Part shown: one piece after another, positions 1-20,059 of the stretch
Numbering within the stretch: the first letter of the stretch is position 1
How the letters are laid out: the number at the start of each line of letters is the position of its first letter
Source: a virus
Taxonomy: Duplodnaviria > Heunggongvirae > Uroviricota > Caudoviricetes
Direction: 5' to 3' (one strand)
Virus record (IMG/VR): IMGVR_UViG_2651869749_000005
DNA: 20,059 nt
Notes under the pieces: generated by a model
What the model saw: only the letters and a program-made list of their open reading frames with translations
What the model was told of the DNA's origin: nothing
Databases searched by the model: none
Made by a program: the position numbers and the translations under genes

Positions 1-2
1 CT

Positions 3-14
3 GGGGGGGGGGGG
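3..14. repeat. 12-nt homopolymeric G tract at the window edge
   Basis: Direct reading: positions 3-14 are all G. It lies downstream (minus strand) of the I stop, where lambda would have J. Confidence 0.9.
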
Positions 15-87
15 CGCAAGACTGGCATGCGGAATAATTAAATAACAAACAGCCTAAAGCAATCACCGTCATAGCTGGCGGTGATTA

Positions 88-729
88 TCAGCGACCAATA
101 ACCACAACCTGACCACCATCCCCTTCATCTGCCGTGCTGATCTCCTGAGAGACCACACGTGACCCCACGCGCAGTTCACCGTACAGAACAGGCAGAACAT
201 TGCCCTGGGCAACCAGGTTATCCAGAGAGGAGAAATAGGTGTTCTGCTTACCATTATTCGTTGTCTGTGTTCGGGGAGTTTTGGGTCTGGGGGCCAGCAT
301 CTGGGCCACACCGCCAAGCGTCATACTGGCACCGAGAGAAAACAGCAGATTACTTGCCATAATTCCCACCCCAGGCATCCATATAGCAACCGCCATAACA
401 GCTGCGCCCAGCACGGCCTGAAACACGCCGCCACTTTTGGCTCCCGCCAGGCGCGGCACAATATGGATCACGGCACCATTTGACAGCGGTTCATTAAGAC
501 GGGCTGATAATTCAGTTTCACCTGTATCACGCCCGGCAATGCGTACCTGATACCAGCCGTCGCTCAGTTTCTGACGAAACGCCGGGAGCTGTGTGGCCAG
601 CGCCCGGATGGCTTCAGCCCCCGTTTTCACACGAAGGTCGATGCGGCGGCCAAATCGTTGTAAATCCCCGTAAAGGCAGATGCGTGCCATGCCCGGTGAC
701 GCCAGAGGGAGTGTGTGCGTCGCTGCCAT
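88..729 (-). CDS. I: Tail tip assembly protein I (lambda gpI-like)
   Basis: 213-aa ORF; N-terminus MAATHTLPLASPGMARICLYGDLQRFGRR and C-terminus NGKQNTYFSSLDNLVAQGNVLPVLYGE...VVIGR match my recollection of lambda I; overlaps the 3' end of K as in lambda. Confidence 0.9.
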   Translation of the reverse strand: MAATHTLPLASPGMARICLYGDLQRFGRRIDLRVKTGAEAIRALATQLPAFRQKLSDGWYQVRIAGRDTGETELSARLNEPLSNGAVIHIVPRLAGAKSGGVFQAVLGAAVMAVAIWMPGVGIMASNLLFSLGASMTLGGVAQMLAPRPKTPRTQTTNNGKQNTYFSSLDNLVAQGNVLPVLYGELRVGSRVVSQEISTADEGDGGQVVVIGR

Positions 730-1370
730 TTGTCGGTATACCTCTCTCGTTTGCTCAGTTGTTCAGGAATATGGTGCAGCAGCTCGCCGTCACCACAGTA
801 AATGGCGGCATGATTCGGCACCGATGAACCAAAACAGCACAGCAGCACGTCGCCAGGCTGCGCCTCTGTCAGTGCGACACGGTAAAAACCAGTCGCCTCC
901 ATATTGTCAAGATAGAGATTCTGACCGTTACGCCACCAGTCATCCCCGCGATGAAAATCCGGCATCTCAATCCCCGCCAGATGATAAGCATCCCGGAACA
1001 GCGTGTAACAGTCCGTCACCCCGTGCTCAAAGCGACGCCCGGTGAGATGCGGCACACAGCGGAACTTGTGAATCGCCCCCCGGCAGACCAGCCACCACGG
1101 CAAATCACTCTGCACCTGCAGCCGCCGGTCAGCCTCACTCAGCCAGGGCAGACCACCGGGGTGGCTGTGGACCAGCGCCACAATCTCACCCTGCATTTCT
1201 GCCTGCAGCCAGTCTTCCGGCGACATACGGAAATACGCCTCCGGCTCACCGGAGATATTCACGCAGGGGAAATATCTTTCCCCCTCCGGCGTGCTTACCA
1301 CGAAGCCGCACGACTCCGCTGGCGCACATCGTCTGGCGTGCGCCAGAATCGCTGATTCTGTCTGTGTCAT
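627..1370 (-). CDS. K: Tail tip assembly protein K (JAB/MPN metalloprotease-like plus NlpC/P60-like domains)
   Basis: 247-aa ORF starting MTQTESAILAHARRC; HSHPGG...SEAD motif (JAMM-like) and a Cys/His region (GVTDCYTLFRDAYH...HAAIY) typical of gpK; start 6 nt after the L stop. Confidence 0.88.
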   Translation of the reverse strand: MTQTESAILAHARRCAPAESCGFVVSTPEGERYFPCVNISGEPEAYFRMSPEDWLQAEMQGEIVALVHSHPGGLPWLSEADRRLQVQSDLPWWLVCRGAIHKFRCVPHLTGRRFEHGVTDCYTLFRDAYHLAGIEMPDFHRGDDWWRNGQNLYLDNMEATGFYRVALTEAQPGDVLLCCFGSSVPNHAAIYCGDGELLHHIPEQLSKRERYTDKWQRRTHSLWRHRAWHASAFTGIYNDLAAASTFV

Positions 1371-1375
1371 GGGAT

Positions 1376-2074
1376 TTACTGCGAAAGTTTGTTAATGGAA
1401 AGGAAGCCGCCAAAGTTGCCGACGTTATTGCGGAACTTACAACCGCTCAGGCATTTGCTGCATTTATCCTTCGTGATATCGGACGTCGGCTGGTCATATT
1501 CATCCGCGACCGCCGGACCGTGATAACCGCACTCATCGCCGCGATAGGTCCAGGTGCAGGTGTTGGCCAGCATGATACGTCCAGGAAAAACAGCGCCGTC
1601 CGTTTCCGTCGGCGTGGACAGTACAAAAGAGGCACTCACCGCGCTCAGTTCGCTGCACTGCTCGATGCGCCAGCGACTGATCACCTCCTGCTCCGGATCG
1701 GCGTCGCTGTTTCCGTTGACGAAGTTCACCGCATCCAGAAAACGGGCGTAAACCTTACGCCGGACCACCGTTCCGCCGACCAGACTCTGCATATCTTCCA
1801 CCATACCGGTGACCATGCCGTACAGGTTAGAGACTGCCAGCGTGGGCCGCGTACTGGTGCCTTTGCCATTCAGTTCAAAACCACTCCCCTGAATGGGATA
1901 CGGCTGATACTGTCTCCCCTGCCAGGTGACCGGCTCACCTTTTTCGTTCTGCTCATTACAGAAAAAATAACGTTCTCCACCGACCTCTGTCAGATCGATT
2001 TCCCAGAGCACCACGCTGGCTGACTGCTCCGCACGGGTGCATTCATTCAGTGTTTCCTGCCGGATATCCTGCAT
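1376..2074 (-). CDS. L: Minor tail protein L (lambda gpL-like)
   Basis: 232-aa ORF MQDIRQETLNECTRAEQSASVVLWEIDLTEVGGERYFFCNEQ..., same length as lambda L and near-identical to it as I recall; start overlaps the M stop. Confidence 0.92.
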   Translation of the reverse strand: MQDIRQETLNECTRAEQSASVVLWEIDLTEVGGERYFFCNEQNEKGEPVTWQGRQYQPYPIQGSGFELNGKGTSTRPTLAVSNLYGMVTGMVEDMQSLVGGTVVRRKVYARFLDAVNFVNGNSDADPEQEVISRWRIEQCSELSAVSASFVLSTPTETDGAVFPGRIMLANTCTWTYRGDECGYHGPAVADEYDQPTSDITKDKCSKCLSGCKFRNNVGNFGGFLSINKLSQ

Positions 2075-2403
2075 CAGTTCACCACCTGTTTAAACTCTGC
2101 GCTGAACTCAACACGCAACATACTGACCTGCGACGACCATTTTGCGCAGGTCACCTTTATCTGCCTGTAACCATAAGGCGGCGTCCACAGAAAAGCCTTC
2201 CAGCCCCCGTGCTCAGCCAGAAACGACTCCAGCGCCGTGGCCTCCTCACGGGAGACAGACAGCGTCACGCTGTACGTTTTCAGGTCAGCGTTCAGCCCGG
2301 CAGGCGCACGCTGGGAATAGCCATCACCAAAGCGCACCTCCCTGACGGAAGGAGCCGATGTCACATCCATCCCGGGTTTCACTTTCCAGCGGAAGGTTTT
2401 CAT
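2074..2403 (-). CDS. M: Minor tail protein M (lambda gpM-like)
   Basis: 109-aa ORF (lambda M is 109 aa) immediately downstream of the tape measure gene with a 4-nt overlap. Confidence 0.88.
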   Translation of the reverse strand: MKTFRWKVKPGMDVTSAPSVREVRFGDGYSQRAPAGLNADLKTYSVTLSVSREEATALESFLAEHGGWKAFLWTPPYGYRQIKVTCAKWSSQVSMLRVEFSAEFKQVVN

Positions 2404-4979
2404 CGTCCACCTCCGGAGAACAGGCCACCATCACGCATCTGTGCCTGAATTTCATCACGGGCACCCTTGCGGGCCATGTCATACACAGCCTTCAGCGCCT
2501 GTGGTCCAATCTGCCCGTTCGTGCCGTCGTTGTTAATCACCACATGGTTATTCTGCTCAAACTTCCCGGACGCCTGCGACCGGCTGTCCGCCAGACTGCC
2601 CGGTGTACCGACATAACCGCCGGTGGCATAGCCGCGCATCAGCCGGTAAAGATTCCCCACGCCAATCCGGCTGGTTGCCTCCTTCGTGAAGACAAACTCA
2701 CCACGGTGAACAATCCCCGCTGGCTCATATTTGCCGCCGGTTCCCGTAAATCCTCCGGTCGCAAAATGGAATTTCGCCGCAGCTGCCTGAATGGCTGTAC
2801 CGCCTGATGCGGATGCGCCGCCACCAACAGCCCCGCCAATGGCGCTACCGATACTCCCGACAATCCCCACCATTGCCTGCTTAAGCAGAATTTCTGTCAT
2901 CATGGACAGCACGGAACGGGTGAAGCTGCGCCAGTTCTGCTCACTGCCGGTCAGCATCGCCGCCATATTCTGCGCAATACCATCAAAGGTCTGCGTGGCA
3001 GCACTTTTAACCTGCGACATACTGTCCGTGGCACTCTCTTTCCACTCGCTCCAGCCGGACTTCAGGCCTGCCATCCAGCTCCCGCGAAGCTGGTCTTCAG
3101 CCGCCCAGGTCTTTTTCTGCTCTGACATGACGTTATTCAGCGCCAGCGGATTATCGCCATACTGTTCCTTCAGGCGCTGTTCCGTGGCTTCCCGCGCTGC
3201 CTGCCGGTCAGTCAGCCCCCGGCTTTTCGCATCAATAGCTGCCCGTTTTGCCCGTTGTTGCTGTGCGAATTTATCCGCCTGCTGCGCCAGCGCATTCAGA
3301 CGCTCCTGATACGTCACCTTGTCGCCAAGTGCCGCCAGCTGGCGTTTGTACTCCAGCGTCTCGTCTTTATGCGCCAGCAGGGATTTCTCCTGTGCGGATA
3401 GCTGACGACGTTGTGCCGCCTCCTCCAGTACCGCGAACTGACTTTCTGCCTTCCACAAATCCCGGCGCTGCTGGCTGATTTTCTCATTCGCTCCGGCATG
3501 CTTCTCCAGCGTCCGGAGTTCTGCCTGAAGCGTCAGCAGGGCAGCATGAGCACTGTCTTCCTGGCGCTCGCCTGCAGACACCTTCACGCCGGACTGTTTC
3601 GGCTTTTTCAGCGTCGCTTCATAATCCTTTTTCGCTGCCGCCATCAGCGTGTTGTAATCTGCCTGCAGGATTTTTCCGTCTTTCAGTGCCTTGTTCAGCT
3701 CTTCCTGCCGGGCGGTATATTTCTCCAGTGGCGTCAGCAGGCGCTCATACGCCTTCTGCGCCTCTCCGGTATACTTCAGCTGTGACGACTCACGCTCAGC
3801 CCTGTCCCTTGCCGCCAGTTCACCGGCTTTTTCCATATCCGACTGCAGCGTTGCCGCTGCCAGACCCAGACGGGCATTTTCCCGGTCATCCCATGCGCCC
3901 TGAAGGTTGGCCCGGAAAGAGGAGGTTTTACCGCGGCGCTGGCTCCGACTCTGGTACCACTGCCATTTTTTATCCGCCTCATCAAATGCCTTCTGCGCAC
4001 TGGCGAGCATATCCGCTGAGGATTCCGGACGACCGATATCCAGAATGGCATCCCACATCGATTTGAATGCCTTCCCTGTTTTATCCGCCCAGGTCTCCAG
4101 TGTTCCCATGTTTTCTTTCAGGCGACGGGTCTGCTCATCAAAGCCTTTCGTGGCGATATCGTTCGCCGCCTGTAAGGCTCCGGCCTCGTCTCCGGAACGC
4201 TGCAGCTGTGCAACATACGCAATCTGCTCTGCCGTCACGTTACGGAACTGGCGCGCCATCGCCATCAGCCCCGACGTCGGGTCAGTGGTCAGTTTTCCGA
4301 TAGCCTCTGCCACCTTGTCCATCTCCACACCGGATGCAGACGCAAAACGCGCGACACTCTGGTTGATGGCATCAAACTGTTCACCACCACGCACACCGGC
4401 ATTCACCAGGGCTGCCAGTGACTCTCTCGCCTGGTTAAACGTCAGCCCTGCCGCCTGCCCGGCTCTTGAGAGCGTCAGCATACGATCGGCAGTCAGTCCG
4501 GCCTGATTACCGGAAAGAACCAGGGTTTTATTAAACGCTGAAAGCGTGGAATCCCCCTGGTACCAGGCGTACGCCAGCGCACCTGTCGCCACCGCCAGCG
4601 AGGTGACCCCGACCATCGGCAGGGTGATCGCACCGGCAAGCCCCCTGAACATGGGGATCATCCCGCCGAAGGAGTCCTTCACCTGACCGCCCTGTTGCAG
4701 CAGAATAAGCCAGGGATTCTGACCACCGGCAAGCTGCGTGGCGATATCCGTAAACTGTGCGGGCAGGGTTCGCATGGCCGCTTTATACTGCCCGACGGAA
4801 ATCCCGGCTTTTTGTGCAGCCAGCGCCTGGCGGCTCAGGCCCTGTTCAACAGCACTGGCGGTTTTTCTGGCGTCGGTATCCAGACCTGAAAAATGACGCC
4901 TTACCCGGCTCATCTGCTCATCGAAACGGACAGCATCCAGACTCAGGTCAATAACAAGATCACCAACCGGCTGGGACAT
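2400..4979 (-). CDS. H: Tail tape measure protein H
   Basis: 859-aa ORF (lambda H is about 853 aa); long helical Ala/Gln/Arg-rich central region, Gly-rich C-terminus; sits between G/T and M as in lambda. Confidence 0.92.
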   Translation of the reverse strand: MSQPVGDLVIDLSLDAVRFDEQMSRVRRHFSGLDTDARKTASAVEQGLSRQALAAQKAGISVGQYKAAMRTLPAQFTDIATQLAGGQNPWLILLQQGGQVKDSFGGMIPMFRGLAGAITLPMVGVTSLAVATGALAYAWYQGDSTLSAFNKTLVLSGNQAGLTADRMLTLSRAGQAAGLTFNQARESLAALVNAGVRGGEQFDAINQSVARFASASGVEMDKVAEAIGKLTTDPTSGLMAMARQFRNVTAEQIAYVAQLQRSGDEAGALQAANDIATKGFDEQTRRLKENMGTLETWADKTGKAFKSMWDAILDIGRPESSADMLASAQKAFDEADKKWQWYQSRSQRRGKTSSFRANLQGAWDDRENARLGLAAATLQSDMEKAGELAARDRAERESSQLKYTGEAQKAYERLLTPLEKYTARQEELNKALKDGKILQADYNTLMAAAKKDYEATLKKPKQSGVKVSAGERQEDSAHAALLTLQAELRTLEKHAGANEKISQQRRDLWKAESQFAVLEEAAQRRQLSAQEKSLLAHKDETLEYKRQLAALGDKVTYQERLNALAQQADKFAQQQRAKRAAIDAKSRGLTDRQAAREATEQRLKEQYGDNPLALNNVMSEQKKTWAAEDQLRGSWMAGLKSGWSEWKESATDSMSQVKSAATQTFDGIAQNMAAMLTGSEQNWRSFTRSVLSMMTEILLKQAMVGIVGSIGSAIGGAVGGGASASGGTAIQAAAAKFHFATGGFTGTGGKYEPAGIVHRGEFVFTKEATSRIGVGNLYRLMRGYATGGYVGTPGSLADSRSQASGKFEQNNHVVINNDGTNGQIGPQALKAVYDMARKGARDEIQAQMRDGGLFSGGGR

Positions 4980-5831
4980 ATCTCACACCTCCCGGAATCC
5001 CCGCTGAAGCCATCATTAATGCGGCATCATCCACCATGATATCCGCCACATCCGCAGACAATGAAATATCGCCCCCTCCGTCCCCACCGAACCGGACGCC
5101 TCCGGCAAGTCCTGCCGCTTTCTGCATCAGCATTTTGTCCTCATCCGGCCTCTCCACCTGCTCTTCCTCACGCCGGGGGGCAAGCAGGCTGAAGTCCGAG
5201 GGATGCATATCCGGATCGCAAAAAAACAGGCTGAGTACGGCGTACGTCAGCCCGGAAAAATGCATATCCAGCTGGGTATCGTGAAAATAATGCGTGCGGT
5301 AAAAATGTCGCCAGTCGGCATATTCGGTGGATGTCATCCTGGCAAGCATGGCGCGCCAGTCAGGCCTCCCCATCTCACGCGCCAGTCTGAGGGCAAAATT
5401 CAGCTCGCCGTCGAAGACTTTCCCGCAGAAAAATCATCATCAGTAAGCGCGTTATTTTTCGCCACTTCAGTAATATCAGTATCCGGACGAACAGCTTCGA
5501 TCATCCCGGACAGGCACAACACCACGTCTTCCGCCCGGGCAATGGCATCGGCAGGCCAGGTGGTGAGCACTTCCTGCTCTATCTTCATCACGGCCTCATT
5601 CATTGACGGTGACTGCGTTTTCTGTGGATGGTTATGCCACAGGGACATCGCCACCAGAAACGCGCCGGTTCTGACAAGATCTTCCACGCTCACCTGCAGG
5701 TTACCGCTGGCTTCAGCCTGTTCTGCACGTCGTTTCAGCAGGGCAAGATGCTCGATACGCTGCAGCGCAGACAGTTCGGAAAGCGTGACGGACACACCGT
5801 TATATTCAAATTGTTCGGTTTTCAGAAACAT
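4960..5831 (-). CDS. GT: Tail assembly chaperone GT, the programmed -1 frameshift fusion of G and T
   Basis: The T reading frame (contains MGRPDWRAMLARMTSTEYADWRHFY) is in the -1 frame relative to G and is open from the slippery site to position 4960. Heptamer GGGAAAG at minus-strand 5424..5418 lies 6 codons before the G stop. Hand translation across the shift gives ...SAGK/VFDGELNFALRLAREMGRPDWRAML. Confidence 0.85.
5400..5831 (-). CDS. G: Tail assembly chaperone G
   Basis: 143-aa ORF MFLKTEQFEYNGVSVTLSELSALQRIEHLALLKRRAE... between V and H; lambda G is 140 aa. Confidence 0.9.
   Translation of the reverse strand: MFLKTEQFEYNGVSVTLSELSALQRIEHLALLKRRAEQAEASGNLQVSVEDLVRTGAFLVAMSLWHNHPQKTQSPSMNEAVMKIEQEVLTTWPADAIARAEDVVLCLSGMIEAVRPDTDITEVAKNNALTDDDFSAGKSSTAS
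5418..5424 (-). promoter_or_regulatory. Ribosomal -1 frameshift slippery heptamer G GGA AAG (G to GT)
   Basis: Plus strand 5418-5424 is ctttccc, i.e. GGGAAAG on the minus strand, in-frame as G|GGA|AAG in the G frame, just upstream of the G stop. Confidence 0.85.
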
Positions 5832-5844
5832 GTATTACCTCCGT

Positions 5845-6597
5845 TTACCCGGCAGCGCCCGCTTCAGTAACGGTGACTTCAGCTACCGTGGCAAACTGAC
5901 CATTACCGGAAATCACGGGGATACTCACTTTTCCAGCCTTAACCCCCGTCACAGTGATCACCATATCTTTCACAGCAATGGTTCCCGTTGACGGATCGGC
6001 GGAAACCGCTCTGAACGTCTTGTCGGTTGCACTTTCCGGCTCAAAAGAAACAGTCAGGGTGGTTGTTTTTCCTTTTTCCACGGTACCGGATTTCGGCGTC
6101 ACCTTAATTGCAGTGACCGGCGTAATTTTGCTGCGTTCTTCCGCCACGGAAGGTTTGCCCACGTTGGTCACTTTCACCGTGCGGGTGATCACTTCTTTCG
6201 CCGTCACGGCCTTACCGATACTGCTGACCCAGCCACGAAACACATCCACCGTGCCGTTCGGAAAACGGATTTTATAGGCCCGCACATCCCCGCTTTCAAA
6301 CCAGCCTATAAGCCCTTTCTGACCTTCCTCTCCCGGTTTCCAGGCCAGTGTAAAACTGGTATCACCTGCAGATTTCTGTCCCTGCCCGGTCGCGCTCCAG
6401 TCAGCGTCCTCATCATCCAGGTAGTTATCATCGTAGGATTCTGCCGTCATCTCGCCCGGCGTCAGATCCTTCACCTTAGCCAGTCGCTGCCAGTCAGCGT
6501 CTGACAACGGGTTTGCATAAGCATCACCCTTGCCGGTGTAAACCCACAGAGTGGTACCGGCACCTTTTACCGGCTCCAGGGGATTTGGTGTTGGCAT
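5845..6597 (-). CDS. V: Major tail tube protein V with C-terminal Ig-like domain
   Basis: 250-aa [36 protein letters not shown]...; C-terminal region rich in T/V/K beta-strand repeats ([30 protein letters not shown]) consistent with a Big_2-type domain. Confidence 0.9.
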
Positions 6598-6604
6598 ATC
6601 GTCC

Positions 6605-7000
6605 TCACATCTCGTATGTAATGGAATAAGTCAAATCCGCAGAGCTCCATAACGCCATATCGTCATCACGACGATAGTCATAGCCCTGCTGAACCATCGT
6701 GGTAATCATCCCTGCCAGTGCAGGGATCGCGGACATCGCCGGATAAATCCGGGACTCCATCCACGAATCCAGCTCTGAATCCGGCACCTGAGCAGGCAGG
6801 AAAACTTCAATATGCAGTGTGGCCCGCCAGGTATCTGCATCCAGCTCTTCACCGGTATACTCTGCATCCGTCAGATAAACTGCGACCGCCGGAAAATCCT
6901 CTTCGTCAAAAACAACGGGGCGACCATCAAACAGCGTCGCCCCGTGTTCATGCTGCTCGAGTGCATCCAGCACTGCGGCACGAATATCAGTATGTTTCAT
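6605..7000 (-). CDS. U: Tail terminator protein U
   Basis: 131-aa ORF (lambda U is 131 aa) between Z and V; overlaps the Z stop by 4 nt. Confidence 0.88.
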
Positions 7001-7530
7001 CGTTTTATCGCAATCCTCAGTTGTTGTTTCAGCGCGGATGCCAGTTCTCCGGGCAGGCGTTCACGCCGGATACGGTCAACATTCTCATCAAACGCCTGTT
7101 TCAGTGGGGCCGCCATCGGGATTTTCACCACATCAATAGGGTAACGGTTTTTCCCGGCCACACGCTGCATGACATGCCAGCGACCGTTTTTTAATCGCTG
7201 AATGAATGCCCGCTGATACCGATGCTGACCGGCTTTAAGTATGCTGTTCGGACGACGGCCCAGCATCCTGATCCCCAGCTTAATCACTGGAAGATCACCG
7301 CGGTTAACGATAATTTTTGCGTTCGGATTTCTGACCGTCGCCCGTTTCAGTCTGGACCGTTCCTTAACCAGTTTCCGGCGTACCTTTGTCTCCCGGGCAA
7401 CCTGTGATGAAGACTGATTAATCGCCGTTGTGGCCACGCGGTTAATGGCCATTGCTGAAGCCGCCGGAATGGCGTTTTTACGAACCCGGCTCAGATTGTC
7501 AATCGCCTGATCAAGCCCTTTTATCGCCAT
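6997..7530 (-). CDS. Z: Tail completion protein Z
   Basis: 177-aa ORF in the lambda Z position between FII and U; basic protein. Product assigned by synteny and size. Confidence 0.8.
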   Translation of the reverse strand: MAIKGLDQAIDNLSRVRKNAIPAASAMAINRVATTAINQSSSQVARETKVRRKLVKERSRLKRATVRNPNAKIIVNRGDLPVIKLGIRMLGRRPNSILKAGQHRYQRAFIQRLKNGRWHVMQRVAGKNRYPIDVVKIPMAAPLKQAFDENVDRIRRERLPGELASALKQQLRIAIKR

Positions 7531-7545
7531 AATTTCACCCTGCGT

Positions 7546-7899
7546 TTATCGTCGCCGGTTAACTGCGGGTGGTTGACCACGGTTGAGCCAGAGATAACAG
7601 CTGCCCCCGTCATCCGGAGAAACACGATCCACCCAGAATATCTCACCATTAATGGTCAGCGTGTCACCACGCCGCACGGCACGAACCGTATCCGTCCGCA
7701 CAAATAATGACGGGCTGCTTCCTTCAATACGGACCCCGCCACCGGCAAACCCCAGCGACTCCGGATCGTCAAAAACACCCTGAACTTCGCCGCCACACTG
7801 TACCCCTGAGGTGAACTGCGCACAGAGCCCCATCACTTCAACAATCGTGCTGTCCACCCCGGCAAGGGCGGCATCAAAGGCATTCTGAAAATCACGCAT
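7546..7899 (-). CDS. FII: Head-tail connector protein FII
   Basis: The ORF is open from 7935, but the start is placed at the internal Met (MRDFQNAFDAALAG...) by alignment with lambda FII (MADFDNLFDAAIA...), giving 117 aa as in lambda. C-terminus FWVDRVSPDDGGSCYLWLNRGQPPAVNRRR is near-identical to lambda as I recall. Confidence 0.85.
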   Translation of the reverse strand: MRDFQNAFDAALAGVDSTIVEVMGLCAQFTSGVQCGGEVQGVFDDPESLGFAGGGVRIEGSSPSLFVRTDTVRAVRRGDTLTINGEIFWVDRVSPDDGGSCYLWLNRGQPPAVNRRR

Positions 7900-8266
7900 A
7901 AACAGCCATTCCGCCATCAACGTGTGTTTTTGCATCTGAGGACATAATCAGAATCACCCGACCAACATCCGCAAGCTCAACGGATTCCCCCGTTTCACCA
8001 TCAATGCCACAGAGATGGAGGCAGGTCAGAACTCTGACGCGCGTTAACGCACCGGATGTATTCTCACGAACATCATGTTTCGCTGTTTCCCGCTCCCGGA
8101 TCACCGTATCCCCAACCTGAACATCCTCGCCGGATGACTGCATTTCCTCTTCCCATTCAGCTACCCGCTGCGCTATCTCTGCAGCACTCCCGGATATATC
8201 CGGCTCACGCCCCAGAATCAGGGCCAGTTCATCAAGCCGTTTCAGATTTTGCTCTTTCGTTGCCAT
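7892..8266 (-). CDS. FI: DNA packaging protein FI
   Basis: 124-aa acidic ORF between E and FII; lambda FI is 132 aa. Assigned by synteny and size, sequence similarity is modest. Confidence 0.7.
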   Translation of the reverse strand: MATKEQNLKRLDELALILGREPDISGSAAEIAQRVAEWEEEMQSSGEDVQVGDTVIRERETAKHDVRENTSGALTRVRVLTCLHLCGIDGETGESVELADVGRVILIMSSDAKTHVDGGMAVYA

Positions 8267-8318
8267 ATCATCCCCCTGTGAAAAAAAGACACGGGAGCAT
8301 TTCGCCCCCGCTCACGGA

Positions 8319-9347
8319 TTATTTCACCTGTACCACCACAAACTCATCCGGGTCCGGCAGCACCATCAGCGGCGCGGACTGCGTCATGGTGAATTCACGG
8401 GCCGGATCGCCCACGGTCTGCCAGTGTTTCGGATAACGGGAAGAGGCCACCACACCTTCGGACAACGCCTGCGCATCCTGAATGGCACCGTAACAACGAA
8501 TGCCCTCTGCTGCAGTATTCCCCAGAACCAGCGAGCCCTCCGGCAGATAACGTTTTTCGGTACCGTCCTCTGCCACATAAGACGTTTTCGCCACCACAAT
8601 GGCCAGATCGCCGTAATACCCTTTGAAGGACACCACCGCCCCCAGGTCTTTCACTGCCGTTTCGAGTTGTGAATTTGAGCCGCGACGGGTATCCAGTTTT
8701 TCACGGAACAGCTTAAAGCCATTCAGCAGACGCCAGACGATACCGTCCATAATGGCAATATTCACAAGACCGCTGGCCTGGTCGCAGTAGAGGTCAATAT
8801 CATGTGTAGGATCGAACGTGTCACGATCCTGTTTTGACCACTCCTTACCACTACCCTGAGTGATGTTATTCTTCGTCGACCTGCCAAAATCAACCTCAAT
8901 TTTCTCGAACTGTTCCCCTTCCATGGTGTATTTGCCATACAGCACGGCATTCACCGCCTGCATTTCTTCCACCTGCACAATAGCGTGCTCTTCCTGTTTG
9001 AGGTTATCAGTGATGATACGCAGACGACGGTAGGCCGGGTCGTTCAGCTGAGCCGGATCTTCACCGGGAAGGCGTTCAACCGCCTGCTGGTAATTAAATT
9101 CGTGTTTCGGCTTGACGTAGCCCGGACGTAACACGCGGGTTTCACCCCCACGATGACGCAGCACTTTTCCTTCAACGACCGGGGAAACATAGGCCGCCAC
9201 CGGCGTTTTTCCGGTAATTTTGTCCAGCATCACCTCTTCGGTATGGAAATTCACCGTACGGCGGAAAAACAGTTCCAGAAACAGCGCACGAAATTTAACT
9301 TTTTGTTCGGTATAACCGAGCAACTGGCGGGTCGTAAACAATCCCAT
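8319..9347 (-). CDS. E: Major capsid protein E
   Basis: 342-aa ORF (lambda E is 341 aa) MGLFTTRQLLGYTEQKVKFRALFLELFFRR...; AAGGA Shine-Dalgarno 8 nt upstream of the ATG. Confidence 0.92.
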   Translation of the reverse strand: MGLFTTRQLLGYTEQKVKFRALFLELFFRRTVNFHTEEVMLDKITGKTPVAAYVSPVVEGKVLRHRGGETRVLRPGYVKPKHEFNYQQAVERLPGEDPAQLNDPAYRRLRIITDNLKQEEHAIVQVEEMQAVNAVLYGKYTMEGEQFEKIEVDFGRSTKNNITQGSGKEWSKQDRDTFDPTHDIDLYCDQASGLVNIAIMDGIVWRLLNGFKLFREKLDTRRGSNSQLETAVKDLGAVVSFKGYYGDLAIVVAKTSYVAEDGTEKRYLPEGSLVLGNTAAEGIRCYGAIQDAQALSEGVVASSRYPKHWQTVGDPAREFTMTQSAPLMVLPDPDEFVVVQVK

Positions 9348-9378
9348 AAATCAGTTCCTTTCATTCAGAAATAAATAT

Positions 9379-9402
9379 CCTCCGGCATAGCCGGAGGTTT
9401 TT
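9379..9402. terminator. Perfect 8-bp stem hairpin with T5 tail (CCTCCGGC-ata-GCCGGAGG-TTTTT); likely the right-end subterminal hairpin of the IS200 element
   Basis: Direct reading; lies about 30 nt upstream of the E start and about 80 nt downstream of the tnpA stop. Confidence 0.6.
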
Positions 9403-9478
9403 CAAATGCGCCTGTAAGGCTCTCTTACCAGCCGCGCCCTAACAGGCGCACACGATCTGACATTTGCATCCAACTTCC

Positions 9479-9937
9479 TTACTTACGGCCCGTAAACGGG
9501 CTGCCCGGATAGGGAATCGATAACTGCTCTCCCATTTTATCCTCTTCAAGCTGGTGCTTTATGTAATCCTGTATCTTCGCCGTGTTCTTACCCACCGTAT
9601 CGACGTAATACCCTCTGCACCAGAACTCCCTGTTCCTGTATTTGAATTTCAAATCCCCAAACTGCTCGTAAAGCATCAGACTGCTTTTCCCTTTCAGATA
9701 TCCCATAAAGCCGGATACGCTCATTTTGGGCGGGATCTCCACAAGCATATGGATATGATCTGCACAGCATTCAGCTTCCAGAATCCGTACGCTTTTCCAC
9801 TCACACAGCTTTCTCAAAATACTGCCTATTGCTCTACGCTTCTCTCTGTAGAACACCTGTCTTCGGTATTTTGGCGCAAAAACTATGTGATATTTACAGT
9901 TCCATCGGGTGTGCGCTAAGCTCTTTTCGTTCCCCAT
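9479..9937 (-). CDS. tnpA: IS200 transposase TnpA (Y1 HUH transposase)
   Basis: 152-aa protein from the internal Met (MGNEKSLAHTRWNCKYHIVFAPKYRRQ...), with HIHMLVEIPP (HUH motif) and a C-terminal Tyr region; matches IS200 TnpA of Salmonella/E. coli from memory. The ORF-track N-terminal extension to 9988 is rejected. AAGGGGG SD 5 nt upstream. Confidence 0.88.
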   Translation of the reverse strand: MGNEKSLAHTRWNCKYHIVFAPKYRRQVFYREKRRAIGSILRKLCEWKSVRILEAECCADHIHMLVEIPPKMSVSGFMGYLKGKSSLMLYEQFGDLKFKYRNREFWCRGYYVDTVGKNTAKIQDYIKHQLEEDKMGEQLSIPYPGSPFTGRK

Positions 9938-10049
9938 TGGGACCCCCTTTTGATTTCTTGTTTGACACTTGCAGTTGCCAGACCGCAAGGTGTTTTAACA
10001 AATCAAAAGGGGTTTTAATAACTGGCTCAAAGCTGAAAGCTTTCCAGAA

Positions 10050-10072
10050 CCCCCAGCCTAGCTGGGGGTTTT
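10050..10072 (+). terminator. Hairpin CCCCCAGC-cta-GCTGGGGG followed by TTTT; candidate left-end IS200 terminator hairpin
   Basis: Direct reading; IS200 is known to carry a terminator-like hairpin near the left end upstream of tnpA. Confidence 0.55.
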
Positions 10073-10086
10073 CTGTGCACAATCAG

Positions 10087-10108
10087 TCAGGCCACCGCGG
10101 TGGCCTGA
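10087..10108. repeat. 22-bp perfect palindrome TCAGGCCACCGCGGTGGCCTGA
   Basis: Verified by hand as its own reverse complement; starts 8 nt downstream of the D stop codon. Confidence 0.9.
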
Positions 10109-10115
10109 TAACGTG

Positions 10116-10463
10116 TTACGGCAGCGCCGCGTGACTCAGGGCAGTGCCAGCAAAGGCATTTGCCTTTTTGTGTTCATCCACACTGTCAGGCCAGCGGATT
10201 GCCTCCGTCGCAAAGGTCCCCGACTTGTAATACGTCAGTACCGTCTCCGTGCCTTCAAGCGGCAGTACCAGTATGCCAACCGCACTACCGGCTTTCTGTC
10301 CATCCCAGACCACCAGTTTCCCGGTGGCTTCATCCAGCATCAGGGGCGTCAGAGCCGGTGTTGCAGAAGAAATCCCGCTGCTGCCTGTGGCGGTATGAGC
10401 CGGATCATTACCAGCAAAAATACGTACTTCCGCACGCTGTTCAGTGATGGTTTTCGTCACCAT
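10116..10463 (-). CDS. D: Head decoration protein D
   Basis: 115-aa ORF with PAHTATG...LTPLMLD...KLVVWDG...AVGIL...TYYKSGTF...AFAGTA, matching lambda gpD motifs (lambda D is 110 aa). Confidence 0.9.
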   Translation of the reverse strand: MVTKTITEQRAEVRIFAGNDPAHTATGSSGISSATPALTPLMLDEATGKLVVWDGQKAGSAVGILVLPLEGTETVLTYYKSGTFATEAIRWPDSVDEHKKANAFAGTALSHAALP

Positions 10464-10499
10464 TTTGTTAAAACCTCATATTGATGGTCAGCACTGACT

Positions 10500-12005
10500 T
10501 CATGGCATGGCCATGAGCATTTTCACGTCCGCATCACCGTCTGCTGACGTCTGTGACACGCCACCCCGCACCGCTGCCGGTGAATGATTCGCCATGAAAT
10601 GTTCAAACAGGGCGGTTGTGGATGCAGAGACCGGTTCGGCCTTACCTGATCCCGCAGCCAGCACAGCCCGGGCGTTCTCCACGGTCATTCCCGGGCAGGC
10701 CGCCAGTTTTTCAGCCTGCGCTTCTGCCCCTTTTGCCTCATCCAGGGTCATGATCTGATCACGAAGTGAGGGCCCGGCATTCGCCTGCGGTGAGGCAGCC
10801 AGGATCGGGCGGGCTTTTTCCACCGTCATCTCCGGCATCGCCGCAAGCGTTGCCGCCAGTTGTTCACGACCTTTCGCTTCTTCACACGCCATAATGCGCT
10901 CGGCTTCACTCTGCGCGGATGCCACCGGCTGCTGTGGTGCCGCCGCGGCCAGAATCGCCCGGGCCTGTTCAACGCTCATGCCCGGTTGCCCTGCCAGCAT
11001 CGTGGCAAGCTGTTCACGTCCTTTCGCTTCCTGGCATGTCAGGATCCCCATCACTCGCTGGTTCTCCTGCGCGGCGGCTTCCGTTGCAGTTAATTGCGGC
11101 ATAGTGCCTCCTCTGACATTACTGTTCAGCGCCGTGGCCATCACACTGATGGCATCCGACGCATTGATTAATTCATCCGCCAGCCCGGCCTCAATGCCGG
11201 ACTGACCTTCAAAAACAGCGGCCTCTGTTCCCGTGACTGCATCAACAGACAGACCGGTAAACATCGCCACTTTTTCGGCAAACATCCGGCGCGCCGCATC
11301 AATCCGCTGCTGCATGTCCTGACGCACCTCTGCCGGTAAGGCTTCAAACTGATTGCCATCCACCTTATGCGCCCCGGCGTAAATCAGCGTGATATCCACT
11401 CCGGCCTGCGCCAGATGACCGGCATAGCTGACATGACTCATCATCACGCCAATGGAGCCGATACGGGATGTCTGGGTAACCAGCCGTCGGGAGCAGGCCG
11501 ACGCCAGCAGCATGGCTGCAGAACAGGCCGTGTCATTGCACAGTGCCCAGACCGGCTTCTGCTGGCGGAGGCGGTAAATCATGTCAGCACAGTCAAACGC
11601 ACCGGCGGCCTGCCCGCCCGGACTGTCAATGTCCAGCAGTACGCCCCGCACCTGGCTATCCGCCATTGCCTGCTGAAGACAGGCGACAATGCCGTCATAG
11701 CCTGTCATTCCGGAAAATGGCCGCATCCCCCCCAGCCGGTGCACCAGCGTGCCTGTCACCGGCAGTACAGCAATACCGTTCACCACCCGGTAAACACGGG
11801 CCGGTCGTTTACCTCCGGCCATGTACTCGTCCGTTTCAGCCAGCATTCCGGGAGCATCAAGCTGTACCTGCTGTTGTGGTACCGAAAGACTTGCTGCCCC
11901 CATCTCGCGCCCGAGCGCGCAAAAGAAAACCCGCGCATAGGCGGGCTCCAGAAGCAGCGGTTCATTGAATGCTGCGGCAATAATGTGTGAAAGATTACGT
12001 CTCAC
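10500..12005 (-). CDS. C: Head maturation protease C (S49/ClpP-like) with in-frame C-terminal scaffold (Nu3-like) region
   Basis: 501-aa ORF; N-terminal two-thirds matches lambda C (AFNEPLLLEPAYARVFFCAL, GIAVLPVTGTL, MTGYDGI, VWALCNDTACSAA, SIGVMM, ITLIYAGAHKVDGN). C-terminal third holds three tandem copies of a module that lambda carries once. Confidence 0.88.
   Translation of the reverse strand: MRRNLSHIIAAAFNEPLLLEPAYARVFFCALGREMGAASLSVPQQQVQLDAPGMLAETDEYMAGGKRPARVYRVVNGIAVLPVTGTLVHRLGGMRPFSGMTGYDGIVACLQQAMADSQVRGVLLDIDSPGGQAAGAFDCADMIYRLRQQKPVWALCNDTACSAAMLLASACSRRLVTQTSRIGSIGVMMSHVSYAGHLAQAGVDITLIYAGAHKVDGNQFEALPAEVRQDMQQRIDAARRMFAEKVAMFTGLSVDAVTGTEAAVFEGQSGIEAGLADELINASDAISVMATALNSNVRGGTMPQLTATEAAAQENQRVMGILTCQEAKGREQLATMLAGQPGMSVEQARAILAAAAPQQPVASAQSEAERIMACEEAKGREQLAATLAAMPEMTVEKARPILAASPQANAGPSLRDQIMTLDEAKGAEAQAEKLAACPGMTVENARAVLAAGSGKAEPVSASTTALFEHFMANHSPAAVRGGVSQTSADGDADVKMLMAMP
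10617..11051 (-). repeat. Three tandem in-frame repeats of about 46-52 codons inside C (EAKGxE...L..A..PGMTVE.AR.ILAA)
   Basis: Protein residues about 319-370, 371-417 and 418-463 are recognisably similar; the DNA is correspondingly repetitive. Confidence 0.8.
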
Positions 12006-13587
12006 GTGGTGTTGTCTCCTCTTCCGGCCTGCGACTCTCCGCTATCTGCTGCTGATACGCCTGCGCTATCCACACCGGACGTGAGAGTCCGGCTTTTTCC
12101 CGCTCTGCAGATTCCCTGACCTGCTGGCGGAAAATGTCCTGATAATCCTCGCCCATCAGCGCCAGCTCTTTCTCATACGTGCTCAGTCCGGAATCAATAC
12201 GCATCACTGATTCCTGAACCTCCTTGAGCCCGTCAATGGCCATTCTTCCGGCACCAATCCACTCAGCCCGCGACCAGGCTGAACGCGCCTGATAAAAATC
12301 AAAACGCGCCCGTGGCGGACGAATAATCCCCCGCAGAAGTGCCTCTTCCAGCCAGCAGGAAAACATCTGCGTGGCCAGCCGGGACGCTATAAATTTTCGT
12401 CGTCCCATAAAATAGCGCCACGACTCATTGGCGGAGGCACGGGCACTTGAATAACTGACCTTCGAGTAATCACGGGACAACTGTTCGTAGGAAACGCCAA
12501 GACCGGCGGCGATATACCTCAGCAGCGCCTGTTCAAGCGCCGAAAATCCATTGTCTGAATCCTGCGCAGTCTGCAGTTTCAGATCATCCCCGGGGAAAAG
12601 GTGCGGAATTTTGACACCACCCAGCGTCACGTTATTCGTGTCATACCAGCTGGAGAACTTCTCCAGAATATTAATAAGCGGATTATCCTTCTGCCCCTGC
12701 GGCGCACCGGCGATATATTCAAAGGCCTTTTCGGTATCAAGTTCACTTTCAATCGTCGCTGCATACATCGCCTTAACAATGGCTGACTGAAGCTGTGTTG
12801 CCTGCAGGGAATCGAGCATCTTCAGCCGTTCCATGACGCTGTAAAACTGGTTGGCCCCACGGGTCTGCCCGTCCTCCACCGGCTCGAAAATATGCAGCAT
12901 GGCCGGACGCCCGGTGGGAAGTTCACGCGGGATCCGTTCCCATCGTCCACTACCAGAGAACGGAAAATCATCCTCACAGATATGGTACCCAACGGCACGC
13001 CCATATCGATCGACCTCCACCCCGGCCCGCAGAAAACGGTTCCCGATACCATGTCCTGGCGTGTCCACCCGTTTCGGACTCACGGCTTTAAAACGCGTAC
13101 GAAACAGTTGCGTGCTCTCCGTATCCCAGACCGGCTGCACAAAGATTTCGCCGTTAAACGCATGAACGCCCACACCTTCACGGATAAATTCCGTAAACGT
13201 GCGTTTCCCTTCCACGTCGATCTCACCAAACATCCCTTCTGCGTATTCTGACCAGGCCGCCTCCACCTCATCGACAAAACTTTTTGCCGCGGTCTCCCGC
13301 ATCCCCAGCCAGCGCCAGTTCGGGCGGTAGCTGATAAGAAACATATGCCCGACAATGTGATCCTTATGCAGGGCCACCGCATTGGCCGCTATCCCGTTAT
13401 TGCGCACCAGATCATCTGCACGGGCATTCCCCAGACGCAACGCGGGCAGCAGGGCCGCATCGGCACTCTGCGAAGGTGGCAACCACTCTGCCATTTGCCC
13501 GCCAAATCCTGCACCGCCCCCGTTGTAGCTGAGACTCTCCCGAAGCGGAACGCCGTTCACATCAATCAGGACAGGCTTTCGTTTCAT
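11995..13587 (-). CDS. B: Portal protein B
   Basis: 530-aa ORF (lambda B is 533 aa) in the lambda position between W and C; overlaps W and C ends. Confidence 0.9.
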   Translation of the reverse strand: MKRKPVLIDVNGVPLRESLSYNGGGAGFGGQMAEWLPPSQSADAALLPALRLGNARADDLVRNNGIAANAVALHKDHIVGHMFLISYRPNWRWLGMRETAAKSFVDEVEAAWSEYAEGMFGEIDVEGKRTFTEFIREGVGVHAFNGEIFVQPVWDTESTQLFRTRFKAVSPKRVDTPGHGIGNRFLRAGVEVDRYGRAVGYHICEDDFPFSGSGRWERIPRELPTGRPAMLHIFEPVEDGQTRGANQFYSVMERLKMLDSLQATQLQSAIVKAMYAATIESELDTEKAFEYIAGAPQGQKDNPLINILEKFSSWYDTNNVTLGGVKIPHLFPGDDLKLQTAQDSDNGFSALEQALLRYIAAGLGVSYEQLSRDYSKVSYSSARASANESWRYFMGRRKFIASRLATQMFSCWLEEALLRGIIRPPRARFDFYQARSAWSRAEWIGAGRMAIDGLKEVQESVMRIDSGLSTYEKELALMGEDYQDIFRQQVRESAEREKAGLSRPVWIAQAYQQQIAESRRPEEETTPRET

Positions 13588-13790
13588 AACCTCACTCCCA
13601 GCGGACGACGGCGACGGCGGGTTGTCCCCAGTACCAACTCAGCATCATTGATCGCACGGTTAAGCTCATCCAGAGAGGCCGCCGTATATTCAATTCTGCG
13701 ACCATCTTTCTGGACAGACACCACCCGTTTACCAGTTAATAAATCAAGGCGCGCCTGACGCAGCGCCTGCAGTTCAGCGACTGTAACCAT
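13584..13790 (-). CDS. W: Head-tail joining protein W
   Basis: 68-aa ORF (lambda W is 68 aa); LTGKRVVSVQKDGRRIEYTAASL resembles lambda W [22 protein letters not shown]. Confidence 0.88.
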   Translation of the reverse strand: MVTVAELQALRQARLDLLTGKRVVSVQKDGRRIEYTAASLDELNRAINDAELVLGTTRRRRRPLGVRL

Positions 13791-15702
13791 TCACTCCTCC
13801 GGACAGCTTCGCTGCCAGTTCTTTAAGGGTTGGCCGGGTCGTCTCTTCTTCCCGGGATTTTGCCAGTACAGCCAGATCAAGCTGCCAGCGTTGCACGGAC
13901 ACACGTAATGCCGCGTAGGCATACACCAGGCAGTCCAGCGCTTCGTTACGCCGCTTTTTGTTATCCCACAGCAGACGCATCTTTCCTTTTTCCCACTTCT
14001 CCACAAGCTCTTCCGCGACCAGTTGCTGTGCCTCTGTCTGCGAAAAAATCTCCGGATCATCAGGAAAACGGATGGCATACAACGTGGCTTCATCCACAGG
14101 CGTGGGATCGGCTTTCATACGGGCATAGAGAATTTCTTTTGCGGTGTCCGTCCCCACTTCACACAGATACACGCCCCGCTGATTGCGGGTTTTTGGCATG
14201 GTGATCACCGGCTTGCCATAGACAGATGCGCCTTTTACCGGCAGCACCCGGAAAACACCGTGTTTTTTTGACCTCTGATAAACGATTTCGCCATCGATCC
14301 CCCCGGTGTCCCAGCAGACACGGGAAATGGTCATTTCGGTGCCATCCGCATGGCGGTATTTTTTGTTGATCGCCGCGTCCACACGTAACAGCGTCTCTTC
14401 CTCATCGGGACGCCCCATAATGATGATTTTATCCACCAGAAAGGCTTCCTCTCCCGGAGCCCATCCCCAGACATACATCTCAAAACGGTTTCGCTGCGAG
14501 TCAATGCCCGCCGTCAGATAAACCACCCGGACAGGTACCGCCGCCGTGTAATGAACAACCTTATCCATCAGCACCTGGTGATCGAGTTTTTCGCCCACGG
14601 CCTCTTCCCAGGTTTCGCCCAGCGTGGTGTTCACAAAGGTTTTCACGCCGTTGGGATCTTTCAGTGCATCCAGCCAGTCATAGACTATCTGTACCCAGGT
14701 GGTAAACGGACTGTACGCCGTCCAGATATGGAACGTGATGGAGCGCGGCGGCGGAATTTCATCACCCCGGGCGCTGAAAAACGTCAGGCCGTCACGGGTC
14801 CACATACCCGTATTTTCACAGATCCACCGCCCGTTACTCTGGTCCAGTTCAGACTGATGAATCACACAGCCATGATGCTCACAAAGGTAGAAAACGCTTT
14901 CGGGGCAGTCCTTCTCCCATTTAAGCCCAAAAGGCGTGGACTCATCGCCAAATTTCAGATACTGCTCCTCCCCACAGTGCGGGCAGGGCACATAAAAACG
15001 CATAAAATGCGCCGACTCGTTGGCCGCTTTTTCGATCTGGCAGGTGCCTTTGATTTTAGGCGTCGAGCCGCGAATGGATTTTGGCCATACAGAGCCCTCA
15101 ATACGCTTATCCCCCAGCAGGGTTGGCGAGCCCTCTTTTTCGACATCCGGCTCGAACGAGGAAAGCTCGTCATAGCAGACCACGTCCACGGATTTTTCAC
15201 GGTAGTTTTTTGCTGCCGCACCACCCAGGCACCAGAAACCCACACGTGACGTAAACCTTTTTAATGTCAGCGTGTTATCCCTGTGCTTACGCCCCAGCCA
15301 GGGGGAAAGAATTTTCAGACAGGGAACATCCCGTAATGTCGACTCCACATGAGACTTCATAAAATCTTCAGCGGCAGAATCCGTAGGCTGAAACAGAAGA
15401 CTGTTACGATTTTTATGCTCAATAAAGTAACCAATAACGCCCATCAGCATTTTGGTGTAACCGACACGAGCTGATTTTATAAGATTAATCGTGCGGATCC
15501 GGTCATTACCCATGCAGTTCATTATTGCCACCTGAAACGGCAACGTCTTCCACCGCCCGGCAAGATAAGAAGACTCCGGAGGTAAATAATAATTTTGATC
15601 AGCCCATTCAACGGTGGTGACAGGCAGTGGGCGTAAAAGACCGCGAAGTGCCACGCTACAAACAACAGCAAAGTTATTTAGCTGCTTCTCTGAGGTATTC
15701 AT
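13774..15702 (-). CDS. A: Terminase large subunit A
   Basis: 642-aa ORF (lambda A is 641 aa); [25 protein letters not shown] (ATPase region), [14 protein letters not shown] and WDTGGID motifs match lambda gpA. Confidence 0.93.
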
Positions 15703-16222
15703 CCAGCATCTCCGGTAACTTCTCTGCCGTTGATGCGCATCGGTTTGCCGCCTTTGCTATATCGGTTTTCAGGAAATCAAGCATGGCGGGCGTCAGTGCC
15801 GGAAACTGTCTCTGCATGGACAATGGAATGGAGTCAAGAATGGCAGAGATCTCCTGCGCCAGTCTTCCCAGAGCAAAAAGGCAAAACCCTGTATCAATGA
15901 CCTGTCCACTGTCACGGGCATTTTTCAGTTCCTGTGCATCTGCCTGTGCCTTCGTCAGTCGGTAGCGTTCGTAATCAATGGTGCCGGGCTGAAGGTCAGA
16001 TTCACTGGCAGCCCTCAAGTCTTCGACCTCTTTACGGAGTTTTTCATTTTCAATATCAGCTTCGCGCTGCGCATACCATTCGATCGCCTTCGCAGAATCA
16101 AAGATGACCTCAACGCCTTTTCCTCCACCAGATATCTGAGGGAGCCCCTGGGTTTGCCAGCGATCAATCGTGCGTATATCGACATTAAAAATTTCAGCAA
16201 GCTTCTTTTTATTAACATTCAT
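15674..16222 (-). CDS. Nu1: Terminase small subunit Nu1
   Basis: 182-aa [59 protein letters not shown] closely parallels lambda Nu1 (181 aa); AAGGA SD 9 nt upstream; cos lies immediately upstream. Confidence 0.93.
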
Positions 16223-16450
16223 TCAGCAATTCCTTATCAAAAATCAGTTACGACATGAAATGCCAAAAAAAAACAGATTTTTCATCATTCTGATGTCGTT
16301 TCTTTCTTGATAGTTATTTATTTAAAAACAATACGTTAATAACAAGAAGAACTGACATGCTTTTTCCCGGAAAATTTTCATAAATAGCGAAAACCCGCGA
16401 GGTCGCCGCCCCGTAACCTGTCGGATCGCCGGAAAGGACCCACGAAAATG
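16223..16450 (-). promoter_or_regulatory. cos: cos packaging site: cosB (16223-16399), cosN cohesive end (16400-16411), cosQ-like flank (16412-16445)
   Basis: Reverse complement of 16367-16411 is GGGCGGCGACCTCGCGGGTTTTCGCTATTTATGAAAATTTTCCGG, identical to the first 45 nt of lambda as I recall. Reverse complement of 16412-16445 (CGTGGGTCCTTTCCGGCGATCCGACAGGTTACGG) matches the lambda right end. Confidence 0.9.
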
Positions 16451-16618
16451 ATAATAATTATCATCTACATGAGGTTTATCACGACATGTGTGTACGCCAT
16501 CAAACCACGAGAAATAATCAATTATTACGCAGGTATCGTATTAATTGATCTGCATCAAATTAGCGTAAAAGCAACATCAGATAATACAAATCAGCAACAC
16601 TGAATACGGGGCAACATT

Positions 16619-16843
16619 ATGTCATCAAAGAACAGAACCCGCAGAACAACAACCCGCAACATCCGATTTCCAAACCAGATAATTGAACAAATTAACATCG
16701 CTCTTGACCTGAAAGGTTCAGGTAATTTTTCAGCGTGGGTTATTGAAGCCTGCAGAAGAAGATTAATTAATGAAAAATATTCTCAATTTGTACCCAACAA
16801 AGACAAACACGACCAGAGCACCTGTTCAGACAGGTTTACTTAA
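16619..16843 (+). CDS. Small ribbon-helix-helix-like DNA-binding protein (possibly DUF3950-type; unverified)
   Basis: 74-aa plus-strand ORF; basic N-terminus, then RNIRFPNQIIEQINIALDLKGSGNFSAWVIEACRRRL, which fits a beta-strand/helix/G-x-S/helix RHH fold; GGGG 8 nt upstream of the ATG; followed by an intrinsic terminator. Confidence 0.6.
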   Translation: MSSKNRTRRTTTRNIRFPNQIIEQINIALDLKGSGNFSAWVIEACRRRLINEKYSQFVPNKDKHDQSTCSDRFT

Positions 16844-16861
16844 ACGACTTATATATGACAC

Positions 16862-16890
16862 AAAAAGCGACCACTAAAGTCGCTTTTTCT
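16862..16890. terminator. Bidirectional intrinsic terminator between the convergent RHH and perC-like genes
   Basis: AAAAAGCGAC-cactaaa-GTCGCTTTTTCTT: 6-bp GC-rich stem flanked by an A-run and a T-run. Confidence 0.75.
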
Positions 16891-16924
16891 TATGGTAACA
16901 GGCAATAACTCTCTCAGATATTTT

Positions 16925-17239
16925 TTAGCATTTTTTTGACCGCGCGTTTCCGGACGTATTCTGTTCTCCTGTCCCTTTATATCGTCGGAATACCCGCCGC
17001 TCTTCAAATCCCATTCCCAACTCAGAATGTAGTCTGTTGACCGCTTGTTTTATTTCGGTCAGGTTCACCGGTGAAACCGGAGTCCGGCGCGCCTTACGCA
17101 AACACTCTGCTCGTTTCTGTGCCGCCACTTTTCTTTTCTGGTCATCACTTAGCTGTACCATCACTTTTGCCCATCGTTCAGCTGCTCTCCGGTACAGTCC
17201 TTTTTTCTCCAGACATTCTGCCACGTGATCATGTAGCAT
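16925..17239 (-). CDS. PerC-family transcriptional regulator homolog (Pch-like)
   Basis: 104-aa ORF MLHDHVAECLEKKGLYRRAAERWAKVM...; the LE.KG.WRRAA.RW signature matches my recollection of PerC/Pch regulators of EPEC/EHEC. Strong GGAGG SD 6 nt upstream; preceded by a roughly 460-bp AT-rich leader. Confidence 0.65.
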   Translation of the reverse strand: MLHDHVAECLEKKGLYRRAAERWAKVMVQLSDDQKRKVAAQKRAECLRKARRTPVSPVNLTEIKQAVNRLHSELGMGFEERRVFRRYKGTGEQNTSGNARSKKC

Positions 17240-17704
17240 AAGTGACCTCCGATTATCTACAGACTGCCATCCTGAATTTACCTTCCCTTAATGAAATAAC
17301 AATAAAAAACAAACCACGCAAAAACAATAAAACAACACACAAAAAAAACTAAATAATAAACAAAAATAATCACCTTATTTTATTATTTTTTGAGGGAGCA
17401 ATTACTGAACAAAAAACGCTGACTATATACTCAAAACCAAACAACTATTCTGCCAATCAGGTATCATGGCAACACACGGAATTACCGTGTTTTTGCCTTC
17501 TCTGCCCATACAATACGGGCATATACTTCATTCTCTATTGTAATATTTCTATCCATGTGCCCCACTCCATTTACCTGTAAATAATATTCAAAATATTTAT
17601 CACAGAAATCGTTTTTGGCCATGAACTGAGCACACTATAAAGTCCGGAACTGACTCTTTGTTAAATTACCTTAACGTTACCAGTAACACCTTCATAACAA
17701 AACA

Positions 17705-18172
17705 TCACGGTATACACTGGGTACGGATATATTCCTGTGCTCCTTCCAGTTGCTTCTGCATTGCCATCAGCCGTTCTCTGAGGATGAAATAATCCCGTTC
17801 AGCGGTGTCTGCCAGTCGGGGGCCGGTTGCATTATCCACGCCGGAGGTGCCGGTGGCTTCACGCACGGTACCGGAGCAGGTGGCGTTGATCCGCAGGCGC
17901 TTACGACCAGCGGCAACATCAGCACGCAGAGTTTCATTTTCAGCTCTCGCATCGGCTAATTCCCTCGAGTATCTGGCATCAAGTGCAGCGACATCACGCT
18001 GGCGTATCTGCATATCAGTAATTGTCGCGTTCGCCAGCTCCAGCTCACTGGCTTTTTTATCGCGCTGCTCTTTGTAGATGATGGCGTGATCACGGTAATG
18101 ATTCAGCCCCAGACTAAGCGCACCACAGGCCACCAGCAGGACAATGATAACCACGCACAGAACACGGTTCAT
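17705..18172 (-). CDS. Rz: Spanin inner-membrane subunit Rz
   Basis: Start placed at the internal Met (MNRVLCVVIIVLLVACGALSLGLNHYRDHAIIYKEQRDK...), 155 aa versus lambda Rz 153 aa, with near-identical core (NHYRD, ITDMQ.RQRDVAALDA, VREAT..SGVDNA..PRLADTAERDYF.LRERL..MQKQLEG). Confidence 0.9.
   Translation of the reverse strand: MNRVLCVVIIVLLVACGALSLGLNHYRDHAIIYKEQRDKKASELELANATITDMQIRQRDVAALDARYSRELADARAENETLRADVAAGRKRLRINATCSGTVREATGTSGVDNATGPRLADTAERDYFILRERLMAMQKQLEGAQEYIRTQCIP
17767..17952 (-). CDS. Rz1: Spanin outer-membrane lipoprotein Rz1, embedded in the +1 frame of Rz
   Basis: 61-aa ORF MRELKMKLCVLMLPLVVSACGST... with lipobox VSAC and Pro-rich mature region CVKPPAPPAWIMQPAPDWQTPLNGIIS, closely matching lambda Rz1. 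Confidence 0.88.
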   Translation of the reverse strand: MRELKMKLCVLMLPLVVSACGSTPPAPVPCVKPPAPPAWIMQPAPDWQTPLNGIISSSENG

Positions 18173-18173
18173 A

Positions 18174-18287
18174 TCACCACCAACGGATTGCCCAGACCAG
18201 AACAGCAATGGCCACAATACGAATGGCAAAAGCTGCCGCTCTTGTTAAATCCAGACTGGCTGGCGTCTCCACTTCAATGCCTTTCAT
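18174..18287 (-). CDS. Hypothetical 37-aa small membrane peptide just upstream of Rz
   Basis: Hand-translated: MKGIEVETPASLDLTRAAAFAIRIVAIAVLVWAIRWW; GAGG SD 9 nt upstream of the ATG; single predicted TM segment with a Trp-rich C-terminus; stop TGA is 1 nt before the Rz ATG. Below the 60-aa cutoff of the ORF track. Confidence 0.4.
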   Translation of the reverse strand: MKGIEVETPASLDLTRAAAFAIRIVAIAVLVWAIRWW

Positions 18288-18389
18288 AATGGACAACCTC
18301 AGAAAGAATCTTTTATACTTCCTCACAGGGAAAGTACCTCCCTACCCATAATTTCTCCCTTGCCTTACTCAAGGTCAGAAAACACAAAA

Positions 18390-18419
18390 CCCCGCTTGCT
18401 GCCGACAAACGGGGTTTTT
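18390..18419. terminator. Intrinsic terminator hairpin between R and Rz (bidirectional appearance)
   Basis: CCCCGCTTG-ctgccga-CAAACGGGG (9-bp stem, one mismatch) followed by TTTTT on the plus strand and preceded by AAAACACAAAA (a U-run on the minus strand). Confidence 0.7.
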
Positions 18420-18507
18420 ACTTTTATTCACTTAGGTTTTACCAGTTTTCAGGATTTCGTGTTATCCACCCGCGTTGGCCAACGTCATTTTTCAGGAAAA
18501 TATTCTG

Positions 18508-19041
18508 CTATCTGTCGATGTCCCTGCACGCCAGCGCGCTCTCCTGGTCACGCCGTGAGACCTGACCGTAGCAATTATTTGAACGGATACGGCAGTCTCT
18601 GCCACCGTCCTTAATCCACCAGCGAATCGCCTCACAGGCACCTTTTCGATCGCCTGCATTAATTCGTTTATAAAACGTCGACGGGAAGCACTTACCGGGG
18701 CCAATGTTGTACGGACAGAATGACGCGATCCCCGCTTTCTGGGGTTCGGTCAGCGGCACCCGGATGTTTTTCTCCACCCATGCCAGCGCCTTGTCACGTT
18801 CGATGGCATTAACCCGGTCGCATTTTTCCTTTGACAGCTTCATGCCAGGAATAACAGGCTTACCATCCACCAGAATGGCACCACGGCAGATGGTCCAGAT
18901 CCCCGCACCATCACGGTATGCCGTGGTGTGGTTACCTTCCTTTTCATCCAGAAACTGGTCGAGGATTTCAGGCGCAGAAGCACCTGCACCAATCAGCGCC
19001 AGAACGGCAGCCGACAGGCCGTATTTTATTTTTTCGTTCAT
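18508..19041 (-). CDS. R: SAR endolysin R (GH24 T4-lysozyme-like with N-terminal signal-anchor-release domain)
   Basis: 177-aa ORF; N-terminal weakly hydrophobic Gly/Ala-rich segment YGLSAAVLALIGAGASAP (SAR-like), then E...D...T catalytic pattern (KEGNHTTAYRDGAGIWTICRG) typical of phage lysozymes. Confidence 0.88.
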   Translation of the reverse strand: MNEKIKYGLSAAVLALIGAGASAPEILDQFLDEKEGNHTTAYRDGAGIWTICRGAILVDGKPVIPGMKLSKEKCDRVNAIERDKALAWVEKNIRVPLTEPQKAGIASFCPYNIGPGKCFPSTFYKRINAGDRKGACEAIRWWIKDGGRDCRIRSNNCYGQVSRRDQESALACRDIDR

Positions 19042-19080
19042 GGGGATTTATCGATTTCTAATCCCTTGATATGTTAGGTA

Positions 19081-19086
19081 TATAAT
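19081..19086 (+). promoter_or_regulatory. Consensus -10 hexamer TATAAT upstream of the plus-strand moron ORF
   Basis: GGTATATAAT at 19077-19086, about 70 nt upstream of the ATG at 19159; no well-spaced -35 (TTGATA is only 9 nt upstream), so promoter assignment is tentative. Confidence 0.4.
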
Positions 19087-19158
19087 CCAACACTCATGGT
19101 CGCTCTCATAAACATATCCCTTGAGACGCAGCAGATTACAACAAATGAAGCCATATAA

Positions 19159-19473
19159 ATGAACAGTAAAGAAAGTTTGCGCAGAAGATTTTTACAACTA
19201 ATGACAGAAAACGTTAAATCAGAGTTACTTCTTCTGATGGCAGATAATAACGAAGCAACAAGCAGCATTCTTGCAGACCCTTACGGTAAGATCTCACATA
19301 AAACGCTGGATATTATTACCACAACATTAACACCGCTGATGCTTCAACGGCTGAAACATAATATCAACGCATGGGTTAATGAAGAATTAAGTCCTCCCTG
19401 CTTATGGGATTCTCGTTACGCATGTCAGCAAAAAATGCGAATTTTCAGCTTACTATCACCAAAGCTCAGGTAG
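19159..19473 (+). CDS. Hypothetical protein encoded on the opposite strand between holin and endolysin (moron); position and size reminiscent of the Qin prophage ydfR, unverified
   Basis: 104-aa plus-strand ORF in a visibly AT-rich block (19042-19728) lacking any long minus-strand ORF; predicted soluble, helical, no TM segment. I do not recognise the sequence. Confidence 0.5.
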   Translation: MNSKESLRRRFLQLMTENVKSELLLLMADNNEATSSILADPYGKISHKTLDIITTTLTPLMLQRLKHNINAWVNEELSPPCLWDSRYACQQKMRIFSLLSPKLR

Positions 19474-19728
19474 CCATAAAATCCTGCCCTTCATGGCATA
19501 CAGGATTTCAATGGAATCACAATGACCAACTCTTGCACAGCTGTATCCCTGACTCCCCGACAACTCAGATTTTCAGTATCTGCTGCTATCTAAAGAGAAA
19601 GCGCACAAATGCAAGGGTCTTTCATCACGTCCTGTTATTGATTGCCTGTGACCTTTTCTTACCTCATGGAACGTTTTTTCAGTTAGAAATATTCATTTTA
19701 CAACCAGTTCGTATTGTTTATTCATCGA

Positions 19729-19935
19729 CTACTCTCCCCGCGCCACCTTACGCTTATCTTCTTTAATCTTGAAATAAAGGTTAGTCAGATACGTCAGCAG
19801 GCCAAACAGCAGACTCCCCAGCACACCGATTGCCACCCACTGGGACGGAGAGACTTTGTCCAGCAGCTGCAGTAACCAGTATCCCGTCCCCACCGCTGAC
19901 GTGGTGTATGACACACCCGTTGTGATTTTTTCCAT
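19729..19935 (-). CDS. S: Class II holin, phage 21 S-type pinholin
   Basis: 68-aa [71 protein letters not shown]; two TM segments and a charged C-terminus, closely resembling S21 as I recall; GGAGA SD upstream. Confidence 0.88.
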
Positions 19936-20059
19936 CTGATGTATGTCTCCGTCACCGCCGACGTAAGCGTACAGCCTGAACCGTCTGGTCAGAATCTGAC
20001 GAATTAGACAAAGTGGTGTCCACCAAATAAGTAGTGGGAACCAAAGTGTCAGATATGCA

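Follow-up and report, generated by a model that had tools for sequence, protein, structure and literature searches.

A lambda-like tail module that stops after gene I very likely runs into a prophage sodC moron with a slippage-prone, assembly-breaking G-run

Introduction

Why does a lambda-like tail module break off directly after gene I, in 87 nt that hold no recognisable start of J and a 12-nt run of G close to their outer end? The question is raised by the window, by which we mean the whole stretch of 20,059 nt of viral DNA that was analysed. Its minus strand carries a lambda-like head and tail module with the order, from right to left, P21-type holin, lysozyme, Rz, a PerC-like gene, Nu1, A ... 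H, M, L, K and I. A first-pass annotation had drawn attention to the 87 nt downstream of the I stop codon, to a minus-strand ATG at 72-70 and to the 12-nt G-run, all of which are present in the sequence, and had proposed a poly-G artefact of two-colour chemistry, a loss of J from a defective prophage, or a genuine homopolymer prone to slippage. We conclude that the module very likely ends within an ordinary prophage sodC moron, located antisense between I and J, that contains a slippage-prone and assembly-breaking homopolymer.

Results

Homology to lambda-type prophages ends at the I stop codon

The module closes with two tail tip assembly genes, K (627-1370, minus strand, 247 aa, Prok-JAB and NLPC_P60) and I (729-88, minus strand, 213 aa, Pfam Lambda_tail_I, E 1.1e-24), with K overlapping the start of I in a lambda-like arrangement. 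The DNA of I is 93-95% identical to I of E. coli prophages, and its TGA stop codon at 90-88 (minus strand) leaves exactly 87 nt to the window edge. A megablast comparison of the region from K through I to the edge with 5,426 complete E. coli genomes and 50,697 phage records yielded thousands of matches with identities of up to 95%, every one of which stopped exactly at the I stop codon, and a blastn search with the last 100 nt gave no useful match in the complete E. coli genomes or the phages. As homology stops at the I stop and the last 100 nt are without match, the 87 nt are neither a lambda-type I-J spacer nor the start of J. The earlier observation that no J start can be recognised here was thus correct, and none is there.

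The 87 nt are the edge of a sodC cassette

Frame 1 of the plus strand at positions 1-45 translates as LGGGGARLACGIIK*, so that the window starts within the last 14 codons of sodC, followed by a TAA stop codon at 43-45. Only these 45 nt of sodC, cut by the window edge, lie inside the window, and the body of the gene was read from other strains, in contigs nearly identical to it. Seven IMG/VR contigs contain an exact 33-mer of the 87 nt, each time directly 3' of the same I gene, and in contigs reaching further the adjacent gene is encoded opposite to I and has a product of 173 aa. The full gene of these relatives matches Pfam Sod_Cu (PF00080; E 1.6e-32, 113 bits, cutoff 28.9), the NCBIfam SodC equivalog (214 bits, cutoff 165) and PHROG 1975, "superoxide dismutase precursor". 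Among solved structures it is closest to 6d52 and 1eqw, both of Salmonella SodCI (E 7e-68), the alignment extending through ...PAPLGGGGARFACGVI, and the window's own residues line up with PLGGGGARFACGVI of both structures. The C-terminal active-site loop G-G-G-G-A-R-x-A-C-G, with the catalytic Arg and the disulfide Cys, is present in the window, and the N-terminus of the relatives reads as a Sec-type signal peptide, MIKKILAVTALLSGAVMA/DT. Judged by these family and structure matches, the sodC product (173 aa) is a Cu,Zn superoxide dismutase, presumably periplasmic, with a predicted Sec signal peptide.

The G12 homopolymer (3-14, plus strand) codes for the conserved Gly-Gly-Gly-Gly of SodC: its first G closes a Leu codon, three GGG codons for Gly follow, and its last two bases open GGC. 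It had been described as lying at the window edge; its length of 12 nt is as reported, but the run does not touch the edge, since CT precedes it. A PstI/dG-tailing cloning junction was also considered and ruled out, as the sequence is CTG followed by the G-run and not CTGCAG.

Between the convergent stop codons of sodC and I lies a spacer of 42 nt (46-87), which is part of the cassette and has neither a counterpart in lambda or phage 434 nor a match in the complete E. coli genomes or the phage collection. With the 87 nt being the edge of a sodC cassette, the minus-strand frame of the first-pass annotation (72-1) is antisense to a real gene. This frame does begin with the ATG at 72-70 and stays open to the edge, but it reads MTVIALGCLLFNYSACQSCAPPPQ..., with Q where the earlier translation had a fourth P (...APPPP), and it encodes 27 aa in relatives.

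J follows sodC in near-identical contigs

Alignment of locus L004 to phage 434 and lambda revealed that K-I and J are ~94% identical, with a single insertion between them. In L004 the I stop codon is followed by 697 nt and then by ATG GGT AAA GGT GGC ACT AAG GGG CAT ACC CCG CGC GAA, which translates as MGKGGTKGHTPRE...; in the alignment with phage 434 and lambda the J start is MGKGGTKGHTPREVKDNLKS. The whole cassette (L004:3041-3737, 697 nt) is AT-rich and foreign in base composition, having 42% GC vs 59% in the flanking I and J. The I-J spacer comprises 60 nt in lambda and phage 434 and 697 nt in the relatives of the window, and for this reason the J start falls outside the window.

Searching with the exact I protein of the window retrieved seven contigs, five of which continue past I. 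All five carry an antisense Sod_Cu gene and then the start of J where the contig reaches J. The 254-kb contig L012 of GCA_013056845.1 contains a full-length J (1165 aa) in which the GpJ domain set is complete, and Lom comes next. Identity of the window with L012 is 99.94% across 6.7 kb; with L003 it reaches 99.98% across 9.8 kb and with L001 100% across 3.1 kb. The 87 nt of the window match the start of the I-sodC-J cassette without a difference. In the arrangement that we propose, the 697-nt cassette would replace the 60-nt I-J spacer of lambda-type phages, with sodC on the opposite strand. Past position 1 the body of sodC would continue as ...CACCTGCTCCTCT upstream of the run, and J would start normally at the far end of the cassette, beyond the window and on the other strand. 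From the near-identical contigs, J is very probably retained in the source genome.

L004 contains three further plus-strand ORFs (674, 159 and 66 aa) on the upstream side of sodC, the expected place of J, which we rejected as genes of the sodC strand as they lack family matches and are antisense to J. The longest, a 674-aa open frame at L004:415-2439 (plus strand), is an example of the long antisense ORFs in J that are not genes. J itself is missing from the ORF list of L004 only because it runs off the end of the locus.

The G-run is genuine and differs in length among assemblies

The run at 3-14 is the sole homopolymer of at least 10 nt in the window. We examined the state of the run in 40 independent loci and found the run itself or synonymous interrupted variants in these loci, which come from many projects; the G-run is genuine sequence. 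The commonest form in relatives is GGGGGGTGGGGG, and GGGGGGTGGTGG and GGGGGGGGGAGG occur as well, all being synonymous and 12 nt long; the G12 of the window differs from the common GGGGGGTGGGGG by one synonymous T-to-G change. Among the 40 loci the interrupted runs always have 12 nt, whereas uninterrupted runs of G10, G11, G12, G13 and G15 were seen directly in DNA, and a G14 run was inferred from the database protein P0001, all lengths being assembly calls, not reads. Even on one identical haplotype of 530 nt the run is G10, G11, G12, G13, G15, G6TG5 or G9AG2. G13 occurs in 10 places, including one contig common to 13 samples, and G11 in at least six contigs from independent samples. The recurrence of the same lengths in independent samples suggests that at least some of the G13 and G11 runs are heritable alleles rather than random miscalls.

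The length of the run determines how the protein ends. Annotated products terminate in ...GGGAQDWHAE (G11), ...GGGGAQDWHAE (G14) or ...GGGGRKTGMRNN (G13), and the frameshifted products ending in ...GGGAQDWHAE and ...GGGGRKTGMRNN lose the Arg and the Cys of the active-site loop. In the set of loci collected independently of the SodC sequence, one of six uninterrupted alleles has an intact frame vs all seven interrupted alleles (p = 0.005). Frameshifted SodC is most probably inactive, judging from the residues that are lost.

A second homopolymer is located outside the window, in codons 3-5 of sodC (ATG ATA AAA AAA ATA; L004:3173-3190, plus strand). A7 instead of A8 is found in eight of 34 full-length loci and in L019, the closed genomes CP117556.1 and CP117678.1 being included. 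A7 shifts the frame and truncates the signal peptide, which accounts for the 157-aa "SodC" annotations. On the 530-nt haplotype, nine combinations of G-run state and A7/A8 state occur.

These patterns are consistent with the following course of events. G12 would arise from GGGGGGTGGGGG by the single synonymous T-to-G change; the uninterrupted run would then gain or lose bases, probably by replication slippage, with miscalling by short-read and nanopore sequencing probably adding to the variation; and most changes in length would shift the C-terminal ARLACGIIK out of frame. Slippage at the run probably takes place in vivo.

Contigs tend to end at the uninterrupted run

Of the 10 contigs in which the run is uninterrupted, five stop inside it or no more than 14 nt away, vs none of the eight contigs in which it is interrupted (Fisher p = 0.036). 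The five are the window, L003, L017, L018 and L019, the last of which reaches the run from the J side: this contig, from another genome, begins in or just past the run and reads ...AGAGGAGCAGGTGAATCGG on the I strand. Several "partial" SodC proteins in the databases likewise finish at or just short of LGGGG. Because of this difference between uninterrupted and interrupted runs, the edge of the window is most probably a contig end caused by the homopolymer.

Expression signals and neighbouring cargo

A scan of the cassette detected no sigma-70 consensus promoter and no canonical terminator for sodC. The spacer contains a hairpin (61-86) in which 61-71 pair with 76-86 around a loop at 72-75. Folded in the sodC sense, this hairpin with its 11-bp stem has a centroid energy of -15.5 kcal/mol (z = -3.8), and it follows the sodC stop codon after 16 nt. 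The sodC strand has no T-run behind the hairpin, which was not called by the terminator scan; it may serve as a 3' stabiliser or mark the 3' end of the transcript, or be a weak terminator for both directions. We assume, by analogy with sodCI and sodC-F (PMC2569942), that the cassette is expressed independently.

At the other end of the module, between the lysis cassette and Nu1, the window carries a gene for a PerC-family transcriptional activator (16925-17239, minus strand, Pfam PF06069, E 3.8e-44), which looks like a second moron-like cargo, of the EPEC/EHEC-type kind, in the same prophage. It is adjoined by a 74-aa ORF with a DUF3950 domain (16619-16843, plus strand, E 1.3e-17) that lies opposite to the late genes.

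Other prophages carry sodC in the same slot

A tblastn search of phage genomes with SodC identified three kinds of relative. The closest phage protein is sodCIII of the Salmonella phage Fels-1 (STM0924), with 65.5% amino acid identity, whose gene, like that of the present cassette, is placed opposite to the late operon and exactly between lambda-like I and J genes. Both proteins share the C-terminal motif LGGGGARxACGxIK, whereas the flanks and the regulatory DNA are unrelated. The four Gly codons of Fels-1 are GGG GGC GGT GGT and form no long homopolymer, unlike the G12 of the window, and Fels-1 keeps the lambda/434-type hairpin AAACCGCCTCTGGGCGGTTTTGTCGTTT just upstream of J, whereas in the present cassette the whole spacer has been replaced. 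The Stx2a-converting E. coli phage Stx2_EH1846 encodes a SodC with 57% identity in the same antisense I-J slot, there with a longer intergenic region of 851 nt and with GGC GGT GGT GGT as Gly codons. The virulence-associated SodCI of the Salmonella phage Gifsy-2 (62% identity), the best structural relative (6d52, 1eqw), is likewise encoded antisense within the block of tail genes, but between lom and L instead of I and J, and its Gly codons are mixed. All four prophage sodC genes thus encode LGGGGAR, with a mixture of GGC and GGT in Fels-1, Gifsy-2 and the Stx2 phage. Beyond the coding region of sodC, no alignment is possible between the cassettes of the present prophage, Fels-1 and the Stx2 phage, which suggests separate acquisitions of sodC cassettes into the same slot, or their heavy turnover. 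The present allele is new; the kind of moron and the I-J slot are already known.

[quoted passage not shown] Together with sodCI of Salmonella these genes are established antioxidant or virulence cargo (PMC2569942). SodC-F of O157:H7 has a possible lipobox (PMC2569942); in the present SodC a lipobox is not possible, as its signal peptide contains no cysteine.

Public databases already list the protein as "superoxide dismutase [Cu-Zn] SodC", mostly in entries from Escherichia albertii and in some from E. coli, e.g. RN587/1 and O33. Many E. albertii genomes have the cassette, as do draft assemblies that bear the label E. coli. None of the 5,426 complete RefSeq E. coli genomes contains it, and an exact 33-mer scan of species-representative genomes gave no match. 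The tail module that accompanies it is otherwise 93-95% identical to those of common E. coli prophages.

Discussion

Several readings other than an intact sodC moron followed by J have to be weighed for the outer 87 nt of the window. A defective prophage from which J had been deleted or rearranged away, one of the original suggestions, would agree with the lack of a J start in the 87 nt, and the window by itself cannot show what follows. We nevertheless regard it as very improbable, since near-identical contigs carry sodC and then J: the 87 nt correspond to the start of the I-sodC-J cassette, every extending contig with an identical I has this order, and L012, which matches the window over 6.7 kb, has the complete J. 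A dark-cycle poly-G artefact of two-colour chemistry at the contig end might be suspected from the position of the run, 2 nt from the window edge, and from several other contigs that stop within it. This suspicion did not hold up, and the chance that the run arose in this way is next to nil: the strand pointing outwards ends in ...GCGCCCCCCCCCCCCAG, i.e. in poly-C followed by the authentic next two bases (AG), which match those of the relatives, the run keeps the reading frame of SodC and is colinear with its conserved Gly4 codons, and contigs from many projects that read through it carry the run or its synonymous interrupted forms. The remaining suggestion, a genuine homopolymer prone to slippage, is borne out by the many independent assemblies in which the run is present and variable in length. 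The minus-strand frame starting at 72-70, previously put forward as a candidate gene, could be imagined as a small lipoprotein-like gene downstream of I, as it begins with an ATG, encodes a hydrophobic N-terminus that includes Cys residues, is closed after 27 codons in relatives and is paralleled in Fels-1, where the alignment also shows an open antisense frame over the same sodC codons. It is, however, entirely antisense to the 3' end of the convergent sodC, which fills 1-45, and to the spacer; it has no Shine-Dalgarno sequence ahead of its ATG; the Fels-1 and Stx2 cassettes contain nothing that corresponds to its N-terminal half, the part outside sodC; changes in run length shift its frame as well; and every substitution observed is silent in sodC and alters residues of the ORF (P/T/T variants, A to V). 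As sodC occupies the other strand and the substitutions are synonymous for sodC only, we dropped the idea of a small lipoprotein, e.g. for superinfection exclusion. The frame is probably spurious, and its being a real gene is extremely improbable.

For the run itself two readings depart, in opposite directions, from a slippage-prone homopolymer in an ordinary moron. According to the first, the run would be real, but all length variation and all contig breaks would be technical, caused by Illumina phasing beyond long G-runs and by homopolymer miscalls of nanopore or 454 sequencing, with a stable G12 and an intact sodC in the cells. The sequencing platform is known to impair the quality of simple-repeat sequence (PMC6321876), contigs break off within the run after 12, 13 or 14 G, and A7 and G11 occur in closed genomes that are possibly long-read assemblies with nanopore homopolymer undercalls. 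On the other hand, identical lengths other than 12 recur in independent samples (G13 in 10 places, G11 in at least six contigs) and the A8 run, which is reliably read by Illumina, varies too. G-runs of at least 10 nt are, moreover, known to be prone to slippage in bacteria. We therefore consider a purely technical origin unlikely, though it retains appreciable weight. According to the second reading, the prophage sodC of Escherichia, mainly E. albertii, would be a true contingency gene, switched by high-frequency slippage at A8 in the signal peptide and at G12 in the Gly4 loop. Phase-variable genes with homopolymers form a class that is covered in PMC6321876, and like the contingency genes of Campylobacter, Neisseria and Haemophilus the present sodC has a coding poly-G of at least 10 nt that varies among strains and switches the frame. 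Coding homopolymers are indeed found in G12 and, in relatives, in A8 at codons 3-5, and their length differences switch the frame on an identical 530-nt haplotype. The present run is, however, located near the 3' end of the gene, whereas contingency runs are usually at the 5' end, and the length differences are here known from assemblies of different strains. As most alleles are interrupted, the run looks accidental, the result of one synonymous change, rather than maintained. The host genus has mismatch repair and few homopolymer loci of this kind. A limited literature search retrieved no relevant paper on a sodC homopolymer or on phase variation of sodC in Escherichia or E. albertii. Taken together, a true contingency gene appears rather doubtful, and an ordinary sodC moron between I and J with a slippage-prone, assembly-breaking run is the reading that we very much favour.

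What looked like a truncated tail module or an artefact is thus a well-precedented architecture, and its recognition avoids the false call of a defective phage or of a novel small gene. The locus also demonstrates that a single synonymous substitution can yield a homopolymer that splits assemblies and gives rise to "SodC2" and "partial" frameshift annotations in public databases. Prophage SodC contributes to the virulence of Salmonella and is implicated in the antioxidant defence of O157:H7 (PMC2569942). The interest that remains lies in a hypervariable coding homopolymer which originates from one synonymous change and probably inactivates, or possibly switches, a gene of the virulence type in many strains. 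If sodC were a true contingency gene, cells would differ at random in their periplasmic defence against superoxide, by a mechanism of which there is hardly any record in Escherichia. Should the changes in length be real in vivo, many sodC-positive strains of E. albertii and E. coli would have an inactive or switchable copy.

What the first reader, a model, noticed from the sequence alone, without database searches (positions are those of the whole stretch)
9370..10115. IS200-type element inserted in the D-E intergenic region of the head operon without disrupting coding sequence
A complete Y1-transposase gene (152 aa, HUH motif) with flanking hairpins lies between the decoration gene D and the major capsid gene E, in the same orientation as late transcription. 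The element carries strong terminator-like hairpins (9379-9402 and 10050-10072) in the middle of the late operon, so E and all downstream head and tail genes would depend on Q-mediated antitermination or be attenuated. This may be a polar insertion that cripples virion production.
Basis: partly seen in the sequence, partly recalled or inferred. Interest (0 to 1): 0.5.

Follow-up and report, generated by a model that had tools for sequence, protein, structure and literature searches.

The report
IS200C insertion between phage head genes

Summary
A 711-bp IS200C (window 10080-9370, minus strand) lies in the D-E spacer, co-oriented with late transcription, and disrupts no coding sequence. Its TnpA is identical to WP_000526135.1. 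The left boundary is 10080, not 10115; 10081-10115 is native phage DNA with its own hairpin.

They are the element's subterminal palindromes.

Position and orientation follow from target choice. At 67 of 67 distinct sites the left end abuts a T-rich pentamer (TT[T/A]TT in 52), and nearly all have a GC hairpin just upstream.

The "polar, crippling" reading is not supported:
- All late genes already need Q, a known polarity suppressor.
- Two deposited lambdoid phage genomes carry IS200C inside terminator tR2, upstream of Q.
- All other late ORFs in the window are full length.

It is not excluded either. No deposited phage genome has D|IS|E, only 9 of about 1,900 E. coli genomes do, and relatives show decay, including IS-IS recombination that splits the head operon.

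Verdict: a known element at a site already annotated in RefSeq; low interest.

The parts
10116..10463 (-). Head decoration gene D (phage 21 shp type), 115 aa, intact; stop codon at 10118-10116.
   Evidence: Pfam HDPD, 5.7e-25. Same length as in phage 21 and PhiR12_1.
10088..10107 (-). Native phage hairpin CAGGCCAC-CGCG-GTGGCCTG in the D-E spacer. It is the terminator-like structure the IS targeted.
   Evidence: Present in the IS-free phages 21 and PhiR12_1. Folds at -20.2 kcal/mol, z = -4.95.
10081..10085 (-). Target pentanucleotide TGATT immediately 5' of the IS left end. The last two T's cannot be assigned unambiguously to target or IS.
   Evidence: Empty site reads ...CCTGACTGATT|TCTGAATG.... 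The site consensus is T-T-(T/A)-T-T over 67 sites.
9370..10080 (-). IS200C, 711 bp, complete (IS200/IS605 family, IS200 group; tnpA only).
   Evidence: Shared block in the alignment with five independent copies. Occupied minus empty site = 711 bp. One SNP from the ML35 copy.
10048..10070 (-). Left-end subterminal palindrome AACCCCCAGC-TAG-GCTGGGGGTT. It corresponds to the described bidirectional rho-independent terminator of IS200 and is preceded by the A-rich putative guide GAAAA.
   Evidence: Fold of -22.7 kcal/mol. Positions 1-23 of the Rfam STnc490 model. PMC4513863 places the terminator at nt 12-34.
9947..10070 (-). [quoted passage not shown] It is also the template of the antisense art200 RNA.
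   Evidence: Rfam RF01405 STnc490, 146.3 bits, E = 2.1e-30, full length. Described in PMC4513863.
9479..9937 (-). tnpA, a Y1 HUH transposase of 152 aa (H61-I-H63, Y125), intact.
   Evidence: Pfam Y1_Tnp. NCBIfam transpos_IS200. PDB relatives 2ec2, 2a6m and 2xm3. 100% identical to WP_000526135.1.
9405..9451 (-). Imperfect palindrome inside the right end (GTGCGCCTGT...ACAGGCGCAT); role unknown.
   Evidence: Fold of -26.8 kcal/mol, z = -2.7. Conserved in all IS copies.
9370..9397 (-). Right-end subterminal palindrome CCTCCGGC-TAT-GCCGGAGG plus the tail ATATTTATT. It is terminator-like on both strands and is preceded by GAAAAA.
   Evidence: Flagged on both strands by the terminator scan. Present in all IS copies. 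Absent from the empty site.
8319..9369 (-). Native leader (9369-9348, SD AAGGAA at 9360-9355) and major capsid gene E, 342 aa, intact.
   Evidence: Pfam Phage_cap_E, 3.3e-65. Leader identical to the empty site. SD and AUG are not sequestered in the centroid fold.

Best explanation
**What it is.** This is an intact copy of the known insertion sequence IS200C (711 bp; IS200/IS605 family, tnpA-only group). It transposed by the family's single-strand 'peel-and-paste' route into the D-E spacer of a phage-21-type lambdoid prophage.

**Why it sits here.**
- IS200C homes to intrinsic-terminator-like sites: a GC hairpin followed within a few bases by a T-rich pentamer (TT[T/A]TT in 52 of 67 sites).
- It always places its left end directly 3' of that pentamer on the same strand.
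- The native D-E hairpin (10107-10088) followed by ACTGATT is such a site.
- This explains three things at once: the spacer position, the untouched coding sequence, and the co-orientation with late transcription.

**What the hairpins are.** They are its recombination ends. The left one is also an experimentally described bidirectional terminator that insulates tnpA.

**What it leaves behind.** The right end resembles its own target (hairpin plus T-rich tail). It therefore leaves E with a leader of nearly the original architecture and an intact SD.

**Expected effect (inferred).** During lytic growth, Q-loaded RNA polymerase should read through the element. The insertion by itself then costs little or no expression of E and the tail genes.

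**Documented consequence.** In relatives the copy is a piece of portable homology and a landing pad. It has recombined with other IS200C copies, splitting the head operon, and has been hit by ISEc48.

**Shown versus inferred.**
- Shown here: identity, ends, empty site, target rule, intact neighbours, the rearranged relatives.
- Inferred: read-through by Q, and guide/target base-pairing.
For: **Identity and ends:**

**Empty site:** in phage 21 and PhiR12_1 the native hairpin is present and both IS hairpins are absent; the length difference is 711 bp.

**Target rule**, over 67 distinct 5' flanks from many Enterobacterales plus E. coli and phages:
- All 67 end in TT, and 66 of 67 have T at position -5.
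- 56 of 67 have a perfect stem of 6 bp or more ending within 13 nt of the junction. The rate is 3.9% in random 45-mers and 11.5% at TT[T/A]TT sites in general.
- 94% fold at -14 kcal/mol or better, against 13-15% of controls.
- Independent literature: terminator-like sequences are over-represented just upstream of ISs, most strongly for IS200/IS605 (PMC13548323).

**Left-end hairpin as a terminator:** PMC4513863.

**Tolerance under antitermination:**
- Lambda_ev058 and PhiR63_2 carry IS200C co-oriented inside tR2 (GGCCTTTTTATT|GTGCAC) between ren and ninB, upstream of Q.
- Q blocks terminator hairpins and suppresses polarity.
- Related prophages with the same Nu1 all have a Q gene 8-9 kb upstream.

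**Intact neighbours:** all other late genes in the window give full-length family matches.

**Leader of E:** native 'hairpin + ACUGAUU + UCUGAAUG...' becomes 'hairpin + AUAUUUAUU + UCUGAAUG...'.

**Later rearrangements:**
Against: - No transcript or phage-yield data exist for this arrangement.
- None of the 19 deposited phage genomes with this D-E junction carries the IS.
- Only 9 of about 1,912 E. coli complete genomes with the junction are occupied.
- Several carriers are visibly decaying. B19429 lacks the portal gene. In the window's own lineage, 15 of 20 resolvable contigs are rearranged at the IS.
- The tR2 examples involve N-type rather than Q-type antitermination.
- Q itself is outside the window.
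- The TT at both junctions leaves the ends uncertain by 2 nt.
Confidence: 0.72

Rival explanations
1. The IS200C terminators, plus roughly 700 nt of poorly translated RNA, attenuate transcription between D and E. E, the head-completion genes and all tail genes are therefore under-expressed, and the prophage makes few or no virions.
For: - The left-end hairpin is described as a rho-independent terminator that blocks impinging transcription (PMC4513863).
- The right-end hairpin is terminator-like on the late-transcript strand.
- No deposited phage genome has D|IS|E (0 of 19 with this junction).
- The arrangement is rare (9 of about 1,912 genomes).
- Carriers show decay: portal deletion, ISEc48 insertion and IS-IS recombinants.
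Against: - Q-loaded polymerase sterically prevents terminator hairpins, acts over tens of kilobases, and suppresses polarity.
- The late operon already contains a native hairpin at this very spot.
- Two deposited lambdoid phage genomes tolerate the same IS, in the same orientation, in the N-antiterminated operon upstream of Q.
- On the late-transcript strand the left-end hairpin is followed by UUCUGGAAAG, a poor U-tract.
- All downstream ORFs in the window are full length.
- Decay in relatives is explained by recombination at the IS and need not reflect polarity.
Confidence: 0.2
2. Co-opted element. The insertion is retained because it does something for the phage or host. Possibilities are tuning the D:E ratio, stabilising the D-proximal mRNA, or supplying the IS200 5'tnpA/art200 regulatory RNAs during induction.
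For: - The IS200 5'UTR and antisense RNAs are Hfq-binding regulators in Salmonella (PMC5435999 and PMC4513863).
- The full STnc490 region is intact here.
- At least three IS alleles occupy the same site in different prophages.
Against: - Recurrence at one site is expected from target specificity alone.
- Occupancy is about 0.5% of junctions.
- The copy is indistinguishable from chromosomal copies.
- Relatives inactivate or rearrange it.
Confidence: 0.04
3. Single ancient insertion. The D|IS|E arrangement arose once and spread with the head module. On this view the different IS alleles at the site reflect later gene conversion from other genomic copies, not repeated insertion.
For: - The junctions are identical in the window, L006 and L078.
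- IS copies recombine with each other in this lineage.
Against: - Three IS alleles at the site each match, to within 1 SNP, alleles found at unrelated loci.
- L079 and L080 differ at the junctions themselves (an extra T at the right end; an extra TTG at the left end).
- Two different alleles also occupy the tR2 site in two phages.
Confidence: 0.3

Closest known systems
IS200C (ISfinder/PGAP name), the E. coli member of the IS200 group of the IS200/IS605 family
   Same: - TnpA 100% identical to WP_000526135.1.
- One SNP from the E. coli ML35 copy over about 711 bp.
- Same left-end terminator palindrome, 5'UTR stem-loop and right-end palindrome.
- The same D|IS200C|E arrangement is already annotated in nine RefSeq E. 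coli genomes.
   Different: Nothing in the element itself. In the window's lineage the IS allele and the flanking D/E haplotype differ from those nine genomes: 8 SNPs in the IS and 6 in 190 nt of flank.
Salmonella IS200 (707 bp), as characterised by Beuzon et al. 1999 and Ellis et al. 2015
   Same: - Same organisation: a bidirectional terminator hairpin near the left end, an SD-sequestering stem-loop, the antisense art200/STnc490 region, a single tnpA, and the catalytic Y125.
- Full-length Rfam STnc490 match.
   Different: - About 92% DNA identity (the S. houtenae hit).
- 711 bp here against 707 bp.
- Terminator function and RNA regulation were measured in Salmonella and E. coli lab constructs, not for this copy or under Q-modified transcription.
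IS608 / ISDra2, the mechanistic paradigms of the family
   Same: - Y1 HUH transposase fold relatives (2a6m, 2xm3; E = 1e-16 to 1e-19).
- Subterminal palindromes rather than terminal inverted repeats.
- Strand-specific insertion 3' of a short specific sequence.
- No clear target duplication.
   Different: - IS608 and ISDra2 recognise only a tetra- or pentanucleotide (TTAC, TTGAT).
- IS200C sites additionally carry a GC hairpin a few bases upstream in about 85-95% of cases. The target therefore looks like a whole intrinsic terminator and like the element's own right end.
- There is no tnpB.
IS200C inside tR2 of the lambdoid phages Lambda_ev058 and PhiR63_2
   Same: - Same element and same orientation relative to an antiterminated phage operon.
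- Inserted in the T-tract after a terminator hairpin.
- Coding sequences untouched.
   Different: - Early (pR, N-dependent) operon rather than the late (pR', Q-dependent) operon.
- Those are deposited as phage genomes, whereas D|IS|E is so far seen only in prophages.

Membership tests
IS200/IS605 family, IS200 group (IS200C) | Encodes a Y1 (single-tyrosine) HUH transposase. | tested here: met
   - Pfam Y1_Tnp: 130.7 bits against a cut-off of 23.
- NCBIfam transpos_IS200 equivalog: 147.7 bits against 55.
- PDB relatives 2ec2, 2f4f, 2a6m and 2xm3.
IS200/IS605 family, IS200 group (IS200C) | Catalytic HUH motif and catalytic tyrosine are present, and the ORF is uninterrupted. | tested here: met
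   - H61-I62-H63 and Y125 read directly from the translation.
- Y125F is the catalytically dead mutant in PMC4513863.
- 152 of 152 residues identical to WP_000526135.1.
IS200/IS605 family, IS200 group (IS200C) | About 0.7 kb, with tnpA only and no tnpB. | tested here: met
   711 bp between the junctions, and a single ORF with any family match.
IS200/IS605 family, IS200 group (IS200C) | Subterminal palindromes at both ends instead of terminal inverted repeats. | tested here: met
   - LE CCCCCAGC-TAG-GCTGGGGG (10068-10050) and RE CCTCCGGC-TAT-GCCGGAGG (9397-9379).
- Both have 8-bp stems with 3-nt loops and are preceded by GAAAA(A).
- The termini GTGCAC... and ...TATTTATT are not inverted repeats.
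IS200/IS605 family, IS200 group (IS200C) | Insertion makes no target-site duplication. | tested here: inconclusive
   The occupied site minus the empty site is exactly 711 bp, and there is no repeat longer than 2 nt. However, TT is present at both junctions, so a 709-bp element with a 2-bp duplication cannot be formally excluded.
IS200/IS605 family, IS200 group (IS200C) | Strand-specific insertion 3' of a short specific sequence that resembles the right-end cleavage site. | tested here: met
   - Pentamers 5' of the left end in 67 sites: TTTTT 38, TTATT 14, TTCTT 4, TTGTT 3, TGATT 3, others 5.
- The right end terminates in TTATT.
IS200/IS605 family, IS200 group (IS200C) | IS200-specific left-end RNA structure (5'UTR stem-loop, art200/STnc490 region). 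| tested here: met
   Rfam RF01405: 146.3 bits against a gathering score of 56, covering model positions 1-124 of 124.
IS200/IS605 family, IS200 group (IS200C) | Transposes through single-stranded DNA intermediates; this copy is active. | not testable with these tools
   Sequence intactness is the only evidence available here. IS200 is notoriously inactive in the laboratory (PMC4513863).
Intrinsic (rho-independent) terminator, as claimed for the two hairpins | GC-rich stem-loop directly followed by a U-tract on the transcribed strand. | tested here: inconclusive
   - The right-end hairpin meets the scan criteria on both strands (tail AUAUUUAUUU on the late strand).
- The left-end hairpin is followed by UUCUGGAAAG on the late strand, which the scan did not flag. 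It has UUUUCUGUG on the opposite strand.
Intrinsic (rho-independent) terminator, as claimed for the two hairpins | Actually stops RNA polymerase in this context, that is, Q-modified polymerase. | not testable with these tools
   The literature reports that the left-end hairpin terminates ordinary impinging transcription (PMC4513863). It also reports that Q-loaded polymerase blocks terminator hairpins (10.1101/2022.03.25.485794). There is no measurement for this construct.
Lambdoid Q-dependent late operon (the context assumed by the finding) | Lambda-order lysis, terminase, head and tail genes on one strand. | tested here: met
   Holin, endolysin, Rz, Nu1, A, W, B, C, D, E, FI, FII, Z, U, V, G, T, H, M and L are all on the minus strand with full-length matches.
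Lambdoid Q-dependent late operon (the context assumed by the finding) | A Q gene and pR'/tR' lie upstream. | not testable with these tools
   These lie beyond window position 20059. In relatives with the same Nu1, and in D|IS|E carriers, a Q-family gene sits 6-9 kb upstream of Nu1.

The most novel reading that the evidence does not exclude
IS200C may be a dedicated terminator-homing element for which antiterminated phage operons are both safe harbour and vehicle.
- In the chromosome, the target terminator plus the left-end terminator keep tnpA silent.
- In a lambdoid operon, N- or Q-modified polymerase would override both during induction.
- That would flood the cell with tnpA-sense RNA exactly when replicating phage DNA offers abundant single-stranded substrate.
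- Prophage induction would then trigger IS200C transposition and export, which might help explain how an element that is almost immobile in the laboratory has spread across Enterobacterales.

The recurrent hits at D-E (at least 3 alleles) and at tR2 (2 alleles) would be footprints of this.
Probability: 0.12. Interest if true: 0.55.

Novelty: already known. Interest (0 to 1): 0.22.

Why it matters
For this window it matters little. It is a standard IS200C copy at a site already annotated in RefSeq genomes, and there is no evidence that it inactivates the prophage.

Three points are useful for annotation and for anyone scoring prophage 'intactness':
- The hairpins are transposon ends, not phage regulatory signals.
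- An IS in an antiterminated operon should not automatically be scored as a polar knock-out.
- Such a copy is a recombination hazard that can split a prophage, as seen in relatives.

The wider by-product is the very strict 'hairpin plus T-rich pentamer' target rule of IS200C. It sharpens a statistical observation published in 2026, and it would be worth a proper survey and a biochemical test.

Tried and rejected
- **Source of the window.** The whole-window search found no match of 99% or better in E. coli complete genomes. The best was about 95% over 90% of the window, so the source genome is not in that collection. Exact-protein look-up found the lineage in draft assemblies instead.
- **Beuzon et al. 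1999 (PMC148624)** is not held. Terminator efficiency figures could not be read, so I rely on the description in PMC4513863.
- **Phage isolation papers.** Searches for the PhiR63_2, PhiR12 and ev058 isolation papers returned nothing relevant. That these are plaque-forming phages rests on the database records: 'complete genome', with a propagation host listed for PhiR63_2.
- **Prior statement of the target rule.** Searches for an explicit earlier statement that IS200 or IS1541 targets terminators found only two things: the 2026 ISME J statistics and an incidental IS1541 insertion between pheL and pheA. Searches gave nothing more.
- **IS polarity in late operons.** A search on this topic gave no direct hit.
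- **Nu1 look-up.** The exact-protein look-up with Nu1 returned only IS-free relatives from other prophages. It was useful for showing Q upstream but not for this lineage's ends.
- **A Shigella origin**, considered because of the IS-rich rearrangements, has no support. The secondary insertion is ISEc48.
- **An internal promoter driving E** is not supported. No sigma-70-like site lies in the IS or in the leader of E.
- **Sequestration of E's SD by the right end** is not supported in the centroid fold.
Full report
**1. What is in the sequence.**

The window is the late region of a lambda-like prophage, read on the minus strand. In order it holds holin, endolysin, Rz, Nu1, terminase A, W, portal B, protease/scaffold C, D (10463-10116), E (9347-8319), FI, FII, Z, U, V, G, T, H, M and L. 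All give full-length family matches.

In the 768-nt gap between D and E lies a 152-aa ORF on the same strand (ATG 9937, stop 9481-9479).
- It matches Pfam Y1_Tnp (3.8e-38) and the NCBIfam equivalog transpos_IS200 (147.7 bits).
- Its solved relatives are the IS200/IS605 transposases.
- It is residue-for-residue identical to WP_000526135.1, which PGAP names 'IS200C family transposase'.
- The HUH motif is H61-I-H63. Y125 is the residue whose Y125F change is catalytically dead in IS200 (PMC4513863).

Upstream of the ORF, Rfam's STnc490 model (the IS200 left-end RNA) matches 10070-9947 over its full length at 146 bits.

**2. Exact ends, and whose hairpins they are.**

I aligned the region with five independent IS200C copies, at the mdtP, trkA, ydcO, gpU and ynfM loci. 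The shared block runs from TTGTGCAC... to ...GATATTTATT.

Phage 21 and phage PhiR12_1 have the same D and E (96.9-99.5% identical in the flanks) but no IS. Their spacer reads ...CAGGCCACCGCGGTGGCCTGACTGATT|TCTGAATGAAAGGAACTGATTTATG.

The insertion is thus 711 bp, window 10080-9370. A TT at both junctions leaves a 2-nt ambiguity, and there is no longer duplication.

Both hairpins named in the finding lie inside the element:
- LE: CCCCCAGC-TAG-GCTGGGGG, 10068-10050.
- RE: CCTCCGGC-TAT-GCCGGAGG, 9397-9379, with the tail ATATTTATT.

They occur in every copy and are missing from the empty site.

The two hairpins are built alike: 8-bp stems, 3-nt loops, each preceded by GAAAA(A). That is what the family's left and right subterminal palindromes with their 5' guide sequences should look like (family description in PMC3333891). 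This assignment is an inference.

It contains a third hairpin, 10107-10088, at -20 kcal/mol.

**3. Why it is there: a target rule.**

The five comparison copies all had a hairpin just upstream of the left end, so I scanned one genome per species for the left-end 33-mer. I then collected every distinct 45-nt 5' flank, including the window, the E. coli copies and the phage copies.

| Measure | Insertion sites (n = 67) | Random 45-mers | TT[T/A]TT sites in general |
|---|---|---|---|
| Perfect stem of 6 bp or more ending within 13 nt of the junction | 56 of 67 | 3.9% | 11.5% |
| Fold at -14 kcal/mol or better | 94% | 13% | 15% |

All 67 flanks end in TT, and 66 have T at position -5. The pentamers are TTTTT 38, TTATT 14, TTCTT 4, TTGTT 3, TGATT 3 and others 5.

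IS200C therefore inserts in the T-tract of intrinsic-terminator-like structures, with its left end always on the 3' side. This matches, and sharpens, a 2026 statistical report that terminator-like sequences are over-represented just upstream of ISs, most strongly for IS200/IS605 (PMC13548323).

The D-E hairpin followed by ACTGATT is such a site.
- the spacer position;
- the intact coding sequences;
- the co-orientation with late transcription, which is set by the polarity of the target rather than by selection.

The right end (hairpin plus ATATTTATT) resembles the target. As a result, E keeps a leader of almost the original design: native hairpin + ACUGAUU + UCUGAAUG... becomes right-end hairpin + AUAUUUAUU + UCUGAAUG.... 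The SD (9360-9355) and AUG are unchanged and are not sequestered in the centroid fold.

**4. Does it cripple the phage?**

*Points against a strong polar effect.*
- (a) Every late gene of a lambdoid phage already depends on Q to pass tR', so 'dependence on Q' is not a new liability.
- Q-loaded polymerase forms a nozzle on the RNA exit channel. The nozzle prevents terminator hairpins from forming and stays attached over tens of kilobases (bioRxiv 10.1101/2022.03.25.485794).
- Q-lambda is a recognised polarity suppressor (Forbes & Herskowitz 1982, cited in PMC12360218).
- Relatives with the same Nu1, and the D|IS|E carriers, have a Q gene 6-9 kb upstream. Q itself lies outside the window.
- (b) The operon carries a native hairpin at this same spot in working phages.
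- (c) On the late strand the left-end hairpin is followed by UUCUGGAAAG, a poor U-tract.
- (d) Two deposited lambdoid phage genomes, Lambda_ev058 and PhiR63_2, carry IS200C in the same relative orientation inside tR2 (AACAGGCCTGC.GGTAATCGCAGGCCTTTTTATT|GTGCAC...). It lies between ren and ninB, so all pR transcription towards Q must cross it.
- (e) No other late gene in the window is damaged.

*Points for a cost.*
- None of the 19 deposited phage genomes with this D-E junction carries the IS.
- Only 9 of about 1,912 E. coli complete genomes with the junction are occupied.
- Carriers show decay; B19429 has lost the 3' end of A, W and the portal gene.

On balance I put about 0.2 on a substantial polar effect.

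**5. What the insertion has demonstrably done in relatives.**

I looked up the window's exact E protein in public assemblies. All 24 contigs read have the IS right end next to E. One contig, L081, is 99.986% identical to the window over 7 kb.

| Arrangement in the 24 contigs read (including similar places not shown) | Contigs |
|---|---|
| Intact D\|IS\|E | 5 |
| recQ-rhtC-type genes\|IS\|E (L082) | 6 |
| ung-grcA\|IS\|E (L085) | 1 |
| ISEc48 inserted inside the IS200C (L086-L088) | 8 |
| Contig starts inside the IS | 4 |

- In L082 and L085 the left flank is a different terminator or REP hairpin. That is the signature of recombination between this copy and another IS200C copy, and it separates D from E.

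The clearest documented consequence is therefore that the copy acts as portable homology and as a landing pad. Polarity has not been shown.

**6. One insertion or several?**

The window's IS allele is 1 SNP from the ML35 chromosomal copy. It differs at 8 positions from the allele at the same site in NMBU-W13E19 and 2022N21-074. A third allele occupies the site in EC190329 and B19429, whose junctions also differ by an extra T and an extra TTG respectively.

Each allele matches copies at unrelated loci. Two alleles likewise occupy tR2 in the two phages. Repeated insertion into a preferred target is the simpler reading, but gene conversion between IS copies is not excluded.

**7. Comparison with the known, and novelty.**

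The element passes every sequence-level membership test for IS200C and the IS200 group. The one exception is the 'no target duplication' criterion, which is limited by the TT ambiguity.

It works like IS608 and ISDra2 in inserting 3' of a short motif, strand-specifically. It differs in that its sites also carry an adjacent hairpin, so the target looks like a complete terminator and like the element's own right end.

The element is known, and the D|IS200C|E arrangement is already annotated in nine RefSeq genomes. The finding is therefore 'already known' and of low interest.

The most novel reading left open is that antiterminated phage operons are both safe harbours and induction-coupled launch pads for IS200C. 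Nothing here tests it directly.

**8. Limits.**
- There are no expression or phage-yield data.
- Q and the prophage ends lie outside the window.
- That ev058 and PhiR63_2 are viable rests on their database records.
- Terminator efficiencies come from secondary citation.
- The 67 flanks come from a limited set of genomes, several sites per genome, though every flank is a distinct locus.

Noticed in passing
L001-L005, L009-L077 (5' flanks of IS200C left ends); window 10081-10107: IS200C-type elements sit almost without exception directly after a GC hairpin plus a T-rich pentamer (TT[T/A]TT in 52 of 67 sites), in many Enterobacterales (Kluyvera, Citrobacter, Phytobacter, Brenneria, Serratia, Yersinia and others). 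56 of 67 flanks have a perfect stem of 6 bp or more, against 3.9% of random 45-mers and 11.5% of TT[T/A]TT sites. The target looks like a whole intrinsic terminator and like the element's own right end.
   Followed up: yes
L009 3960-4720 (PhiR63_2, PV340574) and L010 (Lambda_ev058, LR597651): Two deposited lambdoid phage genomes carry IS200C inside the T-tract of terminator tR2, between ren and ninB. It is co-oriented with pR transcription and upstream of Q. The two copies are different IS alleles.
   Followed up: partly
window 9370-10080 versus L006, L078, L079, L080: At least three different IS200C alleles occupy the identical D-E site in different E. coli prophages. L080 has an extra TTG at the left junction and L079 an extra T at the right junction. 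This points either to repeated insertion at a hot spot or to gene conversion between IS copies.
   Followed up: partly
L082 2200-2300 and L085 2200-2300: In relatives with the window's exact E protein, the left flank of the IS is a chromosomal terminator or REP (after recQ and a LysE-family gene, or after ung-grcA) instead of D. IS200C-IS200C recombination has split the head operon between D and E.
   Followed up: partly
L086 840-2190, L087, L088 (window equivalent about 9826-9841): An IS3-family element, ISEc48 (99% identical to annotated copies), is inserted inside the IS200C tnpA gene in several assemblies of the same prophage lineage.
   Followed up: partly
L080 16959-18206 (E. coli B19429): One D|IS|E carrier has a deletion that fuses the terminase A gene to the protease gene. 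W and the portal gene are missing, so that prophage is defective for a reason unrelated to the IS.
   Followed up: no
L004 200-1130 (E. coli BEC1-S17-ESBL-09); also hit H20 (NZ_OZ547043): IS200C is also found inside the tail-terminator gene U of lambdoid prophages, after a hairpin within coding sequence (GGCGAC...GTCGCCCCGTTGTTT|). There it does split a gene, so targeting a hairpin does not guarantee a harmless site.
   Followed up: no
window 9947-10070: The Rfam STnc490 model matches the tnpA-sense strand. The literature describes STnc490/art200 as antisense to the tnpA 5'UTR. The hit identifies the region but not which of the two RNAs it represents.
   Followed up: no
window 9348-9397 versus L007 700-745: After insertion, the leader of E has nearly the same layout as before: a GC hairpin, 7-9 nt of T-rich spacer, then UCUGAAUGAAAGGAACUGAUUUAUG. 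The IS right end mimics the target it replaced.
   Followed up: yes
window 16619-16843 (+) and 16925-17239 (-): Two small ORFs of unknown function lie between Rz and Nu1. They match phrog_949, on the opposite strand, and phrog_994 (with partial similarity to 'transcriptional activator' families). This is typical moron-like cargo at the lysis/cos junction.
   Followed up: no
PMC3082878 (literature): In Yersinia, the IS200 relative IS1541 is reported between pheL and pheA, that is, at the pheA attenuator terminator. This fits the terminator-homing rule.
   Followed up: no

Follow-up and report, generated by a model that had tools for sequence, protein, structure and literature searches.

The triplicated Tri-box module of a phage 21-type protease/scaffold gene: anatomy, age and a proposed role in the prohead

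The prohead protease gene in the window analysed here (the whole 20,059-nucleotide stretch of IMG/VR virus record IMGVR_UViG_2651869749_000005) encodes 501 residues, as against 439 in lambda C, and raises the question of what this additional length consists of and how it could act in head assembly. A sequence-only reading of the locus, which gave both lengths correctly, had proposed that three tandem, diverged copies of one module stand where lambda has a single copy. The stretch concerned (10617-11051, minus strand) corresponds to residues 319-463 of the 501-residue reading frame.

A phage 21-type gene 5/gene 6 pair

The gene occupies positions 10500..12005 on the minus strand, begins with GTG and matches PHROG 53, the head maturation protease (E = 2.6e-228). 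An S49 (SppA-like) peptidase domain lies at residues 146-293 (11127..11570, minus strand; Pfam PF01343 Peptidase_S49, E = 1.2e-34), within the N-terminal two thirds of the protein as for lambda C/Nu3-type proteases, and matches the SppA structures 3rst and 4kwb (E ~1e-15). The protein ends in a tail (residues 456-501; 10503..10640, minus strand) whose motifs F(E/D)xFM and LM(A/S)MP are kept across an alignment of 20 homologs and which is mostly unstructured, at low confidence, in the AlphaFold2 model. The neighbouring minus-strand genes encode the portal protein (11995..13587), the HDPD-family decoration protein, shp (10116..10463), and the Phage_cap_E major capsid protein (8319..9347), and the order portal, protease/scaffold, decoration protein, major capsid protein is that of lambda C/Nu3-type loci. 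Judged by domain content and gene order, the gene is a lambda C/Nu3-type S49 prohead protease gene with a nested scaffold and predicted protease activity, an assignment made in the sequence-only reading and with which both the Pfam match and the comparison with lambda agree.

The window gene aligns colinearly and without gaps with gene 5 of phage 21, with 1458 of 1506 nucleotides (96.8%) and 486 of 501 residues (97%) identical, and identity to the phage 21 counterparts is 96-98% for the flanking portal, shp and major capsid genes. The lengths of the two products (501 and 200 residues), the internal start, its ribosome-binding site and the three box positions are the same in phage 21, and of the 15 amino-acid substitutions in the window gene, 12 fall within the C-terminal 161 residues. 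By sequence identity, the locus represents genes 5 and 6 of an E. coli prophage of the phage 21-like (Jouyvirus-type) kind. Unlike phage 21, the window copy is moreover a prophage, and an IS200C element has inserted in it 25 nt upstream of the major capsid gene; the insertion is downstream of the protease/scaffold gene, and head production may perhaps have been lost in this prophage.

The triplicated module is already known, as the Tri boxes of phage 21, and is carried by a very common E. coli prophage: the region is present, at a coverage of at least 80%, in 1870 of 5426 complete E. coli genomes, or about a third. GenBank entry M81255 (phage 21) marks a "Tri1 box", a "Tri box" and a "Tri3 box" in gene 5, with the function given as unknown, and the complete phage 21 genome is OL657228 (Feiss et al. 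2022, PMC9119081). The window gene is what phage 21-like prophages ordinarily carry as their head protease/scaffold gene, and the finding has little consequence for annotation. The boxes were annotated decades ago, in an entry whose accompanying paper we take to be Smith & Feiss (Gene, 1993); no discussion of the Tri-box repeats was found in the open-access literature.

The scaffold gene is nested in the same frame. A Shine-Dalgarno sequence, GAGGAGG (11107..11113, minus strand), in the same context as the annotated gene 6 ribosome-binding site of M81255 and OL657228, precedes an in-frame ATG at 11102. The ATG and its preceding 25 nt (GAACAGTAATGTCAGAGGAGGCACTATG) are identical to phage 21, and lambda, D2 and Gifsy-1 keep AGGAGG followed by 4 nt and ATG at the homologous position. 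We infer that translation from this ATG yields a Nu3-type scaffolding protein of 200 residues and 20.6 kDa (the gene 6 homolog; 10500..11102, minus strand), the position of which matches the 'scaffolding protein' at 5475..6077 of M81255 and 5309..5911 of OL657228. The earlier reading had placed the scaffold start inside the repeat region, which proved incorrect, as the conserved GAGGAGG and ATG span 11113-11100, 31 nt upstream of unit 1. Since the internal start precedes the repeats, the protease (gp5) and the scaffold (gp6) each contain all three units. The expectation that the length of the scaffold would be altered held good, with 200 residues versus 131 in lambda. The attribution of the extra length of the protease to the repeats needs correction, as the excess of 62 residues over lambda C is not simply two additional units: these add, with their linkers, ~97 residues, partly offset by a shorter linker from the internal start to unit 1 (11 residues in the window gene, ~46 in lambda).

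Anatomy, age and spread of the repeat units

Unit 1 (residues 313-358; 10932..11069, minus strand; HMM match 78.6 bits) corresponds to the Tri1 box, which maps to 10932-11035, unit 2 (residues 364-408; 10782..10916, minus strand; 84.5 bits) to the Tri (Tri2) box at 10785-10895, and unit 3 (residues 411-455; 10641..10775, minus strand; 85.0 bits) to the Tri3 box at 10641-10754. The unit cores (residues 321-358, 371-408 and 418-455) recur with periods of 50 and 47 residues and share 58-64% amino-acid identity, and some 18 positions are the same in all three, many of which remain invariant across the 20 homologs. Pairwise local alignments of the units score 94-114 (BLOSUM62; z = 13.7-16.5), which none of 1000 shuffles reached. 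The profiles phrog_8399, phrog_8940 and phrog_17040, built from other phages, each match three separate stretches. Lambda C (NC_001416 4418..5737, 439 residues), which was examined for the possibility that it also carries three copies, has exactly one (residues 356-400), also when the domain threshold is relaxed. Units were counted with a local HMM, as tblastn with a single unit merges repeated matches to the same part of the query and cannot count copies; on the DNA, Tandem Repeats Finder reported no array at the repeat region because the copies are too diverged. The presence of three diverged tandem copies of a module of ~45 residues in the 501-residue gene is confirmed, in agreement with the sequence-only reading.

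Each of the three units is under purifying selection, with dN/dS values against Gifsy-1 of 0.05, 0.12 and 0.26 for units 1, 2 and 3, respectively. Between proteins, units at the same position are more alike (identities of 0.72, 0.62 and 0.59) than units at different positions (0.47-0.56), and a tree of units places unit 1 among those from single-unit proteins. The one unit that lambda, N15 and other relatives possess is orthologous to unit 1. Units 2 and 3 derive from an ancient tandem duplication that preceded the divergence of the Gifsy-like lineage of Salmonella from the phage 21-like lineage of E. coli. The presence of three units in Gifsy-1 within a diverged region with saturated synonymous sites shows that the triplication predates the split from the E. 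coli lineage.

The distribution of the module was surveyed by a scan of representative proteins, in IMG/VR loci and in complete E. coli genomes. The survey of repeat copy number in related prophages suggested by the earlier reading showed that 76 of 79 close IMG/VR relatives retain three units and the 200-residue scaffold. The scan covered 1.84 billion representative proteins and gave 359 matches to the unit at E <= 1e-3; a single unit is present in 140 of the best 150 of these, and among the full-length proteins (at least 380 residues) in the same best 150, 53 of 54 have one. In lambda-type scaffolds no part is better conserved than the module, which is single-copy in lambda, N15 and nearly all distant relatives. 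Rare deletion derivatives of the three-unit form do exist. The unit counts form a series of one (lambda, N15 and most relatives), two or ~2.5 (the rare deletion derivatives), three (the phage 21 and Gifsy-1 types) and four (a lineage of E. coli prophages with a 538-residue product), for which no description was found in the searchable literature.

The module as a candidate scaffold interaction unit

In an AlphaFold2 model based on a 20-sequence alignment, each unit folds as a helix, the EAKG turn, a second helix, a loop containing PGM and a third helix (pLDDT 73-82), with linkers at pLDDT ~50-63 and overall values (pTM 0.27, mean pLDDT 68.5) of moderate confidence. The units are thus predicted to be small helical modules joined by flexible linkers rich in Pro, Ala and Ser, and the pTM and the low linker scores mean that the model predicts no set placement of one unit relative to another. 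No entry covering the unit came out of sequence and profile searches of PDB, Pfam and NCBIfam. Foldseek searches against PDB and BFVD returned E-values above 0.1 throughout, with other phage S49 proteases as the only high-probability matches; whole-chain fold comparison is weak for a model that has no fixed arrangement between its units. Medina et al. are said to have described, in 2010, lambda protease activity and scaffold degradation during prohead maturation, and the title of a 2011 article by Medina et al. reportedly calls lambda gpNu3 intrinsically disordered; such disorder would mean that the predicted helices of the units may form only on binding.

The explanation that we consider probable as a whole, building on the observed anatomy, homology, age, stability and selection of the repeats, is that of a phage 21-type gene 5/6 pair in which the ancient, stable Tri units serve as scaffold interaction modules. 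One reading frame would give rise to two proteins, a 501-residue S49 prohead protease and a 200-residue scaffold with a common C-terminal region, and the module would act in the scaffold as a protein-protein interaction unit. Its partners, which like any effect of valency we infer, would be found inside the prohead and would be the major capsid protein and/or other scaffold, protease or portal molecules. In lambda, yeast two-hybrid interactions have been reported for Nu3 with E, Nu3 with itself and C with Nu3 (PMC3224144). Because the protease carries the same modules as the scaffold, it could be drawn into the prohead by its own copies. Copy number would set valency, three units making a trivalent scaffold chain as opposed to the monovalent chain of lambda. 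The conserved extreme C-terminal tail, instead of the units, could be the element that binds the capsid.

An alternative, in which the units are cleavage sites for the protease that allow the scaffold to exit, or filler that sets scaffold mass or volume, so that further copies add sites or bulk and not valency, we regard as unlikely. It would accord with the degradation of Nu3 by lambda C before packaging, as given in an interaction table (PMC3224144), with the flexibility of the scaffold and its low-confidence linkers, and with the partial compensation of scaffold length between lineages by the linker (46 residues in lambda versus 11 in the phage 21 type). However, the invariant positions within and among homologs, together with the low dN/dS of each unit, are more in keeping with a folded surface for interactions than with a spacer, and cleavage sites are usually short motifs with no need of a 45-residue helical module.

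Somewhat less likely still is that the repeats are a recent, unstable tandem duplication whose copy number is readily changed by homologous recombination, and for the three-unit form this reading is largely refuted. In its favor are the copy-number variants among relatives: the two-unit form P0022, in which units 1 and 2 are fused exactly in register; the two-unit form P0018, which lacks unit 2; a 482-residue form with a 19-residue in-frame deletion in unit 2, found in a complete genome; and the four-unit, 538-residue form in ~106 complete genomes, whose units are 72-79% identical in nucleotide sequence with exact runs of up to 21 nt (in a comparison anchored on the EAKGRE motif). A search with the 200-residue scaffold for homologs, which gave mostly contig-end fragments and no full-length proteins, was used for such variants and not for the census, and some of the two-unit examples lie on short contigs from metagenomes or draft assemblies, where misassembly could account for them. 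In the window gene, by contrast, units are 61-67% identical in nucleotide sequence, with 36-39% identity at third codon positions, and the longest exact run common to two units is only 8-11 nt, whereas some 20-30 bp are required for RecA-dependent exchange in E. coli. The units are moreover positionally orthologous across the E. coli and Salmonella lineages, with saturated synonymous sites, and nearly all close relatives are unchanged. For the three-unit form, these data do not support the proneness to recombination that the sequence-only reading ascribed to the repeats.

That the repeats reflect an Ala-rich, low-complexity make-up or a signal carried by the other strand (antisense reading frames or CII sites), and are no real protein module, has a negligible probability: the region is Ala-rich and G+C-rich, plus-strand reading frames of 61-103 residues overlap it and OL657228 lists two TTGY-N6-TTGY 'CII binding site' matches inside gene 6, but shuffled sequences of unchanged composition never score as high as the real ones (z = 14-17), profiles from unrelated phages detect the unit, which also occurs in the 359 representative proteins, substitutions show purifying selection on the protein in the minus-strand frame, and the TTGY-N6-TTGY matches are at chance level (6 observed versus 4.0 +/- 1.7 expected). 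A composition artefact is ruled out by the shuffles, and a CII-site or antisense-strand function by the chance-level matches and by an Rfam search of the repeat region, which gave no family match.

For the Tri units as scaffold interaction modules, it is conceivable, if somewhat doubtful, that the copy series tunes the cross-linking of capsid subunits by the scaffold and hence the nucleation rate, fidelity or size of the T=7 prohead. If so, the natural variants would be a ready-made set for studying how scaffold valency controls capsid assembly. Sets of T=7 head genes that are otherwise closely alike naturally carry the module in one to four copies, which gives genetics an easy way into a scaffold that is little understood.

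Comparison with other protease/scaffold systems

Lambda C/Nu3 resembles the window gene in its S49 protease and its in-frame nested scaffold gene, flanked by the portal gene on one side and the decoration gene on the other. Identity in the protease part is 61%, the internal start with AGGAGG and ATG is homologous and the single lambda unit, the ortholog of unit 1, is 62% identical to it. Lambda differs in the longer, Ser/Thr/Ala-rich linker before the unit and in a diverged C-terminal tail. Genes 5/6 of N15 provide a second single-unit example, and the scaffolds are 131 residues in lambda (from a Shine-Dalgarno-supported ATG at 5342) and 137 in N15, compared with 200 in the window. Comparison of lambda with phage 21, N15, Gifsy-1 and D2 supports a 131-residue lambda Nu3 from 5342 and not the 201-residue RefSeq CDS.

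Three units are found in phage 21, D2 and Gifsy-1. The gpC homolog of Salmonella Gifsy-1 (STM2605; NC_010392) has 498 residues, with its units in the same order as in the window and the same internal Shine-Dalgarno sequence and ATG, giving a 197-residue scaffold; the region of units plus linkers is diverged (dN 0.245, synonymous sites saturated). The Salmonella homologs in the 20-homolog alignment are 58-64% identical to the window scaffold.

Beyond this family, functional analogies can be drawn. The scaffolding protein of P22 has a C-terminal helix-turn-helix domain that binds coat protein, and a small helical element toward the C terminus of the scaffold would likewise be expected to contact coat protein. 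The window units differ in lying away from the extreme C terminus, with the conserved tail of 46 residues after unit 3. A profile search of PDB sequences for likeness to the P22 gp8 C-terminal domain gave nothing below E = 0.59, and Foldseek against PDB with the moderate-confidence model, a weak negative, gave no match at E <= 0.001 and listed no scaffold protein. To our knowledge, tandem repeats of such an element have not been described for P22, P2 or herpesvirus scaffolds. In herpesvirus UL26/UL26.5 and phage P2 gpO, the protease shares the C-terminal region of the scaffold and is thereby targeted into the procapsid, and the same sharing of a scaffold C-terminal region by the protease is seen in the window gene.

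The protease/scaffold gene and its phage 21 counterpart

The 501-aa ORF at 10500..12005 (minus strand, GTG start) is a lambda C/Nu3-type gene, as the sequence-only reading had proposed, an assignment that follows from its domain matches and its neighbours. Pfam PF01343 identifies the N-terminal two thirds of the protein as an SppA-like S49 peptidase domain (residues 146-293, E = 1.2e-34), the SppA structures 3rst and 4kwb match it at E about 1e-15, and PHROG 53, 'head maturation protease', matches it at E = 2.6e-228. The gene is flanked on one side by the portal gene (11995..13587) and on the other by a lambda-D-type decoration gene (10116..10463), after which comes a lambda-E-type major capsid gene (8319..9347). 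A one-unit tblastn query matched GenBank M81255, 'Bacteriophage 21 head gene operon', which is among the earlier-deposited phage 21 fragments according to the paper announcing the complete phage 21 genome, OL657228 (PMC9119081); the latter record names the gene 5/6 pair 'capsid protease/scaffolding protein' and 'scaffolding protein'. In M81255, gene 5 (4572..6077, 501 aa) and gene 6 (5475..6077, 200 aa, RBS 5464..5468) are accompanied by three repeat regions inside gene 6, each labelled 'function unknown; putative': the Tri1 box (5542..5645), the Tri box (5682..5792) and the Tri3 box (5823..5936). Gene 5 aligns with the window gene free of gaps, with 1458/1506 nt (96.8%) and 486/501 aa identical, and the three boxes map onto window positions 10932-11035, 10785-10895 and 10641-10754 as units 1, 2 and 3, respectively. 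Compared with phage 21, the window portal, decoration and major capsid proteins show 97.7%, 95.7% and 97.1% identity; compared with lambda, the values are 53-62%. Together with gene 5, these identities establish the window as a phage 21-like prophage head region. The triplication is already known, having been recorded since the deposition of M81255, and is very common.

Twelve of the 15 amino acid differences from phage 21 gp5 fall within the C-terminal 161 residues (341-501), and the protease part is 99% identical. The pattern is reversed in phage D2, with a diverged protease part (dN 0.108) and a nearly identical scaffold part; the opposite patterns suggest mosaic recombination near the protease/scaffold boundary. 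Downstream, a 711-bp IS200C element (9373-10083; Pfam Y1_Tnp, E = 5e-38), with its tnpA ORF (9479-9988) and an Rfam STnc490 match (9947-10070) both on the minus strand, sits in the 57-bp spacer between the decoration and major capsid genes, ahead of both the RBS and the ATG of the capsid gene, the latter 25 nt away. This junction is common to only 9 of 5426 complete E. coli genomes. The element may exert a polar effect on expression of the late head and tail genes, and the prophage may therefore fail to make heads.

Repeat units and the internal scaffold start

Residues 319-463, encoded by window 10617-11051, contain three unit cores (321-358, 371-408 and 418-455) with periods of 50 and 47 aa. 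Unit-against-unit local alignments score 94-114 (z = 13.7-16.5), values attained by none of 1000 composition-preserving shuffles, each PHROG scaffold profile from other phages matches three separate stretches, and a unit HMM finds three units at 79-85 bits each. The same HMM finds exactly one unit in lambda C (residues 356-400). The observation of three tandem diverged copies where lambda has one is thus confirmed, and its interpretation was partly right. Tandem Repeats Finder reported no array over the units in the window DNA, since they are only 61-67% identical in DNA and 36-39% at third codon positions. ORFs of 61-103 aa overlapping the repeats exist on the plus strand, but the substitution pattern there fits the minus-strand frame, and no Rfam family matches the region. 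OL657228 annotates TTGY-N6-TTGY 'CII site' matches inside phage 21 gene 6; such matches lie on the plus strand at 10850-10863 and 11084-11097, and reading them as CII-binding sites carries no weight, as their frequency in the window is at chance level (6 observed against 4.0 +/- 1.7 expected).

The internal Nu3-type start, which had been placed within the repeat region, is predicted to lie upstream of it, at window 11102-11100. This ATG is the counterpart of the phage 21 gene 6 ATG, the 25 nt preceding it match phage 21 fully, and GAGGAGG at 11113-11107 is 4 nt away. The predicted scaffold of 200 aa (20.6 kDa) includes all three units, so that protease and scaffold would each carry the full set. 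AGGAGG followed by 4 nt and ATG also occurs at the homologous position in D2, Gifsy-1 and lambda, giving internal products of 200 aa, 197 aa and, from the lambda ATG at 5342, 131 aa (13.4 kDa). For the nu3 CDS in the lambda RefSeq/GenBank record (NC_001416 5132..5737, 201 aa), no Shine-Dalgarno sequence was found at a usable distance, and the 137-aa N15 gene 6 is annotated with an internal in-frame start 'assigned by similarity with lambda'. Comparison with the phage 21 and N15 gene 6 starts favours 5342 over 5132 in lambda, and the recorded nu3 start looks outdated.

Copy number, age and stability

The 611-bp scaffold region is present in 1870 of 5426 complete E. coli genomes (at least 80% coverage), mostly at 95-99% identity and in up to 5 copies per genome, carriers including Nissle 1917, UTI89, E2348/69, O157:H7 and O104:H4 strains. 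Among the 80 closest IMG/VR loci, one is cut by a contig end. Three complete units and a 200-aa scaffold are encoded by 76 of the remaining 79; of the other three, two carry an in-frame deletion that yields a 181-aa form and the third is truncated. A three-unit profile scanned against 1.84 billion representative proteins gave 359 matches at E <= 1e-3; a single unit occurs in 140 of the best 150, and in 53 of the 54 full-length proteins (at least 380 aa) among these, the other (P0093, 505 aa) having three. One copy is therefore the common state, and we infer it to be ancestral.

Two-, roughly 2.5- and four-unit forms also occur in related prophages, the first two as rare deletion derivatives. 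The homologs P0022, in which units 1 and 2 are fused exactly in register (...GMSVEQAR joined to PILAASPQ...), and P0018, lacking unit 2, have two units and were seen on draft or metagenome contigs only. A 482-aa allele with a 19-aa in-frame deletion inside unit 2 and a 181-aa scaffold (DNA record L090, 306-1754; proteins P0009 and P0010) is annotated intact in the complete E. coli genome NZ_AP022003.1. A 538-aa form with four units, whose internal product is 236 aa long, is carried by 105-106 of the 5426 genomes, for example E. coli O8:H28 NZ_CP076704.1 (record L091, 598-2214), and is also seen in record L088 (1-1043). It has a period of exactly 46 aa, with units 72-79% identical in nucleotides. 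Among its units 2-4, identity is 82-92% in amino acids and 77-79% in nucleotides, which points to a separate, more recent amplification in a sister E. coli prophage lineage.

Across 11 three-unit proteins, units at the same position are more alike (0.72, 0.62 and 0.59 identity for units 1, 2 and 3) than units at different positions (0.47-0.56). The units are thus positionally orthologous, and the triplication is older than the divergence of the phage 21-like lineage of E. coli from the Gifsy-like lineage of Salmonella, between which synonymous sites are saturated (dS above 1). Every unit 1 sequence clusters with units from lambda-like proteins that have a single copy, which identifies unit 1 as the ancestral copy. 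The dN/dS values against Gifsy-1 (0.05, 0.12 and 0.26 for units 1, 2 and 3) indicate purifying selection on every unit. RecA-dependent recombination requires roughly 20-30 bp, and the longest exact match between any two units in the window gene is 8-11 nt, so the suggestion that the repeats are recombination-prone is unsupported for the version found here. The rare deletion alleles resemble products of microhomology events.

A putative scaffold interaction module compared with lambda

AlphaFold2 gave a mean pLDDT of 61 for the 200-aa scaffold alone and 68.5 (pTM 0.27) with a 20-sequence alignment. In the model, each unit begins with a short helix that an EAKG turn joins to a second one, and a PGM(T/S) loop leads on to a third (pLDDT 73-82). 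Linkers at about 50-63 separate the units and a low-confidence C-terminal tail follows them, so that the units are modelled as beads on a string with no fixed arrangement. Lambda gpNu3 is termed intrinsically disordered in the title cited for Medina et al. 2011. No entry covering the unit was found in PDB, Pfam or NCBIfam, and Foldseek with the scaffold model returned no significant match, high-probability matches being limited to C-terminal regions of other phage S49 proteases.

In lambda, Nu3-E, Nu3-Nu3 and C-Nu3 interactions have been reported, Nu3 being a scaffold degraded by C (PMC3224144). The evidence best supports taking the unit as a conserved interaction module of the scaffold. It would bind one or more of the capsid protein, further scaffold chains, the protease and the portal, perhaps folding as it does so, and the protease would enter the prohead by virtue of its own copies. 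Alternatively, the capsid partner could be contacted by the 46-aa tail after unit 3 (10503-10640, residues 456-501) rather than by the units; its motifs F(E/D)xFM, SPAAV and terminal LM(A/S)MP are conserved in homologs from E. coli and Salmonella as well as in more distant ones, and the lambda counterpart is recognisable as LDRLM ... DLLNTPV. What interest the feature retains lies in the natural one-to-four-copy series of this putative scaffold interaction module.

The lengths of 501 aa here and 439 aa in lambda are borne out, and the excess had been ascribed to the extra units. The two additional units with their linkers do add about 97 aa, but this gain is partly cancelled because the stretch from internal start to first unit is longer in lambda (about 46 aa) than in the phage 21 type (11 aa). 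If the units act as interaction modules, each chain would be trivalent in the phage 21 type and monovalent in lambda.

What the first reader, a model, noticed from the sequence alone, without database searches (positions are those of the whole stretch)
16619..16843. Small RHH-like DNA-binding gene next to cos, convergent with the perC-like gene
The 74-aa protein has the beta-strand/helix/GxS-loop/helix pattern of CopG/Arc/MetJ-type repressors and contains an NFS motif that I associate, from memory only, with the DUF3950 prophage family. It is convergent with the perC-like gene and they share a bidirectional terminator (16862-16890). It could be a regulator of neighbouring moron expression, an antitoxin-like repressor without an obvious toxin partner, or a packaging accessory factor.
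Basis: inference. Interest (0 to 1): 0.45.

Follow-up and report, generated by a model that had tools for sequence, protein, structure and literature searches.

The report
Small DUF3950 DNA-binding gene beside cos

Summary
The ORF at 16619-16843 (+) exists exactly as described. It is a clear DUF3950 / YlcI-YnfO member (Pfam 63.8 bits against a cut-off of 25). Near-identical DNA is annotated this way in RefSeq E. coli genomes. It lies 207 nt from lambda-type cosN, divergent from Nu1 and convergent with a PerC-family gene. A perfect 10-bp hairpin with T-runs on both strands separates it from that gene.

Phage lambda carries an unannotated homologue (J02459 48145-48303, minus strand). Window and lambda differ by 14 synonymous changes and 5 conservative replacements in 50 codons.

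A ribbon-helix-helix fold is supported by several weak-to-moderate lines, but no structure search was significant.

The conserved unit is the 48-50-codon domain. Upstream DNA (lambda cos, or an HK97-type HNH gene) and the C-terminal tail are swapped between phages.

Distant relatives sit at the divergent control region of P4-like satellites, flanked by fixed-position palindromes. Others head two-gene units in chromosomal islands.

Best reading: a small dimeric repressor made from its own moron-like unit, antisense to the late operon, with an unknown target. A dedicated perC regulator, an antitoxin and a packaging factor are all less likely.

This is a known family, so interest is modest.

The parts
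16619..16843 (+). Gene for the 74-aa DUF3950 / YlcI-YnfO family protein, stop codon included.
   Evidence: ORF list. Pfam PF13132 63.8 bits. NCBIfam NF041551 34.5 bits. phrog_949 E=6e-31.
16619..16768 (+). Conserved N-terminal module, residues 1-50: a basic arm plus the putative ribbon-helix-helix domain. This is the only part shared with lambda, Stx phages, satellites and chromosomal relatives.
   Evidence: Alignments. Homology to lambda ends near codons 45-48. Homology to Stx phage YYZ-2008 starts at the ATG and ends near codon 48. 14 synonymous against 5 replacement changes.
16655..16672 (+). Putative beta-ribbon strand, R13-N14-I15-R16-F17-P18. N14 and R16 are predicted to face the DNA; I15 and F17 are predicted to face the core.
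   Evidence: I15 and R16 are invariant and F17 is nearly invariant across the family. hhalign places N14/R16/P18 on Arc N11/R13/P15. AlphaFold leaves this segment extended in the monomer. The strand assignment is inferred.
16673..16714 (+). Helix A, residues 19-32.
   Evidence: AlphaFold2 models.
16715..16726 (+). Inter-helix loop G33-S34-G35-N36. It leads into the F37-S38 N-cap of helix B and so completes the 'NFS' motif.
   Evidence: Sequence. The loop lies between the helices in the second model. F37 is invariant.
16727..16783 (+). Helix B, residues 37-55 (FSAWVIEACRRRL...). W40, V41 and C45 are invariant.
   Evidence: AlphaFold2. Family alignment.
16769..16840 (+). Variable C-terminal tail, residues 51-74. 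It is low-confidence and was created by a mosaic junction.
   Evidence: Tails differ among alleles. pLDDT is 42-63. The DNA alignment breaks down after about 16753.
16608..16611 (+). GGGG ribosome-binding-site candidate, 7 nt before the ATG.
   Evidence: Sequence. Conserved in lambda-type alleles as GGGG or GGGA.
16862..16888 (.). Hairpin with A- and T-runs on both sides. It is a probable bidirectional intrinsic terminator shared with the perC-like gene.
   Evidence: Perfect 10-bp inverted repeat. RNA folds with z-scores of -3.55 and -2.81. Not listed by the consensus scan.
16400..16411 (.). cosN 12-nt cohesive-end sequence, the reverse complement of lambda GGGCGGCGACCT.
   Evidence: Sequence and alignment to lambda. 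It starts exactly 211 bp upstream of the ATG in six other lambda-type loci searched; in this window, which carries 8 extra bases, the offset is 219 bp.
16412..16618 (+). Conserved cos-to-gene spacer, about 90-95% identical among lambda-type phages. It must hold the gene's promoter, but no good sigma-70 consensus was found.
   Evidence: Alignments. Promoter scans.
16449..16463 (.). Palindrome TGATAATAATTATCA, just beyond the cosQ-like AGGACCC.
   Evidence: Repeat search. One of only two ATAAT-N(0-3)-ATTAT palindromes in the 20-kb window. Conserved in lambda-type loci. Function unknown.
16511..16526 (.). Second palindrome of the same type, AAATAATCAATTATTA. It overlaps the left arm of the 13-nt inverted repeat 16517-16529 / 16537-16549.
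   Evidence: Spacing to the first palindrome is 63 bp here and 56 bp in lambda, counted by hand on the aligned sequences, so helical phasing is not conserved. Variants break pairs rather than compensate.
16925..17239 (-). Convergent PerC-family gene, 104 aa.
   Evidence: PF06069 149.3 bits. Annotated 'PerC family transcriptional regulator' in RefSeq genomes.
15674..16222 (-). Divergent terminase small subunit Nu1. Its start lies 396 bp from the start of the DUF3950 gene.
   Evidence: PF07471 272.7 bits. The same divergent pairing occurs with nohD/ylcI and nohA/ynfO in K-12, 388 bp apart.

Best explanation
The gene encodes a small sequence-specific DNA-binding protein of the DUF3950 (YlcI/YnfO) family.

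Residues about 13-55 form a ribbon-helix-helix domain. Two chains are expected to pair their N-terminal strands (R13-N14-I15-R16-F17-P18) into a two-stranded ribbon. That ribbon enters the major groove, with N14 and R16 plus the basic arm (K4...R13) contacting DNA. The conserved core (I15, F17, I25, F37, W40, V41, A44, C45) holds the dimer together. The last 24 residues are a variable, probably disordered tail.

The gene is a self-contained, AT-rich, moron-like transcription unit at the lysis/packaging junction. It reads away from cos, against the Q-dependent late transcript, and ends at a hairpin shared with perC. It should therefore be made mainly from the prophage. It should be shut down by convergent late transcription after induction.

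Its most likely job is transcriptional repression, probably including its own promoter, of a target that is not yet identified.

Shown: gene, family membership, purifying selection, modular conservation, genomic contexts.
Inferred: fold, dimer, DNA binding, repression, timing of expression.
For: Family membership.

Coding selection: 14 synonymous against 5 conservative replacement changes compared with lambda. All 38 divergent loci examined carry an intact ORF.

Fold:
- The helix-loop-helix spacing fits RHH, with core pLDDT 75-90.
- 8 of 17 family members hit the HicB-like RHH PHROG (best E=6.4e-5), and others hit three Arc-like repressor PHROGs.
- The family profile against the Arc profile gives P=1.3e-4 in the expected register.
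- Two of three Foldseek hits are RHH proteins, a VapB antitoxin (RHH by my recollection) and CdbA.

The unit under selection is the domain, not its surroundings.

Regulator-like settings elsewhere:
- In about 20 P4-like satellite loci the gene faces the primase operon across a short control region. GGTGnnnnnnCACC-type palindromes sit at fixed positions -100, -76 and -34 from its ATG.
- A second subfamily with a different strand sequence has GGTAnnTACC palindromes at about -85 and -50.
- In Qin it is the first gene before ydfO. In Salmonella and Citrobacter islands it precedes a 61-62-aa membrane peptide.

Moron-like features: GC of 37-39% against about 52% in the terminase genes, its own terminator hairpin, and orientation opposite to the late genes.

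Expression of the K-12 homologue: ybcW-ylcI is listed as a convergent transcriptional overlap seen in at least 50% of RNA-seq samples (PMC12288877).

Against: No RHH Pfam family and no solved RHH chain was hit by sequence.

The beta-strand is not formed in the monomer models, and a dimer could not be modelled.

No convincing sigma-70 promoter was found upstream.

No operator can be named for the lambda-type gene. The upstream region is replaced entirely in Stx phage YYZ-2008. The satellite-type palindromes are absent near the gene here.

In the satellites the palindromes could equally belong to the divergent 72-aa 'transcriptional repressor' family gene.

No experimental function exists for any family member. 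ynfO is still listed as uncharacterised (PMC11551758).
Confidence: 0.6

Rival explanations
1. Packaging or cos accessory factor. The protein binds near cos or touches terminase, and modulates cos cleavage, packaging initiation or termination. Alternatively it protects the prophage cos from stray terminase in lysogens.
For: In lambda-type loci the gene always sits the same distance from cosN and divergent from Nu1.

In an Stx phage with an unrelated HK97-type module (HNH-TerS-TerL) it again directly abuts the packaging genes, 41 bp from the HNH start. Other accessory genes lie on its far side.

One satellite protein, P0192, fuses DUF3950 to the N-terminal part of a Terminase_2 small subunit.

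Two rare palindromes lie between cosQ and the gene.
Against: Satellite relatives sit next to the primase-operon control region, about 4.5 kb from TerS in Pmp7. Chromosomal relatives lie between sopB and pipD. No lambda-type cosN is near any of them.

Homology to the Stx-phage allele begins at the ATG, so no cos-side DNA travels with the gene.

From established lambda biology (my own knowledge), cosQ-cosN-cosB suffices for packaging. Helper phages and packaging extracts could, however, supply this protein in trans.

The junction between lysis and head genes is a general moron slot.
Confidence: 0.12
2. Player in helper-satellite or phage-phage conflict. The lambdoid copy cross-talks with the homologous regulator of P4-like satellites, or acts on superinfecting phages. 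It would do so by competing for operators or by forming inactive mixed dimers.
For: The same family sits at the control region of about 20 satellite loci and is reported in Enterobacter cf-PICIs (PMC13612085).

The invariant residues are the core and interface positions, while the strand positions vary: TRN here, TKG or MKN in satellites.

The gene lies at the right end of the packaged chromosome. From my own knowledge, that end enters the cell first.
Against: This is purely contextual. There is no PADLOC match.

Identity between the lambdoid and satellite proteins is only 35-45%.

Satellite-type operator palindromes are not enriched in the window.
Confidence: 0.08
3. Dedicated regulator of the neighbouring perC-like gene or of other adjacent morons.
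For: The two genes are convergent neighbours that share a terminator. The arrangement recurs in about 660 E. coli genomes.
Against: The 1-kb query around the gene matches 4630 genomes, but the perC-linked arrangement occurs in only 660.

The downstream neighbour differs in lambda, DLP12, Qin and Stx phages while the DNA-reading strand stays identical.

The mosaic junction lies inside the gene's 3' end. perC therefore arrived as a separate module.
Confidence: 0.05
4. Orphan antitoxin of a toxin-antitoxin pair.
Against: There is no partner ORF here. The hairpin starts 19 nt after the stop codon, and the only overlapping ORF (16770-16877, 35 aa) is hydrophilic.

Lambda, DLP12 and Stx-phage copies also stand alone.
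Confidence: 0.04
5. A passenger with no current function, kept because it is tightly linked to cos, which is a recombination hot spot.
For: Codons 6-29 are nearly identical at the DNA level across alleles, synonymous sites included. Recombination between lambda and DLP12 clusters at cos (PMC3945230).
Against: There is a synonymous excess against lambda. Intact ORFs at 35-55% identity occur in many genera and in three unrelated contexts. The module is retained when cos is replaced by an HNH gene.
Confidence: 0.05

Closest known systems
DUF3950 (Pfam PF13132) / YlcI-YnfO family (NCBIfam NF041551): E. coli K-12 YlcI (DLP12) and YnfO (Qin)
   Same: It is a direct member. The conserved N-terminal domain and NFS motif are the same. 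So is the position, divergent from a Nu1 homologue about 390 bp away, on the strand opposite to the late genes.
   Different: The C-terminal tail (INEKYSQFVPNKDKHDQSTCSDRFT) and the downstream neighbour (perC) are allele-specific. No function is known for any member.
Unannotated ORF of phage lambda, J02459 complement 48145-48303 (64 aa in KT232076)
   Same: It is the orthologous position next to cos. 45 of the first 50 residues are identical. The cos-to-gene spacer is conserved.
   Different: The tail after residue 49 differs. Lambda has ybcW-like, DUF1398 and bor genes downstream instead of perC. The window's Nu1 is only 62% identical to lambda Nu1.
Arc and Mnt repressors of phage P22 (Arc family, PF03869)
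   Same: Size is similar. The strand motif N-hydrophobic-R-hydrophobic-P is followed by helix, a G-containing loop and helix. The profile alignment falls in that register. Family members make weak Arc-like PHROG hits. Arc and Mnt are phage-encoded small repressors.
   Different: Similarity is marginal (hhalign probability 54%), and there is no Pfam Arc hit. The conserved NFSAWVxxAC helix and the long basic N-terminal arm are specific to DUF3950. No ant-type target gene and no defined operator is present.
CopG / RHH_1 regulators and RHH antitoxins (C-terminal domain of HicB, Rv0298, RHH-type VapB)
   Same: These are the best structural and PHROG matches. In several contexts the gene has the typical 'first gene, autorepressor' position.
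   Different: There is no toxin or replication partner in this window. All scores fall below significance thresholds.
Lambdoid morons such as bor
   Same: It is AT-rich, sits between the lysis genes and cos, is oriented against the late operon and has its own terminator.
   Different: Unlike typical morons it is nearly universal in lambda-type cos phages. It always sits on the packaging-module side of the slot. No promoter has been identified.
DUF3950 genes of P4-like / PICI-type satellites (for example Pasteurella Pmp7, and Serratia, Xenorhabdus and Pectobacterium islands)
   Same: The domain is the same. It is a lone gene on the strand opposite to the surrounding operon.
   Different: Identity is only 35-45%. 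These copies sit at a divergent control region with fixed palindromes, a SymR-like antisense element and a repressor-family gene. They are not at cos.

Membership tests
DUF3950 (Pfam PF13132) | Score above the curated gathering threshold on the family HMM. | tested here: met
   63.8 bits against 25, E=1.3e-17, residues 21-49 on profile positions 1-29 of 30. All 17 diverse relatives also match.
DUF3950 (Pfam PF13132) | Conserved NFS motif. That this motif appears in the Pfam description is my recollection. | tested here: met
   N36-F37-S38 are present. F37 is invariant, and N36 and S38 are conserved in most family members.
YlcI/YnfO family (NCBIfam NF041551) | Score above the curated cut-off. 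| tested here: met
   34.5 bits against 30. RefSeq annotates the 98.5%-identical locus as 'YlcI/YnfO family protein'.
YlcI/YnfO family (NCBIfam NF041551) | Prophage position divergent from the Nu1-type small terminase gene, as for ylcI/nohD and ynfO/nohA. | tested here: met
   The Nu1 start at 16222 and the gene start at 16619 are 396 bp apart. The distance is 388 bp in both K-12 prophages.
Ribbon-helix-helix (CopG/Arc/MetJ) superfamily | Strand-helix-helix order within about 45 residues. | tested here: inconclusive
   Helices at 19-32 and 37-55 are predicted with core pLDDT 75-90. The preceding segment is extended but not scored as a strand in the monomer.
Ribbon-helix-helix (CopG/Arc/MetJ) superfamily | Alternating strand pattern with polar or basic DNA-facing residues, and a Gly-containing loop with an S/T/N cap before helix 2. 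| tested here: met
   The strand reads R13-N14-I15-R16-F17-P18 and the loop G33-S34-G35-N36-F37-S38. The conservation pattern fits.
Ribbon-helix-helix (CopG/Arc/MetJ) superfamily | Significant sequence or profile similarity to an established RHH family. | tested here: inconclusive
   hhalign against the Arc profile gives P=1.3e-4 and probability 54%. PHROG HicB-like best E=6.4e-5 and Arc-like E=0.004-0.006. No RHH Pfam family and no PDB sequence hit.
Ribbon-helix-helix (CopG/Arc/MetJ) superfamily | Structural match to solved RHH proteins. | tested here: inconclusive
Ribbon-helix-helix (CopG/Arc/MetJ) superfamily | Obligate intertwined homodimer that binds DNA through the beta-ribbon. | not testable with these tools
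   Only single chains from the window or database could be submitted for structure prediction.
Type II toxin-antitoxin system (RHH antitoxin) | Adjacent co-transcribed toxin gene. | tested here: not met
   No partner ORF is present. The terminator hairpin starts 19 nt after the stop codon. There is no PADLOC hit.
Moron (independent transcription unit in a late operon) | Own terminator, and base composition differing from the flanking phage genes. | tested here: met
   Hairpin at 16862-16888. GC is 37-39% against about 52%.
Moron (independent transcription unit in a late operon) | Own promoter that is active in the lysogen. | tested here: inconclusive
   No good sigma-70 match was found in 16412-16618, only weak -10-like hexamers. 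Transcription of K-12 ylcI is reported only indirectly.
Lambda cos / terminase accessory factor | Constant physical linkage to a cos site across the family. | tested here: not met
   The linkage is constant in lambda-type loci. It is absent in satellites and chromosomal relatives, and an HNH gene replaces cos as the immediate neighbour in YYZ-2008.

The most novel reading that the evidence does not exclude
DUF3950 proteins are the switch repressors of P4-like phage satellites. Lambdoid helper phages, lambda included, carry a paralogue at the end of the chromosome that enters the cell first. The helper copy would interfere with, or sense, those satellites, for example by forming mixed inactive dimers through the invariant core or by competing for operators. 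An unannotated gene in lambda would then be a helper-satellite conflict factor.
Probability: 0.06. Interest if true: 0.75.

Novelty: already known. Interest (0 to 1): 0.3.

Why it matters
The gene itself is ordinary. Near-identical copies are already annotated as YlcI/YnfO or DUF3950 in thousands of E. coli genomes.

What remains open is what this very common prophage protein does. It is still unannotated in the reference lambda sequence, 200 bp from cos, in the best-studied of all phages.

The survey here gives concrete leads:
- a probable RHH fold;
- the 48-50-codon domain as the unit under selection;
- the control regions of P4-like satellites, where relatives sit among fixed palindromes, as a tractable place to test DNA binding.

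If it is a repressor made in lysogens, it adds one more prophage-encoded regulator to pathogenic E. coli. Here it sits beside a PerC-family gene, and the PerC family includes known virulence regulators.

Tried and rejected
- Sequence search of the PDB with the protein and with two family profiles found no RHH chain, only chance hits.
- A Pfam scan of 17 family members at E<=10 found only DUF3950.
- Rfam on 16150-17500 found nothing.
- Promoter scans found no convincing sigma-70 promoter for the gene.
- The 13-nt inverted repeat 16517-16549 was considered as an RNA hairpin or operator. Its fold is not unusual (z -1.6). Natural variants break pairs rather than compensate.
- The upstream 51-aa ORF (16448-16603) was considered as a leader gene and rejected. 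It has no family hit. Most differences from lambda in it would change the amino acid (my reading).
- I looked for a lambda-type cosN beside distant relatives and found none.
- I looked for satellite-type palindromes near the gene in the window and found none. A single GGTGTATGACACACC lies in the holin gene.
- PADLOC found no defence-system match.
- Literature searches for DUF3950, YlcI and YnfO found only passing mentions. The lambda ribosome-profiling paper (PNAS 2013) is not held.
- A long minus-strand ORF that overlaps the satellite homologues, annotated 'transcriptional repressor' in Pmp7, was considered as the real gene and rejected. That ORF is interrupted before the DUF3950 gene in several loci, while the DUF3950 ORF is intact in all. 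The repressor-family match lies entirely in the non-overlapping 72-aa part.
Full report
**1. Observation**

A GGGG run lies 7 nt upstream of the ATG.

It is a strong member of three overlapping families:
- Pfam DUF3950: 63.8 bits against a cut-off of 25.
- NCBIfam YlcI_YnfO_N: 34.5 bits against 30.
- phrog_949: E=6e-31.

A 1-kb query around the ORF (16300-17300) matches 4630 of 5426 complete E. coli genomes, with a median of two places per genome. The best matches (98.5% identity) are annotated 'YlcI/YnfO family protein' next to a 'PerC family transcriptional regulator'. The closest database protein differs by one residue.

**2. Setting**

The window is a lambdoid prophage read in reverse. In order it contains:
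- TerL/gpA at 13774-15702 (-).
- Nu1 at 15674-16222 (-).
- The lambda cohesive-end sequence at 16400-16411.
- The DUF3950 gene (+).
- A hairpin at 16862-16888.
- A PerC-family gene at 16925-17239 (-).
- Rz, lysozyme and holin (-).

The gene therefore reads away from cos and against the late operon. The hairpin is a perfect 10-bp inverted repeat flanked by A- and T-runs. It folds well on both strands, so a bidirectional terminator is plausible. The consensus scan missed it. The gene is AT-rich, at 37-39% GC against about 52% in the terminase genes.

**3. Lambda has the same gene**

DNA homology between the window and lambda runs from the Nu1 upstream region, through cos, to about codon 45-48 of the ORF. 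Lambda encodes a 64-aa homologue. In the reference record J02459 the match lies at 48145-48303 on the minus strand, and no feature is annotated there.

Over the first 50 codons the two alleles differ by 14 synonymous nucleotide changes in 12 codons. There are only 5 amino-acid changes, all conservative. This means selection acts on the protein.

K-12 YlcI and YnfO occupy the same position. Both are divergent from the Nu1 homologues nohD and nohA, 388 bp away.

**4. Fold**

The family alignment shows I15, R16, I25, F37, W40, V41 and C45 as invariant. F17 and A44 are nearly so.

AlphaFold2 with a diverse alignment gives an extended N-terminus followed by helices at 19-32 and 37-55. Core pLDDT is 75-90 and the tail is low-confidence. 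That is the expected appearance of one chain of a ribbon-helix-helix dimer.

Independent support:
- 8 of 17 family members hit the HicB-like PHROG in its RHH part (best E=6.4e-5). Several hit Arc-like repressor PHROGs at E=0.004-0.006.
- hhalign of the family profile against an Arc-family profile gives P=1.3e-4. It aligns N14/R16/P18 with Arc N11/R13/P15. From my own knowledge, Arc N11 and R13 are base-contacting residues.

Evidence against:
- Foldseek was not significant.
- No Pfam RHH family or PDB sequence was hit.

I rate the RHH fold at about 0.8. A dimer could not be modelled with the tools allowed.

**5. What is conserved is the domain**

Residues 1-50 are almost constant among E. coli alleles, while the tails are many and unrelated. 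The junction with lambda lies at about codons 45-48.

In Stx phage YYZ-2008, and in many other Stx phages, the packaging module is HK97-type (HNH, TerS, TerL). There the gene lies between Rz and the HNH gene, 41 bp from the HNH start. DNA homology to the window begins exactly at the ATG and ends near codon 48.

So neither cos nor the lambda-type upstream spacer is needed for the gene to be kept. Even so, the gene always stays at the boundary of the packaging module, on the opposite strand.

In lambda-type loci the spacer from cos to the ATG is about 90-95% identical, with cosN starting 211 bp upstream of the ATG in the six other loci searched. In this window the offset is 219 bp, because of 8 extra bases.

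**6. Distant relatives**

The family is small. It has 100 representative clusters among 1.84 billion proteins, many of them frameshifted lambda reads. It is confined to Enterobacterales and Pasteurellaceae. Intact ORFs at 35-57% identity occur in three further settings.

(a) P4-like or PICI-type satellites. These loci carry an integrase, AlpA, an AntA-type antirepressor and a primase.
- The gene lies on the strand opposite to all the others. It faces a 72-aa gene of a 'transcriptional repressor' PHROG that heads the primase operon.
- The control region between them contains a SymR-like antisense element, which scores below the Rfam threshold.
- Palindromes sit at fixed positions. In about 20 loci they are of the GGTGnnnnnnCACC type at -100 and -76. 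The -76 copy is followed by GTCAAC/G, which reads as a -35 element for the opposite strand. A third sits at -34, joined to a TATAGT hexamer.
- In 7 loci of a second subfamily, with a different strand sequence, the palindromes are GGTAnnTACC at about -85 and -50.
- This looks like a two-promoter switch. Either protein could be the one that binds.

(b) Chromosomal islands. In Salmonella arizonae and diarizonae the gene lies between sopB (IpgD family) and pipD (peptidase C69). In Citrobacter it lies in a comparable island. In both it is followed by a 61-62-aa hydrophobic peptide on the same strand.

(c) Qin prophage. There ynfO directly precedes ydfO (DUF1398) on the same strand.

A single satellite protein fuses the domain to the N-terminal part of a Terminase_2 small subunit.

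**7. Most likely mechanism**

The protein is most likely a small dimeric RHH repressor. It would read DNA with N14 and R16 and with its basic arm. It would be made from a self-contained unit in the lysogen, and silenced when Q-antiterminated late transcription runs through it in the opposite direction.

Supporting points:
- The fold evidence above.
- The regulator-like positions of relatives, either first in a short unit or at a divergent control region with palindromes.
- The moron-like composition and the terminator.
- The report that ybcW-ylcI overlap transcriptionally in most K-12 RNA-seq samples (PMC12288877).

What is missing is the target. No good promoter was found. The only unusual sites upstream are two ATAAT-N-ATTAT palindromes at 16449-16463 and 16511-16526, which are the only two in the 20-kb window. 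Their spacing differs between the window (63 bp) and lambda (56 bp), counted by hand on the aligned sequences. They are absent from the Stx-phage allele.

The strand residues are identical in alleles with quite different flanks. The target is therefore more likely something shared, such as a host site or a common phage site, than the local neighbour.

**8. Rivals**

- **Packaging or cos accessory role (0.12).** It fits the constant abutment to two unrelated packaging modules and the TerS fusion. It does not fit the satellite and chromosomal relatives.
- **Helper-satellite or phage-phage conflict role (0.08).** It is suggested only by the shared family and the invariant interface.
- **Dedicated perC regulator (0.05).** It is unlikely because perC is present in only about 660 of the 4630 genomes matched by the query, and because it arrived by a junction inside the gene's 3' end.
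- **Antitoxin (0.04).** There is no partner gene here.
- **Functionless passenger (0.05).** This is contradicted by the substitution pattern and by intact distant homologues.

**9. Novelty and verdict**

This is an already catalogued family with no known function. ynfO is still listed among the uncharacterised K-12 genes (PMC11551758). The literature holds only passing mentions.

Interest is modest at 0.3. The more useful by-products are the unannotated lambda homologue, the modular conservation of the domain, and the satellite control regions as an experimental entry point.

Noticed in passing
window 16925-17239 (-): PerC-family gene, 104 aa, PF06069 149 bits. It lies between Rz and the DUF3950 gene. 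This arrangement is found in about 660 complete E. coli genomes, including O157:H7 and O111 strains. The PerC family includes known virulence regulators (my own knowledge).
   Followed up: partly
L001 1795-1989; J02459 48145-48303 (-): The reference lambda record has no annotated feature over its 64-aa DUF3950 homologue, 200 bp from the right cohesive end. Some newer lambda records call it 'hypothetical protein'.
   Followed up: yes
loci L005-L037, L065, L076: Dozens of genome assemblies of unrelated organisms (Streptomyces, Cohnella, Pedobacter, Shewanella, candidate phyla MAGs) contain lambda DNA. The gene sits 150-390 bp from a contig end, often on contigs of about 3.5 kb. These look like sequencing control DNA contamination. 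Many 'proteins' of the family in metagenome sets are frameshifted lambda reads.
   Followed up: partly
L083 4435-5109 (Pasteurella phage/satellite Pmp7): The annotated 224-aa 'transcriptional repressor' spans the antisense of the DUF3950 gene and the whole control region. Only its last 72 aa match the repressor PHROG. It is probably an over-extended gene call that hides the DUF3950 gene on the other strand.
   Followed up: yes
L050 5796-5867 (+), and equivalent positions in about 20 satellite loci: There is a conserved hairpin element upstream of the satellite DUF3950 genes. It is antisense to the start of the first gene of the primase operon. It resembles the SymR antitoxin RNA only weakly (29 bits, gathering score 61). 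In Pmp7 a T-run follows it on the + strand. It may be an undescribed antisense regulator.
   Followed up: partly
L042/L043 6001-6171 (Salmonella enterica subsp. diarizonae and arizonae); L073 (Citrobacter): A DUF3950 homologue lies between sopB (IpgD family, 1019 bits) and pipD (peptidase C69). A 61-62-aa hydrophobic peptide gene follows it on the same strand, which may make a two-gene unit.
   Followed up: partly
L085 4001-4390 (protein P0192): A 129-aa satellite protein joins a DUF3950 domain to the N-terminal part of a Terminase_2 small terminase subunit. It sits between integrase and primase genes.
   Followed up: partly
window 15674-16222 (-) compared with 16317-16753: The window's Nu1 is 100% identical to that of phage PhiR5_1 but only 62% identical to lambda Nu1. 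The adjacent cos-to-DUF3950 block is about 87-90% identical to lambda. A mosaic junction therefore lies between cosB and Nu1.
   Followed up: no
window 16634-16658: Codons 6-29 of the gene are nearly identical at the DNA level, synonymous sites included, in lambda-type and Stx-phage alleles. The stretch contains a direct repeat of AACCCGCA 15 bp apart. This could be recent exchange or a cis-acting element; it is not resolved.
   Followed up: no
window 19903-19917: A perfect GGTGT-N5-ACACC palindrome of the kind seen upstream of satellite DUF3950 genes lies in the 5' part of the holin gene. It is a single copy, and about 1.6 looser matches are expected by chance in the window.
   Followed up: no
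window 16751-16753 (residue C45): A single cysteine in helix 2 is invariant across the whole family, including the 35%-identical relatives. Its role (core packing, metal or redox) is unknown.
   Followed up: no
L087 3257-3958 (Qin) and L086 1685-2946 (DLP12); L001 1795-3056 (lambda): A DUF1398 gene (ydfO, ybcV, or lambda 'putative envelope protein') recurs downstream of the DUF3950 gene on the same strand. In Qin it is directly adjacent. In DLP12 and lambda a ybcW-like gene separates them. This window has neither gene.
   Followed up: no

Follow-up and report, generated by a model that had tools for sequence, protein, structure and literature searches.

In EHEC and atypical EPEC, Pch is a master switch through which prophage content bears on LEE type III secretion. 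Full expression of ler and espA, as well as adherence, depends on the group 1 pch genes (PMC6265319). At the molecular level, Pch attaches to the LEE1 region, where it breaks up the nucleoprotein complex formed by H-NS, StpA and Hha and so lifts repression; as reported in the same study, double deletion of hns and stpA abolishes the effect of Pch (PMC4764244). The pch genes themselves receive inputs from LrhA, Lrp/butyrate and LeuO (PMC4456613), as well as from NtrC and sigma-S (PMC10714755), and pch transcripts rise upon SOS induction (PMC6265319). Translation is also controlled: pchA is self-inhibited by an anti-SD sequence located within its own coding sequence, and when oxygen is low the small RNA DicF relieves this inhibition (Melson and Kendall, 2019, as summarised in PMC7769764, PMC7873438 and PMC7308464).

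The DNA analysed here, to which we refer as the window, is a stretch of 20,059 nucleotides from a tailed-phage record (IMG/VR IMGVR_UViG_2651869749_000005). A first-pass annotation of its letters had proposed that a minus-strand ORF in the segment between Rz and cos belongs to the PerC/Pch family, judged from its N-terminus. We therefore compared this ORF, which comprises 104 codons plus a stop and begins with the N-terminus that had been quoted, with family profiles and described proteins. The Pfam PerC profile (PF06069) matched it at E 3.8e-44, with a score of 149.3 bits against a cut-off of 22.6, which is far beyond chance; residues 1-89 of the ORF align with positions 1-89 of the 90-position profile, so that the match is essentially full-length. 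The ORF was also matched by phrog_994 (E 1.4e-45). None of its 104 residues differs from those of PchA of E. coli O157:H7 Sakai (ECs_1091, NP_309118.1; 100% identity), and the DNA from the DUF3950 gene through Rz (window 16762..18300) is 99.8% identical to the pchA locus of the Sakai prophage Sp4, with three mismatches in 1,539 bp. The exact protein is deposited as WP_001303878.1, annotated as a PerC family regulator, in O145:H28 strain RM13514, and its UniRef name is "PchABC family transcriptional regulator".

The family core is likewise intact. When PchA was aligned with EPEC PerC (pMAR2) and with homologues from an E. coli plasmid, Salmonella and Klebsiella, the N-terminal residues L10, E11, G14, Y16, R17, R18, A19, A20, R22 and W23 proved invariant, as did R36, C46, G75, R85 and Y87 further along. 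Neither of the outcomes named beforehand as refuting the family call, a missing PerC match or a loss of conserved residues, was observed, and the first-pass proposal was correct in its main points. We conclude, with a probability of roughly 0.93, that the feature is a group 1 pch copy (PchA/B/C) of attaching-effacing E. coli, carried as a moron in the Rz-to-cos slot of a lambda-like prophage. It is an ordinary and already known copy, that is, an experimentally characterised virulence regulator in its usual prophage position. Since more than one copy in a given genome can specify the very same protein, the paralogue letter A, B or C is not assignable.

Structural searches added little to this assignment. 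A PDB sequence search with the Pch protein gave no match. An AlphaFold2 model, built from a shallow alignment of seq­uences (seven in all; the homologue search gave only 16 close relatives), was all-helical and of low confidence (pLDDT 66.9, pTM 0.31), with no fold assignable, and a Foldseek comparison of this model with the PDB returned nothing below E = 6. As side observations, residues 7-47 of the protein show a weak, sub-threshold likeness to NF033650, the AraC negative regulator (ANR) family (E 0.046; 13.6 bits vs a cut-off of 32), and several PHROG "transcriptional activator" families match its N-terminal 50 residues only.

The features of the locus are collected in Table 1. Their order is Rz/Rz1, ORF46, pch, terminator, a convergent DUF3950 gene, cosN and Nu1. 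The position between Rz and cos that had been assigned to the ORF is borne out by the exact lambda cosN 12-mer, which lies 178 bp upstream of the Nu1 ATG, and the accompanying remark that lambda carries bor at this place is also correct, since bor directly follows Rz in lambda. The strong GGAGG ribosome-binding site was found as described, 6 nt before the ATG, and it is invariant in all five aligned copies of the cassette, the most diverged one included. In an RNA fold of 16850-16930 on the minus strand (MFE -17.3 kcal/mol, z -2.0), a hairpin followed by a U-run lies ~35 nt past the pch stop codon; the same hairpin sequence also reads as a terminator on the plus strand.

Table 1. Features of the lysis-to-packaging region of the window, with the identity of segments to A25, the most diverged copy of the cassette (88.5%)
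Feature	Coordinates	Strand	Basis or remark	Identity to A25
P21-type holin	19729..19935	-		
Lysozyme	18508..19041	-		
Rz spanin gene, last late lysis gene upstream of the cassette	17705..18229	-	Pfam Phage_lysis, E 1.2e-48	
Rz1, embedded in Rz	17767..17952	-	Pfam Rz1, E 1.7e-21	
Rz end to ORF46 (82 bp)			96-100% conserved	96%
ORF46, 46 aa	17482..17622	-	phrog_2157, E 2.7e-37	98.6% (best-conserved segment)
Segment following ORF46	17481..17400			92.7%
Promoter-like site TTGCCA-17-AATAGT	17472..17444	-	consensus scan, 9/12	
Extreme AT-rich tract	17262..17399	-	composition	69%, with indels
SD region				95.5%
SD GGAGG	17250..17246	-	6-nt spacer UCACUU to AUG	
pch CDS, group 1 PchA/B/C regulator	16925..17239	-	PF06069, E 3.8e-44	94.0%
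Predicted DicF pairing site in CDS, +79..+106	17134..17161	-	RNAduplex	
Anti-SD segment +89..+100, overlapped by the predicted DicF site	17140..17151	-		
Bidirectional intrinsic terminator hairpin A5-GCGAC...GUCGC-U5, between pch and the DUF3950 gene	16862..16888	both	RNA fold	
DUF3950 / YlcI-YnfO family gene, 74 aa, convergent with pch	16619..16843	+	Pfam PF13132, E 1.3e-17; NCBIfam NF041551	
cosN cohesive-end 12-mer GGGCGGCGACCT	16400..16411	-	exact lambda match	
Nu1	15674..16222	-		
Large terminase subunit	13774..15702	-		

The DUF3950 gene is also present in Stx phages that are without pch, and it is part of the phage backbone, outside the pch insert. In Stx2a phages, matching Rz and DUF3950 flanks enclose other small ORFs. 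Thus, two properties expected of a moron were seen for pch, namely a slot for variable cargo between backbone genes and a terminator of its own. Loci that encode the identical protein, at 10 independent genomic places, share the same context downstream of the lysis genes with a constant spacing from Rz to pch, and the block from mid-Rz to DUF3950 is at least 98% identical across loci, even where lysozymes and terminases differ. In one such locus (L011, 4001..7539), a near-identical cassette lies beside a different lysozyme, an HNH-like gene and a Terminase_2/TerL packaging module in place of Nu1/A; the presence of the cassette on this different backbone therefore indicates that it moves between phage backbones by recombination. 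When PchA and ORF46 were searched by tblastn against 50,697 phage genomes, the cassette was found in no complete genome of a deposited isolated phage, and the only matches were EDL933 fragments and weak PerC-like matches in phages Pollock and Fels-1.

The host background was addressed by a survey of 5,426 complete E. coli genomes, with escN as the marker for the LEE. The pch CDS was present in 673 genomes (median three copies, maximum five) and escN in 697; a query in which the two were concatenated matched 699 genomes, which leaves 671 with both. escN was consequently found in 671 of the 673 pch carriers (99.7%) vs a base rate of 12.8%, an association (odds ratio ~6e4) whose nominal p-value is inflated by lineage non-independence, the genome set being dominated by related EHEC lineages. 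Conversely, 96.3% of LEE carriers have pch. An attaching-effacing (LEE) host for the window is very likely on this statistical inference from complete genomes, and the suggestion that the prophage sits in such a background holds in that statistical sense. The window itself has a best match of 95% among complete E. coli genomes, and the nearest draft contig is 99.6% identical over window positions 1-14980.

Several side observations concern the wider genomic surroundings of these prophages. In relatives of this prophage, which encode the identical tape-measure protein, the tail fibre genes are followed by type III effector genes, namely those for an NleB-type glycosyltransferase, an OspG/NleH-type kinase and NleF (L022, 21667..22580; L023, 20822..22338), in keeping with the link to the LEE. 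Fifteen pch places in complete genomes are on plasmid-labelled records, and several plasmid records of 59-420 kb code for the same PchA sequence; either phage-plasmids or errors of assembly may account for such records. Within the window, the head decoration gene (HDPD, 10116..10463) is separated from the major capsid gene (8319..9347) by an IS200-type element (9479..10070, minus strand). This element is made up of a Y1 transposase (9479..9988; Pfam Y1_Tnp, E 5.3e-38) and a match to the Hfq-binding RNA STnc490 (Rfam, 9947..10070; 146 bits), and is present in the relatives L022 and L025 and absent in L023.

Exactly 465 bp separate the start codon of pch from the stop codon of Rz, a spacing shared by every related locus examined. 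In the genome survey, this upstream stretch turned up in precisely those 673 genomes and 688 records that carry the CDS, at 1,878 vs 1,877 places, and neither was found elsewhere even at blastn sensitivity. Judged by this co-occurrence, the stretch is a constant component of the pch cassette. The first-pass annotation had described an A/T-homopolymer-rich region of about 460 bp. Its length and the presence of A/T homopolymer runs are as described, whereas uniform AT-richness is not: only the 138-bp tract at 17262..17399 is extreme, with 26.8% GC vs 53.1% for the window and 49% T on the sense strand, and the rest of the 465 bp has 35-41% GC. This tract is also the fastest-evolving part of the cassette (Table 1), and one-base homopolymer indels distinguish copies of the cassette from one another. 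The block is accordingly better described as a composite than as a demonstrated single leader, with a conserved distal half that holds ORF46 and the promoter-like site, the variable 138-bp tract, and a conserved SD region.

TTGCCA-17-AATAGT is the sole promoter-like site on the pch strand, and neither hexamer has changed in A25 or MFDS, two diverged copies; a consensus promoter scan of the region gave fewer sites than were found in shuffled sequence. If used, this putative promoter would give a 5' leader of ~200 nt. We found no pchA transcription start site in the accessible literature. The AT-richness of the upstream region suggests that pch may be subject to H-NS silencing. H-NS has been reported on all known virulence genes of phage-like elements in Sakai (PMC4764244), an article in which we met no mention of the region upstream of pchA in particular. 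Rfam searches of the whole window at the gathering threshold, and of 16200-18300 at E values up to 5, gave chance-level matches only and identified no RNA family within the pch upstream region or close to it. Separately, we considered a candidate antisense RNA of ~100 nt to the leader, with a promoter-like sequence at 17357..17386 on the plus strand and a hairpin plus T-run at 17474..17490, and rejected it, both elements being mutated in A25 and MFDS.

Other explanations were weighed against these data. With regard to the gene itself, the ORF might encode a relative of PerC whose role lies outside the LEE, as has been reported for PchD and PchE, or be an inactive remnant. Some Pch paralogues indeed do not activate ler (PMC6265319), and PerC-family genes also occur on LEE-less Salmonella and Klebsiella plasmids. 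However, the protein encoded in the window is identical to Sakai PchA, the allele of the functional studies; it has the full 104-aa length, with start, SD and terminator intact; pch identity is at least 99% in 687 of the 688 records; and nearly all pch carriers also have the LEE. We consider this explanation to be highly improbable, and retain the assignment to a group 1 pch gene with a role in LEE control. With regard to the upstream block, it had been proposed that the whole 465 bp is one long transcribed 5' leader of pch, in which case the promoter would lie at or inside the 3' end of Rz. Such a leader would fit with the inseparability of the 465 bp from pch in all 1,878 copies and with the strong conservation of the 82 bp between Rz and ORF46, and late read-through transcripts would in any case hold the whole stretch. 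Yet the only promoter-like site on the pch strand falls downstream of ORF46, an open frame of 46 codons lies within the stretch, and conservation is strongly uneven, with individual segments ranging from 69% to 99%, a pattern that points to separate elements. We therefore regard a single long leader as quite unlikely and prefer the composite block.

That same open frame leads to a further explanation, in which ORF46 genuinely encodes a small protein and the cassette consists of two genes, ORF46 and pch, possibly co-transcribed. ORF46 is open in all copies examined, is the best-conserved segment (98.6%) in the otherwise diverged A25 copy, has a PHROG family of its own (phrog_2157), always co-occurs with pch, and appears in many GenBank entries under the label of hypothetical protein. 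Against its being a gene, there is no clear SD in the sequence, and the protein has no Pfam or NCBIfam match; it is skipped by PGAP and by the gene caller of the contig collection, and is without annotation in RefSeq in nearly all genomes. Furthermore, 14 nucleotide changes among the copies result in 11 amino-acid changes, a ratio that gives no hint of purifying selection at the protein level, and searches beyond the pch cassette brought up no diverged homologue. A two-gene cassette is, in our opinion, unlikely, but a little less so than the single long leader. More speculatively, the composite 465-bp block could be more than a leader: its distal half, which is better conserved than pch, might encode a small co-factor protein or serve as a platform for regulator binding, and homopolymer slippage in the 138-bp tract might set paralogue- or strain-specific expression of pch and the LEE. 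We give these ideas little credence at present.

We also asked how the published translational control of pchA is reflected in the window. In an in silico fold of positions -200..+315, the SD region is predicted to pair with +89..+100 (17151..17140) with a probability of ~0.59. When the 5' 25 nt of DicF, taken from the copy in Sakai Sp4, were paired with +79..+106 (17161..17134) by RNAduplex, the predicted energy was -28.5 kcal/mol; shuffled DicF sequences gave -18.5 +/- 2.3 kcal/mol, and none of 300 was as good. Blocking the DicF site in silico did not clearly free the SD, and a second AAGUGGC segment at +110..+116 can replace the anti-SD. A 201-nt fold around the start codon of pch was no more stable than its shuffles (z -1.2). 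The published SD/anti-SD hairpin and DicF pairing site appear to be recovered, with limited support, by these predictions, in a sequence that is identical to the studied Sakai allele. In Sp4 itself (L002), a DicF copy (5733..5784; Rfam, 76.9 bits) lies next to dicB, and pchA is at 23366..23680; Sp4 carries both, and one prophage therefore supplies the sRNA activator together with its target.

From the above, the following course of events can be proposed. In the lysogen, transcription would start from the promoter just downstream of ORF46, near 17437, and produce the ~200-nt leader. The U-rich middle of this leader corresponds to AT-rich DNA that would be suited to H-NS binding, and the adjoining block would receive the LrhA, Lrp/butyrate, LeuO and sigma-S/NtrC inputs. 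In the transcript, the SD region would pair with the anti-SD ~90 nt into the CDS, such that translation is self-inhibited until pairing of the prophage sRNA DicF relieves it under low oxygen. As published for the identical protein, Pch would then bind AT-rich DNA at the LEE1 (ler) promoter and loosen the H-NS/StpA/Hha silencing complex; Ler would be made, and the LEE type III secretion system together with prophage-borne effectors would be turned on, again as published. Upon prophage induction, Q-antiterminated late transcription should read through pch, because the gene is co-directional with the late genes and lies just after Rz, and such read-through would fit the reported SOS-induced rise in pch transcripts.

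The pch gene, its protein, its prophage location and its regulation by DicF, LrhA and H-NS-related factors have been published since 2004 and are already known, so that no new biology is claimed here. The presence of pch flags this prophage as part of the virulence network of an attaching-effacing pathogen. What the present analysis adds is modest: the genome-wide count of pch and LEE (671/673), the fixed 465 bp upstream of the gene, and the sharply uneven conservation of that stretch.

The closest described system is Sakai PchA (ECs_1091, Sp4), with its paralogues PchB and PchC, which shares with the window the same protein (100%), the 465-bp spacing to Rz, the SD and the terminator. They differ in that the lysis-pch block of Sp4 is inverted and severed from DUF3950, cos and Nu1 by IS629, whereas the window has an intact late-gene order beside cos and Nu1. 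PerC of EPEC E2348/69 (pMAR2) belongs to the same Pfam family, has the same N-terminal core LE-KG-YRRAA-RW as the Pch of the window and, like Pch, activates LEE1/ler according to the literature. In contrast to Pch, to which it is 45% identical, PerC has 89 aa and is without the C-terminal 15-residue tail, and it is encoded on a plasmid as the third gene of the perABC operon rather than as a prophage moron. PerC-family genes were also seen on large Klebsiella and E. coli plasmids (L018, 1..573; L019, 1..573), immediately downstream of ssb (single-stranded DNA-binding protein), a context that differs from both the prophage and the perABC contexts. Finally, lambda bor occupies the same slot as pch, directly after Rz/Rz1 and before cos, and is likewise a cargo gene that is expressed in the lysogen and benefits the host; but its product is an unrelated protein, an outer-membrane lipoprotein, and bor runs counter to the late genes, on the other strand, while pch is co-directional with them.

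What the first reader, a model, noticed from the sequence alone, without database searches (positions are those of the whole stretch)
18173..18507. Non-lambda insert between endolysin R and spanin Rz: terminator, candidate antisense promoter and a 37-aa membrane peptide
In lambda and phage 21 the Rz start abuts the R stop, whereas here about 335 bp separate them. The insert holds a strong hairpin-plus-T5 terminator (18390-18419) and an SD-preceded 37-aa ORF (18174-18287) encoding a single-TM peptide that ends 1 nt before Rz. A plausible plus-strand sigma-70 promoter (TGGACA 18290-18295, 18-nt spacer, TATACT 18314-18319) would make a transcript of about 100 nt ending at that terminator, antisense to the 5' leader of the peptide mRNA. 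That layout resembles a type I toxin-antitoxin pair (small hydrophobic toxin plus cis-antisense sRNA), or it could be a small lysis-timing peptide. I know of no described module at this position.
Basis: partly seen in the sequence, partly recalled or inferred. Interest (0 to 1): 0.7.

Follow-up and report, generated by a model that had tools for sequence, protein, structure and literature searches.

The report
Portable small membrane-peptide gene in phage lysis cassette
The 335-bp stretch between the phage lysozyme and spanin genes is not a spacer but a widespread, uncharacterised mobile cassette: a hairpin terminator plus a gene for a tiny membrane protein, probably made in 50- and 37-residue forms, whose role in cell lysis is unknown; the proposed antisense RNA partner is possible but unproven.

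Summary
The small ORF is a real gene. Between two lineages, 19 of 23 differences are at third codon positions and none at second (pN 0.054, pS 0.67). It is already annotated as a hypothetical protein (ECs_1094 in O157 Sakai prophage Sp4; phrog_4493). The whole module occurs in 673 of 5426 complete E. coli genomes. No paper or curated family describes it.

Eight divergent lineages show the gene probably starts 39 nt further upstream (GTG 18326, 50 aa). The 37-aa form would come from a conserved internal start. Its Shine-Dalgarno sequence is kept by an AGG/AGA arginine codon in 8 of 8 lineages.

The hairpin and ORF travel together as a unit. They sit behind three unrelated endolysin types, before Rz, before a 60-aa lipoprotein, before a lysozyme gene, and once before a baseplate gene. 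The stop codon lies 0-2 nt from the next gene's start in five contexts and further in three.

The antisense promoter lies inside the coding region of the long form. A synonymous-codon shuffle shows it is largely a by-product of the amino-acid sequence. No sense promoter, no known toxin family and no Hfq-bound sRNA was found. A type I toxin-antitoxin reading is therefore possible but not supported.

The parts
18508..19041 (-). Lysozyme R (177 aa) with a signal-anchor-like N-terminus; the upstream neighbour, not part of the module
   Evidence: Pfam Phage_lysozyme E=7.6e-24 and phrog_7 endolysin. RefSeq annotates it as 'lysozyme/rrrQ'.
18420..18507 (-). Spacer that belongs with the R gene rather than with the module
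   Evidence: Sakai Sp10 matches the window from R down to 18416 and then diverges into an antirepressor gene, with no hairpin. Type B loci have unrelated sequence here.
18386..18419 (.). GC-rich hairpin flanked by an A-tract and a T-tract: a bidirectional intrinsic terminator and the left end of the portable module
   Evidence: The tool scores a terminator on the minus strand with 14 pairs. Energy is -21.6 kcal/mol on the minus strand and -14.5 on the plus strand. The upper stem shows compensatory changes between lineages. A hairpin lies 35-65 nt upstream of the long-form start in all 8 lineages despite unrelated upstream genes.
18323..18349 (-). 8-codon mini-ORF (MGREVLSL) with a strong Shine-Dalgarno sequence (AAGGGAGAAATT, 18350-18361); its TGA overlaps the long-form GTG (GTGA). 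Probably a relic of the start of another small-peptide gene
   Evidence: Read directly from the sequence. The Shine-Dalgarno sequence plus start is homologous to the start of the phrog_6632 peptide gene that follows the same hairpin in Stx2a phage EH2201. The peptide sequence is not conserved, and it is cut to 4 codons in L058/L070.
18174..18326 (-). Long form of the small membrane-protein gene: 50 aa, GTG start, Shine-Dalgarno GGGAGG at 18342..18337. It has a basic N-terminal segment (RKYKRFFLRLSI), an acidic linker and a C-terminal transmembrane helix ending RWW
   Evidence: The ORF is listed. In 8 of 8 lineages an in-frame GTG/ATG with a Shine-Dalgarno sequence lies 11-13 codons upstream of the internal Met. 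The extension is conserved at the amino-acid level through synonymous changes, and in 3 lineages a stop codon lies directly before it. The phrog_4493 profile extends 13 residues N-terminal of the 37-aa form.
18174..18287 (-). Short form (37 aa) from the internal ATG 18287, with Shine-Dalgarno GAGG at 18300..18297.
   Evidence: Type A against type B: 23 differences, 19 third-position, 4 first-position, 0 second-position; 16 synonymous and 4 conservative I/L/V changes. pN 0.054, pS 0.67. The internal Met is invariant and the Arg codon that forms the Shine-Dalgarno sequence is AGG/AGA in 8 of 8 lineages. Kyte-Doolittle hydropathy reaches 2.6 over residues 17-35.
18290..18319 (+). Sigma-70-like hexamers TGGACA-18-TATACT, antisense to the ORF and lying inside codons 3-13 of the long form. 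A candidate promoter, unproven
   Evidence: 10 of 12 matches. It is identical in type B and L172. A weaker site sits at the same offset in all 8 lineages. About 50% of synonymous-codon shuffles also give a site of at least 8 of 12.
18326..18420 (+). Hypothetical cis-antisense RNA of about 94 nt, from the candidate promoter to the hairpin. It would cover the long form's start codon and Shine-Dalgarno sequence but not those of the short form
   Evidence: The geometry is conserved: predicted start 0-3 nt from the long-form start and length 73-94 nt in the 7 lineages measured. Fold z-score is -3.1, dominated by the terminator. There is no Rfam match and no EcOnc Hfq peak at Sakai 1184730-1184860.
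17705..18172 (-). Rz i-spanin (155 aa) with Rz1 embedded at 17952..17767. Its ATG is 1 nt after the small ORF's stop; the terminal TGG-TGG-TGA could act as its Shine-Dalgarno sequence
   Evidence: Pfam Phage_lysis E=8e-49 and Rz1 E=1.7e-21. The junction TGGTGGTGAnATG is conserved before Rz (types A, L172) and before a 60-aa lipoprotein (type B).

Best explanation
The insert is a portable accessory cassette of phage late operons. It consists of an intrinsic-terminator hairpin followed 35-65 nt later by a gene for a very small, tail-anchored inner-membrane protein.

Shown:
- The gene is real and under strong purifying selection.
- It belongs to a narrow family confined to enterobacterial-type phages and prophages.
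- The hairpin and ORF move together between unrelated neighbours.
- The ORF's stop lies 0-2 nt from the next gene's start in five of eight contexts.

Inferred from sequence comparison:
- Translation starts at two sites. This gives a 50-aa form with a basic, amphipathic N-terminus and a 37-aa form lacking it. An AGG/AGA codon is kept as an internal Shine-Dalgarno sequence.
- The terminal TGG-TGG-stop codons double as the ribosome-binding site of the downstream gene, so the insertion does not silence that gene.

Inferred mechanism:
- There is no sense promoter between hairpin and ORF. The peptide would therefore be made only when Q-modified, termination-resistant polymerase reads through the hairpin from the late promoter, that is, together with holin, endolysin and spanin.
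- The hairpin keeps it silent in the lysogen.
- Once made, it inserts through its C-terminal helix, N-terminus in the cytoplasm.
- It then acts on the envelope-disruption step, most plausibly as a modulator of lysis timing or membrane integrity. The two isoforms would play opposing or graded roles, as in dual-start holin/antiholin pairs.

The antisense promoter-like hexamers are most simply a by-product of the Y-K-R...L-S codons.
For: - Coding and selection. Third-position bias has P=1.7e-6. Across 9 unique ORF sequences, 25 third-position, 7 first-position and 0 second-position sites vary.
- Family: phrog_4493 at E=5.5e-16. There are 66 protein clusters, almost all E. coli, and only 24 clusters at 50% identity among 1.84 billion representatives. 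Motifs G-[IL]-E-x-[ED]-[AT]-P, AFA[IV]R and [RK]WW-COOH are conserved.
- Long form and dual start.
- Portability: the left boundary lies just 5' of the hairpin and the right boundary at the stop codon. Upstream genes are a signal-anchor-type lysozyme, a GH108 muramidase, an M15 peptidase, a capsid gene and a tail-fibre gene. Downstream genes are Rz, a 60-aa lipoprotein, a lysozyme and a baseplate gene.
- Lysis-cassette location holds in six of the eight contexts.
- No sense promoter.
- The hairpin is terminator-like on the late strand in this window.
- The promoter is a coding by-product.
- Prevalence: 673 of 5426 genomes.
- Related cassettes without the insert: K-12 Qin.
Against: - No expression or functional data could be reached. 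Both translation starts are inferred from conservation only.
- One lineage places the gene before a baseplate gene and one has it isolated. The link with lysis is therefore frequent, not absolute.
- In L172 and L173 the hairpin is a poor terminator on the sense strand but a good one on the antisense strand. This fits an antisense RNA better than a sense insulator.
- Synonymous divergence between types A and B is low over codons 2-19: 2 of 16 codons against 15 of 24 elsewhere, Fisher p=0.003. This points to an extra nucleotide-level constraint. An internal translation-initiation region may only partly explain it.
- The C-terminus (RWW) lacks the long charged tail typical of holins, and no holin family matches.
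Confidence: 0.5

Rival explanations
1. Antisense-RNA-gated peptide, with type I toxin-antitoxin-like architecture. A promoter inside codons 3-13 fires on the opposite strand and makes a 73-94-nt RNA that ends at the hairpin. The RNA pairs with the late mRNA over the start codon and Shine-Dalgarno sequence of the 50-aa form. It blocks or cleaves that form and leaves the 37-aa form's start free. On this reading the hairpin travels with the ORF because it is the antisense gene's terminator.
For: - A promoter-like site sits at the same offset in 8 of 8 lineages, scoring 10, 10, 10, 9, 9, 10, 8 and 8 of 12.
- The hexamers are invariant across 27 unique leader sequences, while the spacer carries 4 substitutions.
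- The predicted start lies 0-3 nt from the long-form start, with a constant length of 73-94 nt to the hairpin.
- The hairpin is more stable on the antisense strand in L172 (-22.0 against -16.4 kcal/mol) and L173 (-22.1 against -12.8). U-tracts follow it on that strand in most lineages.
- Synonymous divergence is low over this stretch.
- The peptide has the size, transmembrane helix and charged/bulky C-terminus listed for type I toxins (PMC2887945).
Against: - Codon-shuffle control: the protein sequence alone gives a site of at least 8 of 12 in about 50% of shuffles. A site at least as good as observed arises in 13-57% of shuffles in six of eight lineages; only L169 stands out at P of about 0.01-0.02.
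- The -35 element is poor in half the lineages.
- In this window the hairpin is weaker on the plus strand, and the tool does not score it as a terminator there.
- No Hfq-CRAC sRNA was called at this place in Sakai.
- There is no Rfam family.
- Sister peptide genes at the same junction sit in tight arrays with no room for individual antisense genes.
Confidence: 0.3
2. A stand-alone addiction or defence module: a true type I toxin-antitoxin system whose purpose is prophage maintenance or abortive infection, unrelated to the lysis programme and merely lodged in a permissive junction.
For: - The module is mobile and occurs in several copies per genome.
- It is occasionally found outside lysis cassettes.
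- EHEC prophage Sp5 carries a validated type I system, hokW-sokW, that affects phage release (PMC8621323).
Against: - No toxin promoter was found.
- The ORF is always co-oriented with, and in five of eight contexts 0-2 nt from, a late gene.
- There is no hit in PADLOC or in the Pfam toxin families.
- The antisense partner is unproven, as set out above.
Confidence: 0.1
3. A decaying remnant: a non-functional scar of recombination between lysis cassettes, with a chance ORF.
For: - The leader contains what looks like the relic start of another peptide gene.
- Truncated 28-aa variants and frameshifted copies exist.
- A Sodalis copy is disrupted.
Against: - Strong purifying selection over about 50% synonymous divergence.
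- Conserved motifs in relatives only 38-56% identical, in unrelated genomic contexts.
- The Shine-Dalgarno sequences and starts are conserved.
Confidence: 0.03

Closest known systems
Dual-start holin/antiholin pairs (lambda S105/S107; phage 21 S68/S71)
   Same: It is a small membrane protein of the lysis cassette made from two in-frame starts. The longer form carries extra positive charge at the N-terminus (inferred here). The window's own holin is of the phage 21 type (Pfam Phage_holin_2_1). The holin systems themselves are cited from my own knowledge of the literature.
   Different: - The extension is 11-13 residues with about 5 positive charges, not 2-3 residues.
- There is a single transmembrane helix at the extreme C-terminus and no charged C-terminal tail.
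- No holin family matches.
- It lies downstream of the endolysin gene, and the cassette already has a holin.
Phage P2 LysA and phage Mu gp25 'releasin' (accessory lysis membrane proteins)
   Same: These are non-essential-looking membrane proteins encoded next to endolysin and spanin genes that tune lysis rather than execute it. P2 lysA lies between endolysin K and spanin lysB (my own knowledge). Mu releasin is described in PMC9239132, which was listed.
   Different: No sequence relationship was detected. LysA is multi-spanning and much larger. Releasin acts on a signal-anchored endolysin, whereas this peptide also follows soluble GH108 and M15 endolysins.
Type I toxin-antitoxin systems with a 5'-overlapping antisense RNA (symE/SymR, hok/Sok, hokW-sokW of Sakai Sp5)
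   Same: The peptide is hydrophobic, under 60 aa, and has a charged/bulky C-terminus (PMC2887945). [quoted passage not shown] The setting is a prophage (PMC8621323).
   Different: The peptide has no promoter of its own. It is embedded in the late operon and abuts the next gene in most contexts. The antisense RNA has not been observed, and there is no homology to any known toxin family.
Morons of lambdoid phages (for example bor, lom, stx)
   Same: It is extra DNA present in some lambdoid late operons and absent from close relatives, inserted cleanly between two genes. The concept is from Juhala et al. 2000 as quoted in PMC4104026.
   Different: A classic moron has its own promoter upstream and a terminator downstream, and is expressed in the lysogen. 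Here the terminator is upstream, no sense promoter is found, and the 3' end feeds translation into the next gene.
Prophage sRNAs of EHEC (AgvB, AsxR, HnrS, StxS)
   Same: These are short terminator-ended transcripts at conserved positions of lambdoid late regions, some antisense to late genes. HnrS lies just downstream of Rz on the opposite strand in Sp9, Sp10 and Sp12.
   Different: None maps to the R-Rz insert. The candidate RNA here has only a U5 tail and no recorded Hfq peak. Its body is poorly conserved, about 45% diverged between types A and B, so it could only act in cis.

Membership tests
Type I toxin-antitoxin system | Small (under 60 aa) hydrophobic protein with a transmembrane segment | tested here: met
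   50 or 37 aa; hydropathy up to 2.6 over residues 17-35 of the short form. The criterion is taken from PMC2887945.
Type I toxin-antitoxin system | [quoted passage not shown] | tested here: inconclusive
   A promoter-like site plus terminator is present and positionally conserved. It is largely explained by codon constraints. No transcript data were available, and no Hfq peak was called.
Type I toxin-antitoxin system | The toxin is transcribed from its own promoter as an independent unit | tested here: not met
   No sense promoter-like site lies between hairpin and ORF in 7 of 8 lineages even at a threshold of 8 of 12; L174 has one weak sense-strand match, inside the ORF. A terminator lies upstream, and in five of eight contexts the ORF is 0-2 nt from the next late gene.
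Type I toxin-antitoxin system | Homology to a known toxin family (Hok, Ldr, Ibs, TisB, ShoB, Zor, Fst and others) | tested here: not met
   No Pfam hit for the 37-aa form or for 9 full-length family members. There is no NCBIfam hit and no PADLOC hit.
Type I toxin-antitoxin system | Toxicity on over-expression, relieved by the RNA | not testable with these tools
   This needs an experiment.
Holin / antiholin | Small membrane protein encoded in the lysis cassette | tested here: met
   It lies between endolysin and spanin here, and in lysis cassettes in six of the eight contexts.
Holin / antiholin | Dual-start motif giving two isoforms that differ in N-terminal charge | tested here: inconclusive
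   Two conserved starts, each with a Shine-Dalgarno sequence, occur in 8 of 8 lineages. The internal one is kept by an AGG/AGA codon. Translation itself was not observed.
Holin / antiholin | Hydrophilic, highly charged C-terminal domain; match to a holin family | tested here: not met
   The C-terminus is RWW directly after the transmembrane helix. No Pfam holin family matches.
Moron (lambdoid accessory transcription unit) | Extra gene between genes that abut in related phages | tested here: met
   rrrQ and rzpQ overlap in K-12 Qin. Sp10 has different content at the same junction.
Moron (lambdoid accessory transcription unit) | Own promoter upstream and own terminator downstream | tested here: not met
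   No sense promoter was found, and the terminator is upstream of the ORF.
Spanin (Rz/Rz1 or unimolecular) | A periplasm-spanning domain or a lipoprotein signal | tested here: not met
   Only 13-29 residues lie outside the helix and there is no lipobox. Rz and Rz1 are separately present.
Described RNA families / EHEC prophage sRNAs | Match to an Rfam model, or a published sRNA at this locus | tested here: not met
   Rfam at the gathering and E-value thresholds gives only sub-threshold terminator-like hits. The EcOnc table has nothing at Sakai 1184730-1184860. HnrS lies elsewhere.

The most novel reading that the evidence does not exclude
The cassette is a self-contained, mobile 'lysis modulator'. 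It encodes a dual-isoform membrane peptide whose long-to-short ratio is set by a cis-antisense RNA. That RNA is transcribed from inside the gene's first codons and masks only the long form's start site. The element hops between late operons of unrelated phages and carries its own terminator at one end. At the other end it carries a built-in ribosome-binding site (TGG-TGG-stop) for whichever gene it lands in front of. This would be a new class of phage accessory element, linking type I toxin-antitoxin architecture with holin-like isoform control.
Probability: 0.2. Interest if true: 0.8.

Novelty: new variant of a known kind. Interest (0 to 1): 0.55.

Why it matters
Phage lysis is thought to be well understood in lambdoid phages. 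Yet about one in eight complete E. coli genomes, including O157:H7 Sakai, carries this conserved and strongly selected gene between endolysin and spanin, and nobody has studied it. It is one of several unrelated families of tiny single-helix proteins that occupy the same junction (PHROGs 4493, 1115, 3246, 6632 and 4906, all of unknown function).

If these peptides tune lysis timing or membrane integrity, they would affect phage burst and Shiga-toxin release. They would also affect the behaviour of engineered lysis cassettes. The cassette's design is a compact example of how phages acquire genes without breaking an operon: it brings its own terminator and donates a ribosome-binding site to the downstream gene.

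There is a practical lesson for annotation as well. The RefSeq gene model is probably 13 codons too short, and the Sakai Rz model probably starts too early.

Tried and rejected
- Rfam on the whole window and, at lax thresholds, on 17600-19800 gave nothing real in the insert.
- I tested whether the plus-strand RNA is the multicopy EHEC sRNA HnrS, or any EcOnc sRNA. HnrS lies downstream of Rz in Sp9, Sp10 and Sp12, and no EcOnc peak falls in the insert.
- Pfam, NCBIfam and PADLOC gave no hits for the peptide.
- tblastn of the peptide against phages saw only the first 15 residues, because the low-complexity filter masks the helix.
- Literature searches by accession, locus tag, peptide sequence and descriptive phrases found nothing.
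- The 8-codon upstream mini-ORF was considered as a leader peptide. Its sequence is not conserved and it is truncated in some copies, so I treat it as a relic.
- I considered that the 38 nt upstream of the ATG are conserved because they form a promoter. They are coding, and a codon-shuffle control removes most of the promoter argument.
- I considered that the peptide partners the 60-aa lipoprotein as a mini-spanin in type B cassettes. This is rejected because the peptide is too short to span the periplasm, and the same peptide sits before a full Rz/Rz1 here.
A single helix would not have been informative.
- The scan of one genome per species gave only a disrupted Sodalis copy and chance hits.
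Full report
**What is in the window**

The lysis cassette runs on the minus strand. In order it holds:
- a phage-21-type holin (19935..19729);
- a roughly 690-bp stretch with an oppositely oriented ORF;
- lysozyme R (19041..18508);
- a 335-nt gap;
- Rz (18172..17705) with Rz1 embedded;
- a PerC/Pch regulator.

Window 16762-19962 is 99.4% identical to prophage Sp4 of E. coli O157:H7 Sakai.

The hairpin is at 18386-18419. The 37-aa ORF is 18287..18174, with GAGG 9 nt upstream and its stop 1 nt before the Rz ATG. The plus-strand hexamers TGGACA-18-TATACT lie at 18290-18319.

**The insert is common and annotated, but uncharacterised**

- The whole module is at least 80% covered in 673 of 5426 complete E. 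coli genomes, and pieces of it occur in 2163.
- RefSeq calls the ORF a hypothetical protein: WP_000675931.1, or ECs_1094 in Sakai.
- It matches phrog_4493, a family of unknown function.
- It matches nothing in Pfam, NCBIfam or PADLOC.
- Among deposited phages only GER2 carries the full insert.
- K-12 Qin has rrrQ overlapping rzpQ with no insert.
- No paper mentions the accession, the locus tag or the peptide sequence.

**The ORF is a real gene**

IMG/VR loci fall into two lineages, type A (this window) and type B.
- Over the 37 codons they differ at 23 nucleotides: 19 at third positions, 4 at first and none at second.
- This gives 16 synonymous codon changes and 4 conservative I/L/V changes.
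- pN is 0.054 and pS 0.67. The third-position excess has a binomial P of 1.7e-6.
- Across 9 unique ORF sequences the variable columns are 25 third-position, 7 first-position and 0 second-position.

A profile search of 1.84 billion representative proteins finds only 24 clusters. The divergent ones keep the motifs G-[IL]-E-x-[ED]-[AT]-P, AFA[IV]R and a C-terminal [RK]WW.

**The gene is probably longer than annotated and has two starts**

I fetched the DNA around six divergent members and compared eight lineages.
- In three lineages a stop codon sits immediately before that upstream start.
- The extension is conserved as protein (x-Y-[KR]-R-[FI]-[FL]-L-R-L-[ST]).
- It is conserved through synonymous changes such as AGA/CGA, CTG/TTG and TCC/TCG/TCT/AGT.
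- In the window this start is GTG 18326, with GGGAGG at 18342..18337. The product is 50 aa.

The internal Met is also invariant. The Arg codon 7-10 nt upstream of it is AGG or AGA in 8 of 8 lineages, whereas the other Arg of the extension is mostly CGA. That is what selection for an internal Shine-Dalgarno sequence would produce. I therefore infer two isoforms, of 50 and 37 aa. This is an inference from conservation, not an observation of translation.

**The module is portable**

Its left edge is immediately 5' of the hairpin:
- Sakai Sp10 shares R and the spacer down to window 18416, then diverges into an antirepressor gene.
- Type B has unrelated sequence upstream of the same hairpin stem.

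Its right edge is the stop codon.

Upstream neighbours include:
- a signal-anchor-type lysozyme;
- a GH108 muramidase;
- an M15 peptidase;
- a capsid gene;
- a tail-fibre gene.

Downstream neighbours include:
- Rz;
- a 60-aa lipoprotein (phrog_7528);
- a lysozyme gene whose start overlaps the stop;
- in one myovirus-like lineage, a baseplate gene.

A GC-rich hairpin always lies 35-65 nt upstream of the long-form start. The junction TGGTGG-stop-(0-2 nt)-ATG recurs in five of the eight contexts (window, type B, L172, L169, L173). In the other three the next called gene is further away or a start only candidate (L174, L175, L176). The terminal codons could therefore serve as the ribosome-binding site of whatever gene follows.

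The same R-Rz junction in other prophages holds other small single-helix ORFs, alone or in arrays of three or four. These belong to phrog_6632, 4906 and 1115, all of unknown function.

**The antisense promoter**

Points in its favour:
- The hexamers are identical in type B and in L172.
- They are invariant in 27 unique leader sequences, while the spacer carries four substitutions.
- A promoter-like site lies at the same codon offset in all eight lineages.
- The predicted start is 0-3 nt from the long-form start codon. The predicted RNA runs 73-94 nt to the hairpin in the seven lineages measured.
- The hairpin is clearly more stable on the antisense strand in L172 and L173, and slightly so in three others.
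- Synonymous divergence between A and B is 2 of 16 codons over codons 2-19, against 15 of 24 elsewhere (p=0.003).

Points against:
- The hexamers lie inside conserved codons (Y-K and L-S-I).
- When the amino-acid sequence is kept and synonymous codons are redrawn, a site of at least 8 of 12 appears in about half the draws.
- A site at least as good as observed appears in 13-57% of draws in six of eight lineages. Only L169 is unusual.
- In this window the hairpin is stronger on the late strand, -21.6 against -14.5 kcal/mol. The scan tool scores it as a terminator only there.
- The Hfq-CRAC catalogue for Sakai has no peak at the corresponding coordinates.
- Rfam has nothing.

The multicopy EHEC sRNA HnrS looked like a candidate. 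It maps downstream of Rz in other prophages, not to this insert. I put the existence of the antisense RNA at roughly one in three.

**How it most likely works**

No sense promoter-like site lies between hairpin and ORF in seven of eight lineages, even at a lax threshold. The peptide should therefore be made only from the Q-antiterminated late transcript that reads through the hairpin, together with the lysis proteins. The hairpin would keep it, and the downstream gene, silent in the lysogen.

The protein has three parts: a basic N-terminal segment present only in the long form, an acidic linker, and a C-terminal helix ending RWW. This predicts a tail-anchored inner-membrane protein with its N-terminus in the cytoplasm. 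That topology is an inference from charge distribution.

Its position in six of the eight contexts points to a role in modulating lysis. Two isoforms differing in N-terminal charge recall holin/antiholin pairs. However, it lacks the charged C-terminal tail of a holin and matches no holin family. So it may work like such a regulator, but it is not a member of those families.

The rival model has the architecture of symE/SymR (PMC4147584). In it, an antisense RNA selectively masks the long form's start. The peptide meets the size and C-terminal criteria for type I toxins (PMC2887945). The system fails the criteria of an independent toxin promoter and of family homology.

**Verdict**

- The element is best described as a new variant of known kinds, between an accessory lysis-cassette membrane protein and a moron-like insertion. 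It has an unusual portable design.
- It is common enough to be worth an experiment.

Noticed in passing
window 9947-10070 (-): Full-length match to Rfam STnc490, an Hfq-binding sRNA (146 bits against a gathering score of 56), elsewhere in the prophage.
   Followed up: no
window 19042-19728, ORF 19159-19473 (+): A second insert of about 690 bp lies inside the lysis cassette, between holin S and lysozyme R. It carries an oppositely oriented 104-aa ORF (phrog_1853, unknown function; ECs_1097 in Sakai).
   Followed up: partly
window 18172-18229 (-): The Sakai annotation starts Rz (ECs_1092, 174 aa) at a TTG corresponding to window 18229. That start overlaps the small ORF in another frame. ATG 18172 gives the 155-aa protein that fits the Rz family end to end, so the longer model is probably wrong.
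   Followed up: partly
L066 1008-3311 and the other type B loci (L057-L082): These lysis cassettes have two holins and a GH108 or M15 endolysin but no recognisable Rz/Rz1. The spanin slot holds the small peptide gene plus a 60-aa lipoprotein (phrog_7528, lipobox LVGC, three Cys), followed by bor on the other strand. It may be an undescribed outer-membrane disruption component.
   Followed up: partly
L091 2096-2659; L084 (phage vB_EcoS-569R3) 1673-2138; L083 1575-1793; L086 2625-2771: The endolysin-Rz junction of other E. coli prophages holds one to four different tiny single-helix ORFs in tight tandem (phrog_6632, 4906, 1115 and a 28-aa truncated 4493). Those next to Rz also end in IRWW. All are of unknown function.
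   Followed up: partly
L175 2430-3410: In a GC-rich metagenomic phage, a hairpin of about 38 nt is repeated three times. Each copy is followed by one or two small transmembrane ORFs: one family member, one paralogue, and a 32-aa peptide ending VRWW. The series ends at a signal-anchor-type lysozyme gene, directly after the capsid gene.
   Followed up: partly
L086 (Sakai Sp10) about 3320-3368 (-); no copy in the window: The published multicopy sRNA HnrS (EcOnc10-12) lies just downstream of Rz on the opposite strand in Sp9, Sp10 and Sp12. BLAST of that Sp10 locus against the window aligns only R, Rz, the holin and the DUF3950 gene, so no HnrS copy is seen here.
   Followed up: yes
window 16925-17239 (-) and 16619-16843 (+): A PerC-family regulator, pchA in Sakai Sp4 (Pfam PerC, E=3.8e-44), and a DUF3950 YnfO-like gene lie immediately downstream of the lysis cassette.
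   Followed up: no
L180/L181 (Sodalis sp. MAG) around 3290-3313 / 7421-7444: This is a disrupted copy of the module. The hairpin, Shine-Dalgarno sequence, GTG and the first 15 codons (VNYKRILLRLTMKNG) are intact, and the sequence then diverges. It occurs twice in a degenerate symbiont genome.
   Followed up: no

What the first reader, a model, noticed from the sequence alone, without database searches (positions are those of the whole stretch)
19042..19728. Low-GC, opposite-strand moron wedged between the pinholin and the SAR endolysin
The S and R genes are separated by about 690 bp of visibly AT-rich DNA. Its only substantial ORF (104 aa, 19159-19473) is on the plus strand, opposite to late transcription, downstream of a perfect TATAAT -10. 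That orientation and composition suggest horizontally acquired cargo expressed independently of the late operon, possibly in the lysogen. The protein is soluble, helical and unfamiliar to me; its position recalls ydfR of the Qin prophage, but I cannot confirm similarity. An inverted repeat (AAATCCTG...CAGGATTT) follows the stop.
Basis: partly seen in the sequence, partly recalled or inferred. Interest (0 to 1): 0.6.

Follow-up and report, generated by a model that had tools for sequence, protein, structure and literature searches.

The report
Orphaned small prophage gene between lysis genes
The AT-rich DNA between the holin and endolysin genes of this E. coli prophage carries a real but uncharacterised 104-residue protein gene on the opposite strand, next to the decayed remains of the late-strand gene it is normally paired with.

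Summary
S (19729-19935, P21-type holin) and R (18508-19041, lysozyme) are 687 bp apart. That spacer has 39% GC against 53% for the window. The plus-strand ORF 19159-19473 is a real gene. dN/dS is 0.15-0.25 against seven homologues, and it is the only frame without stops in 13 homologues. The 104-aa start is supported over the 90-aa RefSeq start. It belongs to PHROG 1853 (function unknown) and is not DUF1327/YdfR. No Pfam, NCBIfam, PADLOC, PDB or fold match is informative. The AlphaFold model is a confident five-helix bundle. New here: in every other diverged lineage but one, this gene lies tail-to-tail with a late-strand gene of PHROG 1085, often fused to DUF1327. In the window that partner is a fossil: a 10-codon DUF1327 start (19693-19725, minus) and a decayed C-terminal piece (19530-19644). 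The orphan form occurs in 626 of 5,426 complete E. coli genomes. The TATAAT exists but has no -35. The inverted repeat is at chance level and is not a terminator. Expression in the lysogen and the function remain untested. My best guess is a small binding protein made outside the late programme that acts on partner-type proteins. Interest is modest.

The parts
19159..19473 (+). Gene 'Y': 104-aa soluble five-helix protein of PHROG 1853, function unknown. RefSeq calls a 90-aa version starting at 19201.
   Evidence: phrog_1853 E 4.8e-47. dN/dS 0.15-0.25 against 7 homologues, with the first 16 alignment columns giving pS 0.62 and pN 0.03 against L003. Only stop-free frame in 13 homologues. AF2 pLDDT 83.7, pTM 0.72.
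19081..19086 (+). TATAAT, a -10-like hexamer 72 nt upstream of the Y start. No matching -35.
   Evidence: Sequence. Kept in window, L055, L007, L056 and L057, and TACAAT in L003. Absent from the phage-86 class. Promoter scan found no site.
19145..19162 (+). Five-codon upstream ORF (MKPYK*) whose TGA overlaps the Y ATG as ATGA. It contains the weak SD-like GAAG. Significance unknown.
   Evidence: Sequence. The same ATG-N12-AATGA arrangement is seen in L055, L003, L007 and L056. The phage-86 class has a canonical GAGGA instead.
19479..19508 (.). 8-nt inverted repeat AAATCCTG/CAGGATTT after the Y stop. Chance-level, not a terminator.
   Evidence: Mutated without compensation in L055.
19693..19725 (-). 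Fossil start of a DUF1327 (YdfR-family) late gene: ATG three bases after the S stop, then MNKQYELVVK and TGA.
   Evidence: Window 19690-19727 is 92% identical to the 5' end of the 385-aa DUF1327-PHROG 1085 gene in L061, which begins MNKQYELVVK. Also 75% over 12 aa to phage 86 orf5. DUF1327 in orf5 has E 3.7e-45.
19530..19644 (-). Decayed remnant of the conserved C-terminal domain of the partner gene (PHROG 1085), with in-frame stops.
   Evidence: 60% ungapped identity over 115 nt to the collinear part of phage 86 orf5, 35.4 bits. 300 shuffles gave mean 19.5, sd 2.0, max 32.6. Collinear in the MAFFT alignment.
19729..19935 (-). S, a P21-type class II holin (pinholin family), 68 aa. Context.
   Evidence: PF04971 E 1.9e-32. 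The upstream Met of the 71-aa form is replaced by Ile.
18508..19041 (-). R, a phage lysozyme with an N-terminal Gly/Ala-rich SAR-like segment. Context.
   Evidence: PF00959 E 7.6e-24. E35-x8-D44-x5-T50 read from the translation.

Best explanation
The spacer is what remains of a two-gene convergent module inserted at the head of lambdoid lysis cassettes.

Half one is a late-strand gene of PHROG 1085. It has a conserved C-terminal domain and is often fused to an N-terminal DUF1327/YdfR domain. Here it has been destroyed by deletion and decay.

Half two is gene Y (19159-19473, PHROG 1853). It survives intact and is still under purifying selection.

Y lies antisense to the late transcript, so it must be transcribed from its own signal. 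The candidate is the conserved TATAAT at 19081-19086. Y would therefore be made when the late operon is silent, that is in lysogeny or early infection. Head-on late transcription would oppose it afterwards.

Y is a small basic cytoplasmic five-helix bundle with no catalytic or membrane features. It most likely acts by binding another macromolecule. The conserved gene neighbourhood makes the C-terminal domain of partner-family proteins the best candidate target. In this orphan lineage those proteins would have to come in trans from other lambdoid (pro)phages, or Y has acquired a partner-independent role.

Shown: the gene is real, its strand, its composition, its family, the module architecture, and the fossil partner.

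Inferred: its own promoter, the timing of expression, action by binding, and the target.
For: The gene is real:
-.
- Within the 690-bp class, Y diverges 3.8% while its flanks diverge 7.8-11%. Substitutions are 7 synonymous to 5 non-synonymous (binomial p 0.005).

Module architecture:
- Y is convergent with a PHROG 1085 C-terminal-domain gene in 35 of the loci I fetched. By annotated coordinates the two genes overlap by up to 33 nt (L077) or are separated by up to 21 nt (L065).
- These loci come from at least 7 diverged Y lineages in E. coli, Salmonella and metagenomes, with Y identity down to 20-34%.
- The module sits either between a P21-type S and R, or just upstream of holins of three further kinds: PF16080 (L076), PF05106 (L077, L078) and an unclassified 101-aa holin (L065). 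In L080 it lies upstream of a holin that is again P21-type.

Fossil partner in the window.

Decay in the second partner-less lineage:
- Y there (L056, L092, L093; P0004, P0006, P0010, P0012) has its C-terminus disrupted in several different ways.
- This is what coupling to the partner would predict.

Composition and strand.

The -10 hexamer is conserved in the window's class.

Protein features: soluble five-helix model, no family or fold assignment.
Against: - No direct evidence of transcription, promoter activity or protein. No -35 was found and no terminator.
- The partner is very often found without Y. L066-68, L072-74 and L081 have S-partner-R. A further 1,010 complete E. coli genomes match the L007 Y-plus-partner query only in part, and the sampled hits cover only its partner half, against 27 genomes with that pair intact.
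- Y alone is common and intact, in 626 genomes. So neither gene strictly needs the other.
- Conserved adjacency could reflect common descent of a linked pair rather than interaction.
Confidence: 0.4

Rival explanations
1. Partner-independent moron. Y is a stand-alone lysogenic-conversion or superinfection-exclusion/defence gene expressed from the prophage. Its adjacency to the PHROG 1085 gene is only shared ancestry of an insertion site.
For: - Opposite strand, AT-rich, GC3 0.37.
- The orphan form is intact and widespread, in 626 of 5,426 genomes and often EHEC, with a purifying-selection signal after loss of the partner.
- It stays intact in an O157:H7 prophage whose R gene is cut by an IS element.
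- An unrelated gene (phrog_10490) sits in the same opposite-strand slot elsewhere, which suggests a cargo hotspot.
Against: - No PADLOC hit at E <= 10.
- No signal peptide, transmembrane segment or enzyme motif.
- Y is next to a PHROG 1085 gene or its remnant in all but one diverged lineage and in several lysis-cassette contexts.
- The second partner-less lineage shows Y decaying.
Confidence: 0.28
2. Relic. Y in this lineage is a leftover with no current function. Its intactness reflects the recent clonal spread of one prophage type.
For: - 622 of 632 records are at least 99% identical, so most copies are too young to have decayed.
- The partner is already dead.
- Occasional disrupted variants exist (P0001, P0013, P0016).
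- The sister partner-less lineage is decaying.
Against: - Among the diverged members of the same 690-bp class (L052, L054, L055), Y changes 2-3 times more slowly than both flanks.
- Its changes are biased to synonymous sites: 7 of 12 where 2.5 are expected, p 0.005.
Confidence: 0.15
3. Lysis regulator. Y binds the pinholin, the SAR endolysin or the spanins to prevent premature lysis or to tune its timing.
For: - The module is always adjacent to holin or endolysin genes, across several unrelated holin types.
Against: - Y is on the wrong strand to be part of the late lysis programme.
- There is no similarity to any lysis-category PHROG.
- The start of the late operon is a general cargo site, so adjacency is weak evidence.
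Confidence: 0.1
4. The functional unit is not the protein. The spacer acts at the RNA or DNA level, through antisense transcription against the late S-R mRNA or as a spacer or insulator that uncouples R translation from S. The ORF is incidental.
For: - Convergent genes with overlapping or abutting 3' ends and no terminator between them imply mutual antisense transcripts.
- R must initiate translation independently of S here.
Against: - Strong protein-level purifying selection and an ORF kept open at 104-107 aa across lineages.
- No Rfam family at E <= 1.
- The candidate upstream structure is weak: -6.5 kcal/mol with a positive (unfavourable) covariation term.
Confidence: 0.05

Closest known systems
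PHROG 1853 (phage protein family of unknown function). RefSeq WP_122995794.1 and WP_000138558.1, 'hypothetical protein'. Stx2-converting phage 86 orf6.
   Same: Direct family member (E 4.8e-47). Same length, same opposite-strand position next to R.
   Different: In phage 86 and most other lineages the gene is paired with an intact late-strand PHROG 1085 gene. Here the partner is a fossil. RefSeq starts the protein 14 codons too late.
YdfR / DUF1327 (PF07041) of the Qin prophage, reported to bind the RNase E catalytic domain and possibly RNA (PMC13232886).
   Same: Occupies the S-R slot of P21-type lysis cassettes. A 10-codon DUF1327-type start is present in this spacer.
   Different: It is encoded on the late (minus) strand and is unrelated in sequence to the 104-aa ORF. 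In the window it is only a stub.
Classical lambdoid morons in the late region, for example lambda bor downstream of Rz on the opposite strand (my own knowledge of lambda).
   Same: An extra, AT-rich, oppositely oriented gene embedded among late genes, presumed to have its own promoter.
   Different: bor is a lipoprotein with a known serum-resistance phenotype and defined signals. Y is cytoplasmic, has no demonstrated promoter or terminator, and is ancestrally half of a gene pair.
Convergent regulator/target pairs in prophages, such as type I toxin-antitoxin loci with 3'-overlapping antisense partners (txpA/RatA, bsrG/SR4) and the oppositely transcribed regulators of P22 immI (my own knowledge).
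   Same: A late or toxic gene faced by an oppositely transcribed element with overlapping or abutting 3' ends.
   Different: Y is a conserved protein, not just an RNA. The partner commonly exists without Y, so it is not a toxin that needs an antidote. No functional data.

Membership tests
DUF1327 / YdfR (PF07041) | Significant match of the 104-aa protein to the PF07041 profile | tested here: not met
   No Pfam hit at E <= 1. hhalign of the Y profile against the DUF1327-containing phage 86 orf5 gives probability 0.1%.
DUF1327 / YdfR (PF07041) | Gene on the late strand between S and R | tested here: not met
   Y is on the opposite strand. The late-strand DUF1327 gene survives only as a 10-codon stub at 19693-19725.
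PHROG 1853 | Significant match to the family HMM over the full length | tested here: met
   E 4.8e-47, residues 1-102 on profile positions 57-158 of 159. The distant homologue in L076 also matches, E 1.5e-9.
Moron (extra gene unit in a phage genome) | Present between genes that are adjacent in related phages | tested here: met
   A P21-type holin and lysozyme overlap directly in L080. S-partner-R without Y occurs in L066-68, L072-74 and L081.
Moron (extra gene unit in a phage genome) | Nucleotide composition different from its neighbours | tested here: met
   GC 0.387 against 0.52-0.54, and GC3 0.37 against 0.60-0.65. Y is also more AT-rich than its partner in six of seven paired loci, the seventh (L080) being equal.
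Moron (extra gene unit in a phage genome) | Its own promoter and terminator flanking the gene | tested here: inconclusive
   A conserved TATAAT but no -35, and no promoter-like site by the scan. No terminator: the inverted repeat lacks a T-run and is at chance level.
Moron (extra gene unit in a phage genome) | Expressed from the repressed prophage | not testable with these tools
   No transcriptome data are available here. The literature searches found nothing on this ORF.
Toxin-antitoxin or effector-immunity pair (Y as antidote of the PHROG 1085 partner) | The toxic partner is not found without its antidote | tested here: not met
   Partner-only cassettes are common.
Toxin-antitoxin or effector-immunity pair (Y as antidote of the PHROG 1085 partner) | Physical interaction or neutralisation between the two proteins | not testable with these tools
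   Complex prediction was not possible. Only the gene-neighbourhood association is shown.
Known anti-phage defence systems (PADLOC-DB) | Match to any defence-system protein model | tested here: not met
   No family at E <= 10, for Y or for phage 86 orf5.
Phage lysis accessory proteins (antiholin, spanin, lysis regulators) | Membership of a lysis-category family, or a membrane or signal feature | tested here: not met
   The only PHROG hit is 'unknown function'. The model is an all-helical soluble bundle.
Bcl-2-like helical bundle | Fold match covering the whole domain with a high score | tested here: inconclusive
Pinholin / SAR-endolysin cassette (context genes S and R) | P21 S-family holin, and a lysozyme with an N-terminal SAR-like segment and an E-x8-D-x5-T triad | tested here: met
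   PF04971 E 1.9e-32 and PF00959 E 7.6e-24. The SAR-like segment and the triad were read from the translation. SAR behaviour itself was not tested.

The most novel reading that the evidence does not exclude
PHROG 1853 and PHROG 1085 form a previously unrecognised two-component system attached to lysis cassettes. In this reading the partner is a late-expressed effector, often fused to the RNase E-binding YdfR domain. Y is a cognate inhibitor made outside the late programme. Orphan Y genes, such as the one in this window and in 626 complete E. coli genomes, would act as 'immunity-only' loci. They would blunt the effector of competing or superinfecting lambdoid phages, which would be a form of inter-prophage competition.
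Probability: 0.1. Interest if true: 0.7.

Novelty: new member of a known kind. Interest (0 to 1): 0.35.

Why it matters
If Y is made in lysogens, it is one more uncharacterised accessory protein carried by a prophage type common in EHEC. This window also carries a PerC/Pch-type regulator. The more useful result is structural. The 'intergenic' S-R spacer is a decayed two-gene module. The S-R slot is a recombination and cargo hotspot that holds YdfR-family late genes and at least two unrelated opposite-strand genes. This gives a concrete, testable pairing (PHROG 1853 with PHROG 1085/YdfR) for proteins that are currently all annotated as hypothetical. It also corrects the RefSeq start of a protein present in hundreds of genomes.

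Tried and rejected
Searches for Y that gave nothing:
- Pfam, NCBIfam and PADLOC.
- PDB by sequence, with the single protein and with a profile.
- Foldseek against BFVD gave no hit at E <= 0.001.
- The afdb50 library was unavailable.

Family size:
- The exhaustive HMM search of 1.84 billion representative proteins found only 20 relatives, none annotated.
- Cluster members are all 'hypothetical'.

Partner protein:

Other collections:
- The scan of one genome per species found no Y locus.
- A first alignment was too diverse to scan with.

Literature:
- Nothing on this ORF.
- Only YdfR has data, on RNase E binding.

Rejected features:
- The inverted repeat as a terminator.
- The 120-aa ORF 19404-19766.
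- Minus-strand coding under Y. Every antisense frame has at least 3 stops in every homologue. The low pN/pS of one antisense frame is the expected wobble-sharing artefact.
- A conserved RNA structure upstream of R or Y.
- Any Rfam family or tRNA in the spacer.
- Homology between Y and the 95-aa phrog_10490 gene that occupies the same slot.

Full report
**1. What is there**

- The window is the late region of an E. coli lambdoid prophage, with late genes on the minus strand.
- S (19729-19935) matches the P21 holin family PF04971 (E 1.9e-32). R (18508-19041) matches PF00959 (E 7.6e-24).
- R has a Gly/Ala-rich N-terminal segment and an E35-x8-D44-x5-T50 motif. Rz and Rz1 follow.
- Between the R start and the S stop lie 687 bp (19042-19728).
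- The spacer has 39.2% GC. The window has 53.1% and the two flanking genes 52-54%.
- Only 2.4% of equally long windows are as AT-rich. All of those lie in a second AT-rich island at 16223-17704.
- The plus-strand ORF 19159-19473 (104 aa) exists as described.

- A longer plus-strand ORF (19404-19766, 120 aa) also exists. It is not conserved as a protein and is interrupted in L055.
- The TATAAT at 19081-19086 has no usable -35. The two-hexamer scan finds no promoter-like site in 18900-20059.
- The 8-nt inverted repeat after the stop (19479-19486 and 19501-19508) is one of three such repeats in 761 nt. It barely out-folds shuffles, has no T-run, and has an uncompensated change in L055.

**2. The ORF is a real gene**

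- It matches PHROG 1853, function unknown, at E 4.8e-47.
- A word-indexed search of 5.8 billion proteins found 16 clusters.
- An exhaustive profile search of 1.84 billion representatives found only 20 relatives. The family is real but very narrow.
- Codon-level comparison with seven homologues (95% to 50% protein identity) gives dN/dS of 0.15-0.25. The shifted frames give ratios of about 1.
- One antisense frame also looks constrained. That is the wobble-sharing artefact. Every antisense frame carries at least 3 stops in each of 13 homologues, whereas the plus frame has none. The coding content under the ORF is therefore on the plus strand.
- RefSeq annotates a 90-aa product starting at 19201.
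- The 14 upstream codons are conserved as protein. Over the first 16 alignment columns, window against L003 shows 5 synonymous changes to 1 non-synonymous (pS 0.62, pN 0.03). This supports the 104-aa start.

**3. What it is not**

- No Pfam family matches at E <= 1.
- No NCBIfam or PADLOC family matches at E <= 10. No PDB sequence matches, by single sequence or by profile.
- In particular it is not DUF1327/YdfR. Profile comparison with a DUF1327-containing protein gives probability 0.1%.
- AlphaFold2 on an 8-sequence alignment gives a confident five-helix bundle (pLDDT 83.7, pTM 0.72).
- BFVD gives nothing. afdb50 was unavailable.
- No Rfam family or tRNA lies in the spacer.

**4. Context in relatives: the main new finding**

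In Stx2-converting phage 86 the homologue (orf6, 54% identity over the matched 86%; 50% full-length) lies in the same place and orientation. It is convergent with a 268-aa late-strand gene, orf5. The N-terminus of orf5 is DUF1327 (E 3.7e-45) and its C-terminus belongs to PHROG 1085.

The same tail-to-tail pairing recurs in every other lineage recovered but one.

- By annotated coordinates the two genes overlap by up to 33 nt or are separated by up to 21 nt.
- E. coli loci L003-L008 and L057-L063 have partners of 189-385 aa.
- Functional Stx2a phages carry it.
- So do metagenomic contigs.
- So do distant homologues at 20-41% identity in Salmonella-type prophages and metagenomes (L065, L076-L080).

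In those distant loci the pair is not between S and R. It lies just upstream of the holin. The holins there are of three further kinds (PF16080, PF05106 and an unclassified 101-aa holin), and in L080 the holin is again P21-type. The unit that is conserved is therefore the gene pair, not the S-R position. In total, 35 fetched loci show Y plus a partner C-terminal domain.

**5. The rest of the spacer is the fossil of that partner**

- Three bases after the S stop, on the minus strand, an ATG opens MNKQYELVVK followed by TGA (19725-19693).
- Window 19690-19727 is 92% identical to the start of the 385-aa DUF1327-PHROG 1085 gene of L061, which begins with the same ten residues.
- Further in, 19530-19644 aligns without gaps at 60% identity to the collinear part of phage 86 orf5, which encodes the conserved ...MKRIGRCMGYLQVAAEIE... 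region.
- That alignment scores 35.4 bits. 300 shuffles gave 19.5 +/- 2.0 with a maximum of 32.6. The reading frame there contains stops.

**6. How tight is the coupling?**

It is not obligate.

- Partner-only cassettes (S-partner-R) are frequent.
- With the L007 pair as query, 27 complete E. coli genomes carry that pair nearly whole. A further 1,010 genomes match the query only in part, and the sampled hits cover only its partner half.
- The orphan-Y spacer of this window is in 626 of 5,426 complete genomes, mostly at >= 99% identity. These include an O157:H7 prophage whose R gene is cut by an IS3-family element.
- Among the diverged members of the 690-bp class, Y has changed 2-3 times less than both flanks: 3.8% against 7.8-11%. 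Its changes are biased to synonymous sites: 7 of 12 where 2.5 are expected, p 0.005. Selection on Y has therefore continued after the partner's death.
- In the only other partner-less lineage (L056, L092, L093) the Y C-terminus is disrupted in several independent ways.
- In a further set of prophages an unrelated 95-aa gene (phrog_10490) occupies the same opposite-strand position just upstream of R. The site also behaves as a cargo slot.

**7. Mechanism**

Shown:
- a selected, soluble, small helical protein
- encoded antisense to the late operon
- compositionally foreign
- ancestrally paired tail-to-tail with a late gene, with no terminator between them.

Inferred:
- Y needs its own promoter. 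The conserved -10 (TATAAT; TACAAT in L003) is the only candidate. It is absent from the phage-86 class, which has a different leader.
- It would be expressed when pR' is silent. It would be opposed by head-on late transcription and by complementary RNA once the late operon fires.
- Lacking catalytic or membrane features, it most probably acts by binding. The conserved neighbourhood points to the partner's C-terminal domain as the most likely target.

I put 0.4 on this explanation as a whole. The rivals are:
- a partner-independent moron or defence gene, 0.28
- a relic, 0.15
- a lysis regulator, 0.1
- an RNA- or DNA-level role, 0.05.

**8. Comparison with what is known, and verdict**

- The gene is already catalogued (PHROG 1853, RefSeq hypothetical proteins, phage 86 orf6). 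It is uncharacterised, and I found no paper that discusses it.
- It meets two of the four moron criteria I tested: it is an extra unit between genes that are adjacent elsewhere, and it has deviant composition. Its own promoter and terminator are not established, and expression could not be tested.
- It fails membership of DUF1327, of PADLOC defence families and of lysis-category families.
- The toxin-antidote model fails the criterion that the toxic partner is never found alone.
- I file it as a new member of a known kind: an accessory gene embedded in the late operon.
- The added observation is that it is the orphaned half of a conserved two-gene module.
- Interest is modest at 0.35. The most novel reading still open is a lysis-cassette-associated effector/inhibitor pair, with orphan inhibitors acting between prophages. 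I give that about 0.1.

Noticed in passing
window 16925-17239 (-), inside the AT-rich island 16223-17704: A 104-aa PerC-family transcriptional activator (PF06069, E 3.8e-44; Pch-like). It lies between Rz and the small terminase subunit, in a second low-GC island (GC 0.384). That island also holds a plus-strand DUF3950/YlcI-type gene at 16619-16843.
   Followed up: partly
window 9947-10070 (-): Full-length match to the Rfam STnc490 Hfq-binding sRNA (146 bits, gathering score 56) within the head-gene region.
   Followed up: no
window 19936-19944 (-): The holin has only the 68-aa start. The upstream Met that gives the 71-aa form in relatives (MYQMEK... in L061) is Ile-His-Gln-Met here, so the longer S21-71-type product cannot be made.
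   Followed up: partly
window 19145-19162 (+): A five-codon upstream ORF (MKPYK*) whose TGA overlaps the ATG of the 104-aa gene as ATGA. The same arrangement is kept in L055, L003, L007 and L056. The phage-86 class has a canonical GAGGA Shine-Dalgarno instead.
   Followed up: partly
window 19061-19124 (+): Upstream of the gene there is a 9-nt direct repeat ATCCCTTGA (19061-19069 and 19116-19124). There is also an 8-nt inverted repeat GATATGTT/AACATATC (19068-19075 and 19111-19118) bracketing the TATAAT. The consensus fold across six relatives is weak (-6.5 kcal/mol). Unexplained.
   Followed up: partly
L069-L071 3402-3689 (-) relative to S/R on +: An unrelated 95-aa gene (phrog_10490) sits in the same opposite-strand slot just upstream of R, after S, a 213-aa PHROG 1085 protein and a 75-aa DUF1327 ORF.
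   Followed up: partly
L002 about 4895-4925; L065 about 2920-2950; L069 about 3720-3750: The phage-86-class Y genes and the unrelated phrog_10490 gene share a conserved upstream leader. It contains a GC-rich hairpin (CCAGYG...CACTGG), followed in phage 86 by a T-run, which makes it terminator-like on the cargo-gene strand. It replaces the TATAAT-containing leader of the window's class.
   Followed up: partly
L065 4327-5237 and L080 6195-6833: A hicA/hicB toxin-antitoxin pair on the opposite strand lies between the Q antiterminator and the Y/partner module in Salmonella-type prophages. This is another cargo insertion at the head of the late operon.
   Followed up: no
L075 (E. coli O157:H7 PV15-279) 2339-4000: In this O157:H7 prophage an IS3-family element truncates the lysozyme gene and the terminase and portal genes are frameshifted. 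The 690-bp spacer and the small gene are nevertheless 99.9% intact.
   Followed up: no
L056, L092 2501-2878, L093 565-846: A Y lineage at 79% (L056, L092) and 70% (L093) identity lies next to a different 90-aa holin-like ORF with no partner. Here Y has lost its stop (125 aa) or is frameshifted (93, 119 or 120 aa variants), which suggests decay.
   Followed up: partly
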